Shown: positions 1-64,000 of the stretch, in pieces
Position numbering within the stretch: position 1 is the stretch's first letter
Layout of the letters: every line of letters begins with the position of its first letter
From: Nitrospirota bacterium
Lineage (GTDB): Bacteria > Nitrospirota > Nitrospiria > JACQBZ01
Direction of reading: 5' to 3'
Length of the DNA stretch: 64,000 nucleotides
Assembly: GCA_016201865.1 (NCBI GenBank)
Contig: JACQCA010000025.1
Coordinates: forward strand, 3,551 to 67,550
Notes under the pieces: generated by a model
What the model saw: only the letters and a program-made list of their open reading frames with translations
What the model was told of the DNA's origin: nothing
Databases searched by the model: none
Position numbers and translations under genes: made by a program

Positions 1-621
1 CACGGTGACCAACAACGGCCCCTCAGAAGCTACGGACATAACGCTCACGGATACCTTGCCCACTGCCGTGACCTTTGTAGAAGGTACCTTCGAACAGGGA
101 GATTGCAGCGGTACCACCACGGCCATTTGCAACCTAGGAAATTTGGCCAGCGGCACCAGCACCACAGTGACGATCACCGTCACTCCTACCACATCGGGTA
201 CGATAACTAATACAGCCAGTGTGACTAGCAATGTGCCTGATCCCGATACAGCTAACAACAGCGCCACGGCCAGCACGACCGTATACGCTCCCTTGTCTGG
301 AGATAACGGCAGTAGTGGCCCTTGCTTCATCGCTACGGCAGCCTATGGGAGCTACCTTGCACCGGAGGTGCAGGTTTTAAGAAAGTTCAGAGATGACTAT
401 CTCATGACTAACTCAATTGGCAGGAGTTTTGTAGCGCTCTATTACGAAGTATCACCACCTATCGCAGGCGTTATTAGAGACCATGAAGCCCTAAGAGCCG
501 CCACTCGCTGGATTCTCGCACCCGTAATTTATGGCGTCTTGTACCCAGGGTTTTTTGTTTTGTTTGTTTCCGGAACCGCAGTGATTGTATTGGCCGGTCG
601 GAGGCTTAAGAGTAAACGAGA

Positions 622-628
<7 letters not shown>
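1..628 (+). CDS. C-terminal part of a DUF11-repeat cell-surface protein; 5' end is off the window. Ends with a conserved Cys-containing sorting-like region ([12 protein letters not shown]...LRKFRDDYL...YYEVSPP) followed by a TM helix and a basic tail
   Basis: ORF open to the window edge. DUF11-like repeat ([10 protein letters not shown]...VTFVEG), Thr/Ser-rich. C-terminal [10 protein letters not shown] motif plus hydrophobic helix plus RRLKSKREW tail. Confidence 0.6.
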
Positions 629-3385
<2,757 letters not shown>

Positions 3386-3400
3386 TCAGGAGATCGTTTC

Positions 3401-3751
3401 ATGGCCCGTTGGAATCGAAGCAAGGAGACGGTTGAACGACACCAAAAACTTCGACGCCGCATCGTCTGGGGTATCGGGTTGGCCGTCTCGGTCTACCTTT
3501 TCGTTCCGTTGATCATCGGCGATATGGGATTGGCCAAATATTTCAAGATGCGAAGGACCTACTACCGGCTCCAACAGGAAATCCAACACCTGTCGGATGA
3601 AAATAAAAAAATAGAGGATGAGATCCGGGCCTTGCGGTCCGATCCGATCGAGATCGAACAGTCGGCGAGGACTCGATTGGGGCTGGTTCGCCCCGGAGAA
3701 ACGGTGTATCAATTCAAGCCGGTTTCCCCTTCCTCTGATCGATCTCCATGA
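3401..3751 (+). CDS. ftsB: Septum formation initiator (FtsB/DivIC family)
   Basis: Single TM plus coiled coil (QQEIQHLSDENKKIEDEIRALRSDPIEIEQSAR). 4-nt ATGA overlap with era. Confidence 0.8.
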   Translation: MARWNRSKETVERHQKLRRRIVWGIGLAVSVYLFVPLIIGDMGLAKYFKMRRTYYRLQQEIQHLSDENKKIEDEIRALRSDPIEIEQSARTRLGLVRPGETVYQFKPVSPSSDRSP

Positions 3752-4665
3752 ATGAGGCCGTTTTTCATTCCGGTTTTATCTCGATCATCGGCCGGCCCAA
3801 CGTCGGCAAATCAACCCTCCTCAATCGGATCCTGCTGGAAAAAATCGCGATCGTCTCGGACAAACCCCAGACGACGCGCAACCGCATTTTAGGCGTCAAG
3901 CATCTTCCCCAGACCCAGATCGTTTTTCTGGACACGCCCGGAATCTACAAACCCAAGTATAAACTGAATCAACGGATGGTCAGGGTCGCCTTGTCAACCC
4001 TGGACGAAGTCGATCTGGTTTTTTTTCTGGTCGAGGCGACGGACGCCGTCTCAACCGGCCGGCGGGGACCGACGGCCGGAAGCGGCGATCAGTTCATCAT
4101 GGAGCGGTTGAAGGAGCTGGAGACCCCGGTCATTCTTGTGCTAAACAAGCTGGACCTGATCAAAAAGGAAAAAACGATCCCGCTGGTTGAGGAATATATG
4201 CGGCAGCATAAGTTTGCCGAGGTCGTCCCGATCTCGGCCCTGACCGGCGACAACGTGGACCGCCTGATCGAGGTGGCCGTGAAATACCTTCCGGAAGGCG
4301 AGCCGTTCTTTCCGCCGGATGTCGTGACGGACCAGCCGATCCGGTTTATCGCGGCCGAGACGATTCGGGAGAAAATCCTCCATCATACCCGGGAGGAGAT
4401 TCCGTACTCCGTGGCGGTCGTGATCGAGGAGTTCGTTGAGGAGCCGGAGAGGCCCGTTCATATCCGCGCCTTGATCCTGGTGGAACGGGATTCGCAAAAG
4501 GGGATTCTGATCGGGAAAAAGGGGGCGATGTTGAAGACGGTCGGGACCGAGGCCCGGCTGGAACTGGAAGCGCTGCTCGGTACGAAGGTTTTTTTGGAAC
4601 TGTGGGTCAAGGTTCAACAGGATTGGCGGTCGGATGAAAGTGTGCTTAAAGAGTTGGGGTATTGA
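3748..4665 (+). CDS. era: GTPase Era
   Basis: G1 motif IGRPNVGKSTLLN, DTPG, NKLD, C-terminal KH domain. 305 aa. Confidence 0.95.
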   Translation: MNEAVFHSGFISIIGRPNVGKSTLLNRILLEKIAIVSDKPQTTRNRILGVKHLPQTQIVFLDTPGIYKPKYKLNQRMVRVALSTLDEVDLVFFLVEATDAVSTGRRGPTAGSGDQFIMERLKELETPVILVLNKLDLIKKEKTIPLVEEYMRQHKFAEVVPISALTGDNVDRLIEVAVKYLPEGEPFFPPDVVTDQPIRFIAAETIREKILHHTREEIPYSVAVVIEEFVEEPERPVHIRALILVERDSQKGILIGKKGAMLKTVGTEARLELEALLGTKVFLELWVKVQQDWRSDESVLKELGY

Positions 4666-4697
4666 TACATATTGATACATGACGTATTTGATGGCTG

Positions 4698-4756
4698 GTA
4701 GGGGCAACCCTATGTGGTTGCCCAAATTCAGGGCGGCCACGCAGGGCCGCCCCTAC
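4698..4756. repeat. REP-like element: outer GTAGGGG...CCCCTAC arms enclosing two perfect 8-bp hairpins (GGGCAACC/GGTTGCCC and GGGCGGCC/GGCCGCCC)
   Basis: Read directly in the era-recO intergenic sequence. A second family member lies at 30045-30114. Confidence 0.5.
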
Positions 4757-4794
4757 ATGTCTTTAAGAATAACATTGGGGATGTAATACAACCC

Positions 4795-5517
4795 ATGTCT
4801 TTATTTGAAACAGAAGCCATTGTCCTTAAGACGATCCGCCTGGGAGAAGCCGATAAACTCGTTACGATTCTGACTGCCAAAAAAGGCAAGGTGAAGGCCG
4901 TGGCGAAGGGCGCGCGGCGGCCCCGCAGCCGTTTCGGCGCGGCCCTTGAACCCTTTACGCATTGCAATGTGATCCTGTTCGATAAAAAGCCGACGGTGCT
5001 GATGCGGATGAACCAGGCCGACATCCTTCATCCGTTCATCCGGATTCGCGAGGACCTGGAACGGATCGGTGCGGCGGCCCGGATGGTCCAACTGGCCTCG
5101 GCTATTTTACCGGAAGGGGAGGCCAACCCAAAAATCTTCTCGCTTCTGCAGGCCGGATTGGGCAAAGTCGAACGGAACGATCATCTGGAATGGCTGGTTC
5201 GTGTTTTTGAGATTCGCTGCCTGAAGCATGCCGGCTATCAGGCCCGACTGGATCATTGCCTGATCTGCCACAATGAACTGGATGCGAAGCCGGTCTATTT
5301 CTCGCCTAAGAACGGCGGAACACTCTGCGGTTCCTGCGCTCGAACGATCAGCGATCCGCTGGAGTTCGTTTCCTCAGGAACGATTTCTCTGTTGCGCCTT
5401 GCGGCCCGGATGAATTGGGCCGGACTGTTCCGCCTGAAGGCGACGCCCAAGATGCTCCAGGAAGTGAAGAACGTCATGGACGCACACCTCACCTATGTCA
5501 TCGGACGACCTCTTTGA
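4795..5517 (+). CDS. recO: DNA repair protein RecO
   Basis: MSLFETEAIVLKTIRLGEADKLVTILT... with a C-terminal zinc-finger CLICH...CGSC. Start set at the MSLFE Met within the longer ORF. Confidence 0.9.
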   Translation: MSLFETEAIVLKTIRLGEADKLVTILTAKKGKVKAVAKGARRPRSRFGAALEPFTHCNVILFDKKPTVLMRMNQADILHPFIRIREDLERIGAAARMVQLASAILPEGEANPKIFSLLQAGLGKVERNDHLEWLVRVFEIRCLKHAGYQARLDHCLICHNELDAKPVYFSPKNGGTLCGSCARTISDPLEFVSSGTISLLRLAARMNWAGLFRLKATPKMLQEVKNVMDAHLTYVIGRPL

Positions 5518-5568
5518 GAGTTTGGACTCTTCTTGGTATCACACCGGTTTTCCTTTTCGACTTTCCCT

Positions 5569-5597
5569 TTGACAACCCCGCCGGATCTATTTATAAT
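5569..5597 (+). promoter_or_regulatory. Consensus sigma70-type promoter TTGACA-17nt-TATAAT upstream of lepA
   Basis: TTGACA at 5569-5574, TATAAT at 5592-5597, exactly 17 nt between. lepA TTG start at 5634 preceded by GAGAGGG. Confidence 0.55.
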
Positions 5598-5633
5598 AAC
5601 TCGATTTATAGAATTTAAGAGAGGGTAAAAAAC

Positions 5634-7430
5634 TTGCAGACGGCGATTCGAAATTTTTCAATCATCGCCCACATCGATCATGGAAAATCCACCTTAGCCG
5701 ATCGGATTCTGGAGCAGACCGGCGCCATCACTCTTCGGGAACAGCGCGATCAGATCCTGGATGACATGGATCTGGAGCGGGAACGCGGGATCACGATCAA
5801 GGCCCATGCGGTTCGGCTCGAATACCAAGCCGAAGACGGCAAGCTCTACCATCTTCATCTGATCGACACGCCGGGCCATGTGGACTTCACCTATGAGGTT
5901 TCACGGAGTCTGGCCGCCTGCGAGGGCGTACTGCTGGTCGTGGATGCTACGCAGGGCGTGGAGGCCCAGACGATCGCCAATGCCTATCTGGCAATGGAAA
6001 ACAACCTCGTCATTCTGCCCGTGATCAACAAGATCGACCTTCCCAGCGCCGACGTCGAGAAAGTGGCGCGGCAGATCAAGGAGGTGCTTGGAATAGACCG
6101 CGCCGAGGCCATATTGGCCAGCGCCAAGGAGGGAGTCGGGATCAAAGAAATCTTAGAGGCAATCATCCGGCGCATCCCGCCGCCTCACGGCAATCCGGAC
6201 AAACCGCTCAAGGCGCTGATCTTTGATTCCTGGTTCGATAATTATCAAGGGGCGGTGGTGCTGACCCGCGTGATTGACGGCCGGGTGGGGATCGGTTCCA
6301 AGATCCGGCTGATGTCCACGCAGAAGGAGTTCGAGGTGATGGATCTCGGATTCCTGACGCCGAAAAAGAAGCCGGTTCAAGAACTGACCGCAGGCGAAGT
6401 CGGCTACCTGATCGCCGGTTTTAGAAAGGTGAGCGACACGAAGATCGGCGAGACGATCACGGATGCGCTCCATCCAACGAGCGAACCGCTTCCGGGCTAT
6501 AAAGAGATCAAGCCGATGGTCTTCTGCGGGCTGTATGCCGTCGACAGCGCCCAATTCGAGGACCTGCGGGACGCGCTCGAGAAACTGCGCTTAAACGATG
6601 CGTCCTTTACGTATGAGCCGGAAACCTCGCTCGCACTGGGATTCGGATTCCGGTGCGGTTTCCTCGGACTCCTTCATATGGAGATCATTCAGGAGCGTCT
6701 GGAGCGCGAGTATAGTCTGAACCTGATCAGCACGGCCCCGACCGTCATCTACAAGATCCTGACCCAGCAGGGCGAATGGCTCTCGATCGATAACCCGGCG
6801 AAGCTTCCCGATCCGTCCCATATCCAGCGGTTTGAAGAACCCTATATCCGCGCCGCGATTCTGACGCGGGAGGACTATGTCGGATCGCTGCTGGCCCTCT
6901 GCCAGGAAAAGCGGGGCGTTCAGATCGAGCTGAACTATCTCGACGTGGATCGCGTAATGCTGGTCTATGAGATCCCGCTGAACGAGATCATCATGGATTT
7001 CTATGACCGGCTGAAATCGGTCAGCAAAGGATACGCCTCGTTGGACTATGAGCATATCGGCTATCGCGAATCGGACCTGGTAAAGGTGGATCTCCTGTTG
7101 AACGGCGAGAACGTGGACGCGCTGTCCTTTATCGTCCACAAGGAGAAGGCCTATACCCGCGCGCGGCTGATCTGCGAGAAGTTGAAGGAGGTCATCCCCA
7201 GGCAGATGTTCGAGGTGGCGATCCAGGCCGCGATCGGCAGCAAGATCATCGCCCGAGAGACGATCGGGGCGATGCGGAAAAACGTCACCGCCAAATGCTA
7301 CGGCGGGGACATCACACGAAAGAGGAAATTATGGGAGAAACAGAAGGAAGGAAAGAAACGTATGAAACAGGTCGGGAAGGTGGAGGTCCCCCAAGAGGCG
7401 TTTCTCGCCCTGTTGAAGGTGAAAGAATAG
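5634..7430 (+). CDS. lepA: Elongation factor 4 (LepA)
   Basis: [31 protein letters not shown]... 598 aa, TTG start. Confidence 0.97.
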
Positions 7431-8068
7431 CGCCGCCCTTATCAGATCGCATCCGATCCCGGTCGCGATCCGCGATTCGGGAATACACGGAAGCGATCGT
7501 CGTCGCCGTTCTCCTGGCCCTATTCATACGAACCTTTATCGTTCAGGCATTCAAGATCCCCTCCGGCTCCATGATCGAGACGCTCCAGATCGGGGATCAT
7601 ATCCTGGTCAATAAGTTCCTGTACGGGGTCAAGATCCCGTACACCGATCTTGATCTGTTTCCAATCCGAGCGCCGCACCGGATGGACATCGTCGTCTTTA
7701 AATATCCGGAGGACGAGACGAAGGATTTCATCAAACGGGTCATCGGCGAACCGGGGGACGTGGTCGAAGTCCGCAACAAAACGGTTTACGTGAACGATCG
7801 GCCCTTGGTCGAACCGTACACCATTCACCGCGACCCGATGGTCTTCCCGCCCGGCAGTCAATCCCCGCGGGACAATTGGGGGCCGATCACCGTTCCGGAG
7901 GAGTCGTATTTCGTCATGGGGGACAACCGCGACCAAAGCCTGGACAGCCGCTTCTGGGGATTCGTGAAACGGCAGAAAATCAAAGGGAAGGCCTTCGTGA
8001 TCTATTGGTCGTGGGACGGCCCGAACACCTGGGTGCGATGGAACCGAATCGGCCATTTGATTTCGTGA
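7331..8068 (+). CDS. lepB: Signal peptidase I
   Basis: TM helix [19 protein letters not shown] then catalytic SGSMIETL, box [14 protein letters not shown]. Start uncertain: no ATG/GTG/TTG between the lepA stop and the TM helix, so the first in-frame ATG (7331, overlapping lepA by 100 nt) is used. Confidence 0.8.
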
Positions 8069-8076
8069 GCGCGAAA

Positions 8077-9105
8077 ATGAAAAACAACAAACCGACTTCG
8101 GGTCGTCGGTTCGCTCGGTACCTGAAACGTTTTTCAAACGTCCGTCTCCTGGTCGTCGGCGATCTGATGCTGGATCACTATATCTGGGGCCGGGTCGAAC
8201 GCATCTCCCCGGAGGCCCCGGTTCCGGTCGTGGCCGTCTCGAACGAATCCATCCATCTGGGCGGCGCGGCGAATGTGGCGCAAAACATCGTCTCTCTGGG
8301 AGGAAAGGTCGATCTCTGCGGCGTGATCGGGAAGGACGATTTCGGCGGACGGATCCTGCGGGAATTGAAACGGGTCAAGATCAAAACGGACGGGATTATT
8401 CCGGATGCCGAGCGTCCGACCACGAAGAAAACCCGCGTGATCGCGCACAACCAGCAGGTGGTCCGGTTTGACCGCGAACGGCGTCAGGCCGTTTCCGATG
8501 AGGTCCGTCGCGCCGTACTGGAATTCATCGGCCGCCGCGTCCGCCATGTGGACGGAATTGTCGTCTCGGATTACGCCAAGGGCCTGATCACGGAAGACCT
8601 GATGCGGGAGGTGATCGGCCTGGCTCATCAACACGGGGTGCGGACGATGGTGGATCCCAAGGTGGCTCATATGCCGTTTTATAAAGGCGTGGATCTGATC
8701 ACGCCCAACGCGATGGAAGCCTTGGGAGCGGCCGGACTGGAAGGCCTGCCTGCCGGTCCGGCGGGCGCGTCGAGCGATGATCTCGATCGGGCCGGACGAA
8801 TCTTGCTGGATCGGTTGGGCTGTCAGGCCGTCCTGATTACCCGTGGAGAGCAGGGGATGAGCCTGTTCGAAAGCAACGGCAAGACGACTCATATCCCGAC
8901 CGTCGCCCGAGAGGTGTTCGACGTCACCGGCGCGGGCGACACCGTCATCGCCGCACTGGCCTTGGGGCTGTGCGCCGGCGCCCGGATGCCGGAGGCGGCC
9001 GTCCTGGCCAATCATGCCGCCGGCCTCGTGGTCGAAATCGTCGGGACGACCGCGGTTCAACAGGCGCAACTGGCCCGCTTTTTACGTGAAGGAGCCGCCT
9101 CGTGA
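8077..9105 (+). CDS. hldA: D-glycero-beta-D-manno-heptose-7-phosphate kinase (RfaE domain I / HldA-type PfkB sugar kinase)
   Basis: LVVGDLMLDHYIWGRVERISPEAPVPVVAV... plus the GAGD ribokinase signature. Start at MKNNKPT. Confidence 0.85.
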   Translation: MKNNKPTSGRRFARYLKRFSNVRLLVVGDLMLDHYIWGRVERISPEAPVPVVAVSNESIHLGGAANVAQNIVSLGGKVDLCGVIGKDDFGGRILRELKRVKIKTDGIIPDAERPTTKKTRVIAHNQQVVRFDRERRQAVSDEVRRAVLEFIGRRVRHVDGIVVSDYAKGLITEDLMREVIGLAHQHGVRTMVDPKVAHMPFYKGVDLITPNAMEALGAAGLEGLPAGPAGASSDDLDRAGRILLDRLGCQAVLITRGEQGMSLFESNGKTTHIPTVAREVFDVTGAGDTVIAALALGLCAGARMPEAAVLANHAAGLVVEIVGTTAVQQAQLARFLREGAAS

Positions 9106-9857
9106 AAACGGTCGTCGTCATACCGGCGCGTTATGCCTCCAGCCGCTTTCCGGGAAAACCCTTGATCCCGATCGGAGGCAAGCCGCTGGTCCGGCAGGTC
9201 TGGGAACAGGCGCGGAAGAGCCGACGGGCGGAACGGGTCGTGGTGGCGACGGACGATGAACGGATCCGCGCGGCGGTGGCTTCTTTCGGAGGGGACGTCG
9301 TGATGACCGAAGGCGAATTCCGCACCGGGACGGATCGGCTGGCCGGGGTCGCCGGGCGGATCGCGGCGGATGCCTACCTGAATCTTCAAGGCGATGAGTT
9401 CATTCAGGATCCGCGGATCCTGGACGACCTGATCGCCCGTTTCATTGAGGCGCAGCCGCTTTCAGTCGGAACGCTCAAGCAACCGATGAGGGAAGCGGCC
9501 GAGGGAACGAACCCGAACGTGGTCAAAGTCGTGACGGATCAGGAAGGATACGCCCTTTATTTCTCCCGGTCGGCGATCCCGTTCCATCGCGACCGTGAAA
9601 CGACCCCGGGATCCGGAGCGGTTCCGTTCTACAAGCACCTCGGCATCTATATTTATCGAAAGGATGCGCTTCTGAAATTCGCGCAGCTCCCGACCGGCGT
9701 TCTGGAAGAGCGGGAAAAATTAGAGCAGCTTCGCGCGCTGGAAAACGGAATCCGGATCAAGGTATGGGAAACCGCTTACGAATCCCTGCGCATCGACACG
9801 AAAGAGGATGCCGAAGAAGCGGAACGGCGCTTGATGAAAGCGGGAGCCGCGAACTGA
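9102..9857 (+). CDS. kdsB: 3-deoxy-manno-octulosonate cytidylyltransferase (CMP-KDO synthetase)
   Basis: [21 protein letters not shown]... 251 aa. 4-nt overlap with the upstream gene. Confidence 0.95.
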
Positions 9858-9858
9858 G

Positions 9859-11481
9859 ATGACGGCAGAACGGACTTCGAAGAGAACCAAGTACATCTTC
9901 GTCACCGGCGGAGTGGTTTCCTCGCTGGGGAAGGGGTTGGCCTCGGCCTCGATCGGAAACCTGCTCGAGAGCCGCGGGTTGACCGTCACCTTCCTGAAGC
10001 TGGACCCCTACATCAACGTGGACCCGGGGACGATGAATCCCTATCAGCACGGCGAGGTCTACGTGACGGACGACGGGGCCGAGACGGATCTGGACCTGGG
10101 CCATTACGAACGATTCACGTCGGTCGTGATGTCGCAGAAAAATAACTCGACCGCCGGGAAGATCTACTACAGCATCATCACCAAAGAGCGTCGCGGCGAT
10201 TATCTGGGCGGGACGGTTCAGGTGGTGCCGCACGTGACGGATGAGATCAAGAGCACAATCCGACGCGTGGCCGACGGCATGGACGTCGTCATCGTCGAGA
10301 TCGGCGGGACGGTCGGAGATATCGAGAGCCTGCCCTTTTTAGAGGCCATTCGGCAGTTCCCGTTCGACGTCGGCCGCGAAAACGTCCTCTACATTCACGT
10401 CACCCTCGTTCCGTTCATCAAGACGGCGGACGAATTGAAGACGAAGCCGACCCAACACAGCGTGAACAAGCTTCGGGAGATCGGTATTCAGCCGAACATC
10501 CTCCTCTGCCGCACCGACCGCCTGCTGTCGGACGACGTCAAAAAGAAGATCGCGTTGTTCAGCAATCTCGAAGCCGAGGCGGTCATCACGGCCAAAGACG
10601 TCGACACCATCTATGACGTGCCGCTCGTTTTCCACGAGGAAGGGCTGGATGCGCTGATCATCCGGCAGCTTCGCCTCGACACGAGGCCGCCGGTCTTAGA
10701 TCCCTGGCGGGAGTTGGTGGAACGGATAAGGCATCCCAAACACCGTGTTCAGATCGCGCTGGTCGGAAAATACATCGAGCTGAAGGAGTCGTATAAGAGT
10801 CTCTCCGAGGCGCTGACCCACGGCGGGCTGGCCCATTACTGCGGGGTGGAGGTGATGTGGGTGGATGCCGAACGGATCGAACGCCAGGACGCCGCGTCGT
10901 TTTTGAAAGAGGCCGACGGCATCTTAATCCCGGGCGGTTTCGGAAACCGCGGCATTGAAGGAAAGATCGAGGCAATCCGATTCGCTCGGGAATCCAAAAC
11001 GCCGTTTTTGGGCATCTGCCTCGGGATGCAGTGCGCCGCGATCGAGTTCGGTCGCAACGTGGCCGGGCTTGCGGGAGCGAACAGTTCCGAGTTCGATCCG
11101 AAGACCCCTCACCCGGTCATTGATCTGATTCCGTCTCAAAAGAACCTCGATGATAAAGGCGGGACGATGCGTCTGGGGGCTTACCCCTGTGAGATCCGGA
11201 AGGACAGCCGGGCCTACCGGGCCTACCGGAGCGACCTGGTGGCGGAACGCCACCGTCACCGGTATGAATTCAACAATCATTATCTGGAAATCTTTGAAAA
11301 GGCGGGGATGAAGGTCAGCGGCATCTATCCTCAAGAACAGTTGGTCGAGATCATCGAGCTGGACGACCACCCCTGGTTCTTGGCCACGCAGTTTCATCCC
11401 GAGTTCCGTTCGCGGCCGACCGCACCGCACCCGATTTTCCATGACTTTATCGGAGCGGCGCTTGAGGGTTCAAAGAAATAG
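9859..11481 (+). CDS. pyrG: CTP synthase
   Basis: [23 protein letters not shown]... with a C-terminal glutamine amidotransferase domain (GICLGMQ). 540 aa. Confidence 0.97.
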
Positions 11482-12318
11482 ATGCAGACGATCAAACTTT
11501 CTCATTTTACCATCGGACAAGGCCGCCGACTGTTTCTGATCGCGGGGCCTTGCGTGATCGAGGCCGAGAAGCTGATGGTCGAGACGGCCCGGCAGATCAA
11601 AAAGATCGCGGCCGACCTTTCGATCCCGCTCATTTTCAAATCGTCCTACGATAAAGCGAATCGCAGCTCGGGCAGGTCTTTTCGGGGCCCCGGCCTGGTC
11701 AAAGGGCTCAAAATTTTGCGGAAGATCAAGGAGGAGTTCGAGCTTCCGGTTCTCTCCGATATCCATACTGTACAGGAGGCCGACGCGGCGGCCGAGGTCT
11801 TGGATATCATCCAAATTCCGGCCTTTCTTTGCCGGCAGACCGATTTATTGGTCGCAGCCGCGAAGACCGGATGCATCGTCAATGTCAAGAAAGGCCAATT
11901 CATGGCCCCCTGGGAAATGGGGAATGCGGTTGAAAAGATCGAGTCCGCGGGATGCCGTAAAATTCTTTTGACCGATCGGGGAGTGAGCTTCGGCTACAAC
12001 AACCTGGTTTCGGATATGAGGGCCATTCCGATCATGCAACGGTTCGGCTATCCGGTGGTGTTTGACGCGACGCACAGCGTGCAGCTTCCGGGCGCCGCCG
12101 GGAAGAGCTCGTCCGGCCAACGGGAATTCGTGCCCACGCTTGCGCGCGCGGCCGTGGCGGCGGGCTGCGACGGCCTGTTCATGGAGGTCCATCCGGATCC
12201 GGATCATGCCCCGTCCGATGGGCCGAACATGGTTCCGTTGAAGGAGTTGCCGGCGCTTTTAAGACAGGTGAAACGGATCCACGAAGCGGCAAGGGATGCG
12301 GTTCAAAGCCATGATTGA
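11482..12318 (+). CDS. kdsA: 2-dehydro-3-deoxyphosphooctonate aldolase (KDO-8-phosphate synthase)
   Basis: [11 protein letters not shown]... 278 aa. Starts immediately after the pyrG stop. Confidence 0.95.
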
Positions 12319-13270
12319 AGAAACAGCCAAAACGGTATTGCGTCTGGAGGCCCTTGCGATCCAAGAACTGGTCAAGCGGATCGATCGCAATTTCATGCAG
12401 GCGATCGGGATATTGCACGACTGCAAAGGCCGGGTCGTTGTCACCGGAATGGGAAAATCCGGGCTGATCGGAAAAAAGATCGCGGCCACGTTGGCCAGCA
12501 CCGGAACCCCGGCCTTCTTTCTGCATCCGGCCGAAGGGATTCACGGCGATCTGGGAATGGTCTCGCGCGGCGATGTGGTGATCGTCATTTCCAACAGCGG
12601 CGAGACCGAGGAATTAATCAAGATCCTTCCGGCACTGAAACGCCTTGCCGTGCCGCTCATCTGCCTGACCGGAAATACCCGGTCCACGCTGGCGAAGAAC
12701 AGCGATATCGTGATCGACGTCGGCGTCAAGGAAGAGGCCGGTCCTTTGGGGCTGGTGCCCACGGCCAGCACGACCGCCGCGCTGGCGATGGGCGACGCTC
12801 TTTCGATCGCGCTGCTGGAAAAACGGGGTTTCAAAGAGGAGGATTTCGCCTATTTTCATCCCGGCGGAAGCCTGGGTAAAAAACTGCTTCTCAAAGTCTC
12901 GGATGTTTGGCATCACGGCGCCGCGGTGCCCCGGGTCACCGAAAAAACCCCTCTTAAGGACGTCATCATCGAAATGACGTCCAAGAAGCTTGGAATGACG
13001 TCGGTCGTCAACGCCCGTGGAAAACTGTCGGGGGTGATCACGGACGGCGATCTTCGCCGGTTGATGGAACGCGAGCGGGCGCCGATGCGTCTTAAGGCGT
13101 CCGATGCGATGACGCGCAGGCCCAAGGTCATCGGCCCCGACGCCTTGGCGGTCAAGGCCGTCCAGGTCATGGAACAGTATTCCATCACGGCCTTGGTCGT
13201 CGTGGACGCAAAGCGGAAGGTGGTCGGCGTCGTTCATCTCCATGATCTGTTGAAAACCGGCGTCGTCTGA
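12296..13270 (+). CDS. kdsD: Arabinose-5-phosphate isomerase (SIS plus tandem CBS domains)
   Basis: SIS motif [24 protein letters not shown]-terminal CBS pair. 324 aa. Confidence 0.9.
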
Positions 13271-13285
13271 ATCGAATCGGCTCCC

Positions 13286-13828
13286 ATGAAGAGATTCTCA
13301 AAAAAAATTTTAGAGAAGGCCCGGCGGGTGAAGTTTCTCCTGCTGGATGTCGACGGCGTCATGACGGACGGCACGATCTATCTGGACGCCGATGGAAGGG
13401 AAACGAAGGCCTTTAATATCTACGACGGCTCCGGCATCCATCTCGTCCGAAAAGCCGGCGTGCAAGTAGGAATCATTACGGGACGGCAGTCGGTAATCGT
13501 GGATTATCGAGCCAAAGAGCTTGGAATCACCGAGGTACACCAGAAGATCCTGGACAAGGTCAAGGTCTACGATGAGATTCTGCGGACGTACGGTTTGGAG
13601 GATTCGGAGATGGCCTATGTCGGCGACGACATCATCGACCTTCCGATCCTCAAGCGGGTCGGCCTGTCGGTCGCGGTCCCGAACGCCCATCCGGAGGTGA
13701 GGGCCCAAGTGGACTGGGTGACTCAGAAAGCGGGAGGCTGCGGCGCCATCCGTGAAGTGACGGATCTCCTGTCGGCCGTTAGAAAACCACAACAACCGTC
13801 ATCGAAGCCGCAGAGGGCCCTTCGATAG
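13286..13828 (+). CDS. kdsC: 3-deoxy-D-manno-octulosonate 8-phosphate phosphatase (HAD family)
   Basis: VKFLLLDVDGVMTDGTIYLD... 180 aa. Confidence 0.9.
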   Translation: MKRFSKKILEKARRVKFLLLDVDGVMTDGTIYLDADGRETKAFNIYDGSGIHLVRKAGVQVGIITGRQSVIVDYRAKELGITEVHQKILDKVKVYDEILRTYGLEDSEMAYVGDDIIDLPILKRVGLSVAVPNAHPEVRAQVDWVTQKAGGCGAIREVTDLLSAVRKPQQPSSKPQRALR

Positions 13829-13853
13829 GGCCCCGGCTTCAAGGTCGCGCCCG

Positions 13854-14792
13854 ATGTCCCGGACGCCGCTCGGCAGACAAATGCAAACACTGCTCCGCCT
13901 TCTTCTCCGGGCGGCGTTGTCGGGATCCCGCTTCATTTCGAAATGGATCCCGCGTCCTCTGGGACTCCAACTGGGGAGCGGTCTCGGCTCGATGGCCTAT
14001 TTTTTCCTTTATAAGGAGCGCCGTCGGGCGCTTCATCATCTTCGATCGGCATTGGGAGGGGAACGGTCACCCGAAGACTGCCGCCGGATCGCCCTCGAGA
14101 GCTTTCGGAATTTAGGCAAAACCTTCTTTGAGGTCTTGACGCTGGACCGGTTGACGCGGGATGAGATCGACCGGCTTGTGCGGTTTGAAGGGGAGGAATC
14201 GCTCAAAGCGGCCGCAGCCCTCGGACGAGGCGTTATTTTTATCACGGGTCATATCGGCAACTGGGAGCTGTTGGCGATGGCGGTGGCCGCGCGTTATCCT
14301 CTGGCCGTGGTGGCCGCGCCGATTTATGATCCGCGCGTGGAGAAGATCATCGTCCGCCTTCGCGCCGCGCACGGCGTCGAAACGCTGATACGGAACAGTC
14401 CCGGATATTTAAGGCGGCTGATTGCGATGCTCCGAAGGGGAGGCGTGGCCGGCCTCTTAATCGACCAGGACACGAAAACAGAGGGTGTCTTTGTGCCGTT
14501 TTTTCACCGTGAGGCCTATACTCCGACGGGCGCCGCAAGCCTCGCCTTCCGCACCGGCGCCGCCGTGGTGGCAGGATTTATCTTGAGAGATTCAACGGAC
14601 CGGCATCGCGTGATCCTTCAGGGCCCTTTGACATTGACACGTTCCGGAGAAATGGAACAGGATATACGGAACGAAACCGCCCGGTTCACAAAGATGATCG
14701 AGAACCAAATCCGAAAAACGCCGGAACAATGGATATGGATGCATCGGCGGTGGCGGACGGAAAAGAACGATACGGAGGAATCATCCGCATGA
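13854..14792 (+). CDS. Lipid A biosynthesis (Kdo2-lipid IVA) late acyltransferase, LpxL/HtrB family
   Basis: FITGHIGNWELL...LIDQDT acyltransferase motifs. 312 aa. Confidence 0.75.
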   Translation: MSRTPLGRQMQTLLRLLLRAALSGSRFISKWIPRPLGLQLGSGLGSMAYFFLYKERRRALHHLRSALGGERSPEDCRRIALESFRNLGKTFFEVLTLDRLTRDEIDRLVRFEGEESLKAAAALGRGVIFITGHIGNWELLAMAVAARYPLAVVAAPIYDPRVEKIIVRLRAAHGVETLIRNSPGYLRRLIAMLRRGGVAGLLIDQDTKTEGVFVPFFHREAYTPTGAASLAFRTGAAVVAGFILRDSTDRHRVILQGPLTLTRSGEMEQDIRNETARFTKMIENQIRKTPEQWIWMHRRWRTEKNDTEESSA

Positions 14793-15337
14793 ACCTCCCC
14801 AATCTCATCACGCTGCTGCGCATCTTCATGATCCCCGTTTTCATCCTGGTGTTTCTGACGCCGACCGGGCCGCGTTCTCTGGGAGCCGCCGTGATCTTCC
14901 TGATCGCTTCCGCAACGGATCTCATGGACGGTTACCTGGCCCGCCGGTGGGGGCAGATCACGACGCTCGGCAAGTTTCTCGATCCGATCGCGGACAAGCT
15001 TCTCGTCCTAACAGCCCTGGTCATGCTGGTGGATTTTCACCGCGCTTCTTCCTGGATCGTGATCGTCATCACCGGCCGTGAGGTGGCCGTCACCGGACTC
15101 CGGGCCATCGCCTCATCGGAGGGAATCGTGATCGCCGCGGACGAGGCCGGTAAATACAAAATGGCGATCCAGACGATTTCAATCGTGCTTTTGATTCTCG
15201 GATATACGATCGGGCGCATCAATTTCCATGTTTGGGGAACCTTTCTGCTCTGGATTTCCATGATTCTGTCGGTTCTCTCCGGGATTCAATATTTCATGAA
15301 GTTTTGGGACCGGATCGGGCTCAAAGGACTCCGATGA
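14789..15337 (+). CDS. pgsA: CDP-diacylglycerol--glycerol-3-phosphate 3-phosphatidyltransferase
   Basis: MNLPNLITLLRIF...DLMDGYLARRWGQITTLGKFLDPIADK (CDP-alcohol phosphatidyltransferase motif). ATGA overlap with the upstream gene. Confidence 0.85.
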   Translation: MNLPNLITLLRIFMIPVFILVFLTPTGPRSLGAAVIFLIASATDLMDGYLARRWGQITTLGKFLDPIADKLLVLTALVMLVDFHRASSWIVIVITGREVAVTGLRAIASSEGIVIAADEAGKYKMAIQTISIVLLILGYTIGRINFHVWGTFLLWISMILSVLSGIQYFMKFWDRIGLKGLR

Positions 15338-15939
15338 GCCTGCCTCAGGGAATCGTTATTTCCACGATCCTCCTGATGGGGTACCTGGCCGGCTCGATCC
15401 CGTTCGGTGTGATCTTTTCTCGATGGATGGCCGGAGTCGATCCGCGGGAGGGCGGGAGCCGGAGCATCGGCTTCACAAACGTTTTAAGGATGGCCGGCCG
15501 CGGATCCGCGATCTTGACATTGTTAGGGGACCTCGGCAAGGGCTATCTGTCCGTGCGATTTGCGCAGCAGTTCTCGGTGGAAGAGCCATGGATCTGGTTG
15601 ACCGGCTTGGCGTCGGTGTTGGGACACAACCATCCGGTCTTTCTCGGTTTCAAAGGCGGCAAGGGCGTCGCCACCGGTCTGGGCGTTCTGTACGGCATTG
15701 AGCCGTTGCTGGGCTGGATCACGGTCGCGATCTGGGGCCTCGTCGTCTGGCAATCGCGGTATTCCTCGCTGGGCGCGATCGCGGCGTTCGGGTCTTTACC
15801 GGTTCTGATGATATGGTTTCGTCCCGTTCCATCCGCCGTTGTTTTCTCATTGATATTAACCGCAATGATCTTAATGAGACACACGGCCAACATCAAACGT
15901 CTGCTGTCGGGAACGGAGCCCAAGGTCGGTCGGCCATGA
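15334..15939 (+). CDS. plsY: Glycerol-3-phosphate acyltransferase PlsY
   Basis: LAGSIPFGVIFSRW...GSRSIGFTNVLR...FKGGKGVATG. ATGA overlap with pgsA. Confidence 0.9.
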   Translation: MSLPQGIVISTILLMGYLAGSIPFGVIFSRWMAGVDPREGGSRSIGFTNVLRMAGRGSAILTLLGDLGKGYLSVRFAQQFSVEEPWIWLTGLASVLGHNHPVFLGFKGGKGVATGLGVLYGIEPLLGWITVAIWGLVVWQSRYSSLGAIAAFGSLPVLMIWFRPVPSAVVFSLILTAMILMRHTANIKRLLSGTEPKVGRP

Positions 15940-17810
15940 AGAAAAGCGGTCCTCCCATCCATGTCGGGTTACGGTGGTTCCTCATCGCGTTTCTGATTTC
16001 GGCGCTGCCGGCGCAAGCGACCGAGATGTCGTCCACGACCTCTTTCTCGGCCGGACCGTTCCCCTCCTGGATCGAAGCGGCTTGGATCGAATACAAGACG
16101 CAATACTCATCCGGACAGGTCAATGAAGCCGCCGGGACACTGGATCGGATCCGGACGAAAGCGGCCGAAAAGGGTTTTGAGAGACTTGACCTTTTGTCCG
16201 CGGTCATGATCCGGGAAGGAGAAGAGGCCCTCTCGAAAAAAAAGCCGGATGAGGCGGTCGAACTGGGAACGGCGGCGCAACGATGGTCTCCGGGCGATCC
16301 GAACGCTTCCTTCTTTCTCGCAAAGGCCCTAACGTATCAACATCCATTTAAACCTTACGCGGCCATCCGCGCCTATCTGGAAGGGCTCTCGGCCGCAGCG
16401 CATGATTTCTGGTTCTCATTTTATATTCTGGGGCGGTCGGTTGTGATTTTTGGGGTCGGCTTCATCGGCAGCTTCATCGTCTTTTATGTTTTTCTACTGA
16501 TCCGTTACCTTCCTCTACTGGTCCACGGTCTCGAAGAGCGGGGTTCGGCTGTTCTGAACCGGCCGGCCGCCTGGATCTCGGCGACGACCCTCCTTTTCAT
16601 ACCCTTATCATTCGGCGCCGGCGCGGGTTTTGCGCTGCTGGCGGGGATTTGTCTGTTTTGGTTGTTCATGACGAAGAACGAACGCCGCGTGTCGGCCTCA
16701 TTCGTCGCCGCATGGAGCCTGGCCGTCCTCTGGCTGCCCATGACCTTGTCCTGGTTTACGGCGGATCAATCAACCGAGTTGATGCTGTTGACCCAAGTGT
16801 TCCATGGAGACGCGGCGGCGACCGCGACGGCCCGTTCAATGGAGACGCAGGGTGGAAAGGATCAGAGTTGGCCCGTTCTGTTTTCGCTGGCCCTTCAGAA
16901 AAAACGCGAGGAAAATTTTGATGACGCCATGGAACGATATTTACAACTCGAGAAGCTTGAGCCGGACCGGTCCATCATCCTGAACAACATCGGGAATATC
17001 TATTTCGCGCTGAAGGACTACGATCAGGCCGCCGCATTCTACAAAAAATCTTTTGCACAAAATCATCAGGATGCGACCAGCCATTACAATCTCAACCTGA
17101 TCTATCGTGAAATGCTTCGATTCGAAGAGGCGAAACAGGAATATGAAACGGCCCAACAAATCAATCTGCCGTTGATTCAATCGTATCAAGGTGAAAAACC
17201 GGTCGATGAACTCTTCCCGGAGACGGTTCTCTGGAAAACGGCCTTCACAGGCTCGCCTGTAAAAGAAGCGCTTTCTCGGGAACTTTTTAAAAGCGTGTGG
17301 AAGCCGCTGCCTCTGAATGCGTCGCCGATGCTTCTGATCTTCCTCATGGGCGGAGTATTCGTGATACGGTGGGTGTCGTCTCGAAAGTACACCGCAACCG
17401 TTTGCGCCGTCTGTGGGCAACCCATCTGTTTTCATTGTCAAAGGAGAGTATTCGATCTGAAAATATGCGCCATCTGCTGGAGCAGTTTTAAGAATATCAA
17501 ACGCAAGTCGGATATCCGACAAATCAGGTACCGCCGACGATGGCTTCTTCGGACGGCACGGATGCTTTCGGCCTTTTTCCCCGGAACCGGTCACCTTTAT
17601 ATCGGACGGGGAGCGAGCGGATTCATCTTTTCAACCCTTTTTCTGGGAATGGTTTGCGTGGTGTTTTTCCAAAACGCTTTTTTCAGGATGCCGGGGGAAT
17701 ACGGAAGCATTTTAGGTCCCGGCAGCGGCGCGGTGATCGTGTCCGTGTTGCTTGTTTTATATATTCAAGTCTTCCGCAGTCTCGGCAAAGCATCGGATGA
17801 GCGGTCGTAA
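15936..17810 (+). CDS. Polytopic membrane protein with signal peptide, TPR repeats and a Cys4 motif (CAVCGQPICFHC...CAICW). Function unknown
   Basis: Signal peptide MKKSGPPIHVGLRWFLIAFLISALPAQA. More than 8 hydrophobic helices. TPR (NIGNIYFALKDYDQAAAFYKKSF...). ATGA overlap with plsY. Confidence 0.6.
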   Translation: MKKSGPPIHVGLRWFLIAFLISALPAQATEMSSTTSFSAGPFPSWIEAAWIEYKTQYSSGQVNEAAGTLDRIRTKAAEKGFERLDLLSAVMIREGEEALSKKKPDEAVELGTAAQRWSPGDPNASFFLAKALTYQHPFKPYAAIRAYLEGLSAAAHDFWFSFYILGRSVVIFGVGFIGSFIVFYVFLLIRYLPLLVHGLEERGSAVLNRPAAWISATTLLFIPLSFGAGAGFALLAGICLFWLFMTKNERRVSASFVAAWSLAVLWLPMTLSWFTADQSTELMLLTQVFHGDAAATATARSMETQGGKDQSWPVLFSLALQKKREENFDDAMERYLQLEKLEPDRSIILNNIGNIYFALKDYDQAAAFYKKSFAQNHQDATSHYNLNLIYREMLRFEEAKQEYETAQQINLPLIQSYQGEKPVDELFPETVLWKTAFTGSPVKEALSRELFKSVWKPLPLNASPMLLIFLMGGVFVIRWVSSRKYTATVCAVCGQPICFHCQRRVFDLKICAICWSSFKNIKRKSDIRQIRYRRRWLLRTARMLSAFFPGTGHLYIGRGASGFIFSTLFLGMVCVVFFQNAFFRMPGEYGSILGPGSGAVIVSVLLVLYIQVFRSLGKASDERS

Positions 17811-17825
17811 AAAAAGGGGAAGTGG

Positions 17826-18965
17826 ATGGCATTAGAAGGCTCACTAAAGGATTTCGGTCTGGCCGATATTCTTCAATTGATCGGTCTCCAGAAAAAGACC
17901 GGGGTATTGACAATGAAGAATCCATCGACCGAGGCAAAGGTCCTGTTCGAAAACGGTTCCGTGGTTCTGGCGGACACGGCCCAACTTAAAGGGCTGGAGA
18001 AAATCGGCGAGGTTTTAGTTCGGGTCGGACTTATCTCTCAAGATCAACTCAAACAGGCTATTGCTAAACAGCGGTATAGTCACAAAAAAATAGGGATCAT
18101 TCTTGTCGAAATGGGGGCCCTTAAAAAGGAAGATCTGGTCAAGGCGCTTGGACTTCGCGTTAAAGAGACGGTCCTGAGCCTGTTTAAATGGAAAGAGGGC
18201 CGGTATCGTTTTGAGGCTTCCGAGGTCGAGTATGAGCGCGACTACTGTCCTCTCATGAACACCGAATTTATTATCATGGAGGGAGTCCGGCAATTGGATG
18301 AATGGCCGTATATCAAGAAAATCATTCCGAACCTCGATCTGATTTTCGGCAATAACAGCGACCATACGGAAAAGGCCGTACAGATCAAGGCTTCACAGGT
18401 GTCCGTCGACGATCTGAACGAGAAGATTCAAATCACGCAGGATGAGATGAGCGTTTACCGACTTGTGGACGGACAAAAAAATGTCCGAGACCTCATCGAA
18501 CTGAGCCAGTTGGGTGAATTTGAAACATGCAAGGCATTAAGCAGCCTGTTGACGGTCGGTCTGATTCTGCAGAAGCCCATTGCGGAAATGCCGATAACGG
18601 AACCGGAGAAGCCCATCGGTATGGAATTAAAGCGACTCCGGTTTACCGGTCAACTTATTTATAATGGATTGATTATCGCAGTATGCCTTATCCTGCTCGG
18701 TCTTGGCATTAAAAACATGACTTATGAAATCCCTGCAACCGTCTATTTAATAAAGCAATACCATGACCTGAGGGTTCAGAACCGGTTGATGCAGATCCGT
18801 TTCTCGATTGAGACTTACTATTATCGGAATAATCGGCTGCCGGAATCATTGGAAAAGCTTTTTCAAGAAGGTTATATTCACAACGGAGTCGGGGAGTTTT
18901 CTTATGAACCCCACCCTGACTCGTCTACGTTTGATCTTCAACTAAAGGCAAGACAGAATAACTAA
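17826..18965 (+). CDS. DUF4388-domain protein with a C-terminal TM helix and a pseudopilin-like tail
   Basis: N-terminus GSLKDFGLADILQLIGLQKKTGVLT (DUF4388/PATAN-type motif). TM LIYNGLIIAVCLILLGLGI. Lower GC than flanks. Confidence 0.6.
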   Translation: MALEGSLKDFGLADILQLIGLQKKTGVLTMKNPSTEAKVLFENGSVVLADTAQLKGLEKIGEVLVRVGLISQDQLKQAIAKQRYSHKKIGIILVEMGALKKEDLVKALGLRVKETVLSLFKWKEGRYRFEASEVEYERDYCPLMNTEFIIMEGVRQLDEWPYIKKIIPNLDLIFGNNSDHTEKAVQIKASQVSVDDLNEKIQITQDEMSVYRLVDGQKNVRDLIELSQLGEFETCKALSSLLTVGLILQKPIAEMPITEPEKPIGMELKRLRFTGQLIYNGLIIAVCLILLGLGIKNMTYEIPATVYLIKQYHDLRVQNRLMQIRFSIETYYYRNNRLPESLEKLFQEGYIHNGVGEFSYEPHPDSSTFDLQLKARQNN

Positions 18966-18994
18966 AAGTTTACATAATATTCATTATCAGACAC

Positions 18995-19597
18995 ATGCTT
19001 GAGGAAAAGGGGCCTGAAAGAATGAGGCAGGGTGACTTTGAAACATTCGGCCAATGGCTCTTAAACCGGATGGAAACCGTTCGGTTATCCCAAAATCAGT
19101 TCGCATCCTATTTGGGACATTCGGACGGTCTGTATGCAAAACGGCTCTGTAATGATGAAACGCGCCTCCAGATGAAGGACTGGCCGATCGTGGCAAAGCT
19201 TTTGCAATTAAGGCTCGATGAATTTTTAATCGTGCTTGAGTATTTTCATCCGAATTGGGTGATGGAATATGATGCATTTATTTCCAACTGTCTACGTTAT
19301 CTATTATGGCGTGTCGAACAGGACCAACAACACGATCTCCCCTTGCCGGAGTTTTTATTGACCGTCACGTTGGATGAAGTCATCGAACCGGCCTGCATCA
19401 GTCGATTCGATTCGACCGAGGATCAGCGGAAGATTGATCGAAGAACGACCCAAAGCGCTCCGGCAGAAGACAAGCGCGGGAAACCACGCCGGTTGACCGA
19501 TCTGGTCCGCTATCTTAAAAACCAACTCGGGGGTATTGCGCTGTTCCCCTTGTTCGCCTCCGGTTTATTCCTGATGCATGGATGGAGTCTTTCATGA
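18995..19597 (+). CDS. Hypothetical protein with an XRE-like HTH near the N-terminus
   Basis: FGQWLLNRMETVRLSQNQFASYLGHS helix-turn-helix-like segment. Start may be the internal MRQGDFE. Confidence 0.45.
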   Translation: MLEEKGPERMRQGDFETFGQWLLNRMETVRLSQNQFASYLGHSDGLYAKRLCNDETRLQMKDWPIVAKLLQLRLDEFLIVLEYFHPNWVMEYDAFISNCLRYLLWRVEQDQQHDLPLPEFLLTVTLDEVIEPACISRFDSTEDQRKIDRRTTQSAPAEDKRGKPRRLTDLVRYLKNQLGGIALFPLFASGLFLMHGWSLS

Positions 19598-20181
19598 AGT
19601 TCATGCAACCTTTCCGTCGAGAAATCGGCATCGTATGGGCGGGGCTTGAGAAAGTTGTCGTTTCGGCCGCCGAACAGACCACAAGGCAGGTTGAGATCGC
19701 TCGGTTGTCCTTTGGGATCCATGAATATGAACGTCAATTGGACAACATCTTCGAAAGGATGGGACGATTCTTATACGAGTGTCAAGCGAAAGAGATCAAT
19801 GCCGTTGCGGATGACTCGATCTGCCGATCGTCCCTTTCTGAATATAAACGTCTTCAGAACGAACTCAAGTTGATCGAACGCAGGCGGTATGATCTCAAGG
19901 AAGAGAATGTCGCCGCGCAATGGGCGGAATTCATCGAGTCGGTTCATCGAAGCGGCATGACTCTTGACTCTGTCATCCTCCCGTTTCATCTGAAACCTTC
20001 CACGATCACGTTGCAGGAACTCGCATTGCCTACGGGCATTCTCGTGATCGCGATCCAGCGGAAGGAACGATTCATTCAACCGCATGGAACGGTCATGCTC
20101 AATCGCGGCGACCGATTGACGTTGCTTGGTCCTCCGCAACAGATGATCCAGGTTATGGAGCGATTTTCATCAACGCGCTGA
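19582..20181 (+). CDS. Coiled-coil protein with a C-terminal TrkA-C (RCK_C) domain
   Basis: C-terminus LQELALPTGILVIAIQRKERFIQPHGTVMLNRGDRLTLLGPPQQM matches the TrkA-C fold. Overlaps the previous ORF by 16 nt. Confidence 0.5.
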   Translation: MESFMKFMQPFRREIGIVWAGLEKVVVSAAEQTTRQVEIARLSFGIHEYERQLDNIFERMGRFLYECQAKEINAVADDSICRSSLSEYKRLQNELKLIERRRYDLKEENVAAQWAEFIESVHRSGMTLDSVILPFHLKPSTITLQELALPTGILVIAIQRKERFIQPHGTVMLNRGDRLTLLGPPQQMIQVMERFSSTR

Positions 20182-20489
20182 TGGAGAAGCGCCATCGAGT
20201 TTCCACAATTCTTGTGGAAAAACTGTGGTTAACCCTGTGAATATACCCGATGAAGGCTTGATCCATGCGGGTTCGCACAGATTGCATAAAAATTGTGCAG
20301 TGAAACCGTCATGAAATTGAACGCTTCCGAATCTTCGCTTCGATTGTTTCAAATCGAATCATTTCGCCGCTTGTATTTTTATGGTGCATTTGATAAACTT
20401 ATACCATATATTGACGTTGTCCCGTTTATTGGGAAAACGCGCCGCATGTTTTGATGACGTCCTGTTTTATTACGATGAGGAGGAATCGT

Positions 20490-21878
20490 ATGCGTAGTTC
20501 AAAAATTTCAGCAGATCTTTTTATGATTCCGGTGATGATCGTCGCTGTGATGATCCTGTCGATCCCGGCTTCTTCGGCGCCGGTCGTCGCAAAAGACACC
20601 GCCGGAATGAAAGCGATCCAGGAACTGGAAAATATTTTTGTGGACATTGCGGATCGGGTCAAACCGGCCGTCGTCAATATCTCGCCGGCCACCCATCCCA
20701 CGGCGAAACCGGGTGAATCGCCCCGAGGGCGTCCCCCGGAATCGGGATCCGGTTCCGGTGTGATTATCGATAAGAAAGGATATATCGTCACTAACAATCA
20801 CGTAGTGGGCGAAGCCGCCGACGTGGAGGTGCGATTATCGGATAAAAGCCATTTCACCGGAAAGGTGATCGGTAAAGATCCGGATACCGATGTGGCCGTG
20901 GTCAAGGTCGAGACCGACCATGATCTCCCCTTCGTGACGCTCGGCGATTCCAGCTCGGTCAAGGTTGGGCAGTGGGTGATTGCGGTCGGAAATCCGTTCG
21001 GCCTGGACCGCACCGTGACGGTGGGGGTCGTCAGCGCACTGGGACGGGAAAATGTAAACCTTTCCCGATATGAGGATTTCATTCAGACCGACGCCTCGAT
21101 CAATCCCGGAAACAGCGGCGGTCCGCTCTTTAATCTGAACGGAGAAGCGATCGGGATCAACACCGCAATTATCAATTTCGCTCAGGGAATCGGATTCGCG
21201 ATTCCTTCCAACATGGTTCAGAACGTGGTCAATCAGTTAATCTCCAAAGGAAAGGTGGTCCGCGGTTGGTTGGGCGTGGGCATTCAACCGGTGACGGCCG
21301 ATCTGGCCTCCAAGTTCAATGTCAAAGAGGAAGAGGGTGTTCTGGTCAACGAGGTTTTTGAGGGCGATCCCGCCTCGAAGGCCGGGATGCAACCGGGCGA
21401 CATCATCATTAAACTGGAAGGGAAGACGGTCGACACCCCTCAAACCCTTTCGCGATTGATCGCATCGATCCCGCCCGGAAAGGATGCGGCGTTTGAAATC
21501 ATCCGGGACGGCAAACGCAAAAATCTAAGCGTGAAACTGGGCGAACGGAAGGAAGAGGCCGTGACGGCCTCGATTCCGAAGCAACCCGAAATGGTTTTAG
21601 GTCTAAGTATTCAGGATCTGACGCCGGAACTGGCCGACCGCTTGAAGCTCAAAGAGGAAAAAGGCGTCCTGGTGACCAAGGTCGAGCCCGGCAGCGCGGC
21701 CGATTCGGAGGGCATCAAGGAAGGCGATCTGATTAAAGAGGTCAACCGCAACAAGGTCGACAACTCCGACGATTTCAAGAACGCGATCGGAAGGATCAAG
21801 AAGGGCGAAAGCGTTCTGATCCGGATCATCCGTGAGAATCGCGCCTTCTACGTCGTGCTTAAAACGCAGTCTGAATAA
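20490..21878 (+). CDS. htrA: Periplasmic serine endoprotease DegP/HtrA family with two PDZ domains
   Basis: Signal peptide. Catalytic TNNHVV, D, GNSGGPL. Two PDZ domains. RBS GAGGAGG upstream of the ATG at 20490. Confidence 0.92.
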   Translation: MRSSKISADLFMIPVMIVAVMILSIPASSAPVVAKDTAGMKAIQELENIFVDIADRVKPAVVNISPATHPTAKPGESPRGRPPESGSGSGVIIDKKGYIVTNNHVVGEAADVEVRLSDKSHFTGKVIGKDPDTDVAVVKVETDHDLPFVTLGDSSSVKVGQWVIAVGNPFGLDRTVTVGVVSALGRENVNLSRYEDFIQTDASINPGNSGGPLFNLNGEAIGINTAIINFAQGIGFAIPSNMVQNVVNQLISKGKVVRGWLGVGIQPVTADLASKFNVKEEEGVLVNEVFEGDPASKAGMQPGDIIIKLEGKTVDTPQTLSRLIASIPPGKDAAFEIIRDGKRKNLSVKLGERKEEAVTASIPKQPEMVLGLSIQDLTPELADRLKLKEEKGVLVTKVEPGSAADSEGIKEGDLIKEVNRNKVDNSDDFKNAIGRIKKGESVLIRIIRENRAFYVVLKTQSE

Positions 21879-21892
21879 AACCTGCATCTCTT

Positions 21893-21936
21893 TCCAAAAA
21901 GGCCCCGTTCAGATCCGTGAACGGGGCCTTTTTATT
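21893..21936 (+). terminator. Rho-independent terminator after htrA
   Basis: GGCCCCGTTC-8nt loop-GAACGGGGCC followed by TTTTTATTT. Confidence 0.7.
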
Positions 21937-21955
21937 TATAAACATAAAGCTAATC

Positions 21956-21984
21956 TTGGCAGGCCGAATGGTCTGTGATATGAT
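21956..21984 (+). promoter_or_regulatory. Sigma70-type promoter with extended -10 (TTGGCA-17nt-TGaTATGAT) ending 6 nt before the ATG of the giant gene. Predicts a leaderless or near-leaderless mRNA
   Basis: TTGGCA 21956-21961, TGa 21976-78, TATGAT 21979-21984, ATG at 21991, no Shine-Dalgarno in between. Confidence 0.5.
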
Positions 21985-21990
21985 GGGCGC

Positions 21991-24060
21991 ATGAAACGGC
22001 TCCGGTTTGATGTCATCGTCATCGGCTGCGGACCCGCGGGCGCGACCGCCGCCGTGACACTGGCGCGTGCCGGTCTTTCCGTCCTTGTTTTAGAGGCCGG
22101 TGTGTACGCCGGCGCAGAGAACTGGTCCGGCTGCGTCTATTTCGCAGAAAACCTGGCCCGGCCCGACGCCTTCGGAGAAGAGGCCGTTTTAGCCGCTCCT
22201 TATGAACGCCGCTTGGTCCGCCGCGGAATCTTCCTTTATAATGGATTGGATCTCCTCGGACTTTCCTATCACAATTGGGACACCTTCCGGCATTGTTATA
22301 CCGTCCTCCGCCCGGTGTACGACCCTTACTGGGCCGGACTGGCCGAAAACCATGGGGCGATGGTTCTGCCGAAAACCACCGTGACCTCCCTGATCCGCCG
22401 GGGCGGCCGCGTGATCGGCGTCGAAACGGAACATGGACCGGTTTATGCCGAGGTGACCTTCATCGCCGAGGGCGACGCCTCGCATCTCATCCGTCGGGAA
22501 CGCCTGGAGCGCGTGAGCGCTCCGCATTTCATGCAAGGGGTCAAGGCCGTCCTGAACCTTCCGCCGTCGGTTATTGAAGAACGCTTTCGCCTTCTTCCCG
22601 GAGAAGGCTGCGCTTACGAATACCTGATCCGAAACGGCCGGATCGGCGGCCAGACGCTCCATCTGAACATCGGCGCTTTTCTGTACACCAACCGGAATTC
22701 CCTCTCGTTCGGATATGTCGTTCCGCTGGATAATTTAAAGGAAGCCTACCGCGGGGATCACGCGCGGCTTTTGGAATGGCTTCGCGGGCTCCCTCATTTT
22801 CGTTCGCTTCTTTCAGGATCCACGCTGTCGGCCTATGGCGCAAAGCTGATCCGGAGCGGCGGGTTGAAAGAACAGCCGATCTTGGTGGAGGACGGTCTGG
22901 CGGTGGGCGGCGCCGCAACCGGTCTTGGGATCGATCTCCCCTATCCAAACTTTACCGGTCCGGCCTCGGCCAGCGGCTTGATCTTCGCCCGCGCCGTCCG
23001 TCGCCTGCTCTCGGACGGACGACCGATCACGGCCGACCGGCTGCGTCAGGCCTATCTCGAACCGCTTCAGGCCGGCGTCTACGGACTCAACGCGGCCTTC
23101 TTGTCCGATTGGCCGGATTACTTGGAATCCAGCCGGACTCTTTTCGGCCGCTCGGTCGATCTGGCCTGCGGCTCGGTCCATTTTCTGACGCAGCCGAAGG
23201 CCCGTCTACGGCGAACGGCGCGTTTCCTCCGCGGACAGATGACGATCAAGGCCGCGCGCGAGCTTTTGAAAGACACGTTGCGTATGATGCGGGCATCGGG
23301 ACTTCGATCGGCGCTTTCCGGAAGTTTCCGTCTTTCCCTCATGGGTCGTTGGATTGCGAATCAGTTCAGGCCGGATCGAAAAACCGATTCCGGTTTCTCG
23401 ATCACGTTCCTATCGGCGGATGGAAATCCGGCCGAGATCCGAAATCTGCCCTGGCCGCTCCGAGGTCTGCTGGCCCGACTGTCTCCCGGACTGGCCGAAG
23501 GGATGAAAACCGTCTACGCCAATGACGGAAAGCCGATGTCCGAGAAATTTCGAGAAATGACCGAGGCCGTTCTACGGCGACTCAGACTCACGGACGGCAT
23601 TCTTCTCCCCGCCGTTATCCTTTATATCGTCGTCCTGGCCGCGGCCACGGCCTTGCTCGATTTTATTCGGTACTATTTTTTCCGTTGGCCGGTCGAAAAA
23701 GTTTTGGGCGGAGCGGTATCGGACTACCTCCAGGCGCAACAAACGGCGCAGGATCTGGATCAGGTCAAGACGGTCGATTCGTTCGAGACCAAGCTGGCGG
23801 CCAACTCCTATCACATCGGACGACGATCGCATATTCGCGTCCTCTGGCCTGCGGAACCGGCCCGTCACGGCGATTTGGCCCAGTCCCCGCTTTGGTCGGT
23901 CTGCCCGGCCCGGGTTTATCAATACGATCCGCCGTTGATCGGCCGCGGCATCGTGACGATCAATTACGAAAACTGCATCAAGTGTGAAACCTGCTGGCAT
24001 GCCGCGGACGATCCCGTGCGATGGGGACGGCACACCGATCACCGATTAATCTATCGGCCG
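21991..24060 (+). other. Domain module 1 of the giant CDS: ETF-QO/FixC-like FAD oxidoreductase, a hydrophobic membrane-anchor segment (23587-23679) and a FixX-like 4Fe-4S ferredoxin motif (23902-24000)
   Basis: GxGxxG Rossmann at residues 10-15. Helix LLPAVILYIVVLAAATALLDFIRYYFF. Cys at residues 638, 662, 665, 668. Confidence 0.75.
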
Positions 24061-27000
24061 GAATCGGACGCCTTGGACATTCTTATCGCCAAAGAGGCCT
24101 CATCGTCCCGGCCTCATCCGCCCCGAGAAAAATCATTCGGGACGTCGCCCCAAACTCTTTCAATTCTTCGAGAAGCGTTGCCCAAGGAAACGCTTGATGC
24201 GTTGTCCGAATCGGTCGCGTCCGCACTTCAGGCCGTCCGTGCGTTCGAGACCGCGGTGGACCATCTTCCGGCTTCGGCCGATGCAACCCGGCGTGAATGG
24301 CCGCGCAAGATCGGCGTGACGGCATTGCGGCGCATTGAAGATCTTGCCGTCCGGCTCTCCACCGGGGAGGTTCGTAAAATCTTTTCATCTCTTGAGATTC
24401 CGGCCGAGACGCTGACCGAATGGCTCCAGATTTTGGAGGACGACCGCAAGGATCTCGATCACCAACTTTCGATCGGCCAGGAATTCCATGCCCTCTCGGC
24501 CGCGCGCCGAATCCGCGAGGAGGTTCTGACGGATTTAAATGAGATCATGGGGCATCGAACAAGCCCGACGTCCCTCCCGCCGATTTCGGAAGATCGGTAT
24601 CGGACACCGCTCCATGACCGGATCTCGGCGCTGTTTCCGGACCGCATCGTCAAGACGTGGGAAGAGGCCCCGATTCCCCACGATGCCCGAGAACGCCTAC
24701 TGTTTCTGTTCATGGAGCAGGCCGAACGACCGCTTCCACTGATTCGAGCCCTTTCGTCCGTGAACCCCGCACTGGGACTGTTAGCGAGCCGACAGATGGA
24801 AGCGTCGGCGATTCTAAAACAGACCCATCAGCCCCTTCGTCCCGATCTATGCGCCGTGGACGGCGAGGGTCTTTCCATGATGGTCACGCCTCAGGGACTA
24901 AAAATGGACGGAGCGCTTGAACTCGTTCCCCTCGCTTTATCACGCATGTTGCTTCTGACCAAGCAAGATCAAGCATGGATCATCCCTCTCGATCAGGCCG
25001 GGCTCAAAACAATTTCCACACCGGCCATCGGGTTTCGTTCGGCCGGGTTTCACCGACTGGAATTCAACGGCGTCATGGTACCCGGCCCGGCCTTGCCGAC
25101 CGGCGATGCGCCGCGGCAGCGGGCGTCCGGCTACGCCGCCATCGCTCTCGGAGCGGCCGATTATCTAACGCGTCGCGCCAAGGAGCATGCCGAAGGCCGC
25201 GTCCAGTTCGGCCATCAGATGCGGGACACGCAAGGCCGAGACGGGATCGCAAAGCTCGGCGCTGTGAAGGCCATGATCGCACGGATCGAGGCCTGGCATC
25301 TCCTCCTCTCGGTCCTTCTTGATTCCTCCGAACCCCGGCCGGATCTTTATGCGACGATTGCGGCTATGGCCTTCGGTCCGGAGGCGGGACAGATGGGATA
25401 CGACGCCGGGCAGATCTTCGGCGGAATGGCCTATTCCGAGGACGACCTCCTATCCCGCGCCTATCGTGACAGCGCCCTTTTTCGATACCTTTTGCCCGGA
25501 TTCGGCGTCGCGAGCCGTCTGATGAATCGGCTTCAAGGAACGTCCGGCGCGCTTGAATCATTGGATGACGCAACAGCCCGGATCTTCAAGCGGGTTCAAA
25601 ACGGGCCGATGGCGGATGCGGCCGCGCGGTGGAAAGAAAATGCAAGGCGTTGGGAAGCGCTTGCTTCCACAAGCGATCCGGCTAAGGCCGGGGAAGCCGC
25701 CGCGTTGCTTTTAGGATCGCGTCTTGTTTTGTGCGACATTCAGGAACGACTCGAAGCGGGATACTCGGTCGAAGGAGATGCGGCCGCAAGCACCGTGCTG
25801 ATCGGCCTGGCAGAACAGTCGGCGGATGTGATGGATCTCCTTCGCCGCGATGCTCCCCGACCGCCGTTAGCGGTCTTTCCGGAGCGGCCGGATCGGGAAC
25901 GCGTGGATCTTCCGCTGCGCTATGAGGAGATCTGCAATCCCTCGTCCGATCGTCCGGCGCCGCCCTACTCGTCCGGCCGGTATTTGACCGAGGCCTTTGA
26001 TCCCGCGCCTCGTTTTGTCCCGGAGATTCAGATCCATGACCCGTCGCTTCGAAAACGATGGGAAGACTGCAGCGACTGGTTCATTAAAAATTTCTGGACC
26101 AAAAGCTTTGAGGGGATGCATGTCGAGCGTTACGTCGAAAAGATTCACGGCATTCCCAAGGGCGTCCTCTACGGTTTTAAAGAAAACGGTTACTTTTCGA
26201 CGATCATCCCTCAAGAATTAGACGGCGGTGATTGGTGGAAGGCCGAATATTATATCCTGACCGCCGCGGCCGGTCGCTTCGGCGATGCGGGTCTGCTTTT
26301 AGTGATCATGGCCAGCACAAGCATCGGGACGACGCCGATGCTGTTGGGTCTGTATAAAGAGCTTCCGCTCGCGGCGGAGGAACTCGAACCCTTGGCCCAC
26401 GATCCACGACAGCTCGGCGAGATCGGCGGCCGCTTGAACGCCTTGATCGCCGGATTGAAACGTCCGGACCCCGGCCGAATCAAGAAGGACTTCACGGATT
26501 TGATGTCTCTGGTGGATTCGCGCATCCGTCATACCCGGGTCGTAAAATATCTTGCGGCCAACTTCCTCAAGGTTTTTTACGCCGCCGGAATCGCCGGGCA
26601 ACGACGGGATCTGGACGGCTTCGCACGAGGCCTGAAGGAGGCCCAGACCCTTTTCGATCACCTGAACCCGACGATCGGCGAGGCCCTGGCCGAGCTCCCG
26701 CGACGCGAGCGGGCCCATCAATTTTTCTTAAAAAAACTTGGGCATGGCGGAATCAGCGCCTTCGCGCTGACCGAACCGACGGCCGGCTCCGACACCGGCG
26801 GCGTGAAGACCTCGGCCCGGCCGATGAGCCGTCTGCTGACTCCTCTTGAGGATGGACGCTGTCGTTTCAGCTTAACGGAAGGCAAAACTCCCGACGACAA
26901 GTCAGCGCGGTATCTAATCGACGCCGACCGGATTCGGTTCGAGGCCAGACCGGGTTCACCTGTCATGGCGTACGAACTCTCTTCCGGCGAGGTCGTTCCG

Positions 27001-30000
27001 ATCTGCTGTGATGAATACAATTATGACACGGACGAGGGCCTGCGGTATTACCTCTTTGAAAATAAAAAGCGATGCTTTCATGATATCGCGCAAATCCGTA
27101 ACCGTGAAGGAAAACCGGTTTATGACTATTACGAACTGACCGGCGCAAAGATGTGGATTACAAACGGGCATGTGGCGACGCAATTTTGCTTATATGCGCA
27201 ATCCCCGGAGGGCGTGACGGGTTTCATCGTGGATCGTCATGCCGAGGGCCTAAAGGTCGGCGCCGATGAGCGGAAAATGGGGCAACGCGGCTCCCCAACC
27301 AACGAGATCGCGATCGACCAGGTCCGCGTCCCAAAGGAATGCATCATCGGCTACGAAGGCCACGGCCAGGTGAATGCACTTGAGACCTTGAATGTCGGCC
27401 GCTGCGGCCTGGCCGTCGCCTCGATTACGTTGATGCGGAAACTCTTGATCGAGGCGATCGAACAGGTTCCGGCTTCGCGAGAACGGGATGATCGTCTCTG
27501 CGAAGCGGCGGCCATTCTGTTCGGATCCGACTCGATGACATTTCACCTCATCGGCCTGTTTGACCGGCAGACGACCGAATCGGTCCGAATGGAATCGGCA
27601 ATCGCCAAGTACGCCTGTTCGGAAGACCTACACGAACTCACCGCCCTCGTCGAGCAGGCCTACGGTCCGGCCGGGACGACCGAACGGTATCGCGTCGAGA
27701 AGATCCGGCGGGATTCCCGGATTCTCAATATCTACGAAGGAACCAACGAGGTCCAACGTTTCCTGATCTTAAAAGACCTCGTCGCGATGGTGAAGGAATG
27801 GAAGCCGCTCCCGATTCCGGAGGGTTCGGATGCCGAGTCGCGTCTGGCCTTCTGGAAAGAAAGGCTTCGGGACCATGTGAAGACGGCCTCGGACCTTTTA
27901 GGCGACACGGTCTGGATGGACGCGATCCTTCAGCCGACCTACTTCCCGCTGGCCGATATGGCCGGTGAAATCTTCCGTCTGGATTGTTTGACCTACCGGA
28001 TCCGATGGCTCAAAGAAAACCGCGAACGGCTGGGGCCGGATTATACCGATCCCCTCCTCGCCGTGGGTGAGAGAGCCGTCCGGCGATGCGAACACCGCCT
28101 CTCGGCGCTTGACCGACGGTATCACCGAAATGCGGAGCGATCCGTCAGGGGCCTCTACGCATCGGAAGCGGTTGCGGCGGACGCGGCTCTGGAACGGATC
28201 GGGAGGAAGGCTCCGGACGATTCACCGCCCTTTGTCGGACTGAAACGTCCTTTGAATATCCTCTGCCTTCTCCGCCTGACGGCCGAGGTCGCTCCGATCC
28301 CTCGACTCCATGAAGGACGGCTTTCGGAAATCGTCTGGCGGTTCAACCCGACGGATGAGGCCGCGGTCCGTTCGGCTGTCCGATTAAAAGAGATCAGCCG
28401 TTCAGACGTGACGGTTCATCTCGTCATGCCCGGGGAACAGGATAAGGAACGTCATCTTCGATGGGCGCTCGGCAGCGGCGCGGATGCCGTCTACCGGATC
28501 AACGCCCCGGTGACGGCCGACGGACCGGTTTTTGTCGAGGCGATTTCCGAACTTGAAAAATCCGGGAAGTACGACCTGATCCTGACCGGCTCATTTTCGG
28601 AAGACGGCGGGGAACCGCTCGGGCCGTTCGTGGCCGGGGCCGTATCGCGTTTTTTTGCGAGGACTTCTTCAATCGAGGTCGTCAATGACGGGCTTGAACT
28701 CGCCGTAGGAACCGGTCCAAGTCGGTCAAGCCTGCAACTCCTGCCGAAAGAGCCGGTCGTTCTGGCCTGGGAGCGGACCGCGGCGCCGCTTCCGGTCGAG
28801 ATGAACCGATTGATCGAGGGGCAGTTGGCCCGCATCGAACGCCTGTCGGTTCGGGAGAAGATCGTTTCCGATCGGTGGGTTCCCGCTCGAGCCGTCGTCA
28901 GAAAAAGCAAAACGATCCGTGAACTGGCCGGTGTGGCCGATCATCTCAAAACCTATCTGGCCGAAGCTCGCGCGATGAAGGCCGAACCTTATTCATCAAA
29001 GATCATCGAGATGCCGCTTCCGGCCGGGCCGGCGGTCTGGACGGTGATCGAAGCGCTTCAGCCCAAGGCGATTCCGGCCCTCGTTGGCGCGGCAAGTTTC
29101 TTGGGTCGGTCGCTGGATCAAGAAAGTTATGCCGTTGTGCTGGGATCGGAGAAAACCTGGCCCCAGCTTGTGGGTCTGGCACGGGCCCGCGGACTGACCG
29201 GGGCGGTTTGTGTCCCAACTCCCGACGGTCCATTAACCGAATCGGGACGGCTGGAATGGCTCAAAAAATTTGCGGGTCTTGCCCACGACCTTCGGATTGT
29301 ATGCGGTCCAGGCTGGGCCGATGCCCTTTCCTATCAGTCGGGCCGACTCAACGGAAAACGATCCATGCTTTTCACCGACGTGATCGAAATAGACCGGCGT
29401 GAAGGGCTTCTGCTTTACAAGTCGGCCTATCACGGAAAATTACGACGTTCCATCACTCTGACACCGTCCCAGACACCGATGGCGTTCATGACGGTCTCCC
29501 CGACCGCGGATTTCCAGTCGGGCGGACCTTCGTCCCGTTTCACGGCCGCGACAGCCGACAATAAAATACTGGCCGTCCATCCCGACTGGTTCGAGTCAAC
29601 GCCTCCGGTTGCGCAGGATGACTTGACCTCGGCCGAGGTGATTATTGATGTCGGATACGGTGTTCGGAATCAGGAAGGGTTCAGCCTGACGGTTCAACTT
29701 AAAGAGACGCTTGAGCGAATGGGTCTGACGGTCCATCTGGGGGCCACCCGAAAGGTAACGCAGGATCTGAAACTTCTTCCGCTCGATCATCAAATCGGCC
29801 AGACCGGCGTGCGAGTGAACCCGAAACTGATCCTGGCGCTCGGAATTTCCGGCGCGCCGCAGCATATGGACTACATCGGCGACCGCGCCGTGATTTTCGC
29901 CTTCAACAAAGATCCCGAGGCCCCGTTGATGAAATTCAACGAGACCCGTCCGGCCCCGATCATCCACCCCATCGTGGGCGATCTGTTCGAGACGATTCCG

Positions 30001-30027
30001 AAATTAATTACGATGCTGTCTGCGTGA
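21991..30027 (+). CDS. Giant 2,678-aa multidomain flavoprotein. N-terminal ETF:quinone oxidoreductase/FixC-FixX-like module, then a degenerate ACAD-like module, a canonical acyl-CoA dehydrogenase, an EtfB-like module and an EtfA-like module, all in one reading frame
   Basis: Continuous 8,037-nt ORF with recognisable family motifs along its whole length: VIVIGCGPAGATAA (FAD); CPARVYQY...NCIKCETCWH (4Fe-4S); ALTEPTAGSDTGGVKTSA, GAKMWITNG, IYEGTNEVQRFLI (ACAD); NPTDEAAVRSAVRLKE (EtfB); LGISGAPQHMDYIGDRAVIFAFNKDPEAPLMKF...IVGDLFETIPKL (EtfA FAD signature). Confidence 0.9.
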   Translation: MKRLRFDVIVIGCGPAGATAAVTLARAGLSVLVLEAGVYAGAENWSGCVYFAENLARPDAFGEEAVLAAPYERRLVRRGIFLYNGLDLLGLSYHNWDTFRHCYTVLRPVYDPYWAGLAENHGAMVLPKTTVTSLIRRGGRVIGVETEHGPVYAEVTFIAEGDASHLIRRERLERVSAPHFMQGVKAVLNLPPSVIEERFRLLPGEGCAYEYLIRNGRIGGQTLHLNIGAFLYTNRNSLSFGYVVPLDNLKEAYRGDHARLLEWLRGLPHFRSLLSGSTLSAYGAKLIRSGGLKEQPILVEDGLAVGGAATGLGIDLPYPNFTGPASASGLIFARAVRRLLSDGRPITADRLRQAYLEPLQAGVYGLNAAFLSDWPDYLESSRTLFGRSVDLACGSVHFLTQPKARLRRTARFLRGQMTIKAARELLKDTLRMMRASGLRSALSGSFRLSLMGRWIANQFRPDRKTDSGFSITFLSADGNPAEIRNLPWPLRGLLARLSPGLAEGMKTVYANDGKPMSEKFREMTEAVLRRLRLTDGILLPAVILYIVVLAAATALLDFIRYYFFRWPVEKVLGGAVSDYLQAQQTAQDLDQVKTVDSFETKLAANSYHIGRRSHIRVLWPAEPARHGDLAQSPLWSVCPARVYQYDPPLIGRGIVTINYENCIKCETCWHAADDPVRWGRHTDHRLIYRPESDALDILIAKEASSSRPHPPREKSFGTSPQTLSILREALPKETLDALSESVASALQAVRAFETAVDHLPASADATRREWPRKIGVTALRRIEDLAVRLSTGEVRKIFSSLEIPAETLTEWLQILEDDRKDLDHQLSIGQEFHALSAARRIREEVLTDLNEIMGHRTSPTSLPPISEDRYRTPLHDRISALFPDRIVKTWEEAPIPHDARERLLFLFMEQAERPLPLIRALSSVNPALGLLASRQMEASAILKQTHQPLRPDLCAVDGEGLSMMVTPQGLKMDGALELVPLALSRMLLLTKQDQAWIIPLDQAGLKTISTPAIGFRSAGFHRLEFNGVMVPGPALPTGDAPRQRASGYAAIALGAADYLTRRAKEHAEGRVQFGHQMRDTQGRDGIAKLGAVKAMIARIEAWHLLLSVLLDSSEPRPDLYATIAAMAFGPEAGQMGYDAGQIFGGMAYSEDDLLSRAYRDSALFRYLLPGFGVASRLMNRLQGTSGALESLDDATARIFKRVQNGPMADAAARWKENARRWEALASTSDPAKAGEAAALLLGSRLVLCDIQERLEAGYSVEGDAAASTVLIGLAEQSADVMDLLRRDAPRPPLAVFPERPDRERVDLPLRYEEICNPSSDRPAPPYSSGRYLTEAFDPAPRFVPEIQIHDPSLRKRWEDCSDWFIKNFWTKSFEGMHVERYVEKIHGIPKGVLYGFKENGYFSTIIPQELDGGDWWKAEYYILTAAAGRFGDAGLLLVIMASTSIGTTPMLLGLYKELPLAAEELEPLAHDPRQLGEIGGRLNALIAGLKRPDPGRIKKDFTDLMSLVDSRIRHTRVVKYLAANFLKVFYAAGIAGQRRDLDGFARGLKEAQTLFDHLNPTIGEALAELPRRERAHQFFLKKLGHGGISAFALTEPTAGSDTGGVKTSARPMSRLLTPLEDGRCRFSLTEGKTPDDKSARYLIDADRIRFEARPGSPVMAYELSSGEVVPICCDEYNYDTDEGLRYYLFENKKRCFHDIAQIRNREGKPVYDYYELTGAKMWITNGHVATQFCLYAQSPEGVTGFIVDRHAEGLKVGADERKMGQRGSPTNEIAIDQVRVPKECIIGYEGHGQVNALETLNVGRCGLAVASITLMRKLLIEAIEQVPASRERDDRLCEAAAILFGSDSMTFHLIGLFDRQTTESVRMESAIAKYACSEDLHELTALVEQAYGPAGTTERYRVEKIRRDSRILNIYEGTNEVQRFLILKDLVAMVKEWKPLPIPEGSDAESRLAFWKERLRDHVKTASDLLGDTVWMDAILQPTYFPLADMAGEIFRLDCLTYRIRWLKENRERLGPDYTDPLLAVGERAVRRCEHRLSALDRRYHRNAERSVRGLYASEAVAADAALERIGRKAPDDSPPFVGLKRPLNILCLLRLTAEVAPIPRLHEGRLSEIVWRFNPTDEAAVRSAVRLKEISRSDVTVHLVMPGEQDKERHLRWALGSGADAVYRINAPVTADGPVFVEAISELEKSGKYDLILTGSFSEDGGEPLGPFVAGAVSRFFARTSSIEVVNDGLELAVGTGPSRSSLQLLPKEPVVLAWERTAAPLPVEMNRLIEGQLARIERLSVREKIVSDRWVPARAVVRKSKTIRELAGVADHLKTYLAEARAMKAEPYSSKIIEMPLPAGPAVWTVIEALQPKAIPALVGAASFLGRSLDQESYAVVLGSEKTWPQLVGLARARGLTGAVCVPTPDGPLTESGRLEWLKKFAGLAHDLRIVCGPGWADALSYQSGRLNGKRSMLFTDVIEIDRREGLLLYKSAYHGKLRRSITLTPSQTPMAFMTVSPTADFQSGGPSSRFTAATADNKILAVHPDWFESTPPVAQDDLTSAEVIIDVGYGVRNQEGFSLTVQLKETLERMGLTVHLGATRKVTQDLKLLPLDHQIGQTGVRVNPKLILALGISGAPQHMDYIGDRAVIFAFNKDPEAPLMKFNETRPAPIIHPIVGDLFETIPKLITMLSA
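24655..25500 (+). other. Domain module 2: degenerate acyl-CoA-dehydrogenase-like fold lacking the YEGT catalytic signature
   Basis: ACAD-like C-terminal helix region GQIFGGMAYSEDDLLSRAYRDSALFRYLLPG, where canonical ACADs have ...IYEGT.. Confidence 0.55.
26090..27790 (+). other. Domain module 3: canonical acyl-CoA dehydrogenase with the catalytic YEG Glu retained
   Basis: ISAFALTEPTAGSDTGGVKT, GAKMWITNG, GQRGSPTNEIAIDQVRVP, ILNIYEGTNEVQRF. Confidence 0.85.
28240..28850 (+). other. Domain module 4: electron-transfer flavoprotein beta-subunit-like (EtfB/FixA-like)
   Basis: VWRFNPTDEAAVRSAVRLKE...GADAVYRI...DLILTGSFSEDGGEPLGPFVAG. Confidence 0.7.
28990..30024 (+). other. Domain module 5: electron-transfer flavoprotein alpha-subunit-like (EtfA/FixB-like) including the FAD-binding C-terminal domain
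   Basis: QIGQTGVRVNPKLILALGISGAPQHMDYIGDRAVIFAFNKDPEAPLMKF...PIVGDLFETIPKL. Confidence 0.85.
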
Positions 30028-30044
30028 TAATCCGTTAGGCACCC

Positions 30045-30114
30045 GTAGGGGCGAGGCGGTGCCTCGCCCTATCTATGACCAAACAAACAGGGCGACCCAC
30101 CGGGTCGCCCCTAC
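30045..30114. repeat. REP-like element, second family member. GTAGGGG...CCCCTAC outer arms; hairpins GGGGCGAGGC/GCCTCGCCCT and GGGCGACCC/GGGTCGCCC
   Basis: Immediately 3' of the giant gene. Same architecture as 4698-4756 but with different, compensatory stem sequences. Confidence 0.5.
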
Positions 30115-30150
30115 GTAAAACATAAAATTCGATATATTAGGTATCCTAAG

Positions 30151-30591
30151 ATGAATCAGTCCCTTCCCCTCCGTTCTCCCCGCGAAACTCTCGGCGGCTA
30201 TGTATTTCTTCCGCGGCTGATCGACAAGGTCCGGTTGCATGCGGAAGGAAAACTCCCGACGGAATACGTGGGCAATCTCCTTAAACCGGGATTGACACTG
30301 GATGGACGTCTTCTCACCTTCACCGGACTAGATGCAGAGGAATTGCGACGCGCGATTTTAGCCGTGAAGACGGATGAGGAAGTTCTGGTTTGGGTGGAAC
30401 GCCATGCGAAGCCGCACACCAAGACTGAAAAACAGCAATGGATTGCGGAAATCGAGGTTTATCGACCGAACATGGAGTGGGCACAGTGGCGAAGAGCGGT
30501 TTACAAAGAAGTCGCCGCTAAAGTCGATCCGGCCACGCTGAATGTTTTTGATCTGATCGATATGGACGAAGGCCGTGTTCCGATGAAATAA
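30151..30591 (+). CDS. DUF5069-family hypothetical protein
   Basis: LRSPRETLGGYVFLPRLIDKVRLH motif. 146 aa. Confidence 0.55.
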   Translation: MNQSLPLRSPRETLGGYVFLPRLIDKVRLHAEGKLPTEYVGNLLKPGLTLDGRLLTFTGLDAEELRRAILAVKTDEEVLVWVERHAKPHTKTEKQQWIAEIEVYRPNMEWAQWRRAVYKEVAAKVDPATLNVFDLIDMDEGRVPMK

Positions 30592-30638
30592 AAAGACCCA
30601 TTCCATTCCAGTCGTCCACCCGGATGAAAACGGCCGTC

Positions 30639-31181
30639 TCAGCGTTTGTATGTCCCCATGATCTGTGTTTCACTTAGCACGTGGTCCTTGATGGCGGATA
30701 GGAGTTGCGGCTTGGTCGCGCGGGGCGGAAGGCTCAGTTTTTTGTCGAGGGCGTACAGTTTGAAGAAATAACGGTGGGGTTTCCCGGGCGGCGGGCACGG
30801 GCCGCCGAAACCGATCCGGCCGAAGTCATTGAGTCCCTGTCGGGATCCATCGGGGAGCGTCTCCTGTTTGGGAACACCCTCCGGCAACCGGCGGGCTTCG
30901 GCCGGAAGGTCGTACAGCACCCAATGAACCCAGGTGCCCATCGGAGCGTCCGGGTCATCGGCGATCATTGCGAAACTTTTCGTCCCGTTCGGCGGATCGG
31001 TCCAGGTGAGCGGAATCGAAACATCCGGTCCGTCGCAGGTATATTTCTTTGGAATGGGCTTACTCTGGGAAAACGCGGAGGTCGTAATTTCAAAGGCCAT
31101 GGTTTCTCCTCTTCCGACCCACAGGAAGCTCGCGATGATAACGGTTGACAGGACAACGGCCGGTCTTGTTTTACCGCTCAA
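30639..31181 (-). CDS. YbhB/YbcL-family Raf-kinase-inhibitor-like (PEBP) protein with a signal peptide
   Basis: PEBP signature region DPDAPMGTWVHWVLYDLP...GFGGPCPPPGKPHRYFFKLYALD. Confidence 0.8.
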   Translation of the reverse strand: MSGKTRPAVVLSTVIIASFLWVGRGETMAFEITTSAFSQSKPIPKKYTCDGPDVSIPLTWTDPPNGTKSFAMIADDPDAPMGTWVHWVLYDLPAEARRLPEGVPKQETLPDGSRQGLNDFGRIGFGGPCPPPGKPHRYFFKLYALDKKLSLPPRATKPQLLSAIKDHVLSETQIMGTYKR

Positions 31182-31543
31182 GGTTTTGCGCCTTTATAAT
31201 AGATGCCGAAGACGAGATCCCCCCCATCCTCTTTGACCGTCACCTGCGCATTCCCGAACTGCTTTTTTTCCGGAATGTCGCGCATGAACTGCTCCCGGTC
31301 GGCCTCATTAAAATAGCCTTTCGGCGTCGCGACCTCCCATGTTTTTTCAAGTCCTTTGGGGCCGTACAATTCCGCATAAACCTTTTTCCAGGTTTTTTCG
31401 CCCGCGTTCGAGGATACCGAAGGCGCCGATTCCGATTCGACGGGGTGCCGGTACATGGACCGTTGTGGATTCGTATTCATGGTCAAATAGATGAACGACG
31501 CCAACACAACGAACATGATGACCCAAAAAACAACCGCTTTCAT
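31178..31543 (-). CDS. Hypothetical secreted/membrane-anchored protein
   Basis: N-terminal TM/signal MKAVVFWVIMFVVLASFIYL. 4-nt overlap with the PEBP gene. Confidence 0.5.
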   Translation of the reverse strand: MKAVVFWVIMFVVLASFIYLTMNTNPQRSMYRHPVESESAPSVSSNAGEKTWKKVYAELYGPKGLEKTWEVATPKGYFNEADREQFMRDIPEKKQFGNAQVTVKEDGGDLVFGIYYKGAKP

Positions 31544-31552
31544 TTTATTTCC

Positions 31553-32032
31553 CTAATGACAATATTGCCGGATGTATGTTTGGGCATGGTCGGCCTTGGT
31601 CGGCTCCATCACCTCCGGCGGGGCAATCTTCAGAAACTGCTCATACCTCCGACAGGCCTCGCTGATGCGGCCGATTTTTTCGTTGGCCCAGGCCGTCATA
31701 AAAACAGGGGTGTAGATCAAAGGCCGGCCCGTGATTTGATAGTCCTTGGCCAGGGCCGCCGCGATCTGAAACTCCATGATCGCCTCTTCAAATCCGGCCT
31801 CGGACATCGCGATCATCCCCTGACGGTTGTGCTCGTAGGCTTCATCGTCGGACTGAGCCATGCCCGCCGGCCCTTGTGCGATAACGACGAGGCCCATAAC
31901 CGAGAGAAAGGCAAGAATCCGGGCCGGTTTGGATCGGATCACAAACCCCCTCACATCGATCAGAACAATATGGGCCACCGTATCAAGATGGTCGTGAAAT
32001 GTCAAGGACGATGGGGAAAGATTTCGGTTCAA
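31553..32032 (-). CDS. Hypothetical exported protein. Start uncertain; an internal start near 31900 giving a signal peptide is plausible
   Basis: ORF with a signal-like LAFLSVMGLVVIAQGPAGMA and helical TPR-like content. Confidence 0.4.
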   Translation of the reverse strand: MNRNLSPSSLTFHDHLDTVAHIVLIDVRGFVIRSKPARILAFLSVMGLVVIAQGPAGMAQSDDEAYEHNRQGMIAMSEAGFEEAIMEFQIAAALAKDYQITGRPLIYTPVFMTAWANEKIGRISEACRRYEQFLKIAPPEVMEPTKADHAQTYIRQYCH

Positions 32033-32072
32033 CTACGGGGACGGTTTTAGTATAATAAACCTTATCCGTAGG

Positions 32073-32657
32073 ATGCTCATGGTCAAAGACAATCACCATG
32101 CCAAAGCGATGGAGCTTCGGAAAAAGCTCCGCGACCGGGTCGGCGAGCTTCAGGGCCGCGTCGAGAAAAGTTCTTCCGAGGCCTTCGAGCGCGTTTTTCA
32201 TGAACGCATGGACACCTACTTCACGCAGCAAGAACGCCTCGAAGAGATGGAGCAGGTGCTTGTGCAGGTGAGGGAAGAGATCGATCGGGCGGCCGACATG
32301 GACGGGCTGAAAAAGCTTGCGGATCGGCTGAACTTCCTCGAAGATCATTTCGAGGAGATCGACAGCCAATTGTACGAACGTCCGGCGCGCCGCCGCGATC
32401 GTTTCAACTTTTTTGAATTTTTTCGCCAAGCAACCGGCGGCCAAGCCTCCGGAAACCAAAATGAAATCAACAACGAGACCGAAGCCTATCTGGAACTGGG
32501 CATGGAGCCCGGCTCCAGCATGAAATCGATCACGGCAAGGTTCCGCCGGCTTGTGAAAGAGCTGCACCCGGACCGTCGCGGAGGAGACCGCAGCGCCGAA
32601 CCGAGATTAAGAAGGCTGGTCGTCGCTTACGAATTCATCAAAAAGAGAACCGCCTGA
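32073..32657 (+). CDS. J-domain (DnaJ-like) protein with an N-terminal coiled coil
   Basis: C-terminal J domain AYLELGMEPGSSMKSITARFRRLVKELHPDR with the HPD motif. Confidence 0.7.
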   Translation: MLMVKDNHHAKAMELRKKLRDRVGELQGRVEKSSSEAFERVFHERMDTYFTQQERLEEMEQVLVQVREEIDRAADMDGLKKLADRLNFLEDHFEEIDSQLYERPARRRDRFNFFEFFRQATGGQASGNQNEINNETEAYLELGMEPGSSMKSITARFRRLVKELHPDRRGGDRSAEPRLRRLVVAYEFIKKRTA

Positions 32658-32666
32658 GGAACCGAA

Positions 32667-32855
32667 ATGAGCAAAAAACCGAAACAGCCTGAAAAACAAG
32701 ATCAACCGAAAAAGGAAGAAAAAAAGAAGCCGATTCATATCGTTCTTCCGGTTCTTCCGAGCGATGAGGGCACGTTGGACGACGAGATGAACGAACTGTT
32801 TGAGGAGGACAAGGTCAAGCACAAACACGGACAGACAGAACCGGAACGGGATTAA
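32667..32855 (+). CDS. Small Lys/Glu-rich hypothetical protein (62 aa)
   Basis: ORF 10 nt after the J-domain gene. Low-complexity charged sequence. Confidence 0.35.
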   Translation: MSKKPKQPEKQDQPKKEEKKKPIHIVLPVLPSDEGTLDDEMNELFEEDKVKHKHGQTEPERD

Positions 32856-32861
32856 CCGGGC

Positions 32862-32996
32862 TTAATAACCCGTTCCCCGTCTCATGATCGCAATCAGCGC
32901 CACGAGCAGAATTCCCACCGTGCCGACGATCAGGATAATGCGTATGATCCGATTGACCTTCTCCAGTCGACTGGGCTCTTTTGCCGGGTCGTCCAT
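32862..32996 (-). CDS. Candidate small membrane protein (44 aa, one TM)
   Basis: AGGAGG 5 nt upstream of the ATG. MDDPAKEPSRLEKVNRIIRIILIVGTVGILLVALIAIMRRGTGY. Not in the 60-aa ORF track. Confidence 0.35.
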   Translation of the reverse strand: MDDPAKEPSRLEKVNRIIRIILIVGTVGILLVALIAIMRRGTGY

Positions 32997-33024
32997 GCCG
33001 GCCTCCTGTTTTAAACGTTTCCCG

Positions 33025-33822
33025 TTATTTTGATTTTAAGTAACGTTCAAAGGTTTCGAGCGGCTGCGCCCCGGCCACAAATTCTCCGTTGAGCAGAAAG
33101 GTCGGCGTGGCCGTTACCCCGATCTTGCGCGCATCGGCCATATCGCTCTCGATCCGCGAGGCCTGCTCTCCTTTATCATAACAGGTCATCAACTTTTTTG
33201 TTTCGAGCCCCTGCTGATCGGACCACCGCTCGACCTGCTCCCGAAGCTGCGAGTCGCTTTTGACGGGGGGATCCGAAAAAAAACCATCGTGAAAAAACCA
33301 GAAGGCCGAGGCCTTCTGAGAACGGGCGCATTCGGCCGCAAGGGCCATTTTGTAAGCGAGCGGATGGATCTCGGCGATCGGGAAATGTTTGTAGTAAACC
33401 GCCACGTCCTGGGGATACTTTTTTATTAACTCCGAAATCGGTCCGCTCGACTGCTTGCAATAAGGGCATTGGAAATCGGAAAACTCCACGATGACCAGCT
33501 TGCCGCCGGGCTTCCCGCGAGGAACCCGGTCGTTGAGATCCAGGGCCTTGATGTCGTAATGAATCGGCTCCGGCGGTCCGGCCCGAAGCGCCGTCAGATT
33601 CTGTTGCGTGCTTAAGTCAAAGATCTGGCCCAGGATGATCTTCGTCCCGGACAGATAAATTGTCCCGTTCTGGCGCTGTCCGTTCGTCTCGACCGTGAAT
33701 TTGAGTTCCAGCAGCCCCGGGATGGGCGAAGGCCCGGGAATCCGGTCGAAAGCCCCGACCGCGATCCAGACCAGAAAGAACGCCCCGATGCCGATGATCC
33801 GTAACGGACGCGCGGAACTCAT
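33025..33822 (-). CDS. DsbA-family thiol:disulfide oxidoreductase (thioredoxin fold, CPYC)
   Basis: FSDFQCPYCKQ active site. Signal/TM LRIIGIGAFFLVWIAVGAF. Start set at MSSARP. Confidence 0.8.
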   Translation of the reverse strand: MSSARPLRIIGIGAFFLVWIAVGAFDRIPGPSPIPGLLELKFTVETNGQRQNGTIYLSGTKIILGQIFDLSTQQNLTALRAGPPEPIHYDIKALDLNDRVPRGKPGGKLVIVEFSDFQCPYCKQSSGPISELIKKYPQDVAVYYKHFPIAEIHPLAYKMALAAECARSQKASAFWFFHDGFFSDPPVKSDSQLREQVERWSDQQGLETKKLMTCYDKGEQASRIESDMADARKIGVTATPTFLLNGEFVAGAQPLETFERYLKSK

Positions 33823-33868
33823 CCTAAAGAAGCCATTTTTGAATCGCCTCATCCGGCTCCGATGAATT

Positions 33869-34297
33869 TTATCCCGCTAATTTGGCATCCATCCGGATCT
33901 CCACGGCGCCGAGCGCTTGCGACACCGGGCATCCCTTTTTAGCCTGTTCTGCATGCTGGAGAAAGGTGGTCTTGTCGATCCCTGCCACGTCCCCCTCGGT
34001 GCTCAAATCAATATGGGTGATCTTGAAGCCCTCACCCACTTTTTCAAGATGAACCTTGGCCACCGTGTGGATGCGTTTCGGTTTAAAACCTGCTTTGGCC
34101 AGAATATTGGCAAAGGCCATCGAGAAACAGCCCGCGTGTGCGGCTCCAATGAGCTCTTCGGGGTTGGTGCCTGTCCCCTCCTCGAAACGCGATGAAAATG
34201 AGTACGCCCCGTGAAACGCGCCGCTTCCGAGCTTCATGATTCCCTTGCCGTCCTTTAACGCGCCCTGCCATTCCGCTTCCGATCTGCGCACAGCCAT
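33869..34297 (-). CDS. OsmC/Ohr-family peroxiredoxin-like protein
   Basis: OsmC motifs (AHAGCFSMAF, KKGCPVSQAL). AGGAGG 7 nt upstream of the MAVRR start. Confidence 0.85.
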   Translation of the reverse strand: MAVRRSEAEWQGALKDGKGIMKLGSGAFHGAYSFSSRFEEGTGTNPEELIGAAHAGCFSMAFANILAKAGFKPKRIHTVAKVHLEKVGEGFKITHIDLSTEGDVAGIDKTTFLQHAEQAKKGCPVSQALGAVEIRMDAKLAG

Positions 34298-34417
34298 GAT
34301 CGTTCCTCCTTTCAAAGTGTTAAAAAGCCCCGTATCCGAATCGGCCATACGGGGCCATAGGTTGGGTTCTGATTAGGATAATACAGCCCTCAATGCTTGG
34401 TCAATAGAAAATAAATC

Positions 34418-35119
34418 TTAAAACACCAGTCCGAAACGAATCAGGATATTGCTCCGGTCTCCGGCGCCCAGCTCGATGCCGAAATGAAATATCTTGGATT
34501 CCGAATAATCCATCCCGATCATTCCGCCGATGGAACCGTCCTGTTTTGCCGTGCTGGAAACCCCGCCCGCCGGTCTGAGTTTATCCGTTCGACCGGAGAA
34601 TCTCAACCCCGTATAAAACCGGAAATCCGGCTCCGGAGCCGAAATCAGATCCTTCGAACCCACAAAAAAGCCGACCTCCTCTTCCGCCCATTGATCCTCC
34701 ATTGCGAAAACGACATTATTCCGCTCAAACCGGGAGGCCTTTCCGAATCGGTATTGCGCGGATAAACCTGCAAAATAGCCGCCCGAAAGCGGCCGGGTTC
34801 CTCGAAAGCCCATTCCCAGGACCGATCGCGTTTGGCTGCTTAAATCGGCCTTTTCCAATGCGACCTTTCCAAGGCCGGCCTTCACAAAAATTTCAAGCGG
34901 CTCCAGCAAACCGTACGTCAACTGAACCTCCTGCCGCGCCACCCTGAGACGGTCCTTGCCGGCATCTACCTTCATGTCCCGGCTGAACAACTCCGCCTGG
35001 AGATAGACGCTTAGCTTCCCCTTTCCCGTCACGAGCGGCGCGGGATTGGCCCAAGCCGTTCGGCTGAACAAAACCAGTCCTATAAGAACCCAAAAGACCT
35101 TCCGATTTCTTAGATTCAT
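34418..35119 (-). CDS. Outer-membrane beta-barrel protein (hypothetical)
   Basis: Signal peptide ending AWA. Alternating amphipathic strands. C-terminal ...IRFGLVF, the aromatic terminus typical of OMPs. Confidence 0.55.
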   Translation of the reverse strand: MNLRNRKVFWVLIGLVLFSRTAWANPAPLVTGKGKLSVYLQAELFSRDMKVDAGKDRLRVARQEVQLTYGLLEPLEIFVKAGLGKVALEKADLSSQTRSVLGMGFRGTRPLSGGYFAGLSAQYRFGKASRFERNNVVFAMEDQWAEEEVGFFVGSKDLISAPEPDFRFYTGLRFSGRTDKLRPAGGVSSTAKQDGSIGGMIGMDYSESKIFHFGIELGAGDRSNILIRFGLVF

Positions 35120-35170
35120 GGCCTTCCCCGTCATCCGGTCATGGATGGATCTGCTCGGTTTTCGTTGGGC

Positions 35171-36094
35171 TCAGCGTTTCCTGGGTTTGCGAATCTTCTC
35201 TTTTTTCAGTACGCTCTTGACGGCTTCGCCGATCACGGCCGGGTTTCGGACGACTTTCACACCGGCCTCTTCAAGCGTTGCGATTTTCTGTGCCGCCGTT
35301 CCCTTGCCGCCCGAGATGATCGCGCCGGCATGGCCCATCCGCCGGCCGGGCGGAGCCGTTACCCCGGCGATGAAACCGACGACCGGTTTCGTGACATGGG
35401 ACTTGATATAATCGGCTGCGCGTTCCTCGGCATCCCCCCCGATCTCGCCGATCATCACGATCGCCTCGGTGTTCCTGTCTTTCTGAAACAGTTCAAGAAC
35501 GTCCGTGAAATTCGTCCCGTTTACCGGGTCGCCGCCGATCCCGATGCAGGTGGACTGCCCAAGACTGAGCTCGGTCAACTGCCAGACCGCTTCATAGGTC
35601 AGCGTGCCGCTGCGGGAGACGACCCCCACCGAACCTTTTTTATGGATGAAGCCCGGCATGATCCCGATCTTGCATTCCTCCGGGGTAATGATCCCGGGAC
35701 AGTTGGGACCGATCAGACGGATCGTGCGTTTCCCGTTGTCTGAGGCCGTTTTTCCGGCGATGAACCGTTTTGCGCGGATCATATCGGCCAACGGGATTCC
35801 CTCGGTGATGCAGACGATCAGGCCGATTCCGGCATCGGCCGCCTCCATGATCGCGTCGGCTGCAAACGCCGGCGGCACAAAGATCATCGAGACATCGGGC
35901 TTCACGGCCTCCACGGCCTCCGATACCGTGTTGAAGACCGGAACCCCTTCAAACGCGGTTCCCCCTTTTCCGGGAGTCACACCGCCGACGATCTTCGTCC
36001 CGTACTCGCGGCAGGCCGCGGCATGGAACGATCCTTCCTTGCCCGTGATTCCCTGGACGACGACTTTGGTATTTTTGTTGACGAGGATGCTCAT
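35171..36094 (-). CDS. sucD: Succinyl-CoA synthetase alpha subunit with an unusual Lys-rich C-terminal tail ([11 protein letters not shown])
   Basis: [24 protein letters not shown]..., CoA-binding and phosphohistidine loop (SGTLTYE). Confidence 0.95.
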
Positions 36095-36096
36095 GC

Positions 36097-37281
36097 CTAT
36101 CCCTTTTTCGTTTTCTCTGCCTGCTTAATCCCCATCTGAACGACGCCGCCCCGCTGTCCGACCCAGACATTCCGTTCGGAATCGACCGTGACGGCATAAA
36201 CATCGTCGCCGATCAGACCGTCCGCCTTTGTATAGCTCTTCCAGGCCGTTCCATTAAAGCTCGACACGCCGTGATTGGTTCCGACCCAGATCAGCCCTGA
36301 CGGATCGCGTTCCAAGGCATAGACGACATTCCCGGATAATCCCTGTTGGGTGGTGTAGTTCGTCCAGCGCTTCCCGTCGAAGCGGCTGACGCCGCCGCCC
36401 CAGGTGCCGAACCATTTATCGCCGCGGGCATCGATCATGATCGTGAAAATATAATTTTCGTTGTAGGTCTCTTTTCCTTTATCATCCAAAACACTCAGGT
36501 CATGGAAGTGGCCGGCGTAACTCCGCCCCGGCGCTAATTCTACACCGGGATTCTCCTGCAGGGCCTCATACGCTTCTCCCGACGTCTTTTTTCGGGCGAG
36601 GGCCAATTCGTTGGGAGCCCCCAGACCGTCCTTATGGGTATAGGCGGCCCACTGTTTTCCGGCCGGAGCCGCAGGATCAAACCGATTCACGCCCTCCTCG
36701 GTGCCGAACCAAAGCGACCGGTCGCGATCCACCGCCAGACCGTAGACCCATTTATTCACGAGTCCGTCTTTGGTGTTGTACGTCGCGAATCGGGATCCTT
36801 CGGGAGCGGACGGATCGTATCGGGTCACGCCGTCCCACGTCGCGATCCACATGCCGCCGTCGGGATGAAAATCAATGTCGTACACCCATAAATCGGACAG
36901 CCCGTCCTGTTTGCCGAAAGCCGTCCAGGCGGCTCCGTCAAAACGGAGCAGACCGCCGGCATCCGTTCCAAACCACAATCCTCCTTTTGCATCCTTATTA
37001 ATCGTGAAGACGTAGTTGCTCGTCAAACCGTCGTTTTTGGTATAGGTCCGGACGAGCCCGCCGTTGACGCGATTGACCTTGATGATTCCGGTAGACGTTC
37101 CGACCCATAAAAAAGCGCCGTCCGACTTCAGCGCGCGAACCACATTGCCCGGACCCGTGTTGAAACTCGCCATGACCTTGTAGTCCGGCATGGGCGGACT
37201 TTTTTGGGCGCAGCCCCAGAAAAGTAAAAGGCTGCTCAGGATAACGACGATCGGTCGGCGCGGTTGTCGGCGGGTTGACAT
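36097..37281 (-). CDS. Lipoprotein built of two-component-regulator-propeller (Reg_prop) repeats, inserted between sucC and sucD
   Basis: Lipobox LLLFWGC. At least 6 repeats of the type [15 protein letters not shown] / [18 protein letters not shown] overlaps the sucC TGA (TGATG). Stop is 2 nt before the sucD ATG. Confidence 0.8.
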
Positions 37282-38444
37282 CAGGATTGAATGAGGCTGA
37301 CGATCTTCTGGGCCCCCTCCCACATCGTCCGCGCCACGATAAGGTTCAGTCCGGATTCGGCGAGCATCTGCCGCGCCTCCTCGGCGTTCGTCCCTTCCAG
37401 CCGCACAACCAGCGGAACCTTGATGGCGACCTCTTTTGCGGCATCCATTACGCCGCCAGCGATCCGCTCGCATCGGACGATCCCGCCGAAGATATTGATG
37501 AAGACTCCCTTGACATTCCGGTCCGACATCAGAATCGTGAAGGCCTGCTTCACGGTTTCCTTCGAGGCGCCGCCCCCCACATCGAGGAAGTTGGCCGGGA
37601 AGGAACCGGCGAGCTTGATCGTGTCCATGGTGGCCATCGCCAGGCCGGCCCCGTTCACCATGCAGCCGATGGCCCCATCGAGTTTGACGTAGTTCAGACC
37701 GTATTGCGAAGCCTGAATCTCGAGAGGGTCTTCCTCGTCAAGATCGCGGAGCGCCTTGATGTCGTCATTCCGGTAAAGCGAATTATCGTCAAAGGTCACC
37801 TTGGCGTCCAATGCGATCAACTTTTGATCTCGGGTGACAACGAGCGGATTGATTTCGACCACGGAAGCGCCCTTTTCCATGAAGAGACGATAGAGGTTTC
37901 CCAACATAAGGACGAAGAGGCCGATGATCTCTTTTGCGAGCCCCAGGCGATAGGCCAGCATCCGTCCGTGAAAGGCCTGATAGCCGGCGGACGGATCGAT
38001 CAGGGCTTTGAGAATTTTCTCGGGCGAATGGGCCGCGACTTCTTCAATCTCCATGCCGCCCGCACGGCTCGCGATGAAGACGGGCCAGCCCGAAAACCGG
38101 TCTACGAGGAGGCTCACGTACAGTTCGCTCGCGATATCCGCGCCCTCTTCAATCAAAAGACGCTTCAACTTGCGTCCTTCCGGGCCGGTCTGATGGGTAA
38201 CGAGGACCTTTCCCAGAAGCTCCTTCGCCAGCGTTTCGACCTGCGCGCGCTCCTTGGTCAGCTTGACGCCGCCGGCCTTCCCCCGTCCGCCGGCATGAAT
38301 CTGGGCCTTTACCACATAGACGGAGGATTGAAGCTGGTCGGCCCAAGCTTTCGTCTCCTCGACTGTGGCGACGGCCTTCCCGCGTGGCACGGGGATATTA
38401 AACTGAGTAAAGAGCTGCTTGGCCTGGAATTCGTGGATGTTCAT
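37281..38444 (-). CDS. sucC: Succinyl-CoA synthetase beta subunit (ATP-grasp)
   Basis: MNIHEFQAKQLFTQFNIPVPRG... 387 aa. Confidence 0.95.
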   Translation of the reverse strand: MNIHEFQAKQLFTQFNIPVPRGKAVATVEETKAWADQLQSSVYVVKAQIHAGGRGKAGGVKLTKERAQVETLAKELLGKVLVTHQTGPEGRKLKRLLIEEGADIASELYVSLLVDRFSGWPVFIASRAGGMEIEEVAAHSPEKILKALIDPSAGYQAFHGRMLAYRLGLAKEIIGLFVLMLGNLYRLFMEKGASVVEINPLVVTRDQKLIALDAKVTFDDNSLYRNDDIKALRDLDEEDPLEIQASQYGLNYVKLDGAIGCMVNGAGLAMATMDTIKLAGSFPANFLDVGGGASKETVKQAFTILMSDRNVKGVFINIFGGIVRCERIAGGVMDAAKEVAIKVPLVVRLEGTNAEEARQMLAESGLNLIVARTMWEGAQKIVSLIQS

Positions 38445-38615
38445 TGGATGATATCCTGATTGATTGAGCTAACGGAGAGGCATTTTATCAGAGGATAAGG
38501 CGTGAAAGCAACTGGGATTTATGGACGGATTTTGCACGATCCATTCCATCCTTGCTTAAGCCCACGGCGCGGTTCATAATAGGTTCATCCACAAAATAAG
38601 CAGGAGGAACCCGTT

Positions 38616-38777
38616 ATGATGCTTTATATCCACAAGGACTGCGGTGAGCCCGCGGTAGAGCGGCCGGACGCCATCATGCCGGAACTTCCCGCCGAATTCC
38701 CCTTCACCTGCTTAAGCTGCCTCGGGGAAATCGAGGATGAATCGGATCTCACTGCGGTCGAGCTGATGAGCCAGTAG
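38616..38777 (+). CDS. Candidate small Cys-containing protein (53 aa)
   Basis: CAGGAGGAAC 8 nt upstream of ATGATG. MMLYIHKDCGEPAVERPDAIMPELPAEFPFTCLSCLGEIEDESDLTAVELMSQ. GC-rich codon third positions. Confidence 0.35.
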   Translation: MMLYIHKDCGEPAVERPDAIMPELPAEFPFTCLSCLGEIEDESDLTAVELMSQ

Positions 38778-38884
38778 ATGATCCCCGCGCGCAGTGTTTG
38801 ACGGCTCTGCTGTTCCACTTTTCCATTGTCCATCCTTTCACCCGAGTGTTTCAACAAACAACAAAAGATTTGACCCTTCACTTA

Positions 38885-39688
38885 TTAGTCAATAACGATA
38901 TCAACATTACTTCTGGAGCACCCTATGATGAATGAATTAGTGCCGATCATCACTTTATCCTCCCCGATAATTATGGGTTCGTAATTAGGGAAATGGAAAG
39001 TTCCTATGAGTTTAATTGAAGAAGAATTGAGATAACGGACGTTTAGAACTTGTCTCGCTTGTTGATCATATACAATCAGGGTATGGCTGTCTGGTCGTTC
39101 TATCCGAAAGTAATTATTTGGGTTTATATCAAATTTGTTCTTGTCGATTGTTGCCACTATTCTGTGGTCTGCGCTAAAGATTTTTGCGGTTAAGTAGATC
39201 GCATCTGCCTCCTTACCGAATGAGATCAGGTCCTCGCTGGCGACTCTTAAAACTGTATGAGGGAATTGGTCTGAAAAAAACGCTGATTTACCAATGTAGA
39301 CTGTAAAAAAATTAGATGGAATGTTGCATCGGGTTATAGGTGTGGGATCGTTTGCGGGCTGAAGGACTCCAGACATTTTGTTTTCATTCGCTTGTGAGGA
39401 TTGCTCGGATTTTCTCTGTGTAAGGACTTTAAGAAAAGCCTCATAGGAATCTTTATCGAGCGCATCATTTCCGTAATCTGTGCAAAGACGGAAGTGTAGC
39501 ACCTCAAACTCTTGCAGACCTGGTACCTCAGCCCGGATTCTCTGGTAAGTCTGTTGAATTTCTCCACCTGCTTTTAACGCTTCCTTAATCTTTGGAATAG
39601 ATGCTTCTACTTTTTCCTGGACCGAGGCAGTAAGAACGTCGGGTGGTGGTTCGTAACAATATACTACTTGACCGTCTTTCCGAATCAA
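38885..39688 (-). CDS. Hypothetical protein in a low-GC island. Annotated frame starts with TTG. A signal-peptide sORF (39685-39771, ATG with RBS) lies in the -1 frame, suggesting a frameshifted exported protein
   Basis: 267-aa ORF, AT-rich relative to flanks. Upstream MLRKYFVLLTIFFSSLVRVCHPQGTNIN* in another frame. Confidence 0.5.
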   Translation of the reverse strand: MIRKDGQVVYCYEPPPDVLTASVQEKVEASIPKIKEALKAGGEIQQTYQRIRAEVPGLQEFEVLHFRLCTDYGNDALDKDSYEAFLKVLTQRKSEQSSQANENKMSGVLQPANDPTPITRCNIPSNFFTVYIGKSAFFSDQFPHTVLRVASEDLISFGKEADAIYLTAKIFSADHRIVATIDKNKFDINPNNYFRIERPDSHTLIVYDQQARQVLNVRYLNSSSIKLIGTFHFPNYEPIIIGEDKVMIGTNSFIIGCSRSNVDIVID

Positions 39689-39883
39689 TTTATGTTCGTT
39701 CCTTGAGGATGGCAGACTCGCACAAGAGATGAGAAAAATATGGTAAGTAAAACAAAGTATTTGCGCAACATATAATTCTCCCTATCTTTTGTTATTTGTC
39801 TTCCTCGTGTCTTTCTTGTCGATGAATCCATTCATCTGAAGACATGGGTAATGGGACGGGTTTAGGGTAACAACTTTGTGAGA

Positions 39884-40054
39884 GATGTAAGAACCAGGGC
39901 GGATCACGGGTTTCCTTTTCTCCATCCGGCGGATGTGACCGTCTGAAAAAATCAAAAACGGCAGGAATGGCTCGACTGAGCGACTCGACCGAGTTCGTCG
40001 AGGGCTCGCCGAAGTCGGCCCGCGCCGGAAGAATAATGGATGGGATTATACCGG
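39884..40054 (-). repeat. Copy A of a ~125-nt conserved element (plus a 46-bp palindromic insertion), between the DUF2283 gene and low-GC cargo. Contains a TATAAT box, the palindrome CATCCG-C-CGGATG and a sORF start MEKRKPVI
   Basis: ~85% identical to 45632-45750 over ~125 nt when read on the minus strand. Identity stops exactly at the low-GC boundary. Confidence 0.5.
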
Positions 40055-40107
40055 TTTAAGCGGGAGAGGTCAATGTTCTCGTAGAGGGAGTTCGAAGGGC
40101 GGAGCGG

Positions 40108-40350
40108 CTATTTCTTCATCAAGTCAACTTCCGCGCTCGTACCGGTCGCAACATTCTCCACAATCAATTTGCCGGCTTCCCGACCGCGCAATTGTTCGTT
40201 GGCGTCCAGCAGCTCGATGCCGTACACCGTCCCATCCGGAGCCAGGTCGACATTCAGTGATTCACTTACATGGACCGTCTCCACCTGGGCCGTTTTCTCT
40301 TGCAGGCGAAGATAAGCAATGTTGTGTTTTGGATCATAGGTCAACTTCAT
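40108..40350 (-). CDS. DUF2283-family protein (putative antitoxin-like partner of DUF4258)
   Basis: MKLTYDPKHNIAYLRL... 80 aa. Confidence 0.7.
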   Translation of the reverse strand: MKLTYDPKHNIAYLRLQEKTAQVETVHVSESLNVDLAPDGTVYGIELLDANEQLRGREAGKLIVENVATGTSAEVDLMKK

Positions 40351-40360
40351 GATGGCCCTC

Positions 40361-40612
40361 CTAAAAGAATCGGGCGATAAATGTAATCGCCAGCCAGTCT
40401 TTTCCTTCTCTTACCGCGTATACTTCCACCTGCTTGGTTGCATAAACCTTTCCCCTCCAGATTTTGCCGAAAGGGAAATTTCTTCTGAAACCCGTTCTCC
40501 CATACTTGGCCGGGAAGGTTTCGCCCGTTTCTACGGCAGTAATGACTTCCGCTTCGGTCGCCCCTCTTTCATTCAGCCGTTCGACCGCGTGCGGATGCAG
40601 CCTGACACTCAT
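40361..40612 (-). CDS. DUF4258-family protein (putative toxin-like)
   Basis: HPHAVERLNERGATEAEV... 83 aa. Immediately upstream of the DUF2283 gene. Confidence 0.7.
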   Translation of the reverse strand: MSVRLHPHAVERLNERGATEAEVITAVETGETFPAKYGRTGFRRNFPFGKIWRGKVYATKQVEVYAVREGKDWLAITFIARFF

Positions 40613-40756
40613 CCACGTTCACCACGACGTTATCATAGAAGGAGTGTTGTTTAAAGAAACCCCTTAAATCGGGATTCATTATCCGAACGGATCTTACGAT
40701 ACCGGAATTTTACCGAGAAGGCAAGCGAACAAAGGAAGCGGATGGAGCCGGCAGTT

Positions 40757-40785
40757 TTGACTCCGGAAGCATCCGATGGTATGAT
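40757..40785 (+). promoter_or_regulatory. Sigma70-type promoter TTGACT-17nt-TATGAT upstream of the dus gene
   Basis: TTGACT 40757-40762, TATGAT 40780-40785. dus ATG at 40828 with GAGGAA. Confidence 0.5.
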
Positions 40786-40827
40786 GATCCGCTCAAACAC
40801 AACCTGTCACGAGGAAACGGACGTTTC

Positions 40828-41985
40828 ATGGACGAAAACTCCTTTTGGAATAATCTCTCCCGGCCGATCGTCGGCCTCGCCCCGATGGACGGCGTGACAG
40901 ATGCCGCGTTTCGCGCCATCACGGCCCGGCATGGAGGCCCCGATCTCAGTTTCACGGAATTTGTATCGATCGACCGGATCGTATCGGGCTATGATCCGGA
41001 TCTGGCCGAGCTCCGTTACAGCGAAATCGAGCGGCCGGTGATCGCGCAGGTTTTCGGGACGGACCCCGAGGCCTTTTATCGCACCGCGCATCTCATCTGC
41101 GAGTTGGGCTTTGACGGGATCGACATCAACATGGGCTGCCCGTCAAAAACCATCGCACGCGCCGGGGCCGGAGCCGGATTGATACGCACGCCCGAGCGCG
41201 CGAGAGAGATTCTCCGGCGGGCACAGCAGGGAATACGGGACTGGGCCGCCGGTCAGGCGATCGACCGGATCGGCCTTCCGGCCACCGTTCCGGAGGACGT
41301 CCGGCGCGCGAAAGCCCTCTGGTTCGGAAGCGCCGTTGATCCGGTCGTGAACGCCCCACGACAAACGATCCCCGTCTCGGTCAAGACGCGCCTGGGATAT
41401 GGCCGGATCGTCATTGACGACTGGATTCCCTCCCTTCTTTCAGAATCTCCGGCCGCGATTACGCTCCACGGTCGAACGCTGACCCAGAATTATGCCGTCG
41501 AGGCCGACTGGGAGGCGATCGCGCGCGCGGCCGAGATCGTTCGGGGTTCCCGCACGCTGATCCTGGGCAACGGCGATATACGATCCACCGCGACGGCCGT
41601 CCGCCGGATTCGCGAGACCGGCGTCCACGGTGTTTTGGTCGGCCGTGCCGCGATGGGAAATCCCTGGATCTTTACCGCCTGTGATTCGATACGAACCGCC
41701 GTTCAGACCGGAGAGGCCCCGATGACTCCATCGGTTTCGCACAGCGAGAAATTGGCCGTGGCATTGGAGCATGCCGGGCTGTTCGACCGAATTCGCGGAG
41801 AAGTTTCGTTTCGAGTCGCACGTAAATTCCTTTCCGCTTACTGCCGCGGTTTTGAAAACGCGTCCGAGCTGCGTCAACGCCTCGTCCGGGTCGATACGCT
41901 CCGGGAATTGGAGGCGATCCTCCAACCCGCGGCCACCTTCGTGGCCATCCCTGCACCCACGACTGTGGGTGTCGTATGCGCCTGA
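40828..41985 (+). CDS. tRNA-dihydrouridine synthase (Dus family)
   Basis: VGLAPMDGVTDAAFR...GIDINMGCP... TIM-barrel Dus motifs. 385 aa. Confidence 0.9.
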   Translation: MDENSFWNNLSRPIVGLAPMDGVTDAAFRAITARHGGPDLSFTEFVSIDRIVSGYDPDLAELRYSEIERPVIAQVFGTDPEAFYRTAHLICELGFDGIDINMGCPSKTIARAGAGAGLIRTPERAREILRRAQQGIRDWAAGQAIDRIGLPATVPEDVRRAKALWFGSAVDPVVNAPRQTIPVSVKTRLGYGRIVIDDWIPSLLSESPAAITLHGRTLTQNYAVEADWEAIARAAEIVRGSRTLILGNGDIRSTATAVRRIRETGVHGVLVGRAAMGNPWIFTACDSIRTAVQTGEAPMTPSVSHSEKLAVALEHAGLFDRIRGEVSFRVARKFLSAYCRGFENASELRQRLVRVDTLRELEAILQPAATFVAIPAPTTVGVVCA

Positions 41986-42599
41986 TCCTCGCATCAACCT
42001 CCCCGCGCCGGAAAGAAATCTTGTCGCTGCTCGGCCTCCCCTTCGAGCTTGTATCGCCCGGCCTGGAGGAAATATTCCGGCCCGGCCGGTTCCCCGCGGA
42101 TGAAGCGGTTTACTGGGCGATTGAAAAAACCCGCGCGGTGAATCGCCTCTATTTGGACGCGATCGTGATCGGGTCCGATACGGTGATTGACCTGGATGGC
42201 AAATCGATCGGTAAACCGGTTGATCAGGACGACGCCGTACGGATTTTATCCCTTCTGGTCGGCCGGACTCATACGGTCGTTACGGCCGTCGCGGCGGTCG
42301 TCAGAGGTGGAAAGGAATCTATTGCAGTCGAAAAGACGAAAGTGCGGATGCTTCCGGCTTCCAGGGAGATTCTCGTACAATATGCCGCGACCGGCGAGCC
42401 ACTGGACAAAGCCGGCGCCTACTTGCTTCAAGGAGAAGGACGGAAGCTGATCGAATCGCTCAAAGGCGACTATCTTTCCGCAGTCGGTCTTCCCCTGCGC
42501 GCCCTGGCCGGGTTATTGCGAGAGGCCGGAATACGGACCAAGGTGGATGTCGAATTGATCTATCGCCAACGCAACATTATGAACTGGCGGAGTTATTAG
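41976..42599 (+). CDS. maf: Maf-like nucleoside triphosphate pyrophosphatase / septum formation protein
   Basis: MRLILASTSPRRKEILSLLGLPFE... 207 aa. Confidence 0.9.
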   Translation: MRLILASTSPRRKEILSLLGLPFELVSPGLEEIFRPGRFPADEAVYWAIEKTRAVNRLYLDAIVIGSDTVIDLDGKSIGKPVDQDDAVRILSLLVGRTHTVVTAVAAVVRGGKESIAVEKTKVRMLPASREILVQYAATGEPLDKAGAYLLQGEGRKLIESLKGDYLSAVGLPLRALAGLLREAGIRTKVDVELIYRQRNIMNWRSY

Positions 42600-42618
42600 G
42601 ATTATGCCGATCCATGAT

Positions 42619-42810
42619 TCAGAGACCGCCCCGACGAAAAGCATCCCGAACCTGTCGGGCATCCGCAGACAACGCAGCAAAAAGAAATCGGTTTGCCTCT
42701 TCCAACCACGTCAGGCGGGTCGCAATGGACCACTGCATATATTTTAAGATGGCCTCATCGGTAAGATGATAATGGTAGCCGTTTGAAGGCGGCCGTGTTT
42801 CATCTGTCAT
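42619..42810 (-). CDS. Small hypothetical protein, downstream partner of the nucleotidyltransferase-like gene
   Basis: Start set at MTDETRPPSNGYHYHL... Confidence 0.35.
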   Translation of the reverse strand: MTDETRPPSNGYHYHLTDEAILKYMQWSIATRLTWLEEANRFLFAALSADARQVRDAFRRGGL

Positions 42811-43312
42811 CTTCCTGGCCTCTCTTTCGAAACTGCTTGATGCGCTCCAGAGTTTCGATATCATCCAAGTCCTGCTGCCGTCCGGCCGCGCGCTTCATGG
42901 CGATCAGGTGATCGATCGAGATGACAGGAACCCTCACAGACTCAACAGTCAATACCGTTTTATTCCGATCAGCCTCCTCGAATGGAATCGGGCTTTCCAA
43001 AAGAAGATCGACTTCCTGATATTGGATCTTAGGATGAATAAAGGTGAAGGCCACCAAGCCCTTCGTCTTTTTCCAGTCTTCCCTCACCTCGGGCGAGAGC
43101 AGATTCTTGGCATCCACCGGAAGTCGCGGTCGATAACCCAATTCCGCAAGGGTTTCCAACAAACGGGAAAGATTGCCCCGGTTCAGATCGGCCACGATGT
43201 CGAGATCGGCCGTCATACGCGGCGCGCCGTGCAGATTTATCGCAAGCGCGCCGACAACCGCATATCGAATTTTCCGTTGATCAAACGCGCGGAAGACATC
43301 AAGATAAAACAT
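42800..43312 (-). CDS. Putative minimal nucleotidyltransferase-fold protein (toxin-antitoxin-associated)
   Basis: MFYLDVFRAFDQRKIRYAVVGALAINLHGAPRMTADLDIV... (GA/GS...DxD-like NTase core). Confidence 0.5.
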   Translation of the reverse strand: MFYLDVFRAFDQRKIRYAVVGALAINLHGAPRMTADLDIVADLNRGNLSRLLETLAELGYRPRLPVDAKNLLSPEVREDWKKTKGLVAFTFIHPKIQYQEVDLLLESPIPFEEADRNKTVLTVESVRVPVISIDHLIAMKRAAGRQQDLDDIETLERIKQFRKRGQEDDR

Positions 43313-43548
43313 GCCCTTACGTTACCAAGTCCAAGTCGTTCTGTCAAATCGACACCTTGGGTCAAGCAGGCTGGCTGGTTGGGTCTGAATGATTTAGGAT
43401 TTAACTACGGCCGAGGCGATCTCTTCGTGGGCCAATGTGTCCGCTGTATACCCGATCGCGGCCTGAACATCTTCATGCGTGAGCTTTTGATTCGATCAGT
43501 AATCGTCGGCGGCTTTATTGCTCCGTTGTTCTATCCCCCGCGGCCTAC

Positions 43549-43995
43549 TCACGATAACACCAGCACCTCCAGCTCTTTGACCCGTTTCAATTTCGAGTCA
43601 TTCCCGATAAATCCCGTCGCGCGGGAATGAAGCGCGGTAGCCAGCAAAACCGCATCGGGCGTTTTCAACTCGTACTCCGCCCGCAATCGGGCCCCTAAAT
43701 CGGCCACCTCGATCGAAACGTCGACCCAATGGATATGAGGATACGTAGTCAAAAGACCGTAGAACCGATTGACGATTGGATCGTTTTGGGTTCGATAAGG
43801 CTGGACGAGAACCTCCAGAAGCGAGAGCGTGGAACAAACCGCGGCGTTTCGCCCCGCTTCAATCGATTCAAATACTCTTTGGGCGAGGGCTCCGTAGGAA
43901 ACGTGCGCTTCAATGAAATAGATCAGGAGGTTTGAATCCAGTCCGATGCGCCGATGCCGGCCCAAAAATTTCTCCAGGACTGGAACGCTCACCAC
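43549..43995 (-). CDS. vapC: PIN-domain ribonuclease (VapC toxin)
   Basis: IGLDSNLLIY...PIN acidic residues. 148 aa. Overlaps the upstream antitoxin. Confidence 0.8.
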   Translation of the reverse strand: MVSVPVLEKFLGRHRRIGLDSNLLIYFIEAHVSYGALAQRVFESIEAGRNAAVCSTLSLLEVLVQPYRTQNDPIVNRFYGLLTTYPHIHWVDVSIEVADLGARLRAEYELKTPDAVLLATALHSRATGFIGNDSKLKRVKELEVLVLS

Positions 43996-44207
43996 GACCG
44001 GCGTTCCCGTTTCAAATAATTTTTTGGATAGAGGCCCTTCCCCGAGCCCGCAAGCGTGTCGGCATACTTCCTGGGTTTCGGCATCAAGATCGTGATGTCG
44101 CCTTTGACGACCACCAGGAGCGAATCGCCTCCCCGGACCTTCATCGCCGCCCGCGCCTCCTTCGGAAGAACGATCTGATTTTTCGAAGACAGCTTCAAAT
44201 AAGCCAT
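43989..44207 (-). CDS. vapB: AbrB/MazE/SpoVT-type antitoxin (VapB)
   Basis: MAYLKLSSKNQIVLPKEARAAMKV... swapped-hairpin DNA-binding motif. Confidence 0.7.
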   Translation of the reverse strand: MAYLKLSSKNQIVLPKEARAAMKVRGGDSLLVVVKGDITILMPKPRKYADTLAGSGKGLYPKNYLKRERRSW

Positions 44208-44369
44208 GGCTCCCTCCCGTTGCACCCCATAGAATGATGCTTTACTTTACCATAAATTGTAAAGCGGCGCAAGCCGTTCAATATCACCCACCCGGCTTCC
44301 CCTTCCTTTACTGTTCTACTGATCCAATATTCCATTCTCCAGCCCCTCCCCCTCCCCGCGCGCAGGCTT

Positions 44370-44750
44370 TCACTTACCAGTGATGATTATTTTCATCGCG
44401 GCAACAAATTCTTTTCCGTCTTCCAACTTTAAAGTCTGCACCGGTTCAACGACTTCATCCTGAATGTCGTAGTCCACGATCTCCCGGATCTTCCGTGCAT
44501 TGATCAGCATCCGATGGTATTTTGGATCCATCTTTCCGGTTTTTGCAAAATGAAACCCCAAGGACGCTTCAACAGCCGAGTGTTTTCCGACCTCGATGTC
44601 CTCGGATCTCAGAAGGGCCTGAGCCGCGTAGAACATGGCGTAATAGATCTTGCTGGAGGCGTCCGAAGCAAAACCCTGCTTGATGAGTGATTCCGCGACT
44701 TCCAGTGCATGATCCGCTTTTTCAAGAAGTCGCTGAACTTCTTTGCTCAC
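44370..44750 (-). CDS. HEPN-domain protein
   Basis: 126 aa, helical HEPN fold with IREIVDYD. 4-nt overlap with the upstream MNT gene. Confidence 0.75.
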   Translation of the reverse strand: MSKEVQRLLEKADHALEVAESLIKQGFASDASSKIYYAMFYAAQALLRSEDIEVGKHSAVEASLGFHFAKTGKMDPKYHRMLINARKIREIVDYDIQDEVVEPVQTLKLEDGKEFVAAMKIIITGK

Positions 44751-45094
44751 AGGGCGACTCCCTCACGTTCTACGCTCCGATAGAATGAAAAGCCTTCCGC
44801 CAGGGCTTTGCGATACGCGTCTTCCGTAAAGACCTTGACCGAAAGAATCGGCCTGAAATCGTGGTCCCACATCACCCGGTACGCGACATCCTCAATCCGG
44901 CCCTCCAGCTCGGGCGTCTTCCGATCCACCAGGATCACAAGGTCCAGATCGGAATCCTCTCGCCCCTGCCCTCGCGCGCGGGAGCCGAAAGCAATCACCT
45001 TTCGGACATGGGCCGTCGCATCGGCCGGCAGACGCTGCTTCAATTCCAAAATCAAATCCCGATCCTGCTTGTCCATCCGAAACCTCCCGGACAT
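44747..45094 (-). CDS. Minimal nucleotidyltransferase (MNT) partner of HEPN
   Basis: VIAFGSRARGQGREDSDLDLVILVD. Confidence 0.8.
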   Translation of the reverse strand: MSGRFRMDKQDRDLILELKQRLPADATAHVRKVIAFGSRARGQGREDSDLDLVILVDRKTPELEGRIEDVAYRVMWDHDFRPILSVKVFTEDAYRKALAEGFSFYRSVEREGVAL

Positions 45095-45222
45095 CCTTCA
45101 TAGCTGCTCTTAGGATACAGCGTCGAAAGAGCGTTTGCAAGCCGTATCGGCTTCCATCCCCCATATCCGCGCGCATTCTTTACCAACTCGAAGGCCCTAT
45201 TGTTTATCTTGAAGTTCCAATC

Positions 45223-45573
45223 TTAGAAATCTGATGCAGTCATAGCTAAATACAACGCCCAAGAGATTATAATTCCCAAAATTTGCCAAGGTATCACGGT
45301 ATATTCCCTTCTTACACCAAGCCATATAGCACATACTAATGCCAAGATAACAGGAACAGCAAAAGATAGATTTACACTGAAAACCTTAAACATTATGACG
45401 GCCATCGCCGCATAAAATATTCCGTCAATAATCTCCATCATTGATTGTGGTAATTTCTTCCACGATTCGCCAACGATAAGCTCCAGAACAAAATAAAACA
45501 GTAGACTTATTAAACCGCCTACCGCTATAGGCGCACCAAAAATCAACAAGGTATAAACTATAACTTCTTTCAA
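45223..45573 (-). CDS. Low-GC 4-TM membrane protein (hypothetical), TTG start
   Basis: Four hydrophobic helices. GGTGGA RBS. Directly preceded by repeat copy B. Confidence 0.5.
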   Translation of the reverse strand: MKEVIVYTLLIFGAPIAVGGLISLLFYFVLELIVGESWKKLPQSMMEIIDGIFYAAMAVIMFKVFSVNLSFAVPVILALVCAIWLGVRREYTVIPWQILGIIISWALYLAMTASDF

Positions 45574-45631
45574 TCGTCCACCATTATCTCAAAAAATGGG
45601 ACTGCTTTATTTCTTGGCATGCGTTATAAGA

Positions 45632-45750
45632 GATGTACGAACCAGCGCAGATCACGGGGTTCCTTTTCTCCATCCGGCGGATGTGACCGCGTGAAAAAAT
45701 TAAAGACGGCAGGAACGGCCCGCGCCGGAGGAATGATGGGAGGATGATAC
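45632..45750 (-). repeat. Copy B of the ~125-nt conserved element. Abuts the stop codon of a DUF2283 gene and the 5' side of low-GC cargo
   Basis: Aligns with 39884-40054 (minus the 46-bp palindromic insert). TATCAT box, CATCCG-C-CGGATG, sORF start MEKRNPVI. Confidence 0.5.
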
Positions 45751-45752
45751 CC

Positions 45753-45956
45753 TTATGTCAGCGCGACTTCAAGAGGCTTCTTGCTCAACTTGCTGACCCT
45801 GAGCACGGAAAAACCCAGAACGTTCCCGGCCTGATCTACTTTTTCCATCACCTGATCATTCTCCGTCTCACGAAAATACCCTTCTTTCTGATCAAAAATC
45901 ACCTCGAGGTAATCGTCTTCCGGGTCATACCAGAGTTTTACGATTTTCTTGGCCAA
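45753..45956 (-). CDS. DUF2283-family protein (orphan, no DUF4258 partner)
   Basis: KLWYDPEDDYLEVIF... 67 aa. Confidence 0.65.
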   Translation of the reverse strand: MAKKIVKLWYDPEDDYLEVIFDQKEGYFRETENDQVMEKVDQAGNVLGFSVLRVSKLSKKPLEVALT

Positions 45957-45978
45957 ATCAGATCTCCCTCTGGGAGGG

Positions 45979-47592
45979 TTATTGTTTCGCCGCCGCGGCG
46001 GGCATGATTTCGGCGCGGCGGACGTAATCGGGAAGGATGATCGGTGCGATCCGTTTCGGCTTGATTCCGTTCTTCTCCAGTTCCTTCTGGAACCGGGTCA
46101 CATGGGACAGCGTCAGCTTTCCGGCTGGAACCGATTTCGCACGCTGGGCGGCCGCGGCGCCCGCCCGCTTTCCGAAAACGATTAAATCCAGAAGCGAATT
46201 TCCCATCAAGCGGTTCCGGCCGTGCAGCCCGCCGGATGCTTCTCCGGCGACGAACAGCCCCTGGGTCTGGGACTGCCCGTCCGTATCAATCGCCACGCCG
46301 CCGTTCTGGTAATGAAGCGTAGGATAGATCAGCACCGGCTCTTTTCGAATATCAATCCCGTACCGCTCAAACTGCCGGACCATCGCCGGGAAGCGCTTTG
46401 TGATGTTTCCCTCGCCCAATAGTAGATCGATCATCGGAATGTCGAGCCAGACCCCGACCCGTCCGGCCGGCGTCTTCACACCCCGGCCCTCGGCGCATTC
46501 ACGTATGATCGACGCGGCCACGACGTCGCGTGTATCGAGTTCGTTAACGAACCGCTTGCCGTTCCGGTTGACGAGATGTCCGCCGTCGGAGCGGATGCCT
46601 TCGGTCACGAGCGCGCCGGCCAGCTGTTCCGGAAAAACGGCCCCGGTGGGATGGTACTGAAAGGTGTCGGCATGGGCCAGCTTCGCGCCGGTGCGATAGG
46701 CCAGAACCAGCGCGTCGCCGGTCGCGCCATAGTGATTGCTCGTGGGAAAACCCTCGATATGAAGCCGTCCGGAGCCGCCCGTCGCCAGGATGACCGACTT
46801 GGCTTCGACCACGATGAACTGGTCGTTGTCCATATTTTTGAGCACCGCGCCGGAGCATCGCCCGTCCGGATCGGTCAGCAGCTCCACCACGGGTGAGAAC
46901 TCCAGGATCGGGATCCGTTGGTTTAAGACCTCGTCCTTAAGCACACGCATGATCTCAAGGCCGGTATAATCGCTGCAGGTGAGAAGCCGCGGCTTTGTGC
47001 TACCGCCGCCTTTCTTCGTCTTGAGGTTTCCGCTCTCGTCCCGGTCGAACAGAACCCCGAGCCCGATCAGCCACTGCGCGGCCTTCGGGCCCTCTTCCAC
47101 CAGGACCTTGAGAAGCTTTGGATCGTTCTTGAGATGTCCGCCTCGAAGCGTGTCGAAGAAATGGGTCACGGGCGAATCATCCTCGGTGATCGCGACCTGC
47201 ATCCCGCCCTGGGCCATGACCGTATTGGAATCGCCCATTCGCAGCTTGGTCACGAGCAGAACGTCCGCTCCAAGCGCCTTGGCCGTCAGCGCGGCCGTCG
47301 CCCCCGCCCCGCCCCCGCCGACCACCAGCACATCCACACGGTACTGCGGCGTAAGATCGAGATCTGCCGGAACGGGACTGTCCGATTCCAGAAGCTCGGC
47401 CACCTCCCGCACGGTTCGTTCGCCCGCGTTGGGACCGGTCTGGATTTTGTGATACTCTTCTTTTTTATAATCGGGATGGAATGCGCGGACCAGCCGGTCC
47501 CGTTCCTCCGGCGACTGGATCGGAACGGTCTGCTTGCGACGTTCGTCGCGTTCGTGGATGACCTTGCTTTTTGATTCGGCGATGACGTCCAT
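45979..47592 (-). CDS. FAD-dependent fumarate reductase/succinate dehydrogenase flavoprotein-like protein with a ~95-aa N-terminal extension
   Basis: VDVLVVGGGGAGATAAL (Rossmann). His/Arg capping-domain motifs (HYQNGG..., FVAGEASGGLHGRNRLMGNSLLD). Confidence 0.8.
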   Translation of the reverse strand: MDVIAESKSKVIHERDERRKQTVPIQSPEERDRLVRAFHPDYKKEEYHKIQTGPNAGERTVREVAELLESDSPVPADLDLTPQYRVDVLVVGGGGAGATAALTAKALGADVLLVTKLRMGDSNTVMAQGGMQVAITEDDSPVTHFFDTLRGGHLKNDPKLLKVLVEEGPKAAQWLIGLGVLFDRDESGNLKTKKGGGSTKPRLLTCSDYTGLEIMRVLKDEVLNQRIPILEFSPVVELLTDPDGRCSGAVLKNMDNDQFIVVEAKSVILATGGSGRLHIEGFPTSNHYGATGDALVLAYRTGAKLAHADTFQYHPTGAVFPEQLAGALVTEGIRSDGGHLVNRNGKRFVNELDTRDVVAASIIRECAEGRGVKTPAGRVGVWLDIPMIDLLLGEGNITKRFPAMVRQFERYGIDIRKEPVLIYPTLHYQNGGVAIDTDGQSQTQGLFVAGEASGGLHGRNRLMGNSLLDLIVFGKRAGAAAAQRAKSVPAGKLTLSHVTRFQKELEKNGIKPKRIAPIILPDYVRRAEIMPAAAAKQ

Positions 47593-47604
47593 AGGCGAGC
47601 TTTC

Positions 47605-48312
47605 CTATTTAGACGGTTGCCCGGCGGCTTTTAATTCCTCTTCGCTCATAGAGAGGATCTTTTTCCATTCATCCGTGTATTTGCCGGACCGGATCTCGTC
47701 AACCCGGCGGGTGAGATTCTGCGGCGGCGCCGTCAGACGGGCCCCGTGCGCGCGGCTGGCGTAAAGCGCGACATGGTTCGGGGCGATGTCGGCGATGCAG
47801 ACCGGAATGCACTGGCCGCACATCACGCAGTCCATGAACATCTCCGAGACCTTCTGAAAATCGCCGAAGACCGCCTTCCAGACGCCGTCCCGCACGTCGA
47901 TCCCCTGCGGACAGGCCTCGGTGCAGGCGTTGCAGTTCCGGCAGAGCGAGGCTTCGGGATAGATCTTGAACAGCTCCTGTTTCGGATCGGAAATCTGATC
48001 CAGATCGTAGATCGACTTGCGGTTCGGGTAATAGGAGAAATTCAGAAAGAAGGACATCCCGTCCTCGACCAGCATCTGGCAGGCCAGCGTGTTTCGAAGA
48101 CGGACGTCGTCCTTCGTCCGGTACGTGGCGGCGCAGGCCCCGCAGAAGCCGCCGAGACATCCCGCGCCGCGAACAACCTCATGCCCGGTATACCACATCG
48201 CCCGCAGCATTGTAAGCCCGTCGGGCACGGAATACGGCCGGCCCATGATCTCGACCGTGATCATCCGGCTCTGTGCGCCGATCGTACTCTCGTGAACGCG
48301 TTCAGTCATCAT
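47605..48312 (-). CDS. SdhB/FrdB-like iron-sulfur subunit (2Fe-2S plus two Cx2Cx2Cx3C clusters)
   Basis: CLGGFCGAC; CRNCNACTEACP; CVMCGQCIPVC. Confidence 0.8.
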   Translation of the reverse strand: MMTERVHESTIGAQSRMITVEIMGRPYSVPDGLTMLRAMWYTGHEVVRGAGCLGGFCGACAATYRTKDDVRLRNTLACQMLVEDGMSFFLNFSYYPNRKSIYDLDQISDPKQELFKIYPEASLCRNCNACTEACPQGIDVRDGVWKAVFGDFQKVSEMFMDCVMCGQCIPVCIADIAPNHVALYASRAHGARLTAPPQNLTRRVDEIRSGKYTDEWKKILSMSEEELKAAGQPSK

Positions 48313-48321
48313 TCCTTCCGA

Positions 48322-50568
48322 TTAACTTAAGGCATTTAATGCCGAACCGGCCTTAAACCATCCGATCTGCTGTTCCGTCATGCTGTGGTTGGCCTGTATC
48401 TTGATCTCTTTTCCATCGGCCTTCTGAACCACGACCTCGACCGGCTTTTCCGGCGCAAGCTGAGCCAAGCCTCGAACGTTGACCCGATCACTCTGCTCGA
48501 ATTTTTCGTAATCCTTCGGATCGGCAAACGTCAACGGAAGGATGCCCTGTTTTTTCAAGTTGGTCTCATGAATACGTGCGAAGCTTTTCACGAGAACGGC
48601 CAGTACGCCCAGGAAGCGCGGCGACATCGCGGCATGCTCGCGGCTGGAACCCTCGCCGTAATTCTCATCGCCGATCACGACCGAGCCTATGCCTTTGGCC
48701 TTGTACCGGCGTGCAATCGCGGCGATCGTCAGGTTGGATTCGCCGGACAACACATCCGTCCCCTTGCCAGGCTCGGCGCTGAAGACGTTGTTCGCACCCA
48801 GAAACATGTTGTCGCTGATCTTGTCCAGATGGCCGCGATATTTGAGCCACTGCCCGGCGGGCGAGATATGATCGGTGGTGCATTTTCCCTTGGCCTTGAT
48901 CAGGATCGGCAGTTTTTCGAAATCCTTCCCGTCCCATCGTGGAAAAGGTTTTAAAAGCTGGAGCCGCTCACTCGTGGGCGGAATATCGATCTCGATCTTG
49001 TCGCCGTCCTTCGCGGGTGGTTCGAATCCTTCCTCGCCTTTTGCAAACCCTTTGGTCGGAAGTTCTTCCCCACGCGGCGGCTCGAACTTGATCTTCGTTC
49101 CGTCCGCGGCCGTCAGACTGCCCGTGATAGGATTGAAGTCCAAGGTTCCGGCAAAAGCCATGGCCGTAACGATTTCGGGACTCGAAAGGAAGGAAAGCGT
49201 CTCGGCATTCCCGTCGTTTCGGCCGGGGAAGTTTCGGTTGTACGAGCTGATGATCGAGTTGGACTCCTTCGGCTTCAGGTCGGATCGTTTCCATTGCCCG
49301 ATACAGGGTCCGCAGGCGTTGGCCAGCACCGTCCCGCCCATCGCTTCGAATGTTTTCATGAAGCCGTCACGGATCATCGTGTGATAGATCCGTTCGGACC
49401 CGGGCGTCACCAAAAAACCGGCCTTGGCCTTCAGGCCGGCTTTCAGCCCCTGAAGCGCGATATGGGCCGAGCGGCTGATGTCTTCATACGAGGAATTGGT
49501 GCAGGATCCGATGAGGGCGGCCTTTAATTCAACCGGGTATCCTTTTTCCTTCGCCTCGGCCGCGAGTTTCGAGATCGGCCGCGCCAGGTCCGGGGTATGC
49601 GGCCCGACGACGTGAGGTTCCAGCTCGGACAGGTTGATCTCGACGATCTGGTCGTAGTACTTTTCGGGTTTGACCATCACCTCCGGATCGGACATGAGGT
49701 TCTCCCGATTGGTCTGCGCCAGCTTGGCCCATTCGGCCCGGTCAGTTGCATTCAAATAGGCTGCCATCTTGTCGTCGAACTGGAAAATCGATGTGGTCGC
49801 CCCGAGCTCGGCGCCCATATTCGTGATCGTTCCCTTGCCGGTGCAGGAGATCGTCCCGGCGCCGGGCCCGAAATATTCGATGATCTTGTTCGTCCCGCCC
49901 TTCACCGTCAGTAGGCCGCAGAGATATAAAATCACGTCCTTCGGAGAGCTCCAGCCCTTCAACTGTCCCGTCAATCGAACGCCGATCAATTTGGGATGCA
50001 ACACCTCCCACGGCAGCCCGGCCATCACCTCGCCGGCATCCGCGCCGCCTACCCCGATCGCAAGCATGCCGAGCCCCCCGCCGTTCGGTGTGTGAGAATC
50101 GGTTCCGATCAGAAGCGCACCCGGAAAGGCGGAGTTCTCCAGAACGACCTGATGGATGATCCCCGCGCCCGGTTTCCAGAAACCGATCCCGAATTTCCGT
50201 GCGGCCGAACTTAGAAAATTGTAAACCTCCTTGTTCTCTTCGATCGCACGCCGAACGTCATCCTTCGCGCCGCTCTGCGCACGGATCAGATGATCGCAAT
50301 GGACCGTACTCGGGATGGCCACTTTTTTCTTTCCGGCCTGAATGAACTGGAGCAGCGCCATCTGGGCCGTCGCGTCCTGCATTGCGACCCGGTCCGGTCG
50401 CAGAAGAAGCTGGGCCTTGCCACGTTCCCAGACCTGGGCATTAAAATCATCGGCATGCGTCACCAGGATTTTTTCGGTCAATGTCAACGGACGGCCGAAT
50501 TTTTTCCGGGCCTTCGCCAGCTTTTCCGGCATGGAGGCATAAAGTTTTTTGATGGCTTCAACCGACAT
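48322..50568 (-). CDS. acn: Aconitate hydratase (aconitase family, ~750-aa type)
   Basis: GTDSHTPNGGGLG and other aconitase cluster-ligand motifs. 748 aa. Confidence 0.92.
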   Translation of the reverse strand: MSVEAIKKLYASMPEKLAKARKKFGRPLTLTEKILVTHADDFNAQVWERGKAQLLLRPDRVAMQDATAQMALLQFIQAGKKKVAIPSTVHCDHLIRAQSGAKDDVRRAIEENKEVYNFLSSAARKFGIGFWKPGAGIIHQVVLENSAFPGALLIGTDSHTPNGGGLGMLAIGVGGADAGEVMAGLPWEVLHPKLIGVRLTGQLKGWSSPKDVILYLCGLLTVKGGTNKIIEYFGPGAGTISCTGKGTITNMGAELGATTSIFQFDDKMAAYLNATDRAEWAKLAQTNRENLMSDPEVMVKPEKYYDQIVEINLSELEPHVVGPHTPDLARPISKLAAEAKEKGYPVELKAALIGSCTNSSYEDISRSAHIALQGLKAGLKAKAGFLVTPGSERIYHTMIRDGFMKTFEAMGGTVLANACGPCIGQWKRSDLKPKESNSIISSYNRNFPGRNDGNAETLSFLSSPEIVTAMAFAGTLDFNPITGSLTAADGTKIKFEPPRGEELPTKGFAKGEEGFEPPAKDGDKIEIDIPPTSERLQLLKPFPRWDGKDFEKLPILIKAKGKCTTDHISPAGQWLKYRGHLDKISDNMFLGANNVFSAEPGKGTDVLSGESNLTIAAIARRYKAKGIGSVVIGDENYGEGSSREHAAMSPRFLGVLAVLVKSFARIHETNLKKQGILPLTFADPKDYEKFEQSDRVNVRGLAQLAPEKPVEVVVQKADGKEIKIQANHSMTEQQIGWFKAGSALNALS

Positions 50569-50641
50569 GGAAGGCTCCCTTCCTCATTATCGTCTGGAAA
50601 TTTCATTCTAACGGGCCGCCGCAGCGATAGTCAACGGATAT

Positions 50642-52468
50642 CTATTTGAGCGGCGGGACGTCCTTCTTTTTCGGGGCCGCGTAATTGATCAGGTAATCGA
50701 ACAAACGGATCAAGCGGCTGCCCTGCTGCTTCTGATCGATCCAGTGGCCGATCAGGCCGATCGTCCGCGCCAGAATAAAAAAGCCGTTGAGGCTCTCGAC
50801 CGGGAAGCCCAGGTCGACCAGTACGGCCGCGATCGTTCCATCCACGTTGAGGATCAGTGTGTCTTTCTTGGCCGTCGTGATCTTTTCGACCTCCAGCGCA
50901 AAATCCAGATGCGGCGTGGAAATCTTCAGGCTCTTCACGTAACCCACGAGCTCTTTGACCCTTTTGTCCGGATTCTTTACGCTTTTGACGCGGTGGCCGA
51001 TTCCGGGAACCGGTCCGACATTGGCCTTCATGTAGGTCAAAAAGTCGTCCACCGAAAGCTTGTTTTCGACGGCATATTTAAACCACTTGCCCGCATCCGT
51101 GACGGCGCCCCCAAAGCGCGGCCCGATCATGATCATGCCGGCCGCGATCGACTGGGCCATCGAGATCCCGGCGCAGGACGCGATGATCGTCGTCAGCGCG
51201 CCCGAGACGGCCGGCCCGTGGTCGGCCGAGAGCATGATGATCCGTTTGATGATTTCGGCCTCCTGCTGCGTGATCAGTTTTTTGTTCCAGAGAAGGCCGA
51301 TGACGTGAGGAATCTGGTAGCCTTGATTGATCAGCTCCGAGGCGGCATAACCGTAATAGAGCGGCTCTTCCCCGCGGTCGTCCGAGATGGTGGTCTTCAC
51401 CATCGGCTCGACAAACACCTCGCCGCTTTTGCGTGACTCGTCGATCGTCTTGGGAAGCTTGGGCAGGGCCTCCGGTTCAACAGCCGGGGCTTCCTTCACC
51501 AGCCCTTTGGAAAGAAGCTCCTGGTAGACCTCTTTGATCGCGGGGCCGAGGCCGCCGAACGTGGCCGGCACGATCGCGCCGGCTTCGCGAAGACGGTCGG
51601 CTTTGTGCCGCGCGCTGCCTTCGCCCTTCATCCCTTCCTTTGCGCCGGCATGACCGAACTTCATTCCCTTGGGCAGCACCTCCTGGCAGAAGCCGGAGAT
51701 GACCGCCATTAATTTGATCCGGCGTTTTTTGGCGGCATACCAGTCGGCCGCCCGTTCTTCAAGATCACCGCCCATCTCGCCCACGATCACGACGGCATGG
51801 GTCTTCGGATCCTTTTCGAACATCTCAAGGTAGGTCACATAATCCGATCCCGGATAGGCGTCTCCCCCGATTCCGATCGCGGTCGTGACACCGTCGGCGA
51901 ACTGGCTGCAGATCCAGATGATCTCATTGGACAGGCCGCCGGATTTTGTGATCACGCCGAAGGAACCGGGACGGTAGAGCTTGCTCAAGATCAAATTGTC
52001 AAACGCGCCGCCGATCACGCCCAGACGGCATTCGCCGGCCGAGATGATGCCGATGGCGGACGGTCCGTTAAAAACCTTGCCCTTTTCCCGTGCGATGCGC
52101 GACAGCAGTTTGCTGTCCTTTTCGGGAACGCCCTCGGTGATCATCGAAACCAGCCGGATCGAACTCGTATTCAGCGCCTCGCGGGCCGCTCCGAGCGCCC
52201 GGTCGGGACCGACATAAACCAGACTGGTGTTGATCTCCGGATGACCGGCGACCGCCTCGGCCATTGTTTTGTAGACCGGGATTGAAACGATCTCGCTGCC
52301 GTAGGGCACTTCATTGATCTTTCCGGCATCCGGAGGAAAGACGAATGCCTGGACCGTCAGCGGCGCCTTGCTCAAATAACAGAATTCGGACATCCGGCGG
52401 GCCGCGTTCAGCCCGGCCGGACCGCCCTGGATCACCACCCGCGTATCGCGATTCGCCACGATGCTCAT
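50642..52468 (-). CDS. aclA: ATP-citrate lyase alpha subunit (CoA-binding/phosphohistidine plus citrate-synthase-like domain)
   Basis: 608 aa. SucD-like N-terminal domain (GxxGxxH loop), citrate-synthase-like C-terminal domain. ATGA overlap with aclB. Confidence 0.92.
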   Translation of the reverse strand: MSIVANRDTRVVIQGGPAGLNAARRMSEFCYLSKAPLTVQAFVFPPDAGKINEVPYGSEIVSIPVYKTMAEAVAGHPEINTSLVYVGPDRALGAAREALNTSSIRLVSMITEGVPEKDSKLLSRIAREKGKVFNGPSAIGIISAGECRLGVIGGAFDNLILSKLYRPGSFGVITKSGGLSNEIIWICSQFADGVTTAIGIGGDAYPGSDYVTYLEMFEKDPKTHAVVIVGEMGGDLEERAADWYAAKKRRIKLMAVISGFCQEVLPKGMKFGHAGAKEGMKGEGSARHKADRLREAGAIVPATFGGLGPAIKEVYQELLSKGLVKEAPAVEPEALPKLPKTIDESRKSGEVFVEPMVKTTISDDRGEEPLYYGYAASELINQGYQIPHVIGLLWNKKLITQQEAEIIKRIIMLSADHGPAVSGALTTIIASCAGISMAQSIAAGMIMIGPRFGGAVTDAGKWFKYAVENKLSVDDFLTYMKANVGPVPGIGHRVKSVKNPDKRVKELVGYVKSLKISTPHLDFALEVEKITTAKKDTLILNVDGTIAAVLVDLGFPVESLNGFFILARTIGLIGHWIDQKQQGSRLIRLFDYLINYAAPKKKDVPPLK

Positions 52469-53748
52469 CGTCTCGCCTCCCTGGCTCTCCCGCTCCTCGT
52501 CTTTGCCGTTCCAGTTTTCTCACGCAAAGGCGCCGCCGCAGCCGCCGTCTCTTTTTGAAGGGACATGTCCACGATATCGGTCAGGGGGGTGTTGCGATCG
52601 AAGACATGGATCAAGAACCCTTCGGACTCGAGGGTCTTCATCGCGGCCAGTCCATCCTTTTCATAGGGGCCTCCGCGACGGACCCAGATTTCGACGTTGC
52701 CGAGCTTACCCTGGGCCTTGGCTTTGCGGAAGCCGGCGATGATCCCGGCGAAGGTTTTTTTGACGTTGGTAAAATTGGCGATTGCGCCGCCCACGATGAT
52801 CCGTTGGATGTTGGGAAGGGAACAGACCTTTTCGGTCAGAACTTCGACCGCCCAGTCGGGAGGATCCCCGGAATACTCGGCGTAATTCGCCGGCTTACCG
52901 CCGAGGGCGACGACGGCATCGGTATAGAAGACGCTGGCCCCGCCGCCGGCCGGGAGCAGCGCCGTATCACCGCCCGGGATCTCGATGAATTTGACCGAAC
53001 CCTTGATTTTGGAATCCACCTCCATCACGGCCCGTTCATTCTCGGAATAGGGCCGTCCGAACTCGGCCGCAAACGAAAAGTCCCAGTCCGGATGACGGAA
53101 ACGGGCGTCCGCGTCCAGCAAGGTTACCGCATCCAGCGCCACCAGTTCGCGATCGGCGGAACGCAGCACGAGCGGATTGATCTCAAGATACTGCGCATCC
53201 TCCTGCTCAAAGCACTGATGCAGCTTGGCCGCAAACTCCACGATGCGCGGTGTCAGGTCCTTGTCGAATCCAGCCCGTTTGGACAGGTCAGTCAGCTCAT
53301 TTTTGGATGGTACTTCACCGATTGGGATGGATATTTTCTTGACGTTGTCCCAATTCGACTCGATCTCGATCCCGCCCACGCTCGCAAGCAACAGCTCCGC
53401 GCCTTCCCGCGTGGACTTGACTGAAATATAATATTCCTCCTTGTGAGGGATCATCTCGGAGACGATCACCTGGGAGATCGTCATTCCGCCGCCGAGCGAT
53501 CTACCCAGCATTTCCTTGACCGCACGTTTGGCCGCGTCCAGATCGAGATCCACCTTGACCAGACCCAGCTTCATTCTGGAGCCGATCGCCTCATGGGCTT
53601 TCACGACTAAACGGGATTCCTTCAACCAGGCATTGGCCGAGGCTAACTGCTCGAACTGTTCCGTGGAGGTCACAACCAGATAGCCCGGAACGCTCATCCC
53701 CCACTTCTTCAATAAGCCCATCCCCGGGCCTTCAAGCACCTTTGCCAT
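52465..53748 (-). CDS. aclB: ATP-citrate lyase beta subunit (ATP-grasp, SucC-like)
   Basis: 427 aa. ATP-grasp and CoA-ligase motifs. AGGAGG RBS. Ala/Arg-rich C-terminal tail. Confidence 0.92.
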   Translation of the reverse strand: MAKVLEGPGMGLLKKWGMSVPGYLVVTSTEQFEQLASANAWLKESRLVVKAHEAIGSRMKLGLVKVDLDLDAAKRAVKEMLGRSLGGGMTISQVIVSEMIPHKEEYYISVKSTREGAELLLASVGGIEIESNWDNVKKISIPIGEVPSKNELTDLSKRAGFDKDLTPRIVEFAAKLHQCFEQEDAQYLEINPLVLRSADRELVALDAVTLLDADARFRHPDWDFSFAAEFGRPYSENERAVMEVDSKIKGSVKFIEIPGGDTALLPAGGGASVFYTDAVVALGGKPANYAEYSGDPPDWAVEVLTEKVCSLPNIQRIIVGGAIANFTNVKKTFAGIIAGFRKAKAQGKLGNVEIWVRRGGPYEKDGLAAMKTLESEGFLIHVFDRNTPLTDIVDMSLQKETAAAAAPLREKTGTAKTRSGRAREARR

Positions 53749-53817
53749 TTAATGCCTCCTGTCCCTTCAAATTCTCATGGTTTCGGCATTGATGAACGTC
53801 TCAGAAAAGGAAGGGAT

Positions 53818-53846
53818 ATTGTAGCCAGTTTTATCGTTATTCTCAA
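53818..53846 (-). promoter_or_regulatory. Sigma70-type promoter TTGAGA-17nt-TACAAT on the minus strand driving aclBA
   Basis: Minus strand TTGAGA (plus 53841-53846) and TACAAT (plus 53818-53823), 17-nt spacer. Confidence 0.5.
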
Positions 53847-53848
53847 CA

Positions 53849-53886
53849 GAAAAAAAGACCTATCGGCTAAGACCCGAATAGGTCTT
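53849..53886 (-). terminator. Rho-independent terminator (minus strand) after the lipoprotein gene
   Basis: AGACCTAT-loop-ATAGGTCT followed by TTTTTTT on the minus strand. Confidence 0.55.
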
Positions 53887-53895
53887 TAGACCCAT

Positions 53896-55161
53896 CTAAG
53901 GAACGGGGGGCTTTTCTTCCGGGTTCGGCGAGTACCGCGACAGTTGTCCCACCAAGCGGTCCAACGCTCCGCTTAATGATTCCCGGACGATTTTCATGGG
54001 GGATCCCCATGTTCGAATCATCCGGTCAATGCCGTATTCCGCTTCGCCTTTCCAAAGCAGTTTTCCGCTACGGGTCTCGATCAATTGGACATCCTCAATC
54101 CGGGTGATGGCGGTTGCCTTAAAAATCCGCGGATAACCTATTCCTCCACTCCAGATCGGAAATGGCGCGTTCTCACGCGTAGGCGTGACCGATGCATAAG
54201 CATGAGCCAACCGGCTGACCAGAACAACATCCACACCCTCTTCGGACCATTCGCGGAGTTCTTCGGATGTAACTCCACGGGTGGCGATGATCAAAACGTT
54301 TCCGTAAATATCCGCCGCCTGCAGTTTATGTGTCAATTGACCGGCCACCGCATCTATGAGAGGTGTAGTAATAGTTTTATTATCATAGCTGTACAGTAAA
54401 TAATTAATATCGCCCTTTAGTTTTCTCACCTCCACATCCTTTTCCTCGGGAGGCCGAAGATCTTCGGGCGACAACACCCCCACCCGCCACTGTCGCATCG
54501 CGGGCAGTTCGGAGGGGTAAACCTGATGATGGGAAAAGGACTGCCCGCTTAATTGGATCGCCAACTGATTGATCGCCCCGCGGAGCGCTTCGGCGGCGTA
54601 GAAGATGTCCCGATCGGGATTTTTTTCCTGCCGTTGGATCAGTTTGTCGGCCGTTCCCTGCCACAGAAGTTGTCCGGTGTGCGTACTGTAAAGTTTCAGA
54701 TTTTCAAACTGAACATGACCTTCGATCCGATGATCCGGCTCTTGCCGGCCATAGAAATGAATCAGATCACCCATTAAAACAGCATCGGCGCCTTGAGAAA
54801 TCAGATCGTGGACGCGATCGGGAGAGGTCGGATCGACCGGTCCGGACACGGTTTGGATCTGACTGAAGACGGATGAAACCCGGAGATGTCGGACGATTCG
54901 CTCCGTGACGGCGCCGGCCAGATCAGACGGCAGATTGAAACGGGAAGCCCATGCTCTTTCCTCTGGAGAGCGCCGGTCTTCCAAGACCGCCACGGCTATA
55001 CTGAGAGCGTGGGGTCGCGGCGCGACGAAGATTTCGCTGTCCTCCAGCGAATAAGAAACCGGCGAAACAGCCGCGCAACCGTTTATAAGGAGACAGACGA
55101 AGCCGCAGGAGGCGATCAGGCCCCGCCGTCCGCCGCTATTTAAGCGATGTAATGAACTCAT
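53896..55161 (-). CDS. Hypothetical lipoprotein with two internally similar halves
   Basis: Lipobox LLINGCAA. 421 aa. Confidence 0.6.
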   Translation of the reverse strand: MSSLHRLNSGGRRGLIASCGFVCLLINGCAAVSPVSYSLEDSEIFVAPRPHALSIAVAVLEDRRSPEERAWASRFNLPSDLAGAVTERIVRHLRVSSVFSQIQTVSGPVDPTSPDRVHDLISQGADAVLMGDLIHFYGRQEPDHRIEGHVQFENLKLYSTHTGQLLWQGTADKLIQRQEKNPDRDIFYAAEALRGAINQLAIQLSGQSFSHHQVYPSELPAMRQWRVGVLSPEDLRPPEEKDVEVRKLKGDINYLLYSYDNKTITTPLIDAVAGQLTHKLQAADIYGNVLIIATRGVTSEELREWSEEGVDVVLVSRLAHAYASVTPTRENAPFPIWSGGIGYPRIFKATAITRIEDVQLIETRSGKLLWKGEAEYGIDRMIRTWGSPMKIVRESLSGALDRLVGQLSRYSPNPEEKPPVP

Positions 55162-55420
55162 CGATCGGGATGGCCGGCATGGTTAGGAATTGAACCGATC
55201 CTCGCGAGCCGAGCTCTACCGAGATCTTTGCGATGGCCTTATTATCCTTGGCCTCGATGATATTCACGAAGTCATACGGACCGAGAAGCGCATACTGGGC
55301 CACCACTTTGGCCCCCATCGTCTCGATTTCTTTATTCACCTGATTGATGCGGCTGGGCTTGGCCTTGATCGTTTTCCGGCCCTGATCGGTCAATGTGCTG
55401 AGCAAGACATAGGTCGGCAT
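55136..55420 (-). CDS. GYD-domain protein
   Basis: MPTYVLLSTLTDQGRKTIK...GPYDFVNIIEA... 94 aa. Confidence 0.7.
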   Translation of the reverse strand: MPTYVLLSTLTDQGRKTIKAKPSRINQVNKEIETMGAKVVAQYALLGPYDFVNIIEAKDNKAIAKISVELGSRGSVQFLTMPAIPIDEFITSLK

Positions 55421-55498
55421 GGTGAATCCTCCTTATGGTTAGAAGTCGGTGGAAGGAATGACCGGACAGCTTTAGATTACTCCGTTCGGGAAAGTTTT

Positions 55499-58205
<2,707 letters not shown>

Positions 58206-58265
58206 GATGCGCTCCTAAAGATTTCGTGCGAGGCGGAATGACGTCTTGATGTCGGCGGCCTGTCC

Positions 58266-58625
58266 CTATTTATCAAATGGACGCACTCGCGTTCGTCCCG
58301 GTACAACAACTGTGATACGTCCTTCAAAGTCTTTCGGCTTGGTTGTTTTTAGGACCTTGGAAAACAGCCGCGTAATCTGCTCGCCTGTAAACGTATCAGG
58401 AACCCGAATGAGAATAAGACCCGATGGATAGGGACGGATCTGTGGGAAGGGAAAATCAAGATCCTTTGTGATTAGAATGCGTCGTTCACGAGCCGCCAGC
58501 ATCCAAAGCAACTCGTCCGGTGAGCTTCGAAGAGTACTTGCGGCAACATCGAAGGTGTCGTGACCGGCGTCCCGGAGAAGCCCGATCAGACTGAAGGGAA
58601 GGTTCTCATCGACGAGGAAGTGCAT
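58266..58625 (-). CDS. DUF5615 (PIN-like) family protein
   Basis: MHFLVDENLP... Start set at MHFLV. Confidence 0.65.
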   Translation of the reverse strand: MHFLVDENLPFSLIGLLRDAGHDTFDVAASTLRSSPDELLWMLAARERRILITKDLDFPFPQIRPYPSGLILIRVPDTFTGEQITRLFSKVLKTTKPKDFEGRITVVVPGRTRVRPFDK

Positions 58626-58836
58626 GCACTTTTTCTTCAGCCAATGTCTCCGCAGCATAAGACAAGGCCGCCTGGACGTCTTCCGCCGTCACGCGATATT
58701 CTTCACAGACCTCGTCGGCAGTCATTCCTCCCGCCAAGCCTCCTACGATCACCTGCACCGGCACGCGCGTTCCCTTAATCACGGGTTTCCCCCCCATGAC
58801 CTTCGGATCAATCACAATGCGGCTTTTCTTCTGCAT
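58606..58836 (-). CDS. DUF433-family protein (partner of DUF5615)
   Basis: IDPKVMGGKPVIKGTRVPVQVIV...TAEDVQAALSYAAE. Confidence 0.7.
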   Translation of the reverse strand: MQKKSRIVIDPKVMGGKPVIKGTRVPVQVIVGGLAGGMTADEVCEEYRVTAEDVQAALSYAAETLAEEKVHALPRR

Positions 58837-59136
58837 GGCTCATCGTCTCCATCAAGGATAATTATTCTACGAGAAGCATTTCGAATGTGCAAGGTTAAAA
58901 GAAACCGACAAACCTCAAATAGAAATCCTCACCCTGCGCCATGGCGTGAGACGATTCGAAAATAAAAGCTTGCAGAGAAATGCTCTCTCCCTTCATAAGG
59001 AGGAAATCCAGAAAAGTCAATAAGGCCTGCCCTTTCACTTTCAGGCCGGGCGACTAACATTCCGTCAGGGAAGCGTCACTCAAAAGTAAAGATGCGGCCC
59101 TTTCCTTTGGATAATAGTGTCTGTCCCTATTTCTTT

Positions 59137-59610
59137 TTAGGGCTTAAAATAGAGAACCACAACATCTGTTCCATCGGGACCTTTTCCTATACTGGAGTCG
59201 ATCTGCTCGCCGAGGTTTGGTAAATCACCGGTTCTGACGTAATCGTTGTACAGCACGAGGGCTTCAGTCTCAGTCATATACTTAGCCCGCCAGCCGATAA
59301 GATATTCTTTATGTAGTTGCGAACTTGGATACTTTGTTTTCAAAATGTGCTCTACATATTTTCTTTCCTCCGGGGGAGGACCCGCAGCTCCTGCTCCTAA
59401 CAGATAAGCGACTACAGATATTTTTTTAGGTGGATCTGTGCTTTTGCCTGCGGCTCTGACCTTCTCTTCCGGATCGTACCTTCCGCTGTAAACATCCCGC
59501 CAATCGTATACGGAACCACAATTTCCACATGTCGAGCTGCCCTGATAGTTGGTAGGCAAAGGTTCGCCTGAGCGGAATACAGAACCATAGGATGATTTCT
59601 TCAACACCAT
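59137..59610 (-). CDS. Hypothetical protein (157 aa) inside the IR-bounded module
   Basis: ORF with a CGNCG motif. ATG overlaps the stop of the upstream sORF. Confidence 0.5.
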   Translation of the reverse strand: MVLKKSSYGSVFRSGEPLPTNYQGSSTCGNCGSVYDWRDVYSGRYDPEEKVRAAGKSTDPPKKISVVAYLLGAGAAGPPPEERKYVEHILKTKYPSSQLHKEYLIGWRAKYMTETEALVLYNDYVRTGDLPNLGEQIDSSIGKGPDGTDVVVLYFKP

Positions 59611-59753
59611 ATCACATTTTGGTCACTCCAGATTTTGCTGTCGCTTACCTTTGTTGCCGAGGTGGGTAGGATTGACATGCTGCCACCACTAGCCGCTGGT
59701 TCAGCAAATGGTGTTTTGTCTTTCTTGCCGAATAGTTTAGTGAATAGGCTCAT
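59601..59753 (-). CDS. Candidate sORF (50 aa) translationally coupled to the 157-aa gene
   Basis: AAGGAGG 6 nt upstream of the ATG. Stop overlaps the downstream ATG (ATATGGTGTTGA). Confidence 0.3.
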   Translation of the reverse strand: MSLFTKLFGKKDKTPFAEPAASGGSMSILPTSATKVSDSKIWSDQNVIWC

Positions 59754-59971
59754 ATCTTATTCCTCCTTCATTTATAACCAACCTTTTTGTTCTTTGGCGA
59801 TTTTTCCGCCTTACCTTTCGGTTCAACGGTCAGTTTCAGCCCCATTGATCGCACTAATCAACTCCTTCGCTGGCTTGCCTAAGGAGACCGCAAGAAAGAA
59901 TTAAACAGCATACTTTAACCCCGTTTTTGCGTTTTTAAAACGTCCTTCGCATTCTTCAGCTATAATGCCGC

Positions 59972-61051
59972 TTATTTTGTAACCGGCGTAGCACGAAGGG
60001 GTGCCTTGCCAGTATTCCAGGCCCGTTTTGCGTCAGCAGAAGCTACTTTTAAATCGATCCTTCTTTTTCTGGCGCCCTGCTCACAAAGCAGAATCGGGGT
60101 AGCCGTCCCTGGTGAGAACATAACGTTGGCATTTAACCGCGTTTTGACGCGTTCAATCTTTTTTTCGACCTCTTTTATCGAGCGAGCGTCTTTTCTAAAG
60201 TCGACAACACCTTGTGTGATATACAAATACCCGGTGCCACGAGGAATTGTAGCGCCCGGCCAACCACAGGAATAATCGTCATCTGAGCACAGACCATCAT
60301 CTTTAGGCATCTGTACCTCGAAGGACTCCATGAGGTACTCCTCTTGATTTTGCCCCCACCACTCCTGCCATTCCTTCGTCTCTTGTCCACAATCCGTGGC
60401 CGAAAACTGTTTCAAGACACTAATCACCTTGTCTCGTAACGCTTTCGTCCTTGCCAAGCTAACACCGACAGTCGCAGCTGCCAATCTATTTGCAAGCTGC
60501 GACCGAGCATCGGTGACCCCCTTCTGCTCCAGGTCTCCTATCTGATCTGTAAAATCTATTGATCCAAACCCTACGCGCCCATCGCGCCAGCTTGCTGAAA
60601 TTGCCCCTGACCACATGTTTACGTCTTCATTTGCTTTTTCCGACTGCTCGATGATCTCATTATCTAAGCGTTCTAAGATAGCAATCAACGCGCCTAATGC
60701 TTGCCCGTCTTTTATCATGGCGAATGCTTCTACCGTGGCACTAATCACATCCTCATTACAGTACGTTCCCTGAGTCTCTTTATCCACCATATTACAAAGC
60801 ACCTTTACAGCCCGTTTATCACCTAATTTACCTAATGCCTTAATAGCGACTTCACGAACATCGTAATTCTCTACCATAGGAACAAGCAGCGCCACAGCCC
60901 GCTTATCACCTATCTCACCCAATGCCCGAATAGCAGATTTACGAATATCAAGATCTTTCCTGTACGATACCGCCTTAATCAATCCTTCAATATCCTTCCG
61001 TGCCTTAAGAATGCCAATATTGGGCTTGAAGAGAGATGAGAACCTGAACAT
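59972..61051 (-). CDS. HEAT-repeat (PBS-lyase-type) protein with an uncharacterised C-terminal domain
   Basis: DIRKSAIRALGEIGDKRAVALLVPMV...VREVAIKALGKLGDKRAVKVL repeats. AAGGAGG RBS. Confidence 0.65.
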   Translation of the reverse strand: MFRFSSLFKPNIGILKARKDIEGLIKAVSYRKDLDIRKSAIRALGEIGDKRAVALLVPMVENYDVREVAIKALGKLGDKRAVKVLCNMVDKETQGTYCNEDVISATVEAFAMIKDGQALGALIAILERLDNEIIEQSEKANEDVNMWSGAISASWRDGRVGFGSIDFTDQIGDLEQKGVTDARSQLANRLAAATVGVSLARTKALRDKVISVLKQFSATDCGQETKEWQEWWGQNQEEYLMESFEVQMPKDDGLCSDDDYSCGWPGATIPRGTGYLYITQGVVDFRKDARSIKEVEKKIERVKTRLNANVMFSPGTATPILLCEQGARKRRIDLKVASADAKRAWNTGKAPLRATPVTK

Positions 61052-61418
61052 TTTGGACCTCCTTTGCAGATGATTCGTCTAACAGGACGTTGAAAAACTC
61101 GCTTAAATAAATTTGATTCTCGTTATGAAGAAAAATTTCACTCTCAAAACGGTATGGACTGGGGAAAATCTTCGTATAAAAAAATTGGGGAAATTAGGGA
61201 CAGACACTATTTATTGAGATCCTTTCTTGGGTCTTCCCCTCGGTAAGACGCTTCCACATTGTAAACGGGAGTCTTGTCCGAGACGCCCACGCCGGCGGAG
61301 AATTAATGGCGGGAGTATACCCCTTGGAATCAAGGCTGTCAATATAGTGTACGAAGGCCGCCGCGTCCTTGACTTCCACGCGCCCGTCTTATAAACTCCA
61401 CCTTGATAGAGGCGCTTT

Positions 61419-61865
61419 ATGACGATGAAAGAAGATACGGCATCTCTTGTTGAGAAACTGAAGACGATGCTGGAGCCGAGACAAGAAATCGCGGCAGCCT
61501 ACCTCTACGGCTCCACGGCCGAAGGAACCGCCGGCCGTCACAGCGATGTGGATATCGCCATCCTGCGGGATGAGACCGCTACCGACAAGGACTATCCCTT
61601 CGGTTATAAGGCCGAGCTCCTATCGGATCTCATGAAAACCCTCCGCACCAATTCCGTCGATCTCGTTATTGCCAACCATGCTCCTCCCTTCCTCCGGTTT
61701 CAGATCGTCCGTCATGGCCGGTTGATTTTCTCACGGTCTGAAGCTCTGACGATAGAATTCCAGGTCAAAGCGATTGCCGAATACGACGACATCAAGAGGC
61801 TGCAAGATATCCAGAACCGATACCTTTCCAAACGGCTCAAAAACGGGACCTACGGAAAAACATAA
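61419..61865 (+). CDS. mntA: Nucleotidyltransferase antitoxin (MntA-like)
   Basis: YGSTAEGTAGRHSDVDIAIL. Confidence 0.8.
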   Translation: MTMKEDTASLVEKLKTMLEPRQEIAAAYLYGSTAEGTAGRHSDVDIAILRDETATDKDYPFGYKAELLSDLMKTLRTNSVDLVIANHAPPFLRFQIVRHGRLIFSRSEALTIEFQVKAIAEYDDIKRLQDIQNRYLSKRLKNGTYGKT

Positions 61866-62294
61866 ATGGACACAAGGCTGATCAGGAAAAAACTTGGCGA
61901 ACTGGAAAAGTACGTTCAAGCTCTCGAAAAACTGAAGCCCCATACGCTCCAAGAGTTGCGCTCGGACATGGTCAAAGCGTGGTCCGTGGAGCATGGCCTT
62001 CAACTGGCCATCCAGACCGTCATTGATACCGGAAGCCACATCCTGGCCGCGCTGGGAGAGCAGGAGATCGAAGACTACGCCGACGTCATGGATAAGCTTG
62101 GGGAACGGAATATTCTACCGGCAGCCTTTGCGAAGACGATCCGGGGCATGGTGGGCGTTAGGAACATCCTGGTTCACGAGTACGCCGCGGTGGATCTGAA
62201 AAAGATACACGAGATTCTGAAAAGCAGGCTGGACGATTTCCGAAAATTTGCCAAGTGTATCGACGAATACCTTTCTTCCTCATCGAAATCCTGA
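61866..62294 (+). CDS. hepT: HepT/DUF86 HEPN-type toxin
   Basis: RNILVHEYAAVD (Rx4-6H HEPN motif). Starts 1 nt after the mntA stop. Confidence 0.8.
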   Translation: MDTRLIRKKLGELEKYVQALEKLKPHTLQELRSDMVKAWSVEHGLQLAIQTVIDTGSHILAALGEQEIEDYADVMDKLGERNILPAAFAKTIRGMVGVRNILVHEYAAVDLKKIHEILKSRLDDFRKFAKCIDEYLSSSSKS

Positions 62295-62458
62295 TTCAGT
62301 AAGCAATAGTGACAGTCTTTATTACGCTCCATTAAGCTCTCCAACATCAAAAACCCAAAAAAATCGGTTACCTTTTTATACGGCTTGACAGGGAATGGCT
62401 CCGGTTGCGTAAGAAGATTTAGGTCTGTTATACTGGCGTCAATTCATGGAGGCCGAGA

Positions 62459-62818
62459 GTGATCACTGAGGAGGCTATACAACAGCGGTTAGGCGCCATT
62501 GCCTGTCCCATCTGTCGCAAGCAGGATTTTCTCGTCCGCATCAAGACGGAAAGTCCGGATGGAGAGAATGTTTACACCGCCATCTGCGCCGGCTGCCGGT
62601 ATAACTTTCCGGTCAGTACCGAGAACAAACTGTATCAGCTCTCGAATCCCGATACCGCTTCCTGGCTCAAGGGGTTTCCCTGCCCGGAATGCATGACGCG
62701 CGGGGTGGAGCTTGATTTCCGGTGCACCGTGACCGTCCGGGAAAGCCGCATCTTTCTACGTTGTAAAAGCTGCCGCCATGAATTCAACGAGTCGATGCCG
62801 GGCGAAGCTTATGAATAA
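62459..62818 (+). CDS. Double zinc-ribbon hypothetical protein
   Basis: CPICRK...CAGCRY and CPECMTRG...CKSCRHEF. Confidence 0.5.
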   Translation: MITEEAIQQRLGAIACPICRKQDFLVRIKTESPDGENVYTAICAGCRYNFPVSTENKLYQLSNPDTASWLKGFPCPECMTRGVELDFRCTVTVRESRIFLRCKSCRHEFNESMPGEAYE

Positions 62819-62839
62819 AGCTCTAACCAAGGAGTTTCA

Positions 62840-63094
62840 ATGACACCCGAAATGCAACAAAGCCTTGCCGATGTCCAAAGCGCATTGGAGAAATTGAACC
62901 GAACGCTCACGGCCGAGTTGGCCGAAATCGAGCGGGATGGCGCCACGCCTTCCAAAATCCAGCATCTGAAGGAAGGCATCAAAGCGGTCAAGGATAGCGG
63001 GAACATGGTGTTGATCTGGGCGGACTTTATTGCACGAGGAGACATGGAAGATCCTGAAAATCCCGACGTGATCAGGGATCCGAATCCTCGGTAG
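62840..63094 (+). CDS. Hypothetical small helical protein
   Basis: 84-aa ORF 22 nt after the zinc-ribbon gene. Confidence 0.4.
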   Translation: MTPEMQQSLADVQSALEKLNRTLTAELAEIERDGATPSKIQHLKEGIKAVKDSGNMVLIWADFIARGDMEDPENPDVIRDPNPR

Positions 63095-63123
63095 TCTATC
63101 GGGCCCTTATGGATAGGCCGGGC

Positions 63124-64000
63124 TTACGAAATCCGATCCGTCAAACGGGACATCGCTTCAAAATATTTTTCGCTCGTCTTCTGAATGACCTCTTTGGGCA
63201 GATGCGGGGCCGGCGGCCGGTGGTTCCACCGGATCAAATCAAGGTAGTCACGCACATACTGCTTGTCAAAACTGGGCTGAGGTCCCCCCGAAACATAACC
63301 GTCTTTGGGCCAGAAGCGTGAAGAGTCCGGCGTCAGAACTTCGTCAATCAGAACCAGCCGCCCCGTTTTTGGATCGAGACCGAACTCAAGCTTGGTATCG
63401 GCGATGATAATCCCGCGTGCGGCCGCAAAATCCGAGGCCCGCTTGTAAATCTTCAAACTCATGGAACGCACCTCTTCGGCAACGGCCTCTCCGAGCGTCT
63501 CGACCATCTGTTTAAAAGAAATATTGATGTCATGACCCTCGACGGCCTTGGTGGACGGGGTGAAAATCGGCTCGGGAAGTTTTTCGGACTCCGTCAATCC
63601 GGCCGGCAAAGACAACTCGCAAATCGTCCCGGTCTGCCGATACTCCTTCCAGCCTGAACCGGACAGATATCCCCGGACGATGCATTCGACCGGAAGCGGT
63701 TTTGTTTTCCGCACCAGCATGCTGCGGCCGGACAGGATTTCTTTATAGCGACGACAGGGATTGGGAAATTTTTCAAGGTCCATGCTTATCAAGTGGTGGA
63801 CAACAGCATCCTTCATGGATCCAAGCCAGTCGAACCAAAATTTGGAAAGTTGGGTCAGCACAAACCCTTTGCCGGGAATTCCGTCCGGTAGAACCAGATC
63901 AAAAGCCGAGAGCCGGTCCGTCGCCACCAAGAGAAGAAGATCGCCCAGATCGTAAATGTCCCGGACCTTCCCTTGCTTTCTGGGCCCGATTGCTTCCAGG
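63124..64000 (-). CDS. purC: Phosphoribosylaminoimidazole-succinocarboxamide synthase (SAICAR synthetase), 5'-truncated at the window edge
   Basis: ...[36 protein letters not shown]... continues in frame to position 64000. Confidence 0.9.

Follow-up and report, generated by a model that had tools for sequence, protein, structure and literature searches.

The gene at 21991..30027 on the forward (+) strand, to which all gene coordinates below refer, encodes a single fusion protein of 2,678 aa (about 290 kDa) in which four or five normally separate proteins share one chain. It lies in the window, a stretch of 64,000 nucleotides from a Nitrospirota bacterium. HMM, PDB and AlphaFold evidence together confirm the domain order: a FixC-like FAD/quinone reductase, a hydrophobic segment, a FixX/ETF-QO-type four-cysteine [4Fe-4S] domain, a dead ACAD fold (ACAD-1), a VLCAD-like active ACAD (ACAD-2), EtfB and EtfA. 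Sequence and structural models lead us to regard the gene product, with reasonable though not high confidence, as a self-contained, membrane-associated acyl-CoA:quinone oxidoreductase. Such a protein would suit well as a structural model.

In the predicted pathway, ACAD-2, using FAD and Glu1916, would convert acyl-CoA to 2-enoyl-CoA, with ACAD-1 acting as the second subunit of the ACAD dimer and giving FAD-contacting residues in trans. The attached ETF (EtfB plus EtfA) would accept single electrons on the FAD of a mobile head domain, which may swing from the ACAD flavin to the Fe-S cluster and back. From the head, electrons would pass to the single [4Fe-4S] of the FixX/ETF-QO-type domain, then to the FixC FAD and on to a membrane quinone. 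Three FAD and one [4Fe-4S] are predicted per chain. The classical chain of ACAD, ETF (EtfAB) and ETF-QO in mitochondria and Proteobacteria (for example MCAD:ETF, 1T9G/2A1T; pig ETF-QO, 2GMH) arranges the same set of redox modules in an identical logical order, namely ACAD FAD, ETF head FAD, one [4Fe-4S], quinone-reductase FAD and quinone, and the chemistry of the fusion is probably ordinary. The classical chain, however, is made of four gene products (ACAD, EtfA, EtfB and ETF-QO).

Domain matches and the quinone-reductase end

Pfam families above their gathering scores are the FAD Rossmann families (aa 5-150), Acyl-CoA_dh_M (aa 1712-1778), Acyl-CoA_dh_1 (aa 1791-1929, plus a second stretch), ETF (aa 2116-2216) and ETF_alpha (aa 2544-2626, 67.6 bits); Fer4_ETF_QO (aa 631-668) and Acyl-CoA_dh_N (aa 1380-1451) score under theirs. 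With this HMM check, the domain identities and order proposed in an earlier note on this DNA hold up in Pfam, NCBIfam and PDB matches and in AlphaFold and Foldseek, and every motif it quoted is present in the order it gave. Residues were scored across 45 full-length homologues (33-76% identity), in which the invariant positions include C638, C662, C665 and C668 of the Fe-S domain, E1916, TEPxAGSD and WITNG of ACAD-2, and R2587, T2605 and SGAPQH in the FAD-binding head of EtfA.

The FixC/EtfC-like FAD-dependent quinone reductase domain (aa 1-445; 21991..23325) is the best-conserved N-terminal block and carries a GxGxxG Rossmann motif at aa 10-17. Its closest sequence relative is FixC of Thermotoga maritima EtfABCX/FixABCX (7KOE, chain 7koe_C), with E 8e-32 in a single-sequence search and 3.5e-54 when the family profile is used (aa 4-443). 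NCBIfam FixC/PRK10015 models match aa 4-318 (E 1e-44 to 1e-49) under their equivalog cut-offs. The domain lies nearer FixC than ETF-QO, and the fusion further differs from the classical chain by a hydrophobic segment and about 150 additional residues between its FixC and Fe-S parts. This segment, LLPAVILYIVVLAAATALLDFIRYYFF (aa about 535-565; 23593..23685), is the sole strong hydropathy peak and a putative membrane anchor. As a hydrophobic stretch it was already recognised in the earlier note, and it separates the FixC domain from the FixX domain; 42 of 45 homologues have such a segment at this place, its sequence itself not being conserved. The fusion protein has no N-terminal signal peptide. 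If both flanking redox domains are cytoplasmic, one hydrophobic helix on its own cannot cross the membrane in the usual way.

The FixX/ETF-QO-type [4Fe-4S] domain (aa 600-695; 23788..24075) shares the four-Cys pattern of ETF-QO and aligns with the segment CPAGVYEF...NCVHCKTC of the pig enzyme (2gmh). Its four predicted ligands (nt 23902-23994; each 45/45) are, together with C102, the only conserved Cys of the whole protein. The linker/helical region that follows (aa 696-869; 24076..24597) is poorly conserved and gapped, and a family search with it gave no match.

Two ACAD folds on one chain

ACAD-1 (aa 870-1180; 24598..25530) is a pseudo-ACAD, assigned from its AlphaFold fold, matches to its C-terminal domain and motif statistics. 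By sequence alone only the C-terminal domain is recognised (E about 3e-5), whereas AlphaFold returns a complete alpha/beta/alpha ACAD fold; the "degenerate ACAD-like module" described earlier is real. It has no catalytic base, P1169 replacing the Glu of IYEGT in active ACADs. ACAD-2 (aa 1344-1936; 26020..27798), identified by Pfam, PDB and Foldseek, carries the motifs ALTEPTAGSD, KMWITNG and IYEGTNEVQRF, the last of which holds the catalytic Glu (E1916, nt 27736-27738; 45/45). The two folds are separated by a helical bundle and linker (aa 1181-1343; 25531..26019), seen as helices in the model, and a motif SGxYL..PRFVPE stands directly ahead of ACAD-2, with G1329, L1332, P1344 and E1345 invariant. 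After ACAD-2 come a C-terminal helical extension resembling that of VLCAD and a linker (aa 1937-2084; 27799..28242), modelled as long helices.

ACAD-1 retains R1070-x-Q-F and Q1141-x-F-G-G in all 45 sequences. In the same set ACAD-2 has lost QxFGG and kept the catalytic apparatus, an asymmetry complementary to that of ACAD-1. AlphaFold models the ACAD pair at pLDDT 86 and pTM 0.87, and from the pTM and this motif logic we infer that ACAD-1 is a pseudo-subunit packed on ACAD-2, completing its FAD site. The Mycobacterium tuberculosis cholesterol-catabolism ACADs FadE26-FadE27 and ChsE4-ChsE5 are alpha2beta2 enzymes with one FAD per heterodimer, each combining an active subunit with one that has neither the catalytic base nor a FAD site of its own. 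The pairing proposed here would follow the same logic by analogy, but with both halves on one chain instead of two polypeptides, so that, unlike a classical ACAD, the fusion would contain a fused pseudo-heterodimer.

The PDB matches of ACAD-2 include CarC (6fah_C, 4e-34) and VLCAD (2e-31). Together with its helical extension, it is structurally closest to the long ACADs VLCAD, ACAD9 and 3owa, Foldseek placing VLCAD/ACAD9 (2UXW, 3B96, 8PHE) at TMt about 0.71. VLCAD is membrane-associated. In contrast to these enzymes, with which it shares about 17-18% identity, ACAD-2 has two further large insertions (aa about 1454-1573 and about 1613-1710), an inactive ACAD fold before it and an ETF after it.

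It is possible, although we lean against it, that the same architecture serves another chemistry or direction: a non-fatty-acyl substrate such as a carrier-protein-bound acyl group or an amino-acid-derived or aromatic/alicyclic CoA ester, a quinol-driven enoyl-CoA reductase, or an ETF that is also fed by free dehydrogenases. The two insertions in ACAD-2 are family-specific, and NCBIfam matches spread over many ACAD specificities, none of them close to cut-off (among them acryloyl-CoA reductase, cyclohexane-carbonyl-CoA dehydrogenase, prolyl-PCP dehydrogenase and glutaryl-CoA dehydrogenase), yet Glu1916 sits in the canonical IYEGT context of a VLCAD-like fold and the domains present are precisely those of the classical oxidative chain. 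Gene context points both ways. No beta-oxidation genes were found beside full-length fusion genes, but a distant relative of the N-terminal module is encoded directly 3' of a FadB-like gene, adjoining thiolase and acyl-CoA synthetase genes.

The ETF module and the question of bifurcation

The EtfB-like module (aa 2085-2335; 28243..28995) is supported by Pfam ETF, PDB EtfB chains, AlphaFold and Foldseek. The EtfA-like module (aa 2336-2678; 28996..30024), supported by ETF_alpha and Foldseek, comprises domain I and then the FAD-binding head, domain II. The ETF model (pLDDT 88, pTM 0.88) matches both EtfA and EtfB chains in Foldseek, with EtfB at TMt about 0.7. Human and Paracoccus ETF-alpha match the EtfA module at E 8e-18, and its head domain resembles canonical ETF most closely. 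The monomeric Sulfolobus acidocaldarius SaETF likewise has EtfB ahead of EtfA in a single chain; it is a stand-alone protein of about 600 aa, of bifurcating type, with two FADs and adjoining partner genes (PMC12042025). In the protein described here, by contrast, the ETF takes up just the C-terminal quarter of the chain and has a degenerate second nucleotide site.

The earlier note had offered two readings, a linear acyl-CoA to ETF to quinone chain and FixABCX-like bifurcation, and had suggested comparing EtfB and EtfA with bifurcating ETFs. This comparison, with criteria for the bifurcating-FAD/AMP site taken from PMC8958531, favours the linear chain and disfavours bifurcation. The EtfB nucleotide "zipper" loop is degenerate (SEDGGEPLG, aa 2203-2211), varies across homologues and has 7 residues deleted in Verrucomicrobiia members; the EtfB "ADTxAT" motif is missing from all 46 sequences compared; and at the position equivalent to EtfA Arg165 most members have T, L or S, and the window protein has K. 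Since the zipper, the ADTxAT threonines and the universal EtfA Arg are absent or unconserved, NADH-dependent bifurcation is unlikely. The ETF base also differs from classical ETF in having no conserved AMP-site hallmarks; it probably contains no functional second flavin and would hence be non-bifurcating. Nucleotide binding is nevertheless possible in the window protein, because the R165K variant of RpaETF still holds two FADs (PMC8958531).

In a flavin-based bifurcating machine of the FixABCX or Bcd/CarC-EtfAB type, the ETF base would carry a second FAD that oxidises NADH. One electron would be sent uphill to ferredoxin, where it would be useful to the host rTCA cycle, and quinone or enoyl-CoA would accept its downhill partner. 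We consider this improbable, even though the N-terminal domain is nearer FixC of the bifurcating T. maritima complex than ETF-QO. That complex passes electrons by the same logic, from ETF through Fe-S and FAD to menaquinone, and associates with the membrane via EtfC, but it consists of four subunits, takes electrons from NADH, and has a bifurcating FAD, two [4Fe-4S] clusters in EtfX and no ACAD, whereas in the fusion there is a single cluster, the bifurcating site is not conserved and two ACAD folds are present. Bcd-EtfAB and CarCDE (5OL2, 6FAH) likewise join an ACAD physically to an ETF, and CarC and Bcd are the top ACAD-2 sequence matches; these complexes, however, are non-covalent, bifurcating and soluble, catalyse NADH-driven enoyl-CoA reduction and lack a quinone reductase. 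For both an ACAD and a quinone reductase to serve as high-potential exits would be without known precedent.

Within the ETF itself, the "DTGQG" zipper of some Acidobacteriota and Planctomycetia members resembles the bifurcating-type "DTAQVG", and the Lys of the window protein is positively charged like Arg165. Against this, conservation across the protein is lowest in the EtfB module and EtfA domain I, contrary to what a catalytic NADH site would predict, and the EtfA head matches canonical human/Paracoccus ETF with a better score than it does bifurcating ETFs. The window also contains rTCA genes, including ATP-citrate lyase, and the rTCA cycle requires reduced ferredoxin; the link to rTCA drawn in the earlier note nonetheless finds no specific support, the fusion being common in phyla not known for this cycle and occurring also in Acidobacteriota, Planctomycetota, Verrucomicrobiota and Gemmatimonadota.

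The gene, its distribution and its surroundings

The reading frame, described as uninterrupted in the earlier note, starts with ATG and runs for 2,678 codons with zero internal stops; a stop-free frame of 8 kb cannot be of chance origin. A search for full-length orthologues, as had been proposed, returned more than 240 distinct relatives (2,500-2,950 aa, 32-75% identity) in metagenome genomes of five phyla, those named above and Nitrospirota, and this full-length conservation across phyla rules out collapsed stop codons. An artefact, whether mis-assembly, sequencing loss of stops or frameshifts between fixCX, acd and etfBA, or a pseudogene, is effectively refuted even though the contig comes from a metagenome-assembled genome and one homologous locus, L040, has frameshifts like long-read errors: the more than 240 full-length clusters are independent, stem from different studies, platforms and phyla and are colinear throughout with alignable linkers, their catalytic residues are invariant, and the frameshifts in L040 disrupt a fused gene and create none.

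No neighbouring gene is conserved across 42 loci, as expected for a unit without need of partner genes. Our literature search did not find the full fusion described, in line with the earlier statement that its architecture was not recognised, but databases contain hundreds of copies annotated generically, for example as "acyl-CoA dehydrogenase family protein" or "ETF-quinone oxidoreductase".

Upstream, a promoter-like TTGGCA-17-TATGAT with extended TG (21956..21984, + strand), recognised by its match to consensus, has its 3' end 6 nt before the ATG, which suggests that the fusion-gene mRNA may be leaderless. Further upstream, a hairpin followed by a T-run (~21908-21940) is, by sequence match, a putative terminator of the upstream htrA-like gene.

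Reading frame and redox modules of the giant fusion

The giant fusion gene occupies window positions 21991..30027 (+) as a single open reading frame with an ATG start, 2,678 codons and no internal stops, and all the motifs quoted from it in the earlier note are found in this frame. Its product carries a FixC-like module, a hydrophobic segment, an Fe-S domain of the FixX/ETF-QO type, two acyl-CoA-dehydrogenase modules (ACAD-1 and ACAD-2), EtfB and EtfA, in that order. The N-terminus opens directly with the Rossmann motif and matches the starts of the homologues residue for residue, which establishes the start codon and excludes an export signal. Within window 21908-21991, a hairpin and T-run terminator follow an htrA-like gene, and a promoter-like TTGGCA-17-TATGAT with an extended TG ends 6 nt before the ATG; inspection of this region revealed no Shine-Dalgarno sequence. 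The position of the promoter-like site suggests that the mRNA may be leaderless and translated from the predicted start at 21991.

The N-terminal module resembles FixC. Several FAD Rossmann families match aa 5-150 above the Pfam gathering threshold, and the module has an FAD Rossmann fold colinear with solved FixC: the FixC chain of Thermotoga maritima EtfABCX (7koe_C) aligns with aa 3-334 as a single sequence (E 8e-32) and with aa 4-443 when the family profile is used (E 3.5e-54). The NCBIfam FixC (NF007542) and PRK10015 models match aa 4-318 with E values of 1e-44 to 1e-49, but their scores of 152-167 bits lie below the cut-offs of 610 and 466, which indicates a relative and not an equivalog. 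An NCBIfam search returned no model for the whole protein. Conservation was assessed in 45 full-length homologues of 33-76% identity, in which the Rossmann motif and FixC core are among the invariant features.

Residues 609-669 align, as a single sequence and as a profile, with the Fe-S segment of pig ETF-QO (2gmh; CPAGVYEF...NCVHCKTC). The four-cysteine motif CPAxxY...NCxxCxxC is formed by C638, C662, C665 and C668, which are invariant in 45/45 homologues. Apart from C102, these are the only conserved cysteines, and the protein is thus expected to hold one [4Fe-4S] cluster. For the window protein, the Pfam model Fer4_ETF_QO (aa 631-668) scores 16.4 bits, short of its cut-off of 24; it is among the precomputed Pfam matches of several relatives. 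Between the FixC and Fe-S domains lies a lone strong hydrophobic segment (aa about 535-565), present in 42 of the 45 homologues with varying sequence. The redox domains on either side have to face the cytoplasm, which makes a simple transmembrane span less likely for this putative anchor than a monotopic or re-entrant arrangement.

ACAD-2 has the three-domain fold, the FAD motifs and the catalytic Glu in (I/V)YEGT context that define an acyl-CoA dehydrogenase. Among solved structures, aa about 1710-1930 match CarC (4e-34), Bcd, VLCAD and MCAD, and the catalytic E1916 (IYEGTNEVQR) is present in every homologue, with TEPxAGSD and KMWITNG likewise invariant. Acyl-CoA_dh_M (aa 1712-1778) and Acyl-CoA_dh_1 (aa 1791-1929 and a second stretch) lie above the Pfam gathering threshold; Acyl-CoA_dh_N (aa 1380-1451) falls below it because of insertion. 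Two insertions break the N-terminal ACAD helices, the first helical and in the N-terminal domain (aa about 1454-1573; window 26350-26709), the second in the beta domain (aa about 1613-1710; window 26827-27120). Neither has a match in Pfam or the PDB. The ETF head or the membrane may dock on these family-specific insertions.

ACAD-1 is a pseudo-enzyme. It matches ACAD C-terminal domains weakly (aa about 1045-1170, E 3e-5) and its AlphaFold model has an ACAD-like fold, but it lacks a catalytic base and FAD motifs of its own. Where active ACADs show '...IYEGT', it carries 'YRDSALFRYLLPGFG'; position 1169, the site of the catalytic base, is Pro, Gly or Ala across the family, and motif comparison in the family alignment found no equivalents of TEPxxGSD or WITNG. 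ACAD-1 does keep R1070-x-Q1072-F1073 and Q1141-x-F-G-G1145 in all 45 homologues. ACAD-2 retains the catalytic machinery, but of its counterparts to these two elements only (R/Q)-x-x-G-P and a variable stretch are left. In MCAD, R281 and Q349-G353 of one subunit touch the FAD bound by the other subunit of the dimer. Most simply, the two modules would form an intramolecular pseudo-heterodimer with a single FAD, whose site in ACAD-2 would be completed by ACAD-1; the alpha2beta2 ACADs of M. tuberculosis follow the same principle.

In the AlphaFold model of the pair (aa 866-2065; pLDDT 86, pTM 0.87), ACAD-1 adopts the whole alpha/beta/alpha ACAD fold and continues into a helical bundle. ACAD-2 is predicted to have an ACAD core whose N-terminal and beta domains are enlarged, with a long helical extension at its C-terminus. 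Foldseek places the model nearest to long ACADs, namely VLCAD, ACAD9 and Bacillus anthracis 3owa (TMt about 0.71).

The ETF module and the proposed electron path

The C-terminal modules have both the EtfB and EtfA folds and the ET-FAD site of EtfA domain II. Pfam ETF (aa 2116-2216, 44 bits) and ETF_alpha (aa 2544-2626, 67.6 bits) both score above the gathering threshold, and comparison with solved structures assigns aa about 2116-2250 to EtfB and aa about 2430-2677 to EtfA. The best EtfA match is canonical human/Paracoccus ETF-alpha (8e-18), with bifurcating EtfAs behind at 1e-12 to 1e-13. A model of aa 2070-2678 built by AlphaFold from a 25-sequence alignment (pLDDT 88.3, pTM 0.88) has two halves, which Foldseek aligns with whole EtfB chains (TMt about 0.7) and whole EtfA chains (TMt 0.55-0.70), respectively. 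Canonical and bifurcating proteins are both among these matches, and Foldseek does not discriminate between the two types. Among the 45 homologues, conservation is concentrated in the EtfA head domain, with R2587, T2605 and SGAPQH unchanged throughout; hardly any position is invariant in the EtfB module or in EtfA domain I.

These comparisons establish what each module is and that its key residues are conserved. The main interpretation of the earlier note, an acyl-CoA to ETF to quinone chain in one polypeptide, is supported. An acyl-CoA would be oxidized at the FAD of ACAD-2, and the electrons would pass to the FAD of the EtfA head domain, working as a swinging arm, and from there through the [4Fe-4S] cluster and the FixC FAD to quinone, with a predicted load of three FAD and one cluster per chain. 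We consider this single-chain acyl-CoA-to-quinone reading probable. Analogy with the separate families, T. maritima EtfABCX and canonical ETF, is the basis on which the swinging arm and the pseudo-dimer are inferred, and likewise the substrate, the type of quinone and the direction of electron flow. A rather unlikely alternative keeps the same architecture and assigns it a different substrate or direction.

Electron bifurcation, as in FixABCX, was offered in the earlier note as a second option, and it would depend on the nucleotide site between ETF domains I and III. In bifurcating ETFs the EtfB zipper reads D-G-D/E-T-A-Q, and in canonical ETFs D-D-D-x-N-Q; EtfA Arg165 (RpaETF numbering) is kept in essentially all ETFs (447/449 sequences), and EtfB T94 and T97 (RpaETF; 'ADTxAT') are needed to hold the bifurcating flavin (PMC8958531). 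In the giant fusion the zipper is SEDGGEPLG in the window protein and variable across the family. The Arg165 position is Thr (16), Leu (8) or Ser (7) in most members of the family, Arg in 4 of 46 and Lys in the window protein, and the 'ADTxAT' threonine motif is absent from 46/46 sequences. The family thus has neither the canonical (group 1) AMP site, defined by the DDDxNQ zipper and the EtfA Arg, nor the Bf-FAD site of bifurcating ETFs (group 2: FixAB and Bcd/Car/Lct EtfAB), defined by zipper, threonines and Arg165.

These absences argue that the domain I/III site is not a conserved catalytic site, which makes NADH-driven bifurcation unlikely. A bifurcating ETF identity was accordingly rejected on negative sequence hallmarks, and we assign bifurcation a low probability. 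The failure is one of family-wide conservation: an R165K variant of RpaETF still binds two FADs (PMC8958531), and the window protein, with Lys at this position, might by analogy retain some nucleotide. Members from Acidobacteriota and Planctomycetia keep a 'DTGQG' zipper, and in those from Verrucomicrobiia seven residues of the EtfB nucleotide-phosphate zipper loop are cleanly deleted (equivalent to window aa 2203-2209; Verrucomicrobiota loci L033, L038, L041, L045, L048, L049, L051 and L055). The family alignment indicates that the clades differ in how their ETF base is evolving.

Returning to the single-chain acyl-CoA-to-quinone reading, we tentatively suggest that the family may constitute a new class of single-chain respiratory dehydrogenase. 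In such a class, the ETF would be an internal swinging arm, outside the described groups, whose base needs neither AMP nor a second FAD; the dead ACAD fold would be the obligatory half of an intramolecular ACAD dimer; and the path from acyl-CoA to quinone would be closed off from other clients of ETF in the cell. Bolder yet is the conjecture that the members with the bifurcating-like 'DTGQG' loop do bifurcate and that the family arose from a FixABCX-plus-Acd ancestor.

Relation to known systems and significance

Partial fusions of these components are already documented. Some EtfAs carry ferredoxin domains, and ETF-QO in effect combines FixC with FixX. In Sulfolobus acidocaldarius, EtfB and EtfA are joined in a monomeric protein (PMC12042025). 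Within the incomplete coverage of the full-text literature searched, we found no description of one protein uniting ACAD, ETF and quinone reductase. The components and chemistry are known; the architecture is undescribed and brings two derived features, a pseudo-ACAD half-dimer and an ETF base that lacks the usual nucleotide-site hallmarks. The chemistry is expected to be conventional, which limits surprise, but the all-in-one architecture would surprise a specialist and be valued as a structural model.

So far, the mobile ETF FAD domain has been observed at its donor (ACAD) and at its acceptor (ETF-QO/FixCX) only in transient complexes, each separate from the other. A natural 1:1:1 tether of donor, carrier and acceptor would allow a single cryo-EM data set to catch the whole shuttle. 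The giant fusion would also test whether an ETF that is covalently fused can dispense with its AMP 'glue', and the idea that ACAD dimers can evolve into active/inactive pseudo-heterodimers. Since current annotation reads only 'acyl-CoA dehydrogenase family protein' or 'ETF-QO', the counts of ETF and ETF-QO functions in metabolic reconstructions of these genomes are probably wrong.

Distribution, partial relatives and genomic setting

A search with the window protein retrieved its own entry, annotated 'acyl-CoA dehydrogenase family protein' in a Nitrospirae MAG, together with over 100 other full-length clusters of 2,600-2,950 aa with 32-75% identity; a search seeded with a Gemmataceae member added another 120. 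In a scan of one genome per GTDB species, full-length copies occur in Nitrospirota, Leptospirillia, Acidobacteriota, Gemmatimonadota, Planctomycetota (Gemmataceae and others), Verrucomicrobiota and Lentisphaerae. The fusion is abundant in hard-to-culture phyla of soil, groundwater and freshwater (Nitrospirota, Acidobacteriota, Planctomycetota, Verrucomicrobiota and Gemmatimonadota); all named carriers are metagenome-assembled genomes, and no named cultured isolate appears among the homologues listed. An exhaustive comparison of the N-terminal 720 aa with 1.84 billion cluster representatives gave 157 representatives at E <= 1e-30. About 35 of those listed exceed 2,200 aa, and the ones ranked lower are ordinary proteins of FixC size (about 430 aa).

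The earlier note had raised collapsed stop codons as a reason to resequence; this is excluded by the alignability of the relatives over the whole length, linkers included, and the wide spread of full-length orthologues rules out an assembly artefact, the chance of which we regard as negligible. The one apparent 'split' homologue examined, the 1,629-aa database 'protein' P0098, is explained by two frame changes (frames 3, 2, 3) that break the homologous gene in a long-read MAG (locus L040, 8001-15980), a warning that short family members may be sequencing artefacts.

A genuine natural half-fusion exists on Gemmatimonadota chromosome CP070823.1, where a stand-alone ACAD-2-EtfB-EtfA gene encodes 1,534 aa (locus L066, 7638-12242). 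No N-terminal module lies within 8 kb of it, and the upstream genes are on the opposite strand. Relatives of roughly 1,400 aa were considered as a 'split N-half' and rejected: P0169 (1,397 aa; loci L075, 1470-7864, and L076, 1893-12194) shares the N-terminal module, at 36% identity, and a short linker motif only, without ACAD-1. It joins a FixC-hydrophobic-FeS module to a non-ACAD, Ala/Arg/Leu-rich C-terminal half in which no ACAD or ETF domains were found. Its gene lies 24 nt downstream of a FadB-like gene (ECH + 3HCDH), with a thiolase and an acyl-CoA synthetase nearby, the sole contextual link of the giant fusion to beta-oxidation. P0169 looks like a separate, likewise undescribed quinone-reductase family in a beta-oxidation cluster.

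Conserved operon partners were sought by comparing flanking ORFs all against all in 42 loci and rejected, no neighbour being common to more than six. The clade-specific neighbours and those in the window are unrelated housekeeping genes, a context consistent with a unit that depends on no partner genes. The window copy sits among domains of unknown function: a DUF4388 protein gene (17826-18965, +) lies two to three genes upstream, and GC-rich hairpins followed by a DUF5069 protein gene (30151-30591, +) lie immediately downstream. Neither gene is kept beside homologues elsewhere.

The remark in the earlier note that the organism carries rTCA genes is correct, as the window encodes a reductive-TCA-type set, all on the minus strand. 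Between 45979 and 57742 lie the flavoprotein (45979-47592) and Fe-S subunit (47605-48312) of a fumarate reductase/succinate dehydrogenase-like pair, aconitase (48322-50568), the ATP-citrate lyase subunits (50642-52468 and 52465-53748), an unassigned 421-aa ORF (53896-55161) and monomeric isocitrate dehydrogenase (55499-57742). Further genes at 35171-38444 are sucD-like (35171-36094) and sucC-like (37281-38444). Between these two, an ORF with Reg_prop (two-component regulator propeller) repeats (36097-37473, -) overlaps the sucC-like ORF, as called, by about 190 nt.

Follow-up and report, generated by a model that had tools for sequence, protein, structure and literature searches.

We propose that a 2,678-residue protein encoded in a 64,000-nucleotide stretch of Nitrospirota DNA (the window) contains an obligate asymmetric pair of acyl-CoA dehydrogenase (ACAD) domains, in which a degenerate first copy and a catalytic second copy of the same chain would form a pseudo-heterodimer with a single FAD and a single active site, inside an acyl-CoA:quinone oxidoreductase. 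We put the probability of this reading at roughly 70%. Pfam and NCBIfam domain matches place the modules, from the N- to the C-terminus, in the order FixC-like, FixX-like 4Fe-4S, ACAD copy 1, ACAD copy 2, EtfB-like and EtfA-like (Table 1), and this one chain holds all the components for passing electrons from fatty acyl-CoA to the membrane quinone. The initial annotation had described tandem ACAD folds in one chain at nucleotides 24655–27790, which correspond to residues 889–1934. Both copies indeed lie within a single plus-strand ORF, but copy 1 begins upstream of 24655: its N-domain helices start by residue ~873, and in the model the helical region extends back to ~735 (nucleotide ~24193).

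Table 1 Features of the giant ORF (nucleotide positions are those of the window)
Feature	Residues	Nucleotides	Strand	Basis or remark
Single ORF, 2,678 aa		21991..30027	+	Holds every module; ORF list and translation
FixC/EtfC-like FAD-dependent oxidoreductase domain	3-334 (matched)	21997..22992	+	phmmer against PDB
Hydrophobic helix	531-560	23581..23670	+	Between FixC-like and FixX-like parts
FixX/ETF-QO-type 4Fe-4S domain	631-668	23881..23994	+	Weak Pfam match and Cys pattern
ACAD copy 1 (degenerate)	~735-1181	24193..25533	+	AF2, Foldseek, Pfam; upstream boundary approximate
Copy 1 'GRVQF'	1069-1073	25195..25209	+	R1070 equivalent to human SCAD R297
Copy 1 'GQIFGGMAYSEDD'	1140-1152	25408..25446	+	Q1141, G1145 equivalent to SCAD Q365, G369
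Copy 1 L1168-P1169, column of the missing catalytic Glu	1168-1169	25492..25497	+	HMMER alignments to 3nf4, VLCAD
Helical extension after copy 1	1193-1287	25567..25851	+	Four long helices, pLDDT >90
ACAD copy 2 (catalytic)	1344-1934	26020..27792	+	Pfam M and C domains, PDB relatives, Foldseek
Copy 2 'ALTEPTAGSD'	1592-1601	26764..26793	+	Same-subunit flavin-ring, ribityl and substrate contacts
Copy 2 'KMWITNG'	1720-1726	27148..27168	+	Flavin-ring contact; T1724 equivalent to SCAD T187
Copy 2 'IYEGTNEVQRF'	1914-1924	27730..27762	+	Glu1916 at the catalytic base position
VLCAD-type helical extension after copy 2	1935-2080	27793..28230	+	Long helices, pLDDT 80-95
EtfB-like (small ETF subunit) region, divergent	~2088-2330	28252..28980	+	Pfam ETF, PDB match
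EtfA-like (large ETF subunit) region	~2340-2678	29008..30024	+	FAD-binding domain 2544-2626

A Nitrospirota MAG (locus L004) carries an orthologue of similar length (2,705-aa ORF), and 31 further same-length orthologues span 2,219–2,894 aa, three of them with an identical Pfam order. Conservation was scored over 32 full-length relatives ("giants") that are 28–48% identical; the named giants come from Nitrospirota, Planctomycetota and Armatimonadota MAGs, and thus from three phyla.

Copy 1 is confidently predicted to adopt a complete ACAD fold of the VLCAD/ACAD9 type. The AlphaFold2 (AF2) model of residues 735–1290 (pLDDT 92.9, pTM 0.92) consists of N-terminal helices, including the ACAD N-domain helices at ~873–945, a seven-strand beta domain (953–1030) and a C-terminal helical domain (1040–1181). 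A Foldseek search of the PDB with this model returned 292 matches at E ≤ 1e-3, and the best 50 were all ACAD-fold proteins. Ordinary ACADs matched it with a TM-score of 0.58–0.64 and an rmsd of 4–5 Å, and ACAD9, VLCAD and EpxF cover 532–561 of 556 model columns. Given these model scores and the top 50 matches, copy 1 is a full ACAD fold and not a mere helical linker. Sequence comparisons also identify it as an ACAD, with 29.9 bits to Pfam Acyl-CoA_dh_1 (cut-off 22.4, E 7e-7, residues ~1048–1165) and phmmer matches to 37 solved ACAD sequences (best E 1e-5). The helices that follow it are comparable to the additional C-terminal helical domain of VLCAD/ACAD9.

The catalytic residues, however, are lost from copy 1. 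In alignments to solved ACADs, 'LLPGF' takes the place of 'I/F-Y-E-G-T', and the column of the 'F/YEGT' Glu falls on L1168/P1169, as expected from the earlier claim that the first module lacks the YEGT context. This column is variable across the 32 giants and holds Glu in just one of them (P0068). Equivalents of the flavin-ring motifs TEPxxGSD and WITNG and of the catalytic Glu are absent from copy 1, so that the first module does not retain the full catalytic and FAD-binding set. In some ACADs, IVD and LCAD among them, the catalytic Glu is instead located on helix G. In LCAD, the catalytic residue is Glu291 (PMC10925408). Were copy 1 active with its own FAD and such a non-canonical base, each chain would have two active sites. 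We consider this highly improbable, as there is no conserved Glu at the start of helix G in copy 1, where residues ~1040–1046 are variable, the positions equivalent to TEPxxGSD and WITNG are variable as well, and a copy 1 FAD would depend on the partner-directed residues of copy 2, whose R-x-QFG and QxxGG equivalents are not conserved in the 32 giants.

Copy 2 has the full set that the initial annotation ascribed to it. It matches Pfam Acyl-CoA_dh_M (61.9 bits) and Acyl-CoA_dh_1 (68.9 bits) and, weakly, Acyl-CoA_dh_N (19.1 bits; cut-off 22.9), and its best NCBIfam ACAD model is of the Bacillus FadE type. Its closest solved relatives are CarC (E 1.8e-34), VLCAD and Clostridium difficile Bcd, and its top Foldseek matches are VLCAD, ACAD9, 2z1q and 3owa; the best of these, the VLCAD and ACAD9 chains (550–590 aa), support the VLCAD-type nature of the helices after copy 2. 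The HMMER alignment falls into three pieces around two family-specific insertions, at ~1455–1570 and 1612–1710. The IYEGT of copy 2 aligns to the IYEGT of CarC and the FEGT of VLCAD, which places Glu1916 on their catalytic Glu. The three catalytic-copy motifs are kept in the 32 giants as ALTEPxAGSD, KMWITNG and IYEGTNExQRF, and the following residues are near-invariant: F1591, L1593, T1594, E1595, P1596, G1599, S1600 and D1601 in or beside the first, K1720, M1721, W1722, T1724 and N1725 in the second, and Y1915, E1916, G1917, T1918, N1919, Q1922 and R1923 in the third.

The residues that copy 1 does retain are those by which an ACAD subunit contacts its partner's FAD. In human SCAD, the adjacent monomer contributes R297, Q365 and G369 to FAD binding, while the flavin ring and the ribityl-pyrophosphate are held within the same monomer by F152, L154, S155, T187, G160 and S161 (PMC13027082). 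The partner-side residues map one-to-one to copy 1 and the same-monomer residues to copy 2, where the F1591–D1601 region supplies the counterparts of F152, L154, S155, G160 and S161 (PMC13027082). The C-terminal helical signature that the first module had been said to keep, GQIFGGMAYSEDDLLSRAYRDSALFRYLLPG, is present from residue 1140 (nucleotide 25408), and the stretch GQIFGGMAYSEDD aligns with the QxxGGxGY of solved ACADs. An alignment of 50 sequences shows R1070, Q1072 and F1073 as invariant, as they are in the 32 giants, and Q1141, G1144, G1145, S1149, E1150 and D1152 are near-invariant; together with R1159 and D1160, these residues are among 17 near-invariant columns of copy 1 in the giants. 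In the beta domain, by contrast, only 3% of copy 1 columns are at least 90% conserved, as compared with 35% in copy 2, and the two copies can barely be aligned to each other (hhalign E 0.13).

Judged by their sequences, the two copies show complementary patterns of degeneration in the 32 giants. Such decay would be expected of an inactive and an active copy that are obligately paired and share one FAD, and the mirror patterns therefore point to asymmetric pairing around one FAD and a single active site. The fused pair suggested initially thus appears well founded, and the decay exceeds the asymmetry proposed at that time. We envisage that copy 2 binds the flavin ring and acyl-CoA and supplies the catalytic Glu1916. 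Copy 1 would be a pseudo-enzyme whose R1070, Q1141 and G1145, in a canonical dimer geometry, would reach across the dimer interface and hold the ADP-ribose end of the copy 2 FAD; it would also offer the partner surface without which no ACAD can fold and retain its cofactor.

Loss of all the catalytic motifs and poor conservation of the beta domain would also be expected if copy 1 were a decaying relic of duplication or fusion without present function. To this reading we give next to no credence. The conservation data already contradict it: copy 1 is kept in the same position in 32 of 32 full-length relatives, the named ones from three phyla, it contains invariant motifs, and its fold is predicted with confidence. 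Another conceivable role of copy 1 is to scaffold or dock other parts, such as the tethered ETF or the FixCX head, without acting as a canonical dimer partner; its conserved motifs would then serve folding or another ligand. ETF docks onto the ACAD N-domains in known ACAD:ETF complexes, copy 1 follows the FixX module and precedes copy 2, and its upstream helices (735–872) and extension are without an assigned role. We nevertheless find a scaffold quite unlikely, since the strongest constraint in copy 1 falls on exactly the three partner-FAD contacts and their adjoining motifs, and its N-domain and extension rank with the most weakly conserved regions in the 32 giants (mean consensus fraction 0.29–0.41).

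The asymmetric pair could also form between chains, with copy 1 of one chain joined to copy 2 of another. The homodimer would then be domain-swapped, with two active sites, and analogous to the alpha2beta2 heterotetramer. The sequence signature is identical for pairing in cis and in trans; we judge pairing between chains unlikely. The linker between the copies (~55 residues, 1288–1343) is long enough for intrachain pairing, and a single-chain model of 1,200 residues spanning both copies, from which the helices of the copy 2 extension were taken, reached a pTM of 0.70. The beta domain and insertions of copy 2 were modelled poorly (pLDDT <50 at model residues 838–917). A pTM of this size would require confident mutual placement of the two copies, as copy 2 and its extension account for just 737 of the 1,200 modelled residues and include most of the low-confidence ones. 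In VLCAD, the helical extension fills the tetramer-forming face. Because a VLCAD-type extension follows both copies, a further point against interchain pairing, the intrachain pair probably stands alone as a "dimer" without assembling into a tetramer.

The modules around the pair suggest where its electrons would go. The FixC-like domain, presumably the quinone-reducing end, matched FixC of Thermotoga maritima EtfABCX (7koe_C, E 8.7e-32) and ETF-QO (2gmh, E 8.7e-9) in phmmer searches of the PDB, as well as NCBIfam FixC-type subfamilies (E 1e-44 to 1e-49, under their full-length cut-offs). Residues 531–560 form the hydrophobicity peak of the protein (Kyte–Doolittle 19-residue mean up to 2.66; elsewhere ≤1.67), roughly half of the 32 giants have a similar stretch at this position, and this helix is a possible membrane anchor. 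The FixX-like domain scores weakly against Pfam Fer4_ETF_QO (16–19 bits; cut-off 24). Its cysteines (Cys637 in 'VCPARVY', then Cys662-x2-Cys665-x2-Cys668) form a CPA...CxxCxxC pattern that is invariant in 32 of 32 giants. The EtfB-like region matches Pfam ETF (44 bits, residues 2116–2216) and 5ow0_B (E 2.7e-6) and has no near-invariant columns among the 32 giants. The EtfA-like region matches Pfam ETF_alpha (67.6 bits) and the human and Paracoccus ETF alpha subunits (E ~1e-17), with which its R...QxGQTG...GxSGAxQH...NxDxxAP motifs align; 23% of the columns of its FAD domain are near-invariant in the 32 giants.

We consider the whole most likely to be a self-contained, membrane-associated acyl-CoA:quinone oxidoreductase, in which acyl-CoA would give up electrons to the FAD of copy 2, from where they would move on to the ETF FAD, the FixX 4Fe-4S cluster, the FixC FAD and finally quinone. 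Fusion of the modules would fix a 1:1:1 stoichiometry, and the single active site may be positioned for the tethered ETF. If this scheme is true, each full chain would carry three FADs and one 4Fe-4S cluster, with one of the FADs in the ACAD pair. The ORF neighbourhood contains no beta-oxidation genes that would back a fatty-acyl substrate.

The module set is identical to that of ACAD plus ETF plus ETF:quinone oxidoreductase and to EtfABCX/FixABCX, as in T. maritima, but is here joined in one chain. The bifurcating-FAD markers of ETF, RxGV and RPxFGG (PMC10734219), are not conserved, in regions that are poorly aligned; on this basis the protein, unlike EtfABCX, probably works like the non-bifurcating, mitochondrial-type chain. 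The single-chain ETF of Sulfolobus acidocaldarius has the same EtfB-then-EtfA order (PMC12042025), but it is an ETF alone and bifurcating, whereas here the ETF lies downstream of an ACAD pair and a FixCX-like module. VLCAD, ACAD9 and bacterial FadE-type enzymes are the best structural matches for both copies, the extra C-terminal helical domain included. Those enzymes form symmetric homodimers, in which there are two active sites and two FADs, in contrast to the covalently linked pseudo-enzyme partner proposed here.

The resemblance to alpha2beta2 ACADs that had been pointed out holds as a division of labour (PMC10925408; PMC8399759). In these enzymes, the alpha subunit provides the isoalloxazine site, the Glu and the substrate site and the beta subunit contacts the ADP-ribose (PMC10925408), and the steroid ACADs of this type (ChsE4-ChsE5/FadE26-27, ChsE1-ChsE2/FadE28-29 and IpdE1-IpdE2) have one FAD per pair (PMC10925408; PMC8399759). 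They are heterotetramers of separate chains from separate genes, and the 37 solved sequences that copy 1 matched in phmmer at E ≤ 10 include no steroid-ACAD beta-type subunit, which suggests that the likeness is probably convergent. In principle, the one-polypeptide version has been seen before. CasC of Rhodococcus jostii RHA1, a bile-acid side-chain ACAD, is built from a pair of ACAD domains fused together; the catalytic Glu is found only in the C-terminal domain, and FAD binding depends on the N-terminal one (PMC8399759). By its published description, CasC thus shares with our protein an inactive and then an active ACAD domain in one polypeptide. CasC serves the steroid catabolism of an actinobacterium as a stand-alone enzyme, whereas the pair described here is embedded in a 2,678-aa FixC-FixX-...-EtfB-EtfA chain, and its copies are VLCAD/ACAD9-like, with helical extensions and two large insertions in copy 2. 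The inactive-plus-active tandem therefore has precedents in steroid-degrading bacteria, although none in this setting, and the all-in-one megaprotein that surrounds it appears to be undescribed.

The interval 24655-27790 was initially annotated as an inactive and an active acyl-CoA dehydrogenase (ACAD) in tandem, forming a candidate intramolecular pseudo-dimer. It corresponds to residues 889-1934 of an uninterrupted plus-strand ORF (21991-30027) of 2,678 residues, whose module order we read from Pfam, NCBIfam and PDB sequence searches (Table). The modules of this giant protein are those of the chain leading from ACAD through ETF to ETF:quinone oxidoreductase. The sequence strings by which the two ACADs had been recognized, a C-terminal helical signature in the first (copy 1) and IYEGTNEVQRF in the second (copy 2), were found at residues 1140 and 1914, respectively.

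Table. Modules of the giant protein and neighbouring genes in the window
Feature	Window position	Residues	Strand	Details
FixC-type FAD oxidoreductase		3-334		Best solved relative 7koe_C, FixC of Thermotoga maritima EtfABCX (E 8.7e-32)
Hydrophobic helix	23581-23670	531-560		Between FixC-like and FixX-like parts
FixX/ETF-QO-type 4Fe-4S motif		Cys637, then Cys662-x2-Cys665-x2-Cys668		CPA...CxxCxxC pattern invariant
ACAD copy 1				First ACAD-like module, between FixX-type motif and copy 2
ACAD copy 2		1344-1934		Second ACAD module
EtfB-like region				C-terminal to copy 2, before EtfA-like region
EtfA-like region				C-terminal module; FAD domain well conserved
Upstream ORFs	17826-21878			DUF4388; 200-aa protein; TrkA_C-domain protein; HtrA-type protease with two PDZ domains
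DUF5069				Downstream neighbour of the giant gene
(Reductive) TCA-cycle genes	35171-38444 and 45979-57742		minus	
Succinyl-CoA synthetase (two subunits), fumarate-reductase/succinate-dehydrogenase-type flavoprotein, aconitase, monomeric isocitrate dehydrogenase			minus	In the TCA-cycle set
ATP-citrate lyase (two subunits), also of the TCA-cycle set	50642-53748		minus	

The C-terminal domain of copy 1 matched PF00441 with 29.9 bits (cut-off 22.4; E 7e-7), and its N and middle domains had no Pfam match. By phmmer, copy 1 matched 37 solved ACAD sequences at E ≤ 10, the best with an E of 1e-5. Since this sequence evidence reached the C-terminal domain only, we modelled residues 735-1290 with AF2, using an alignment of 50 family members as input. 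The model (pLDDT 92.9, pTM 0.92) consisted, by DSSP, of helices, seven strands (953-1030), a helical bundle (1040-1181) and four long helices (1193-1287). A Foldseek search with it against the PDB gave 292 matches at E ≤ 1e-3, the best 50 of which were all of ACAD fold. Ordinary ACADs of ~380 residues superimposed with TM 0.58-0.64 and an rmsd of 4-5 Å; ACAD9, VLCAD and EpxF aligned across 532-561 columns of the 556-residue model. From this layout and these matches, copy 1, as modelled, is complete as an ACAD and belongs to the long, VLCAD-like type, and its ACAD fold rules out that it is a mere helical linker. The tandem noted in the initial annotation therefore holds, but its boundary shifts, as copy 1 starts upstream of 24655. 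Five long helices (24193-24606, residues ~735-872), which precede the ACAD N-domain helices of copy 1, were confidently modelled and are poorly conserved in sequence; they may be part of that N-domain or a bundle of their own that connects to FixX.

The closest solved relatives of copy 2 are CarC, VLCAD and C. difficile Bcd. Its middle and C-terminal domains scored above the Pfam cut-offs (61.9 and 68.9 bits), whereas its N-domain, with 19.1 bits, stayed under the cut-off of 22.9 because an insertion of ~115 residues interrupts it. This insertion is helical (residues ~1455-1570, 26353-26700); another, in the beta domain, separates 'VKTSARP' from 'YDYYELTGAKMWITNG' (residues ~1612-1710, 26824-27120). 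Compared with solved ACADs, both are large, family-specific additions; they are conserved in the close relatives of the window protein and modelled with low confidence.

To read the two copies residue by residue, we used human SCAD as the reference. In its cryo-EM structure, FAD occupies the dimer interface: one monomer holds the isoalloxazine through F152, L154, S155 and T187, and G160, S161, T364 and E396 bind the ribityl-pyrophosphate; the neighbouring monomer adds R297, Q365 and G369 as further FAD contacts, and Glu392 is the catalytic base (PMC13027082). The corresponding columns were read in an alignment of the window protein with 31 full-length relatives, which are 28-48% identical. In copy 2, ALTEPxAGSD, KMWITNG and IYEGTNExQRF were invariant across these 32 proteins, E1916 fell in the column of the catalytic Glu in CarC and VLCAD, and 35% of the beta-domain columns were conserved. 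The stretch of copy 2 that matches R-x-QFG was unconserved, and its 'QxxGG' was down to one conserved Gly.

Copy 1 had the complementary pattern. The column of the catalytic Glu, in the J-K loop that carries 'YEGT', is occupied by L1168/P1169 in the window protein and varied among the 32 relatives; at the start of helix G, the alternative position for the base, copy 1 had no conserved Glu. 'AVDGEG' and 'ELVPLA', its equivalents of TEPxxGSD and WITNG, were variable and rich in gaps, and only 3% of its beta-domain columns were ≥90% conserved. By contrast, R1070, Q1141 and G1145, the equivalents of SCAD R297, Q365 and G369, were invariant or nearly so and fall within the two most conserved stretches of copy 1, 'RVQF' and 'GQxFGGxAYSEDD...RD'. 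In a separate 50-sequence alignment, R1070, Q1072 and F1073 were strictly invariant. One of the 32 sequences, the 2,632-residue P0068, has 'LLWEGVR' at the column of window residue 1169, the sole case of a Glu-Gly pair recalling 'YEG'.

Across the 32 relatives, the residues of the flavin-ring site and the base are thus kept in copy 2, and those equivalent to the partner-directed contacts to FAD (its ADP-ribose part) in copy 1. The motifs of copy 1 rule out an active ACAD with an alternative base, and its conservation rules out a functionless relic. Judged by their conserved residues, each copy appears to retain what the other requires for one shared FAD site, without what would be needed for a second. 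Read most economically, the copies would pair obligately and asymmetrically around one FAD, with a single active site, in copy 2; copy 1 would be the partner that clamps FAD and completes the fold. We saw neither a copy 1 without ACAD fold nor one with all catalytic and FAD residues: the fold is modelled, and the Glu, TEPxxGSD and WITNG are lost. The pair of inactive and active ACADs proposed at the outset is thus supported as far as fold and conserved residues go.

A model of residues 881-2080, comprising both copies (1,200 residues), had a pLDDT of 74.4 and a pTM of 0.70. VLCAD-type helical extensions followed both copies as long helices (1193-1287 and 1935-2080); the best Foldseek matches of this model, namely VLCAD, ACAD9 and bacterial long ACADs, are consistent with the second of these. 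Indirectly, this pTM speaks for a defined arrangement of the modelled copies relative to each other, as it was reached though copy 2 and its extension account for 737 of the 1,200 residues and for most of the low-confidence ones. Profile-profile comparison of the copies (hhalign) gave an E of only 0.13, in the correct register between the beta domain's end and the C domain. That they are duplicates of each other is therefore not demonstrable.

An initial homology search had yielded 8 relatives only, and these were fragmentary. For a full HMMER scan, module 1 and its linker were run against 1.84 billion cluster representatives, which gave 108 proteins with E ≤ 1e-3. Some 40 of these span 2,200-2,900 residues and in every case match around residues 850-1350; three divergent members had the same Pfam order. 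The named members, from Nitrospirota, Planctomycetota and Armatimonadota MAGs, all carry no annotation beyond 'acyl-CoA dehydrogenase family protein', a label that conceals the architecture of the giant. On two metagenome contigs (loci L001 and L002; ENA assemblies ERZ25039545 and ERZ25039477), the orthologous gene was called as 3-8 short genes with garbled ends, evidently from frameshift errors, so that module 1 appears as a stand-alone protein in protein databases. P0004 and P0007, which look like 'stand-alone' copies of module 1, turned out to be fragments from frame-shifted assemblies that share the gene order. Another Nitrospirota MAG (L004) encodes an orthologue of 2,705 residues. In the window and in L004 (3313-7401), a similar series of four ORFs lies upstream of the giant gene; those of L004 were compared by size and order only. 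The genomic context of the giant gave no clue to its substrate, the upstream ORFs having no obvious link to acyl-CoA metabolism. The remainder of the window carries housekeeping and reductive-TCA genes; the latter fit a Nitrospirota genome fixing CO2 via the reductive TCA cycle.

The ETF part of the giant bears on whether it bifurcates electrons. In T. maritima EtfABCX, the bifurcating FAD is surrounded by the small-subunit motifs RxGV and GxxSPTxV and the large-subunit motif RPxFGG (PMC10734219). These motifs had no conserved counterparts in the 32 relatives ('KSAYHGK', for example, was unconserved), a provisional result given the low quality of the alignment there. The EtfB-like region and EtfA domain I (28252-29610) contained zero near-invariant columns, as against 23% in the EtfA FAD domain, and the ETF 'base' domains may have lost their nucleotide site (for AMP or a second FAD) altogether. 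The giant shares with EtfABCX and FixABCX a FixC-like flavoprotein and a FixX-like 4Fe-4S module but differs from them in that, on this provisional alignment, the motifs surrounding the bifurcating FAD are not conserved.

Residues 531-560 are the most hydrophobic stretch of the giant (Kyte-Doolittle mean up to 2.66, compared with ≤1.67 elsewhere), and about half of the 32 full-length relatives have a hydrophobic stretch at the equivalent position. This sequence may anchor the protein in the membrane, it seems more probably as a monotopic or re-entrant helix than as a membrane-spanning one, because a single spanning helix would split FixC and FixX across the membrane. On the strength of the module set, the unconserved bifurcation motifs and this helix, we favour a non-bifurcating, membrane-associated, single-chain acyl-CoA:quinone oxidoreductase, for which we infer which way electrons flow, what the substrate is and that bifurcation is lacking.

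An EtfB-then-EtfA fusion alone is known from Sulfolobus acidocaldarius (PMC12042025); our literature search found no description of a full fusion of ACAD, ETF and FixCX. The all-in-one architecture, undescribed in the literature searched, is the main source of interest, which is itself moderate. In the megaprotein, a single chain fixes the ratio of ACAD, ETF and the module resembling ETF:quinone oxidoreductase at 1:1:1. It would lend itself to work on how the flavin domain of ETF moves between its donor and acceptor. More speculatively, and with somewhat less than an even chance of being right, the 2,200-2,900-residue family could represent natural single-chain 'respiratory wires', monomeric and membrane-anchored, running from acyl-CoA through ACAD FAD, ETF FAD, 4Fe-4S and FAD to quinone, in which asymmetry of the ACAD dimer arose specifically to match a single active site to a single tethered ETF. 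In that case, one particle could capture the entire ACAD:ETF:ETF-QO electron-transfer cycle, the swinging flavin domain of ETF included.

Until now, asymmetric ACAD pairs, in which a catalytic partner is joined by one that holds FAD, have been a speciality of bacteria that degrade steroids. According to an LCAD structure preprint, alpha of the alpha2beta2 steroid ACADs binds the isoalloxazine and substrate and carries the Glu, and beta contacts the ADP-ribose (PMC10925408). CasC, as described in a review, is a fusion of two ACAD domains with the catalytic Glu in the C-terminal one only, the N-terminal one being needed for FAD binding (PMC8399759); on that description, CasC is already a precedent for an asymmetric ACAD in a single polypeptide. 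The ACAD pair of the giant has the same division of roles between partners but differs from both in being built of VLCAD-like units and tethered to electron acceptors. Chains of ChsE, FadE26-29, IpdE and CasC were absent from the 37 PDB sequences matched by copy 1 (E ≤ 10) and from the best 60 of the 75 PDB matches of copy 2. Since no steroid-enzyme subunit was among these solved matches and both copies are VLCAD-like, the resemblance to the steroid enzymes is probably convergent. The same solution, probably reached independently in VLCAD-like units of uncultured Nitrospirota, Planctomycetota and Armatimonadota, would show that asymmetric pairing is a general evolutionary route for the ACAD fold.

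Follow-up and report, generated by a model that had tools for sequence, protein, structure and literature searches.

A Reg_prop beta-propeller gene with an export signal lies between sucC and sucD in one clade of Nitrospiria

The window analysed here, a stretch of 64,000 nucleotides from a Nitrospirota contig, carries on its minus strand the genes for both subunits of succinyl-CoA synthetase, with a third gene lying between them. The product of this third gene is a predicted exported beta-propeller of 394 residues. The relevant features are listed below; the signal peptide and the Shine-Dalgarno (SD)-like element were read directly from the sequence.

38444..37281, minus strand: sucC, SucC beta subunit, 387 aa; stop codon TGA at 37283-37281
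37281..36097, minus strand: gene for a Reg_prop seven-bladed beta-propeller, a predicted lipoprotein, 394 aa plus TAG; ATG at 37281-37279, TAG at 36099-36097
37213..37281, minus strand: predicted signal peptide of the propeller protein, residues 1-23; n-region RRQPRR, a 12-residue hydrophobic core, and F-W-G before Cys24
36457..36639, minus strand: insert between propeller blades 4 and 5, residues 215-275, about 60 residues, of which residues 244-261 are predicted to be disordered
36100..36105, minus strand: SD-like AAGGGA for sucD, made up of the final sense codons of the propeller gene (Lys-Gly) and lying 5 nt before the sucD ATG
36094..35171, minus strand: sucD, SucD alpha subunit, 307 aa; ATG at 36094-36092
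34418..35134, minus strand: gene for a predicted secreted protein directly downstream of sucD, 238 aa, with a signal peptide ending in AWA and a C-terminal Phe
45979..57742, minus strand: rest of a reductive-TCA cluster, by Pfam: monomeric IDH, a 421-aa lipoprotein-like ORF, aclB, aclA, aconitase, sdhB/frdB and sdhA/frdA

Both flanking genes encode proteins with the Pfam domains of succinyl-CoA synthetase: SucC matches ATP-grasp_2 (E=7e-72) and Ligase_CoA (E=2e-31), and SucD matches CoA_binding and Ligase_CoA. The protein encoded between them has Reg_prop (PF07494; E=1.3e-25, 86.6 bits versus a cutoff of 20.4) as its sole Pfam match. An initial annotation of this DNA had proposed that sucCD is split here by a lipoprotein-type Reg_prop gene, and the open reading frames, the Pfam matches and the signal peptide all bear this out. 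The junctions that it described were confirmed in the raw sequence: the sucC stop and the propeller start have one base in common (TGATG), and a spacer of 2 nt, GC, stands between the propeller TAG and the sucD ATG.

No SD was found in the sequence upstream of the propeller ATG, and the propeller is therefore probably translated by termination-reinitiation. The situation at sucD is different, since its own SD-like AAGGGA means that its translation need not depend on the propeller. In the window copy (WIN) and in three relatives (loci L001-L003), the propeller ends in Lys-Lys-Gly-stop, which forms this AAGGGA, and the aaaaagggaTAG motif at the propeller 3' end is also present in L001-L003. A consensus scan for promoters and terminators between the three genes revealed no convincing site; the best promoter-like sequence matches just 9 of 12 consensus positions, lies approximately 500 nt inside sucC, and leaves a dedicated propeller promoter unsupported. 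The three genes, with their overlapping or abutting codons, common strand and lack of an intervening promoter or terminator, thus have the sequence organization of a coupled operon and are probably co-transcribed. The initial proposal that all three are co-translated fits these overlaps as a probable account; for sucD it has to be set against the separate SD-like element. The same sucC-propeller junction was recovered in two independent short-read assemblies (SRR12113409 and SRR12113410), as contigs of only 2.5 kb retrieved with the window propeller protein, and because the two assemblies share it, misassembly is excluded.

The 238-residue protein encoded downstream of sucD matched no Pfam or NCBIfam family and is possibly a small outer-membrane barrel. 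It keeps its position in the closest relatives, with identities of 56% in L001 and L168 and 48% in L002. The reductive-TCA set is separated from the triad in the window by about 7.5 kb of other genes, including low-GC and toxin-antitoxin-like ORFs.

The initial annotation took sucC and sucD to be normally adjacent and called a periplasmic or outer-membrane-facing propeller in a cytoplasmic TCA operon unexpected. We scanned metagenome contigs with SucD and obtained 47 loci containing both genes. The gap between them was 266 nt or less at 44 of these loci, and the closest propeller-free pairs, L088 (73% SucD identity) and L090 (69%), are directly adjacent. The remaining three loci hold other inserts: an unrelated 194-aa lipoprotein with the lipobox STSGC and no Pfam match in L089, a relative with sdhA upstream and a SucD identity of 72%; a GIY-YIG gene in L147; and a glyoxalase in L114. 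Adjacency is the usual state, and sucCD is seldom interrupted, although the present clade is not the only case.

A search of 5.8 billion proteins with the propeller sequence returned 2298 homologues at E≤1e-5, which define a widespread and uncharacterised family of predicted single-propeller lipoproteins. All of those with at least 55% identity (P0001-P0031) come from Nitrospirota/Nitrospiria MAGs or metagenomes. The sucC-propeller-sucD triad was found at every examined locus with a propeller identity of at least 55% (about 10 loci: L001-L003, L081, L082, L167, L168 and L170, together with L087, where the propeller 3' end is followed by sucD). In L081, L082 and L167, the triad closes a contiguous array, (aclA)-aconitase-sdhB/frdB-sdhA/frdA-sucC-X-sucD, in which X is the propeller gene. 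In the window, L168 and L170, it is detached from the remaining reductive-TCA cluster yet whole. The sucC/propeller junction is TGATG in the window and L001-L003 and ATGA in L082 and L167, an overlap in six of seven full loci; the exception, L081, has a 100-nt gap after sucC, and tight coupling is therefore not universal. Between the propeller and sucD there is either a gap of 1-3 nt or an ATGA overlap.

The next homologue down, P0032 (54% identity), sits in a multihaem-cytochrome cluster, which indicates that the sucCD-embedded copies constitute a discrete orthologous group; in a neighbour-joining tree, they form one clade. The comparison of synteny that the initial annotation had called for shows that the insertion is specific to one lineage, a single Nitrospiria clade, but that it is old. 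The triad provides a clean synteny marker for this uncultured clade. Among the 80 top-ranking homologues, the MAGs of L001-L003 contributed no second propeller locus.

A foreign codon or GC signature, a promoter of its own, or internal stop codons had been named as signs that the propeller gene is a recent random insertion or an artefact. Its GC content (0.57) is in line with that of its neighbours, and in codon usage it ranks with the genes closest to the remainder of the window (distance 0.505; 38 genes scored); a clearly foreign ORF, at 38885-39688, has a distance of 1.58. No direct or inverted repeats were found around the gene. The ORF is intact in all relatives, and dN/dS among orthologues is 0.15-0.17 at unsaturated dS, indicative of purifying selection; sucD (0.09-0.13) and sucC (about 0.07) are both more constrained. 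The gene is functional and has been resident for a long time. Native composition, the lack of flanking repeats and conservation of the triad led us to reject a recent or mobile insertion, and an annotation or assembly artefact was rejected in light of the intact ORF in relatives, the dN/dS value of approximately 0.15 and the concordance of independent assemblies. We also considered a frameshifted SucC-propeller fusion and rejected it: only WIN, L002 and L003 have a propeller frame that stays open far upstream, and in L001, L081 and L082 it is open upstream for distances ranging from at most 24 nt up to 60 nt.

The N-terminus of the propeller protein combines a basic n-region, a hydrophobic h-region and a cysteine at the cleavage site, the features of an SpII substrate. 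In the family alignment, Cys24 (codon 37212-37210) reaches at least 90% conservation. With respect to the lipobox that had been assigned to this protein, the conserved cysteine and the signal peptide stand, but the strict PROSITE pattern (PS51257) fails because of a Trp at position -2. The pattern is passed by 74 of 120 homologues, and by 82 of 120 when Trp is allowed. The protein is probably lipid-anchored; given the Trp at -2, the window copy could alternatively be a plain secreted protein. The NCBI annotation starts this gene at Met31 and so drops the signal peptide; homologues back the longer start, and we regard the shorter one as an annotation error.

Seven blade cores of the form W-[VFI]-[GA]-[TQ] lie at residues 59, 103, 145, 191, 290, 332 and 373. 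An AlphaFold2 model built from an 18-sequence alignment (pLDDT 86.4, pTM 0.84) predicts seven four-stranded blades, along with a low-confidence helix at residues 11-22 in the signal-peptide region. The best Foldseek matches to this model are the periplasmic propellers of BT4663 and BT3049 (E of about 1e-16, TM 0.6-0.66 over the query), so that the predicted fold resembles the seven-bladed sensor domains solved from hybrid two-component system (HTCS) proteins of Bacteroides; these are the nearest solved relatives in sequence as well as in fold. Virginiamycin B lyase ranks after the HTCS propellers among solved relatives, and PorZ is distant.

The insert between blades 4 and 5 carries a His216-x-Asp-Gly-Leu-Gly-Ala motif, His258/His260, and ETYNENY (Asn274, Tyr277). 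Across 132 family members, the residues outside the repeats that are essentially invariant are His216, Asn274, Tyr277, Glu195, Arg300 and Asp302. Conservation of His260 breaks down only in the second member of proteobacterial tandems, and that of His258 is restricted to the sucCD and hem groups. This pattern argues for a defined, putative binding site.

The tight genetic coupling of the propeller to both subunit genes might suggest that it keeps an uncleaved hydrophobic N-terminus and scaffolds or regulates succinyl-CoA synthetase from within the cytoplasm. That coupling is the sole point in favour of such a role, which we consider extremely improbable. The basic-hydrophobic-Cys N-terminus is a family-wide property that extends to members with no link to sucCD, paralogues occur in periplasmic cytochrome clusters, and the nearest sucCD pairs (L088 and L090) function without a propeller. 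SucC and SucD, both under stronger constraint, show no compensating changes. With an export signal, and with the closest sucCD pairs free of it, the propeller does not have the attributes of a third subunit or partner of SucCD.

An atypical Lys-rich tail on SucD had been pointed out as a further peculiarity of this locus. The tail exists: relative to the 290-aa form of the protein, the window SucD has a 17-residue Lys/Arg-rich C-terminal extension. Its distribution is that of one subclade, with a basic tail in WIN, L001, L002 and L168 (307-315 aa) and none in L003, L081, L082, L167 and L087 (290-291 aa). Among 86 sampled SucD proteins, 7 unrelated ones have basic tails of similar or greater length. 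We therefore rejected a link to the propeller; the tail is a recurrent low-complexity appendage.

To place the embedded gene within its family, we compared the genomic contexts of its homologues. The sister group of the sucCD-embedded clade in the neighbour-joining tree consists of copies located beside genes for a c7 trihaem cytochrome, a 5-haem cytochrome, an NHL-propeller and a SurA-type PPIase (L004-L008; also L084 and L169). Another clade, which includes Manganitrophaceae, has the arrangement hemA-X-hemC, with a CcsA-like gene upstream, cobA/hemD-hemB downstream and 4-nt overlaps between hemA and X. Copies in the order nadK-X likewise have overlapping codons, and a cupredoxin/c7-X context occurs in Leptospirillia and Nitrospira. 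The hemA-X-hemC and nadK-X couplings are compatible both with selected co-expression and with entrenchment.

Proteobacterial copies (Gallionella, Rhodocyclaceae, Burkholderiales, Ca. Tenderia and others) occur as tandem pairs behind a monohaem cytochrome c. Upstream of this cytochrome lie either PAS-kinase, sigma-54 regulator and Sel1 genes or ccmFGHI plus a redoxin, and behind the tandem pair there is often a gene for a haem-motif GGDEF-EAL protein (HAMP-PAS-GGDEF-EAL) or a c7 cytochrome. A c-type cytochrome gene was present at 43 of 47 proteobacterial loci and at 11 of 31 other Nitrospirota loci, the latter also including 11 loci with hemA-X-hemC and 5 with nadK-X. The histidine kinase, sigma-54 regulator and GGDEF-EAL neighbours in proteobacteria fit a sensory role as well as one in electron transfer. 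Because no cytochrome gene was found in any sucCD-embedded locus, including the window, the cytochrome association of the embedded copy derives from its paralogues.

Taken together, we assign a probability of roughly 55% to the following reading: the gene encodes an exported lipoprotein of a cytochrome-c/haem-associated family, which moved once into the sucCD junction, is expressed together with carbon-fixation genes and takes no direct part in succinyl-CoA synthetase. The layout is most likely that of a co-expressed passenger and not of a part of the enzyme. The lipid-anchored single-domain propeller would act in the periplasm or at the outer membrane, away from the cytoplasmic SucCD, most likely by binding periplasmic cytochromes or serving them as a scaffold, or else as a ligand-binding accessory. 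The move would have taken place in the ancestor of one Nitrospiria clade and brought a copy out of a multihaem-cytochrome cluster into the sucC-sucD junction of the reductive-TCA cluster; the propeller would since then have been made from the same mRNA as sucCD. Ribosomes finishing sucC would probably restart at TGATG, giving a low output of propeller, and sucD would initiate from the SD embedded in the last propeller codons. Such an arrangement would yield co-expression with carbon-fixation genes and, as its translation signals are interlocked, would be hard to undo.

The same interlocking lends itself to a neutral account, in which the propeller is functional but its position has no regulatory meaning, and synteny was kept by entrenchment after a chance insertion. 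Precise loss would be costly, given the overlapping stop and start codons and the placement of the sucD SD within the propeller 3' end. The unrelated genes found at the same junction in L089, L147 and L114 fit this account, as do the paralogues coupled behind hemA and nadK, which suggest a general tendency to land after cytoplasmic genes. Conversely, the triad has stayed whole where it has been split from the reductive-TCA cluster (the window, L168 and L170) and survives down to 55% protein identity, and selection could itself favour the repeated coupling to core operons with high expression. We regard neutral hitchhiking as possible though unlikely; if correct, it would make the locus a curiosity of operon evolution.

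The structural matches raise a second alternative, namely that the protein is a periplasmic ligand-binding accessory of a sensor, passing its signal to a membrane kinase or a diguanylate cyclase whose gene lies elsewhere. Its nearest solved structures are the sensor propellers BT4663 and BT3049; its proteobacterial homologues lie between a PAS histidine kinase and sigma-54 regulator on one side and the haem-motif HAMP-PAS-GGDEF-EAL protein on the other; and the family-invariant residues listed above suggest a defined pocket. Against this, no signalling gene adjoins the propeller in any sucCD-embedded locus, the protein is without the Y_Y_Y, transmembrane and kinase modules of HTCS proteins, and the Nitrospirota paralogues sit beside cytochromes, hem genes and nadK and not beside regulators. 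A sensory function therefore strikes us as distinctly unlikely.

A bolder version of the electron-transfer idea is that the family represents an unrecognised periplasmic factor, possibly metal- or haem-binding at His216/His260/Asn274/Tyr277/Glu195, that is required for cytochrome-c-dependent lithotrophic electron flow and is wired by translational coupling into autotrophy and cofactor operons (sucC-X-sucD, hemA-X-hemC, nadK-X). We offer this as a speculation at long odds. If true, envelope electron-transfer capacity would be made in proportion to carbon fixation and to haem and NADP supply.

The genomic company of the family (c-type cytochromes, ccm, the hem operon, nadK, and sucCD in a reductive-TCA cluster) points to periplasmic electron transfer in lithoautotrophs. 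In addition, the locus offers a naturally occurring example of an operon that specifies a heterodimeric enzyme of the cytoplasm and encodes an exported protein at its centre, useful for examining subunit stoichiometry across an interrupting cistron. The Reg_prop domain family is already known; our literature search found nothing on a Reg_prop single-propeller family or on the sucC-X-sucD arrangement, which as far as this search shows is undescribed.

Several known systems resemble parts of this picture. Beta-propeller lipoproteins are recurrent and expressed components of the cytochrome islands implicated in extracellular electron transfer (PMC5539420, PMC8322314, bioRxiv 10.1101/2022.05.06.490989). 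These islands combine multihaem cytochromes and a PPIase with secreted or lipoprotein beta-propellers, some of them detected in proteomes (PMC5539420; PMC8322314; uet cluster, bioRxiv 10.1101/2022.05.06.490989). Examples of such propellers are found in the SEEP-SRB/Desulfuromonadales core cluster (PMC5539420), among D. ferrophilus proteins DFE_0451/0452/0463, which include a seven-bladed propeller with a lipoprotein signal (PMC8322314), and as UetH/UetI of Ca. Tenderia (bioRxiv 10.1101/2022.05.06.490989). The make-up of these islands matches that of the sister-paralogue clusters (L004-L008, L084 and L169). However, the described core propellers are six-bladed or NHL-annotated and not Reg_prop, with DFE_0452 and UetH compared by description, and a position beside multihaem cytochromes, a PPIase and a porin is a property of the sister paralogues only and not of the window copy.

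The HTCS sensors (BT4663, 4a2l/4a2m; BT3049, 3v9f; BT4673, 3ott) belong to the same repeat family (profile E=1e-54 to 2e-28), have the same seven-bladed fold and, like the predicted window protein, are extracytoplasmic in this part. HTCS proteins contain two propellers plus Y_Y_Y, transmembrane, kinase (HisKA/HATPase), receiver and HTH_AraC modules. In contrast, the window protein is a single propeller with an insert of about 60 residues between blades 4 and 5 and no signalling domains, and it is not an HTCS protein. PorZ of the T9SS (5m11; NF052228) shows a weaker, Reg_prop-type likeness (PDB profile E=1.5e-5). We rejected identity with PorZ, as the NCBIfam NF052228 score is 48.9 bits versus a cutoff of 260, and PorZ has two propellers and a C-terminal T9SS domain, unlike the single propeller of the window. 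Searches of NCBIfam for a named family gave the window propeller sub-threshold matches only.

Lastly, the placement of a lipoprotein gene in a housekeeping operon has a parallel in E. coli, where bamB (yfgL) lies between yfgM and der. BamB is an outer-membrane propeller lipoprotein that is co-transcribed with unrelated cytoplasmic genes, and its propeller is eight-bladed and PQQ-like. The window protein differs in having seven Reg_prop blades, with no PQQ match, and in being encoded between the subunit genes of one enzyme.

The public record of the propeller lipoprotein lying between sucC and sucD (P0001, 364 aa, an otherwise identical protein) calls the start at Met31, an annotation that affects positions 37191-37281 of the window and drops both the conserved signal peptide and the lipobox Cys. 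Around the sucCD triad, in the window and in relatives with the same gene order, two further genes were noted:

window 34418-35134, minus strand: 238-aa secreted protein ending in Phe, directly 3' of sucD (counterparts at L001 6136-6822, L168 12289-12957 and L002 3018-3320)
L168 2215-7056, minus strand: 1613-aa multicopper-oxidase-like protein, just upstream of the sucC-propeller-sucD triad

The position of the 238-aa protein immediately downstream of sucD is kept in these closest relatives (L001, L168 and L002). Searches of Pfam and NCBIfam returned no match for it; it is possibly a small outer-membrane barrel, and is a potential partner for the propeller lipoprotein. The multicopper-oxidase-like neighbor was seen in one clade member, L168.

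Other lipoprotein genes also occur in reductive-TCA clusters:

window 53896-55161, minus strand: 421-aa ORF whose N-terminus is of lipoprotein type (LLINGC), flanked by monomeric IDH and aclB
L089 2477-3061: 194-aa lipoprotein (lipobox STSGC), at the sucC/sucD junction

The 421-aa ORF, whose matches to GNA1162-like and DUF4136 families are weak, is a second envelope lipoprotein gene within the window's own cluster. L089 is a related cluster with the order sdhA-sucC-X-sucD and a SucD identity of 72%; its junction is occupied by a lipoprotein different from the window's propeller, and one that has no Pfam match. Lys/Arg/Ala-rich C-terminal extensions of SucD, approximately 35-55 residues long, were present at the sucD 3' ends of L102, L103, L104, L105, L124, L127 and L143, such that long basic extensions recur across several unrelated metagenomic lineages.

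Whereas sdhA and sucC are contiguous in the triad-bearing relatives L081, L082 and L167, they are separated in the window by ~7.5 kb (38450-45980), a stretch that includes:

38885-39688: 267-aa ORF of low GC (0.41) and atypical codon usage, with no Pfam match
40108-40350/40361-40612: small paired ORFs
44750-45094: nucleotidyltransferase adjoining a 126-aa ORF, with which it may form a toxin-antitoxin pair
within 38450-45980, plus strand: Dus- and Maf-like genes

Elsewhere in the window is an unusually large fusion, in which an acyl-CoA dehydrogenase is joined to its electron-transfer flavoprotein chain:

21991-30027, plus strand: single 2678-aa multidomain ORF, in which an FAD oxidoreductase at the N-terminus is combined with an ETF-QO-like 4Fe-4S region, with acyl-CoA dehydrogenase domains and with ETF beta-/alpha-like domains

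Proteobacterial homologs of the propeller lipoprotein (among L027-L080) occur as tandem pairs behind a monoheme cytochrome c (e.g., L074 502-8829 and L063 48-6265), flanked either by ccmFGHI, a redoxin and a heme-motif HAMP-PAS-GGDEF-EAL protein, or by a PAS-kinase/sigma-54 regulator/Sel1 set. This module is conserved and appears to be uncharacterized. In Manganitrophaceae and other Nitrospiria, a paralog is inserted between hemA and hemC (L009, L010 and L016-L021; e.g., L019 2520-6023), overlapping hemA by 4 nt within the operon ccsA-like-hemA-X-hemC-cobA/hemD-hemB. A separate paralog clade lies directly 3' of, and overlaps, the NAD kinase gene nadK (L031, L052, L060, L077 and L078).

Follow-up and report, generated by a model that had tools for sequence, protein, structure and literature searches.

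A putative promoter/leader linker of DUF2283-type toxin-antitoxin modules at the head of variable, integron-like cassette arrays in Nitrospirae

Introduction

What does a stretch of non-coding DNA do that recurs, nearly unchanged, in front of unrelated genes of foreign composition? The question is raised by a 64-kb stretch of a Nitrospirae genome (hereafter the window, meaning the whole of the DNA analysed here from this genome), in which such an element lies twice, each time between a gene of a toxin-antitoxin (TA) module and a low-GC gene that we refer to as its cargo. To our knowledge, no platform other than the integron is well understood in which promoterless cassettes stand in a row behind a single promoter, and how cassettes come by their recombination sites is a question without a settled answer. 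The original prediction for this locus, made from the sequence of the window, was of a reusable promoter/leader or recombination junction that recruits foreign cargo. We examined the 64 kb of this genome together with about a dozen short contigs, which were fetched after protein searches with both of the flanking DUF2283 genes (A and B) had led to related loci with DUF2283-B orthologs at 95-99% identity.

Results

Two copies of an element downstream of DUF2283 genes

The two copies, both on the minus strand (copy A at 40073-39850 and copy B at 45772-45595), are about 89% identical across about 124 nt, the first estimate having been roughly 85% over some 125 nt. The similarity extends over the left arms (40052-40016 and 45751-45716), which are about 92% identical across a conserved part of 24 nt, and over the middle and right blocks (39967-39881 and 45715-45629), which are 90.8% identical across 87 nt. 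A core of 29 nt occurs exactly twice in the window, against no occurrence expected from shuffled sequences, and a profile of the element matches the middle and right parts of copy A with E = 1e-26 and copy B with E = 7e-38. Copy A alone carries a palindromic insert, as had been noticed, although it measures 48 nt (40015-39968) instead of 46, and no second copy of it exists elsewhere in the window. The further claim that identity stops exactly where AT-rich DNA begins has to be given up, because beyond the CATCTCT motif a non-homologous spacer of 16-19 nt is followed in both copies by a common patch, TAAANCNGTCCCATT.

The genes upstream of the two copies match the Pfam family DUF2283 (E = 1.5e-11 and 2e-7) and are 29% identical to each other. 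A location directly 3' of DUF2283 fits the flank of a type II TA operon composed of a DUF4258/PBECR2 toxin and a DUF2283 antitoxin. While this location was predicted correctly, the distances of 2-53 nt were not: copy A begins 55 nt after the stop codon (34 nt to the -35 box) and copy B 1 nt after it. The modules TA-A and TA-B have in common not only the downstream element but also an upstream promoter, GCTTGCCTT-N8-AAATTCCGGTAT, and their toxins have no detectable similarity, so that the TA genes themselves appear to have been swapped between conserved linkers.

The cargo genes on the other side of the element are unrelated to each other and have GC contents of 0.41 (cargo A) and 0.37 (cargo B) against 0.555 for the window, which bears out the arrangement first described, of DUF2283 upstream and unrelated low-GC genes downstream. 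Cargo A has no match in Pfam, NCBIfam or PADLOC, and its homologs in other phyla adjoin transposases or an integrase. A frameshift suspected in this gene is plausible, as its signal-like start (39771-39685) lies in a different frame, its homologs have transmembrane (TM) or signal N-termini, and the same sequence recurs in an independent Logan contig. The positions of all features are collected in Table 1.

Table 1. Features of the element copies, the TA modules, the cassettes and the linkers in the 64-kb window
Feature	Position	Strand	Remarks
TA operon promoter TTGCCT-17-TATCGT	40696..40724	minus	also in unrelated B-type TA modules
TA module A	40108..40612	minus	DUF4258-like toxin 40612-40361 and DUF2283-A antitoxin 40350-40108 (Pfam)
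Element A, promoter-like site TTGACC-17-TATAAT	40045..40073	minus	-35 hexamer and spacing also in L024
Element A, left arm GGTATAATCC...TCCGGCGCGGGCCG	40016..40052	minus	homology starts at the -10 box; begins GGTAT(A/C)ATCC
Palindromic insert, 48 nt	39968..40015	minus	copy A only; separates left arm from middle block
Element A, middle and right parts	39881..39967	minus	T-run with weak hairpin, palindrome, purine tract, GTG, CATCTCT
Palindrome CATCCGCCGGATG, copy A	39935-39923	minus
Purine-rich GGATGGAGAAAAGG, copy A	39927-39914	minus
GTG start of short ORF, copy A	39907	minus
Common patch TAAANCNGTCCCATT	A 39864-39850; B 45609-45595	minus	inside the short ORF of copy A
Short ORF A, VIRPGSY..., 41 aa	39782..39907	minus	stop overlaps the ribosome-binding site of cargo A
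Cargo A, exported-protein gene, plausibly frameshifted	38885..39771	minus	signal-like start 39771-39685; 267-aa ORF 39688-38885
Linker at the far end of cargo A, ending in AGAGCCGTCAAACACT-GCGCGCGGGGAT	38781..38878	minus	profile E = 2e-10; left part common with L028 3406-3432
DUF2283-B antitoxin gene	45753..45956	minus	Pfam; toxin gene lost here; last codons are the -35 of element B
Element B, promoter-like site TTGAAG-17-TATCAT	45744..45772	minus	kept in L025, L028, L033, L036
Element B, whole	45595..45751	minus	left arm 45751-45716; middle and right 45715-45629
Element B, palindrome and GGATGGAGAAAAGG	45683-45671; 45675-45662	minus
Element B, short ORF, 23 codons	45655-45584	minus
Cargo B, 4-TM protein gene, 116 aa	45223..45573	minus	sole Pfam match weak, DUF1097
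Far-end linker after cargo B, ...GGTAAAGAAT-GCGCGCGGATATGGGGGATGGAAG	45151..45204	minus	profile E = 1e-8
Second cassette, MNT-HEPN pair	44370..45094	minus	Pfam NTP_transf_2 and HEPN
Linker after HEPN, GTGAAAGCCT-GCGCGCGGGGAGGGGGAGGGGCTGGAGAATGGAA	44330..44373	minus	same right half upstream of AbrB in L025, L033, L028
Third cassette, AbrB-type antitoxin and PIN toxin	43549..44225	minus
Degenerate linker after PIN gene	43501..43545	minus	intact counterpart L028 4318-4367

A promoter-like site, a leader and a short reading frame

The TTGACC-17-TATAAT site of copy A is the best match to a sigma-70-type promoter within 38.5-46.2 kb, agreeing with the consensus at 11 of 12 positions; copy B agrees at nine. 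In B-type copies the -35 hexamer falls within the coding sequence of DUF2283 and fits the consensus at only four of six positions, and no further promoter-like site was found between the element and the start of either cargo. In the 3' direction from the -10 box follow a C-rich arm, a weak hairpin with a T-run, the palindrome CATCCGCCGGATG, a purine tract (GGAGAAAAGGA) and a GTG codon that opens a short open reading frame (ORF), which ends on the ribosome-binding site of the cargo or 12 nt before it. Promoter and ribosome-binding site are putative, each being a match to consensus, and translation of the cargo would probably be coupled to that of the short ORF. A 5-bp stem with CGTCTTTAATTTTTT was flagged as terminator-like in copy B, and the T-run with its hairpin may be nothing more than the TA operon's terminator.

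Seven instances of the element in related genomes

Following the DUF2283-B orthologs yielded seven non-redundant instances that the profile confirmed, namely the two window copies (winA and winB) and one each at loci L024, L025, L028, L033 and L036. The first of these loci derives from an NCBI MAG and lies downstream of an SMC gene; L025 (identical to L026 and L027; JGI and NCBI), L033-L035 (groundwater) and L036 (JGI) have tfrA upstream, and L028 (with L029 and L030; ENA) has dapA. All seven instances sit 3' of a DUF2283 gene. The profile match covers the full length in winA, winB, L024, L033 and L036 and is partial in L025 and L028. A -35-like hexamer with 17-nt spacing to the -10 box is kept throughout (7/7), in three different upstream contexts, and it reads TTGACC in two copies, those that follow DNA not related to DUF2283-B. 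The idea of a reusable promoter/leader-like module beside TA genes is supported by this constancy of -35 hexamer, spacer and -10 box.

Two alternative middle segments occur, one with the T-run (M1) and one with CCGGCACCAAATCCTAACGGGCC (M2, in L024 and L028); the U-run is kept in five M1 copies and missing from M2. The start codon of the short ORF is aligned across the variants, being GTG in M1 and, in L024, an ATG after a canonical AAGGAG. What looks coding is confined to the first residues, MI(R/C/H)x(G/V), and to a QM(N/S)GFI patch seen on comparing winA with L024. We rejected a coding function for the CATCTCT region, which is offset by one base in L024 with its DNA still conserved and hence is not conserved for coding. 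Homology between cargo A and the cargo of L024 was likewise rejected.

At one more locus (L031, JGI, with carbonic anhydrase upstream), the DUF2283 ortholog is followed by a remnant only (GCCGTTC...CCGGATGGGAAGAAG), then by a terminator and a housekeeping ABC-F gene, with no cargo. The element is first of all a constant 3' flank of one TA family, a remnant being present even where cargo is not; the active recruitment of foreign DNA, as first proposed, is therefore a conjecture. Ten places with DUF2283-A-like genes in a different lineage (P0040) gave no match to the profile. When GTDB genomes, JGI metagenomes and IMG/VR were scanned for exact 21- and 19-mers of the core, chance words alone were returned, as they were by BLAST of the flanks, and neither plasmids nor phages matched the element beyond chance.

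One locus, different cargo

The window (at copy B), L025, L033 and L036 are alleles of a single locus with the order tfrA, TA promoter and toxin (where present), DUF2283-B, element, X, further genes, AbrB(-PIN), maf and dus, in which X differs entirely. In the window it consists of the 116-aa 4-TM protein followed by MNT-HEPN; in L025, of a TIR_2-like protein of 319 aa, a TM protein of 136 aa and a duplicated maf fragment; in L033, of proteins of 197 and 180 aa; and in L036, of a Trypsin_2 protease followed by a 180-aa protein. All of this cargo has a GC content of 0.37-0.49 against 0.555 and is co-oriented with the element promoter. Counting copies and cataloguing cargo in relatives, the check proposed at the outset, gave seven instances, four of them at a shared locus, and these four syntenic alleles with entirely different low-GC genes support the notion of a cassette-like variable site. 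None of ten cargo proteins was assigned by PADLOC to a defined defence system. Some of the cargo looks defence-like, for example the TIR_2-like and protease genes.

Compared with the window, L033 is 83% identical in tfrA, 78% in maf, 87.5% in DUF2283 plus element and 92% in AbrB-PIN, and the corresponding values for L025 are 89.5% (tfrA), 79% (maf-dus), 92% (DUF2283 plus element) and 95% (AbrB). The modules of the island are hence more conserved between genomes than the core genes that flank them, which indicates recent horizontal exchange of modules. The element itself breaks at the centre of its palindrome in L025 (CATCCGC|CGGATG) and after CCGGCGCG in L028, and it diverges gradually, rather than breaking, in L033 and L036; with breakpoints that vary among genomes, the predicted sharp recombination junction is not borne out. 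The sequence of L028 equals the left junction of L024 joined to its right junction, and the cargo of L024 is bounded by an imperfect direct repeat of a GGAGAAAA word that is single in L028 (CGGATGGAGAAAATAC), so that L028 is apparently an unoccupied site. Footprints of unequal recombination are seen in L025, where 197 nt of maf are duplicated, and in L028-L030, where DUF2283 is repeated in tandem with a period of 377 nt. In the search for a cognate integrase or recombinase, neither the 64-kb window (ORF map, with Pfam on 10 unassigned ORFs) nor the gene tables of six related loci, to a distance of about 5 kb, contained a recombinase or transposase.

A second linker at the far end of each cassette

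A second conserved linker, with the consensus AGAGCCGTCAAAGACT-GCGCGCGGGG-AGGGGGAAGGGCTGGAGAATGGAA (also written AGAGCCGTCAAAGACT-GCGCGCGGGG...CTGGAGAATGGAA), terminates every cassette. In the window its profile has three matches (38822-38776, 45204-45155 and 44373-44348), all on the minus strand and all within islands, and none in the rest of the 64 kb. L025 contains three direct copies of 71-127 nt (at 4146, 4676 and 5030), L028 two, and L033 and L036 one each; L024 carries a different, second repeat family, with four copies spaced 615-711 nt. The window holds an array of at least two like repeats less than 4 kb apart, one per co-oriented cassette (45204, 44373 and, degenerate, about 43545). 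Directly before each cassette stands the word GGATGGA or CTGGAGAATGGAA, and this recurring GGATGGA/GGAGAA junction word may be the mark of a specific site. Direct BLAST of the two far ends in the window against each other and against the window gave no match, the motif becoming visible only after related loci had been aligned; the second junction motif surmised at the far ends is nonetheless real and belongs to a larger linker repeat. An exact-word scan of IMG/VR with the linker core gave no match beyond chance.

Discussion

We consider it moderately probable that the element is a conserved promoter/leader linker at the 3' side of a DUF2283-type TA module in one Nitrospirae lineage, and that it heads a cassette array which resembles an integron without being one, with roles in the expression of the first cassette and in recombination between linkers. 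According to this explanation, transcription would start from an outward sigma-70-type promoter, the -10 box of which is the first conserved block of bases, and would proceed through a leader of about 100 nt that in its common variant would form a weak hairpin followed by a U-run, and that would lead to a ribosome-binding site rich in purines and to the opening codons of a short ORF ending at or near the start of the next gene. The element would head a co-oriented array of small accessory cassettes, consisting of low-GC orphan genes and TA pairs, each of them closed by the second conserved linker, and whichever gene comes first would be transcribed from the element and probably be coupled to it in translation as well. 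What the sequences show is conservation, the positions, the replacement of cargo between alleles and the absence of attC features and nearby recombinases. The route that we infer is one in which the conserved linkers would act as portable homology for the replacement, duplication and deletion of cassettes by general or short-homology recombination among members of a population, and in which an integron-type integrase would not be involved. Apart from the sharp junction and the active recruitment, the original prediction is largely upheld.

A more ordinary account would see in the element a terminator or 3' UTR belonging to the TA operon together with the promoter of an ancestral neighbour, copied along with a TA duplication, and would ascribe the differences in cargo to the usual turnover by insertion and deletion in a TA-rich island, without any part being played by the conserved sequences. 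It agrees well with an element or remnant after every DUF2283-B ortholog, including the cargo-less L031, with the upstream promoter common to TA-A and TA-B, with the ragged junctions and with the presence of just two copies in 64 kb. We nevertheless think it unlikely, since copy A stands beside a DUF2283 gene only 29% identical to B and a toxin without detectable similarity, so that the common flanks are not accounted for by the copying of an entire TA module; wholly different cargo between the conserved flanks of four alleles, a second linker repeated after each cassette and island modules more conserved than core genes argue against it as well. That the transcript itself is the functional unit, either as a C/U-rich small RNA of 50-55 nt ending at the hairpin and U-run or as a structured cis-regulatory leader of the attenuator or riboswitch type, is suggested by the weak hairpin and U-run conserved about 45 nt past the promoter in the five M1-type copies and by the capacity of the C-rich 5' arm to pair with the CGCCGGAUGGAG region, in which the first ATG and some of the purine tract lie. 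Single sequences, however, fold no better than shuffled ones (z -1.4 and -0.4), and the M2 variant of L024 and L028 replaces the U-run and disrupts the long-range pairing. RNAalifold gave a covariation term of +1 with 2/26 pairs compensated, in an alignment of five sequences, too few and too alike to give a definite negative. Rfam has no match for the element even at E <= 1-10, and for the whole window it gave none at the gathering threshold and chance matches only in lax searches. An RNA function seems improbable to us. ARAGORN detected no tRNA or tmRNA, excluding an integration site of that kind. A miniature transposable element (MITE or Correia-like) or a transposon end with an outward promoter is scarcely credible, even though a size of about 125-175 nt, an internal length variant of about 50 nt, a -10 box at the very edge and a weak inverted partner of the left arm, found before AbrB both in L033 (21 nt, 81%) and in the window (44296-44279), recall such elements: the element has no terminal inverted repeats (the partner of the arm is 1.5 kb off), no target-site duplication and no transposase, always follows a DUF2283 gene instead of being dispersed (two copies in 64 kb), and has no matches beyond chance words in plasmids, phages, IMG/VR, GTDB genomes or JGI metagenomes.

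Capture at specific sites, as in integrons, would make the element an attI-like entry with a Pc-like promoter and the linkers attC-like sites, on which a putative recombinase encoded elsewhere would act at GGATGGA/GGAGAA or GCGCGCGG. In its favour are a putative promoter that heads co-oriented genes, small cassettes, often TA pairs or orphans of foreign GC, that each bear the same end repeat of 50-125 nt, the word GGATGGA or CTGGAGAATGGAA directly before each cassette, the direct repeat of that word around the L024 cargo and its single occurrence in L028, and a break in L025 that falls precisely on the palindrome's centre (CATCCGC|CGGATG). Against these points stand the lack of a recombinase or transposase in the 64-kb window and within about 5 kb around six related loci, breakpoints that vary among genomes, both within the element and within the linker's left part, and DNA to the right of the L025 breakpoint that is unlike a linker half-site. 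Moreover, the linkers are not palindromic: four copies, folded as single strands in both orientations, gave no attC-type hairpin (dG -5.5 to -15.4 kcal/mol, z -1.5 to +1.2 against shuffles), and a script scan for R''/R' pairs (RYYYAAC...GTTRRRY) 50-160 nt apart found none in the 7.7-kb island of the window (38400-46100) or in L024, L028, L033 and L036, and two weak candidates in L025 (dG -7.6 and -5.7). Folding and box scan uphold the early statement that the element is not a classic attC, and integron-like capture seems rather unlikely to us. A conserved linker on every cassette of foreign composition is nevertheless hard to explain unless something attaches it, which points to a dedicated mechanism. 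We mention, as a speculative possibility, a distinct non-integron capture system with a promoter entry site welded to the TA module, in which the TA module would stabilise the entry site and non-palindromic linkers of about 50 nt would be recognised at GGATGGA/GCGCGCGG by a putative recombinase encoded elsewhere. If such a system exists, a Nitrospirae population could assemble and shuffle foreign genes, swapping even TA genes between the conserved promoter and the element.

Comparison with known systems

In integrons, the gene for the tyrosine recombinase IntI is adjacent and divergent to attI, and the attC sites are imperfect palindromes (R''-L''...L'-R'), carrying R'' (RYYYAAC) and R' (GTTRRRY) boxes, of which a single strand folds into a long hairpin. 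The arrays described here resemble integrons, and CALINs, as such arrays are called where the integrase is missing, in their putative head promoter, in the co-oriented array of short cassettes with many TA pairs and orphans of atypical GC, in the homogeneous repeat of 50-125 nt at cassette 3' ends and in the replacement of cassettes from strain to strain. ORF-11 in attI1 couples translation, and the short ORF of the entry site may do the same. The arrays differ from integrons in having no nearby IntI, no attC folding, no R''/R' boxes and no fixed junctions, and in an entry site that is bound to a TA module instead of an integrase gene. In outward architecture, these uncultured autotrophic Nitrospirae thus present something integron-like, with neither attC hairpins nor an integrase in view and with the platform anchored to a TA module. 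If exchange depends on linker homology alone, integron-like arrays can arise without dedicated enzymes, and if a recombinase is involved, it would belong to a new capture system; either way, the element can readily serve as a marker in the search for variable accessory genes of these bacteria.

Correia- and ERIC-type MITEs are similar in size (about 125-175 nt), in a length variant of about 50 nt and in promoter boxes at the edge, and the present element differs from them in having no terminal inverted repeats or target duplications, in not being dispersed and in its strict association with one TA family. The minimal mobile elements of Neisseria place alternative genes between conserved flanks and have no recombinase of their own, being exchanged presumably by homologous recombination after DNA uptake. 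Alternative contents between conserved flanks, a unit without a recombinase and an exchange that presumably proceeds by homologous recombination are found here as well, although the homology resides in short non-coding linkers repeated within the array, not in flanking housekeeping genes, and the first linker holds a promoter and leader. The pdif sites of Acinetobacter plasmids are 28-bp XerC/XerD sites in alternating orientation, a dif-type site having two 11-bp arms around a 6-bp spacer and matching the host dif. The modules between them are, like those described here, small, often TA pairs, and flanked by short conserved sites, and they are moved without carrying a recombinase; the linkers in our arrays are direct, about 50 nt long, chromosomal and without apparent dif-like architecture. 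By analogy, cassette exchange through flank homology, as in minimal mobile elements, and pdif modules would be the nearest functional counterparts of these Nitrospirae arrays, which differ from both in the nature and arrangement of their sites.

Putative promoter and leader features of the cassette arrays

A promoter of the form GCTTGCCTT-N8-AAATTCCGGTAT(N)TT precedes the toxin-antitoxin (TA) operons and is invariant 5' of two toxin types, DUF4258 and PBECR2-like, between which no similarity was detectable. It is still kept in L033, one of the related Nitrospirae contigs carrying orthologs of the DUF2283-B antitoxin gene, where the toxin gene itself has been lost.

Upstream of the AbrB antitoxin gene, we identified an imperfect inverted copy of the C-rich left arm of the element, the conserved promoter/leader-like sequence that heads the arrays (GCCGGGTGG(G/A)TGATATTG). 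A hairpin, AAGCCG...CGGCTT, overlaps the -35 box of AbrB and holds this copy in its loop; the same hairpin, there with a 3-nt loop, also lies 5' of the promoter of the MNT-HEPN cassette.

Copy A of the element holds a 48-nt palindromic insert (CTCGAC...GTCGAG, repeated) in the loop of its weak hairpin; no second copy of this insert was found within the window. The exported-protein gene that follows (cargo A) is flanked by a 16-nt inverted repeat, ACAAATAACAAAAGAT / ATCTTTTGTTGTTTGT, whose arms are 94% complementary and whose right arm forms part of a subtype of the linker, the conserved repeat ending each cassette, found in L028 as well. These arms are low-complexity sequence and may have arisen by chance. 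A putative convergent ORF of 53 aa with the pattern C-x(22)-CxxC, for which no family match was found, adjoins the cargo A linker.

Locations of the features described (window unless a contig is named)
Feature	Location	Remark
TA-operon promoter	40696-40724	minus strand
	L024 5640-5670	
	L025 2310-2340	
	L031, L033, L028	
Inverted left-arm copy	44279-44296	
	L033 2501-2521	21 nt, 81%
Palindromic insert	39968-40015	
Cargo A inverted repeat	39784-39799, 38854-38869	
Linker subtype	L028 3406-3432	
53-aa ORF	38616-38777	plus strand
maf duplicate	L025 4758-4954 (= L026 2650-2846)	197 nt
Tandem duplication	L028 2923-3398; L029, L030	377-nt period
Reductive-TCA-type set	35171-38444, 45979-57742	
Accessory patch	57756-62294	
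TA-like pairs	57756-58658, 61419-62294	
Low-GC ORFs	59137-61051	GC 0.47
2678-aa ORF	21991-30027	plus strand
48-aa ORF	L024 6205-6351	
Second repeat family	L024 9298-11312	n=4

Genomic surroundings

Both variable islands are enclosed by core carbon-fixation genes of a reductive-TCA-type set (sucCD, a TfrA-like fumarate reductase with its Fe-S subunit, aconitase, ATP-citrate-lyase-like genes, and a monomeric IDH-like gene). Another accessory patch carries further TA-like pairs and low-GC ORFs, one with HEAT repeats; both element and linker are absent from it. A single very long ORF elsewhere in the window has a FAD-binding-like N-terminus.

Duplications and repeats in related contigs

The cassette array of L025 contains a duplicate of the 3' end of the flanking core gene maf (86% identity to window 42599-42403), followed by a linker copy. 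In L028, L029, and L030, a tandem duplication spans the toxin 3' end and DUF2283-B, the second copy in L028 being truncated and fused directly to a linker.

Immediately 3' of the DUF2283 stop, L024 has a small ORF for a basic, Cys-containing product (MRKQYRTKRRSCALCKPHKMGW...) with no Pfam match found, and a second promoter-like site, TTGACT-16-TATACT, lies between this ORF and the element. In the same contig, a second family of repeats, AGGTCGAAAAGAG...GCTCCCCTCCGGCCTCGCGCGGGGG, lies between the cassettes, its four copies spaced at 615-711 nt, with one copy behind each small ORF (PrcB_C, PIN, YaeQ). Unlike the linker of the window, this family has a C-rich/G-rich imperfect palindrome.
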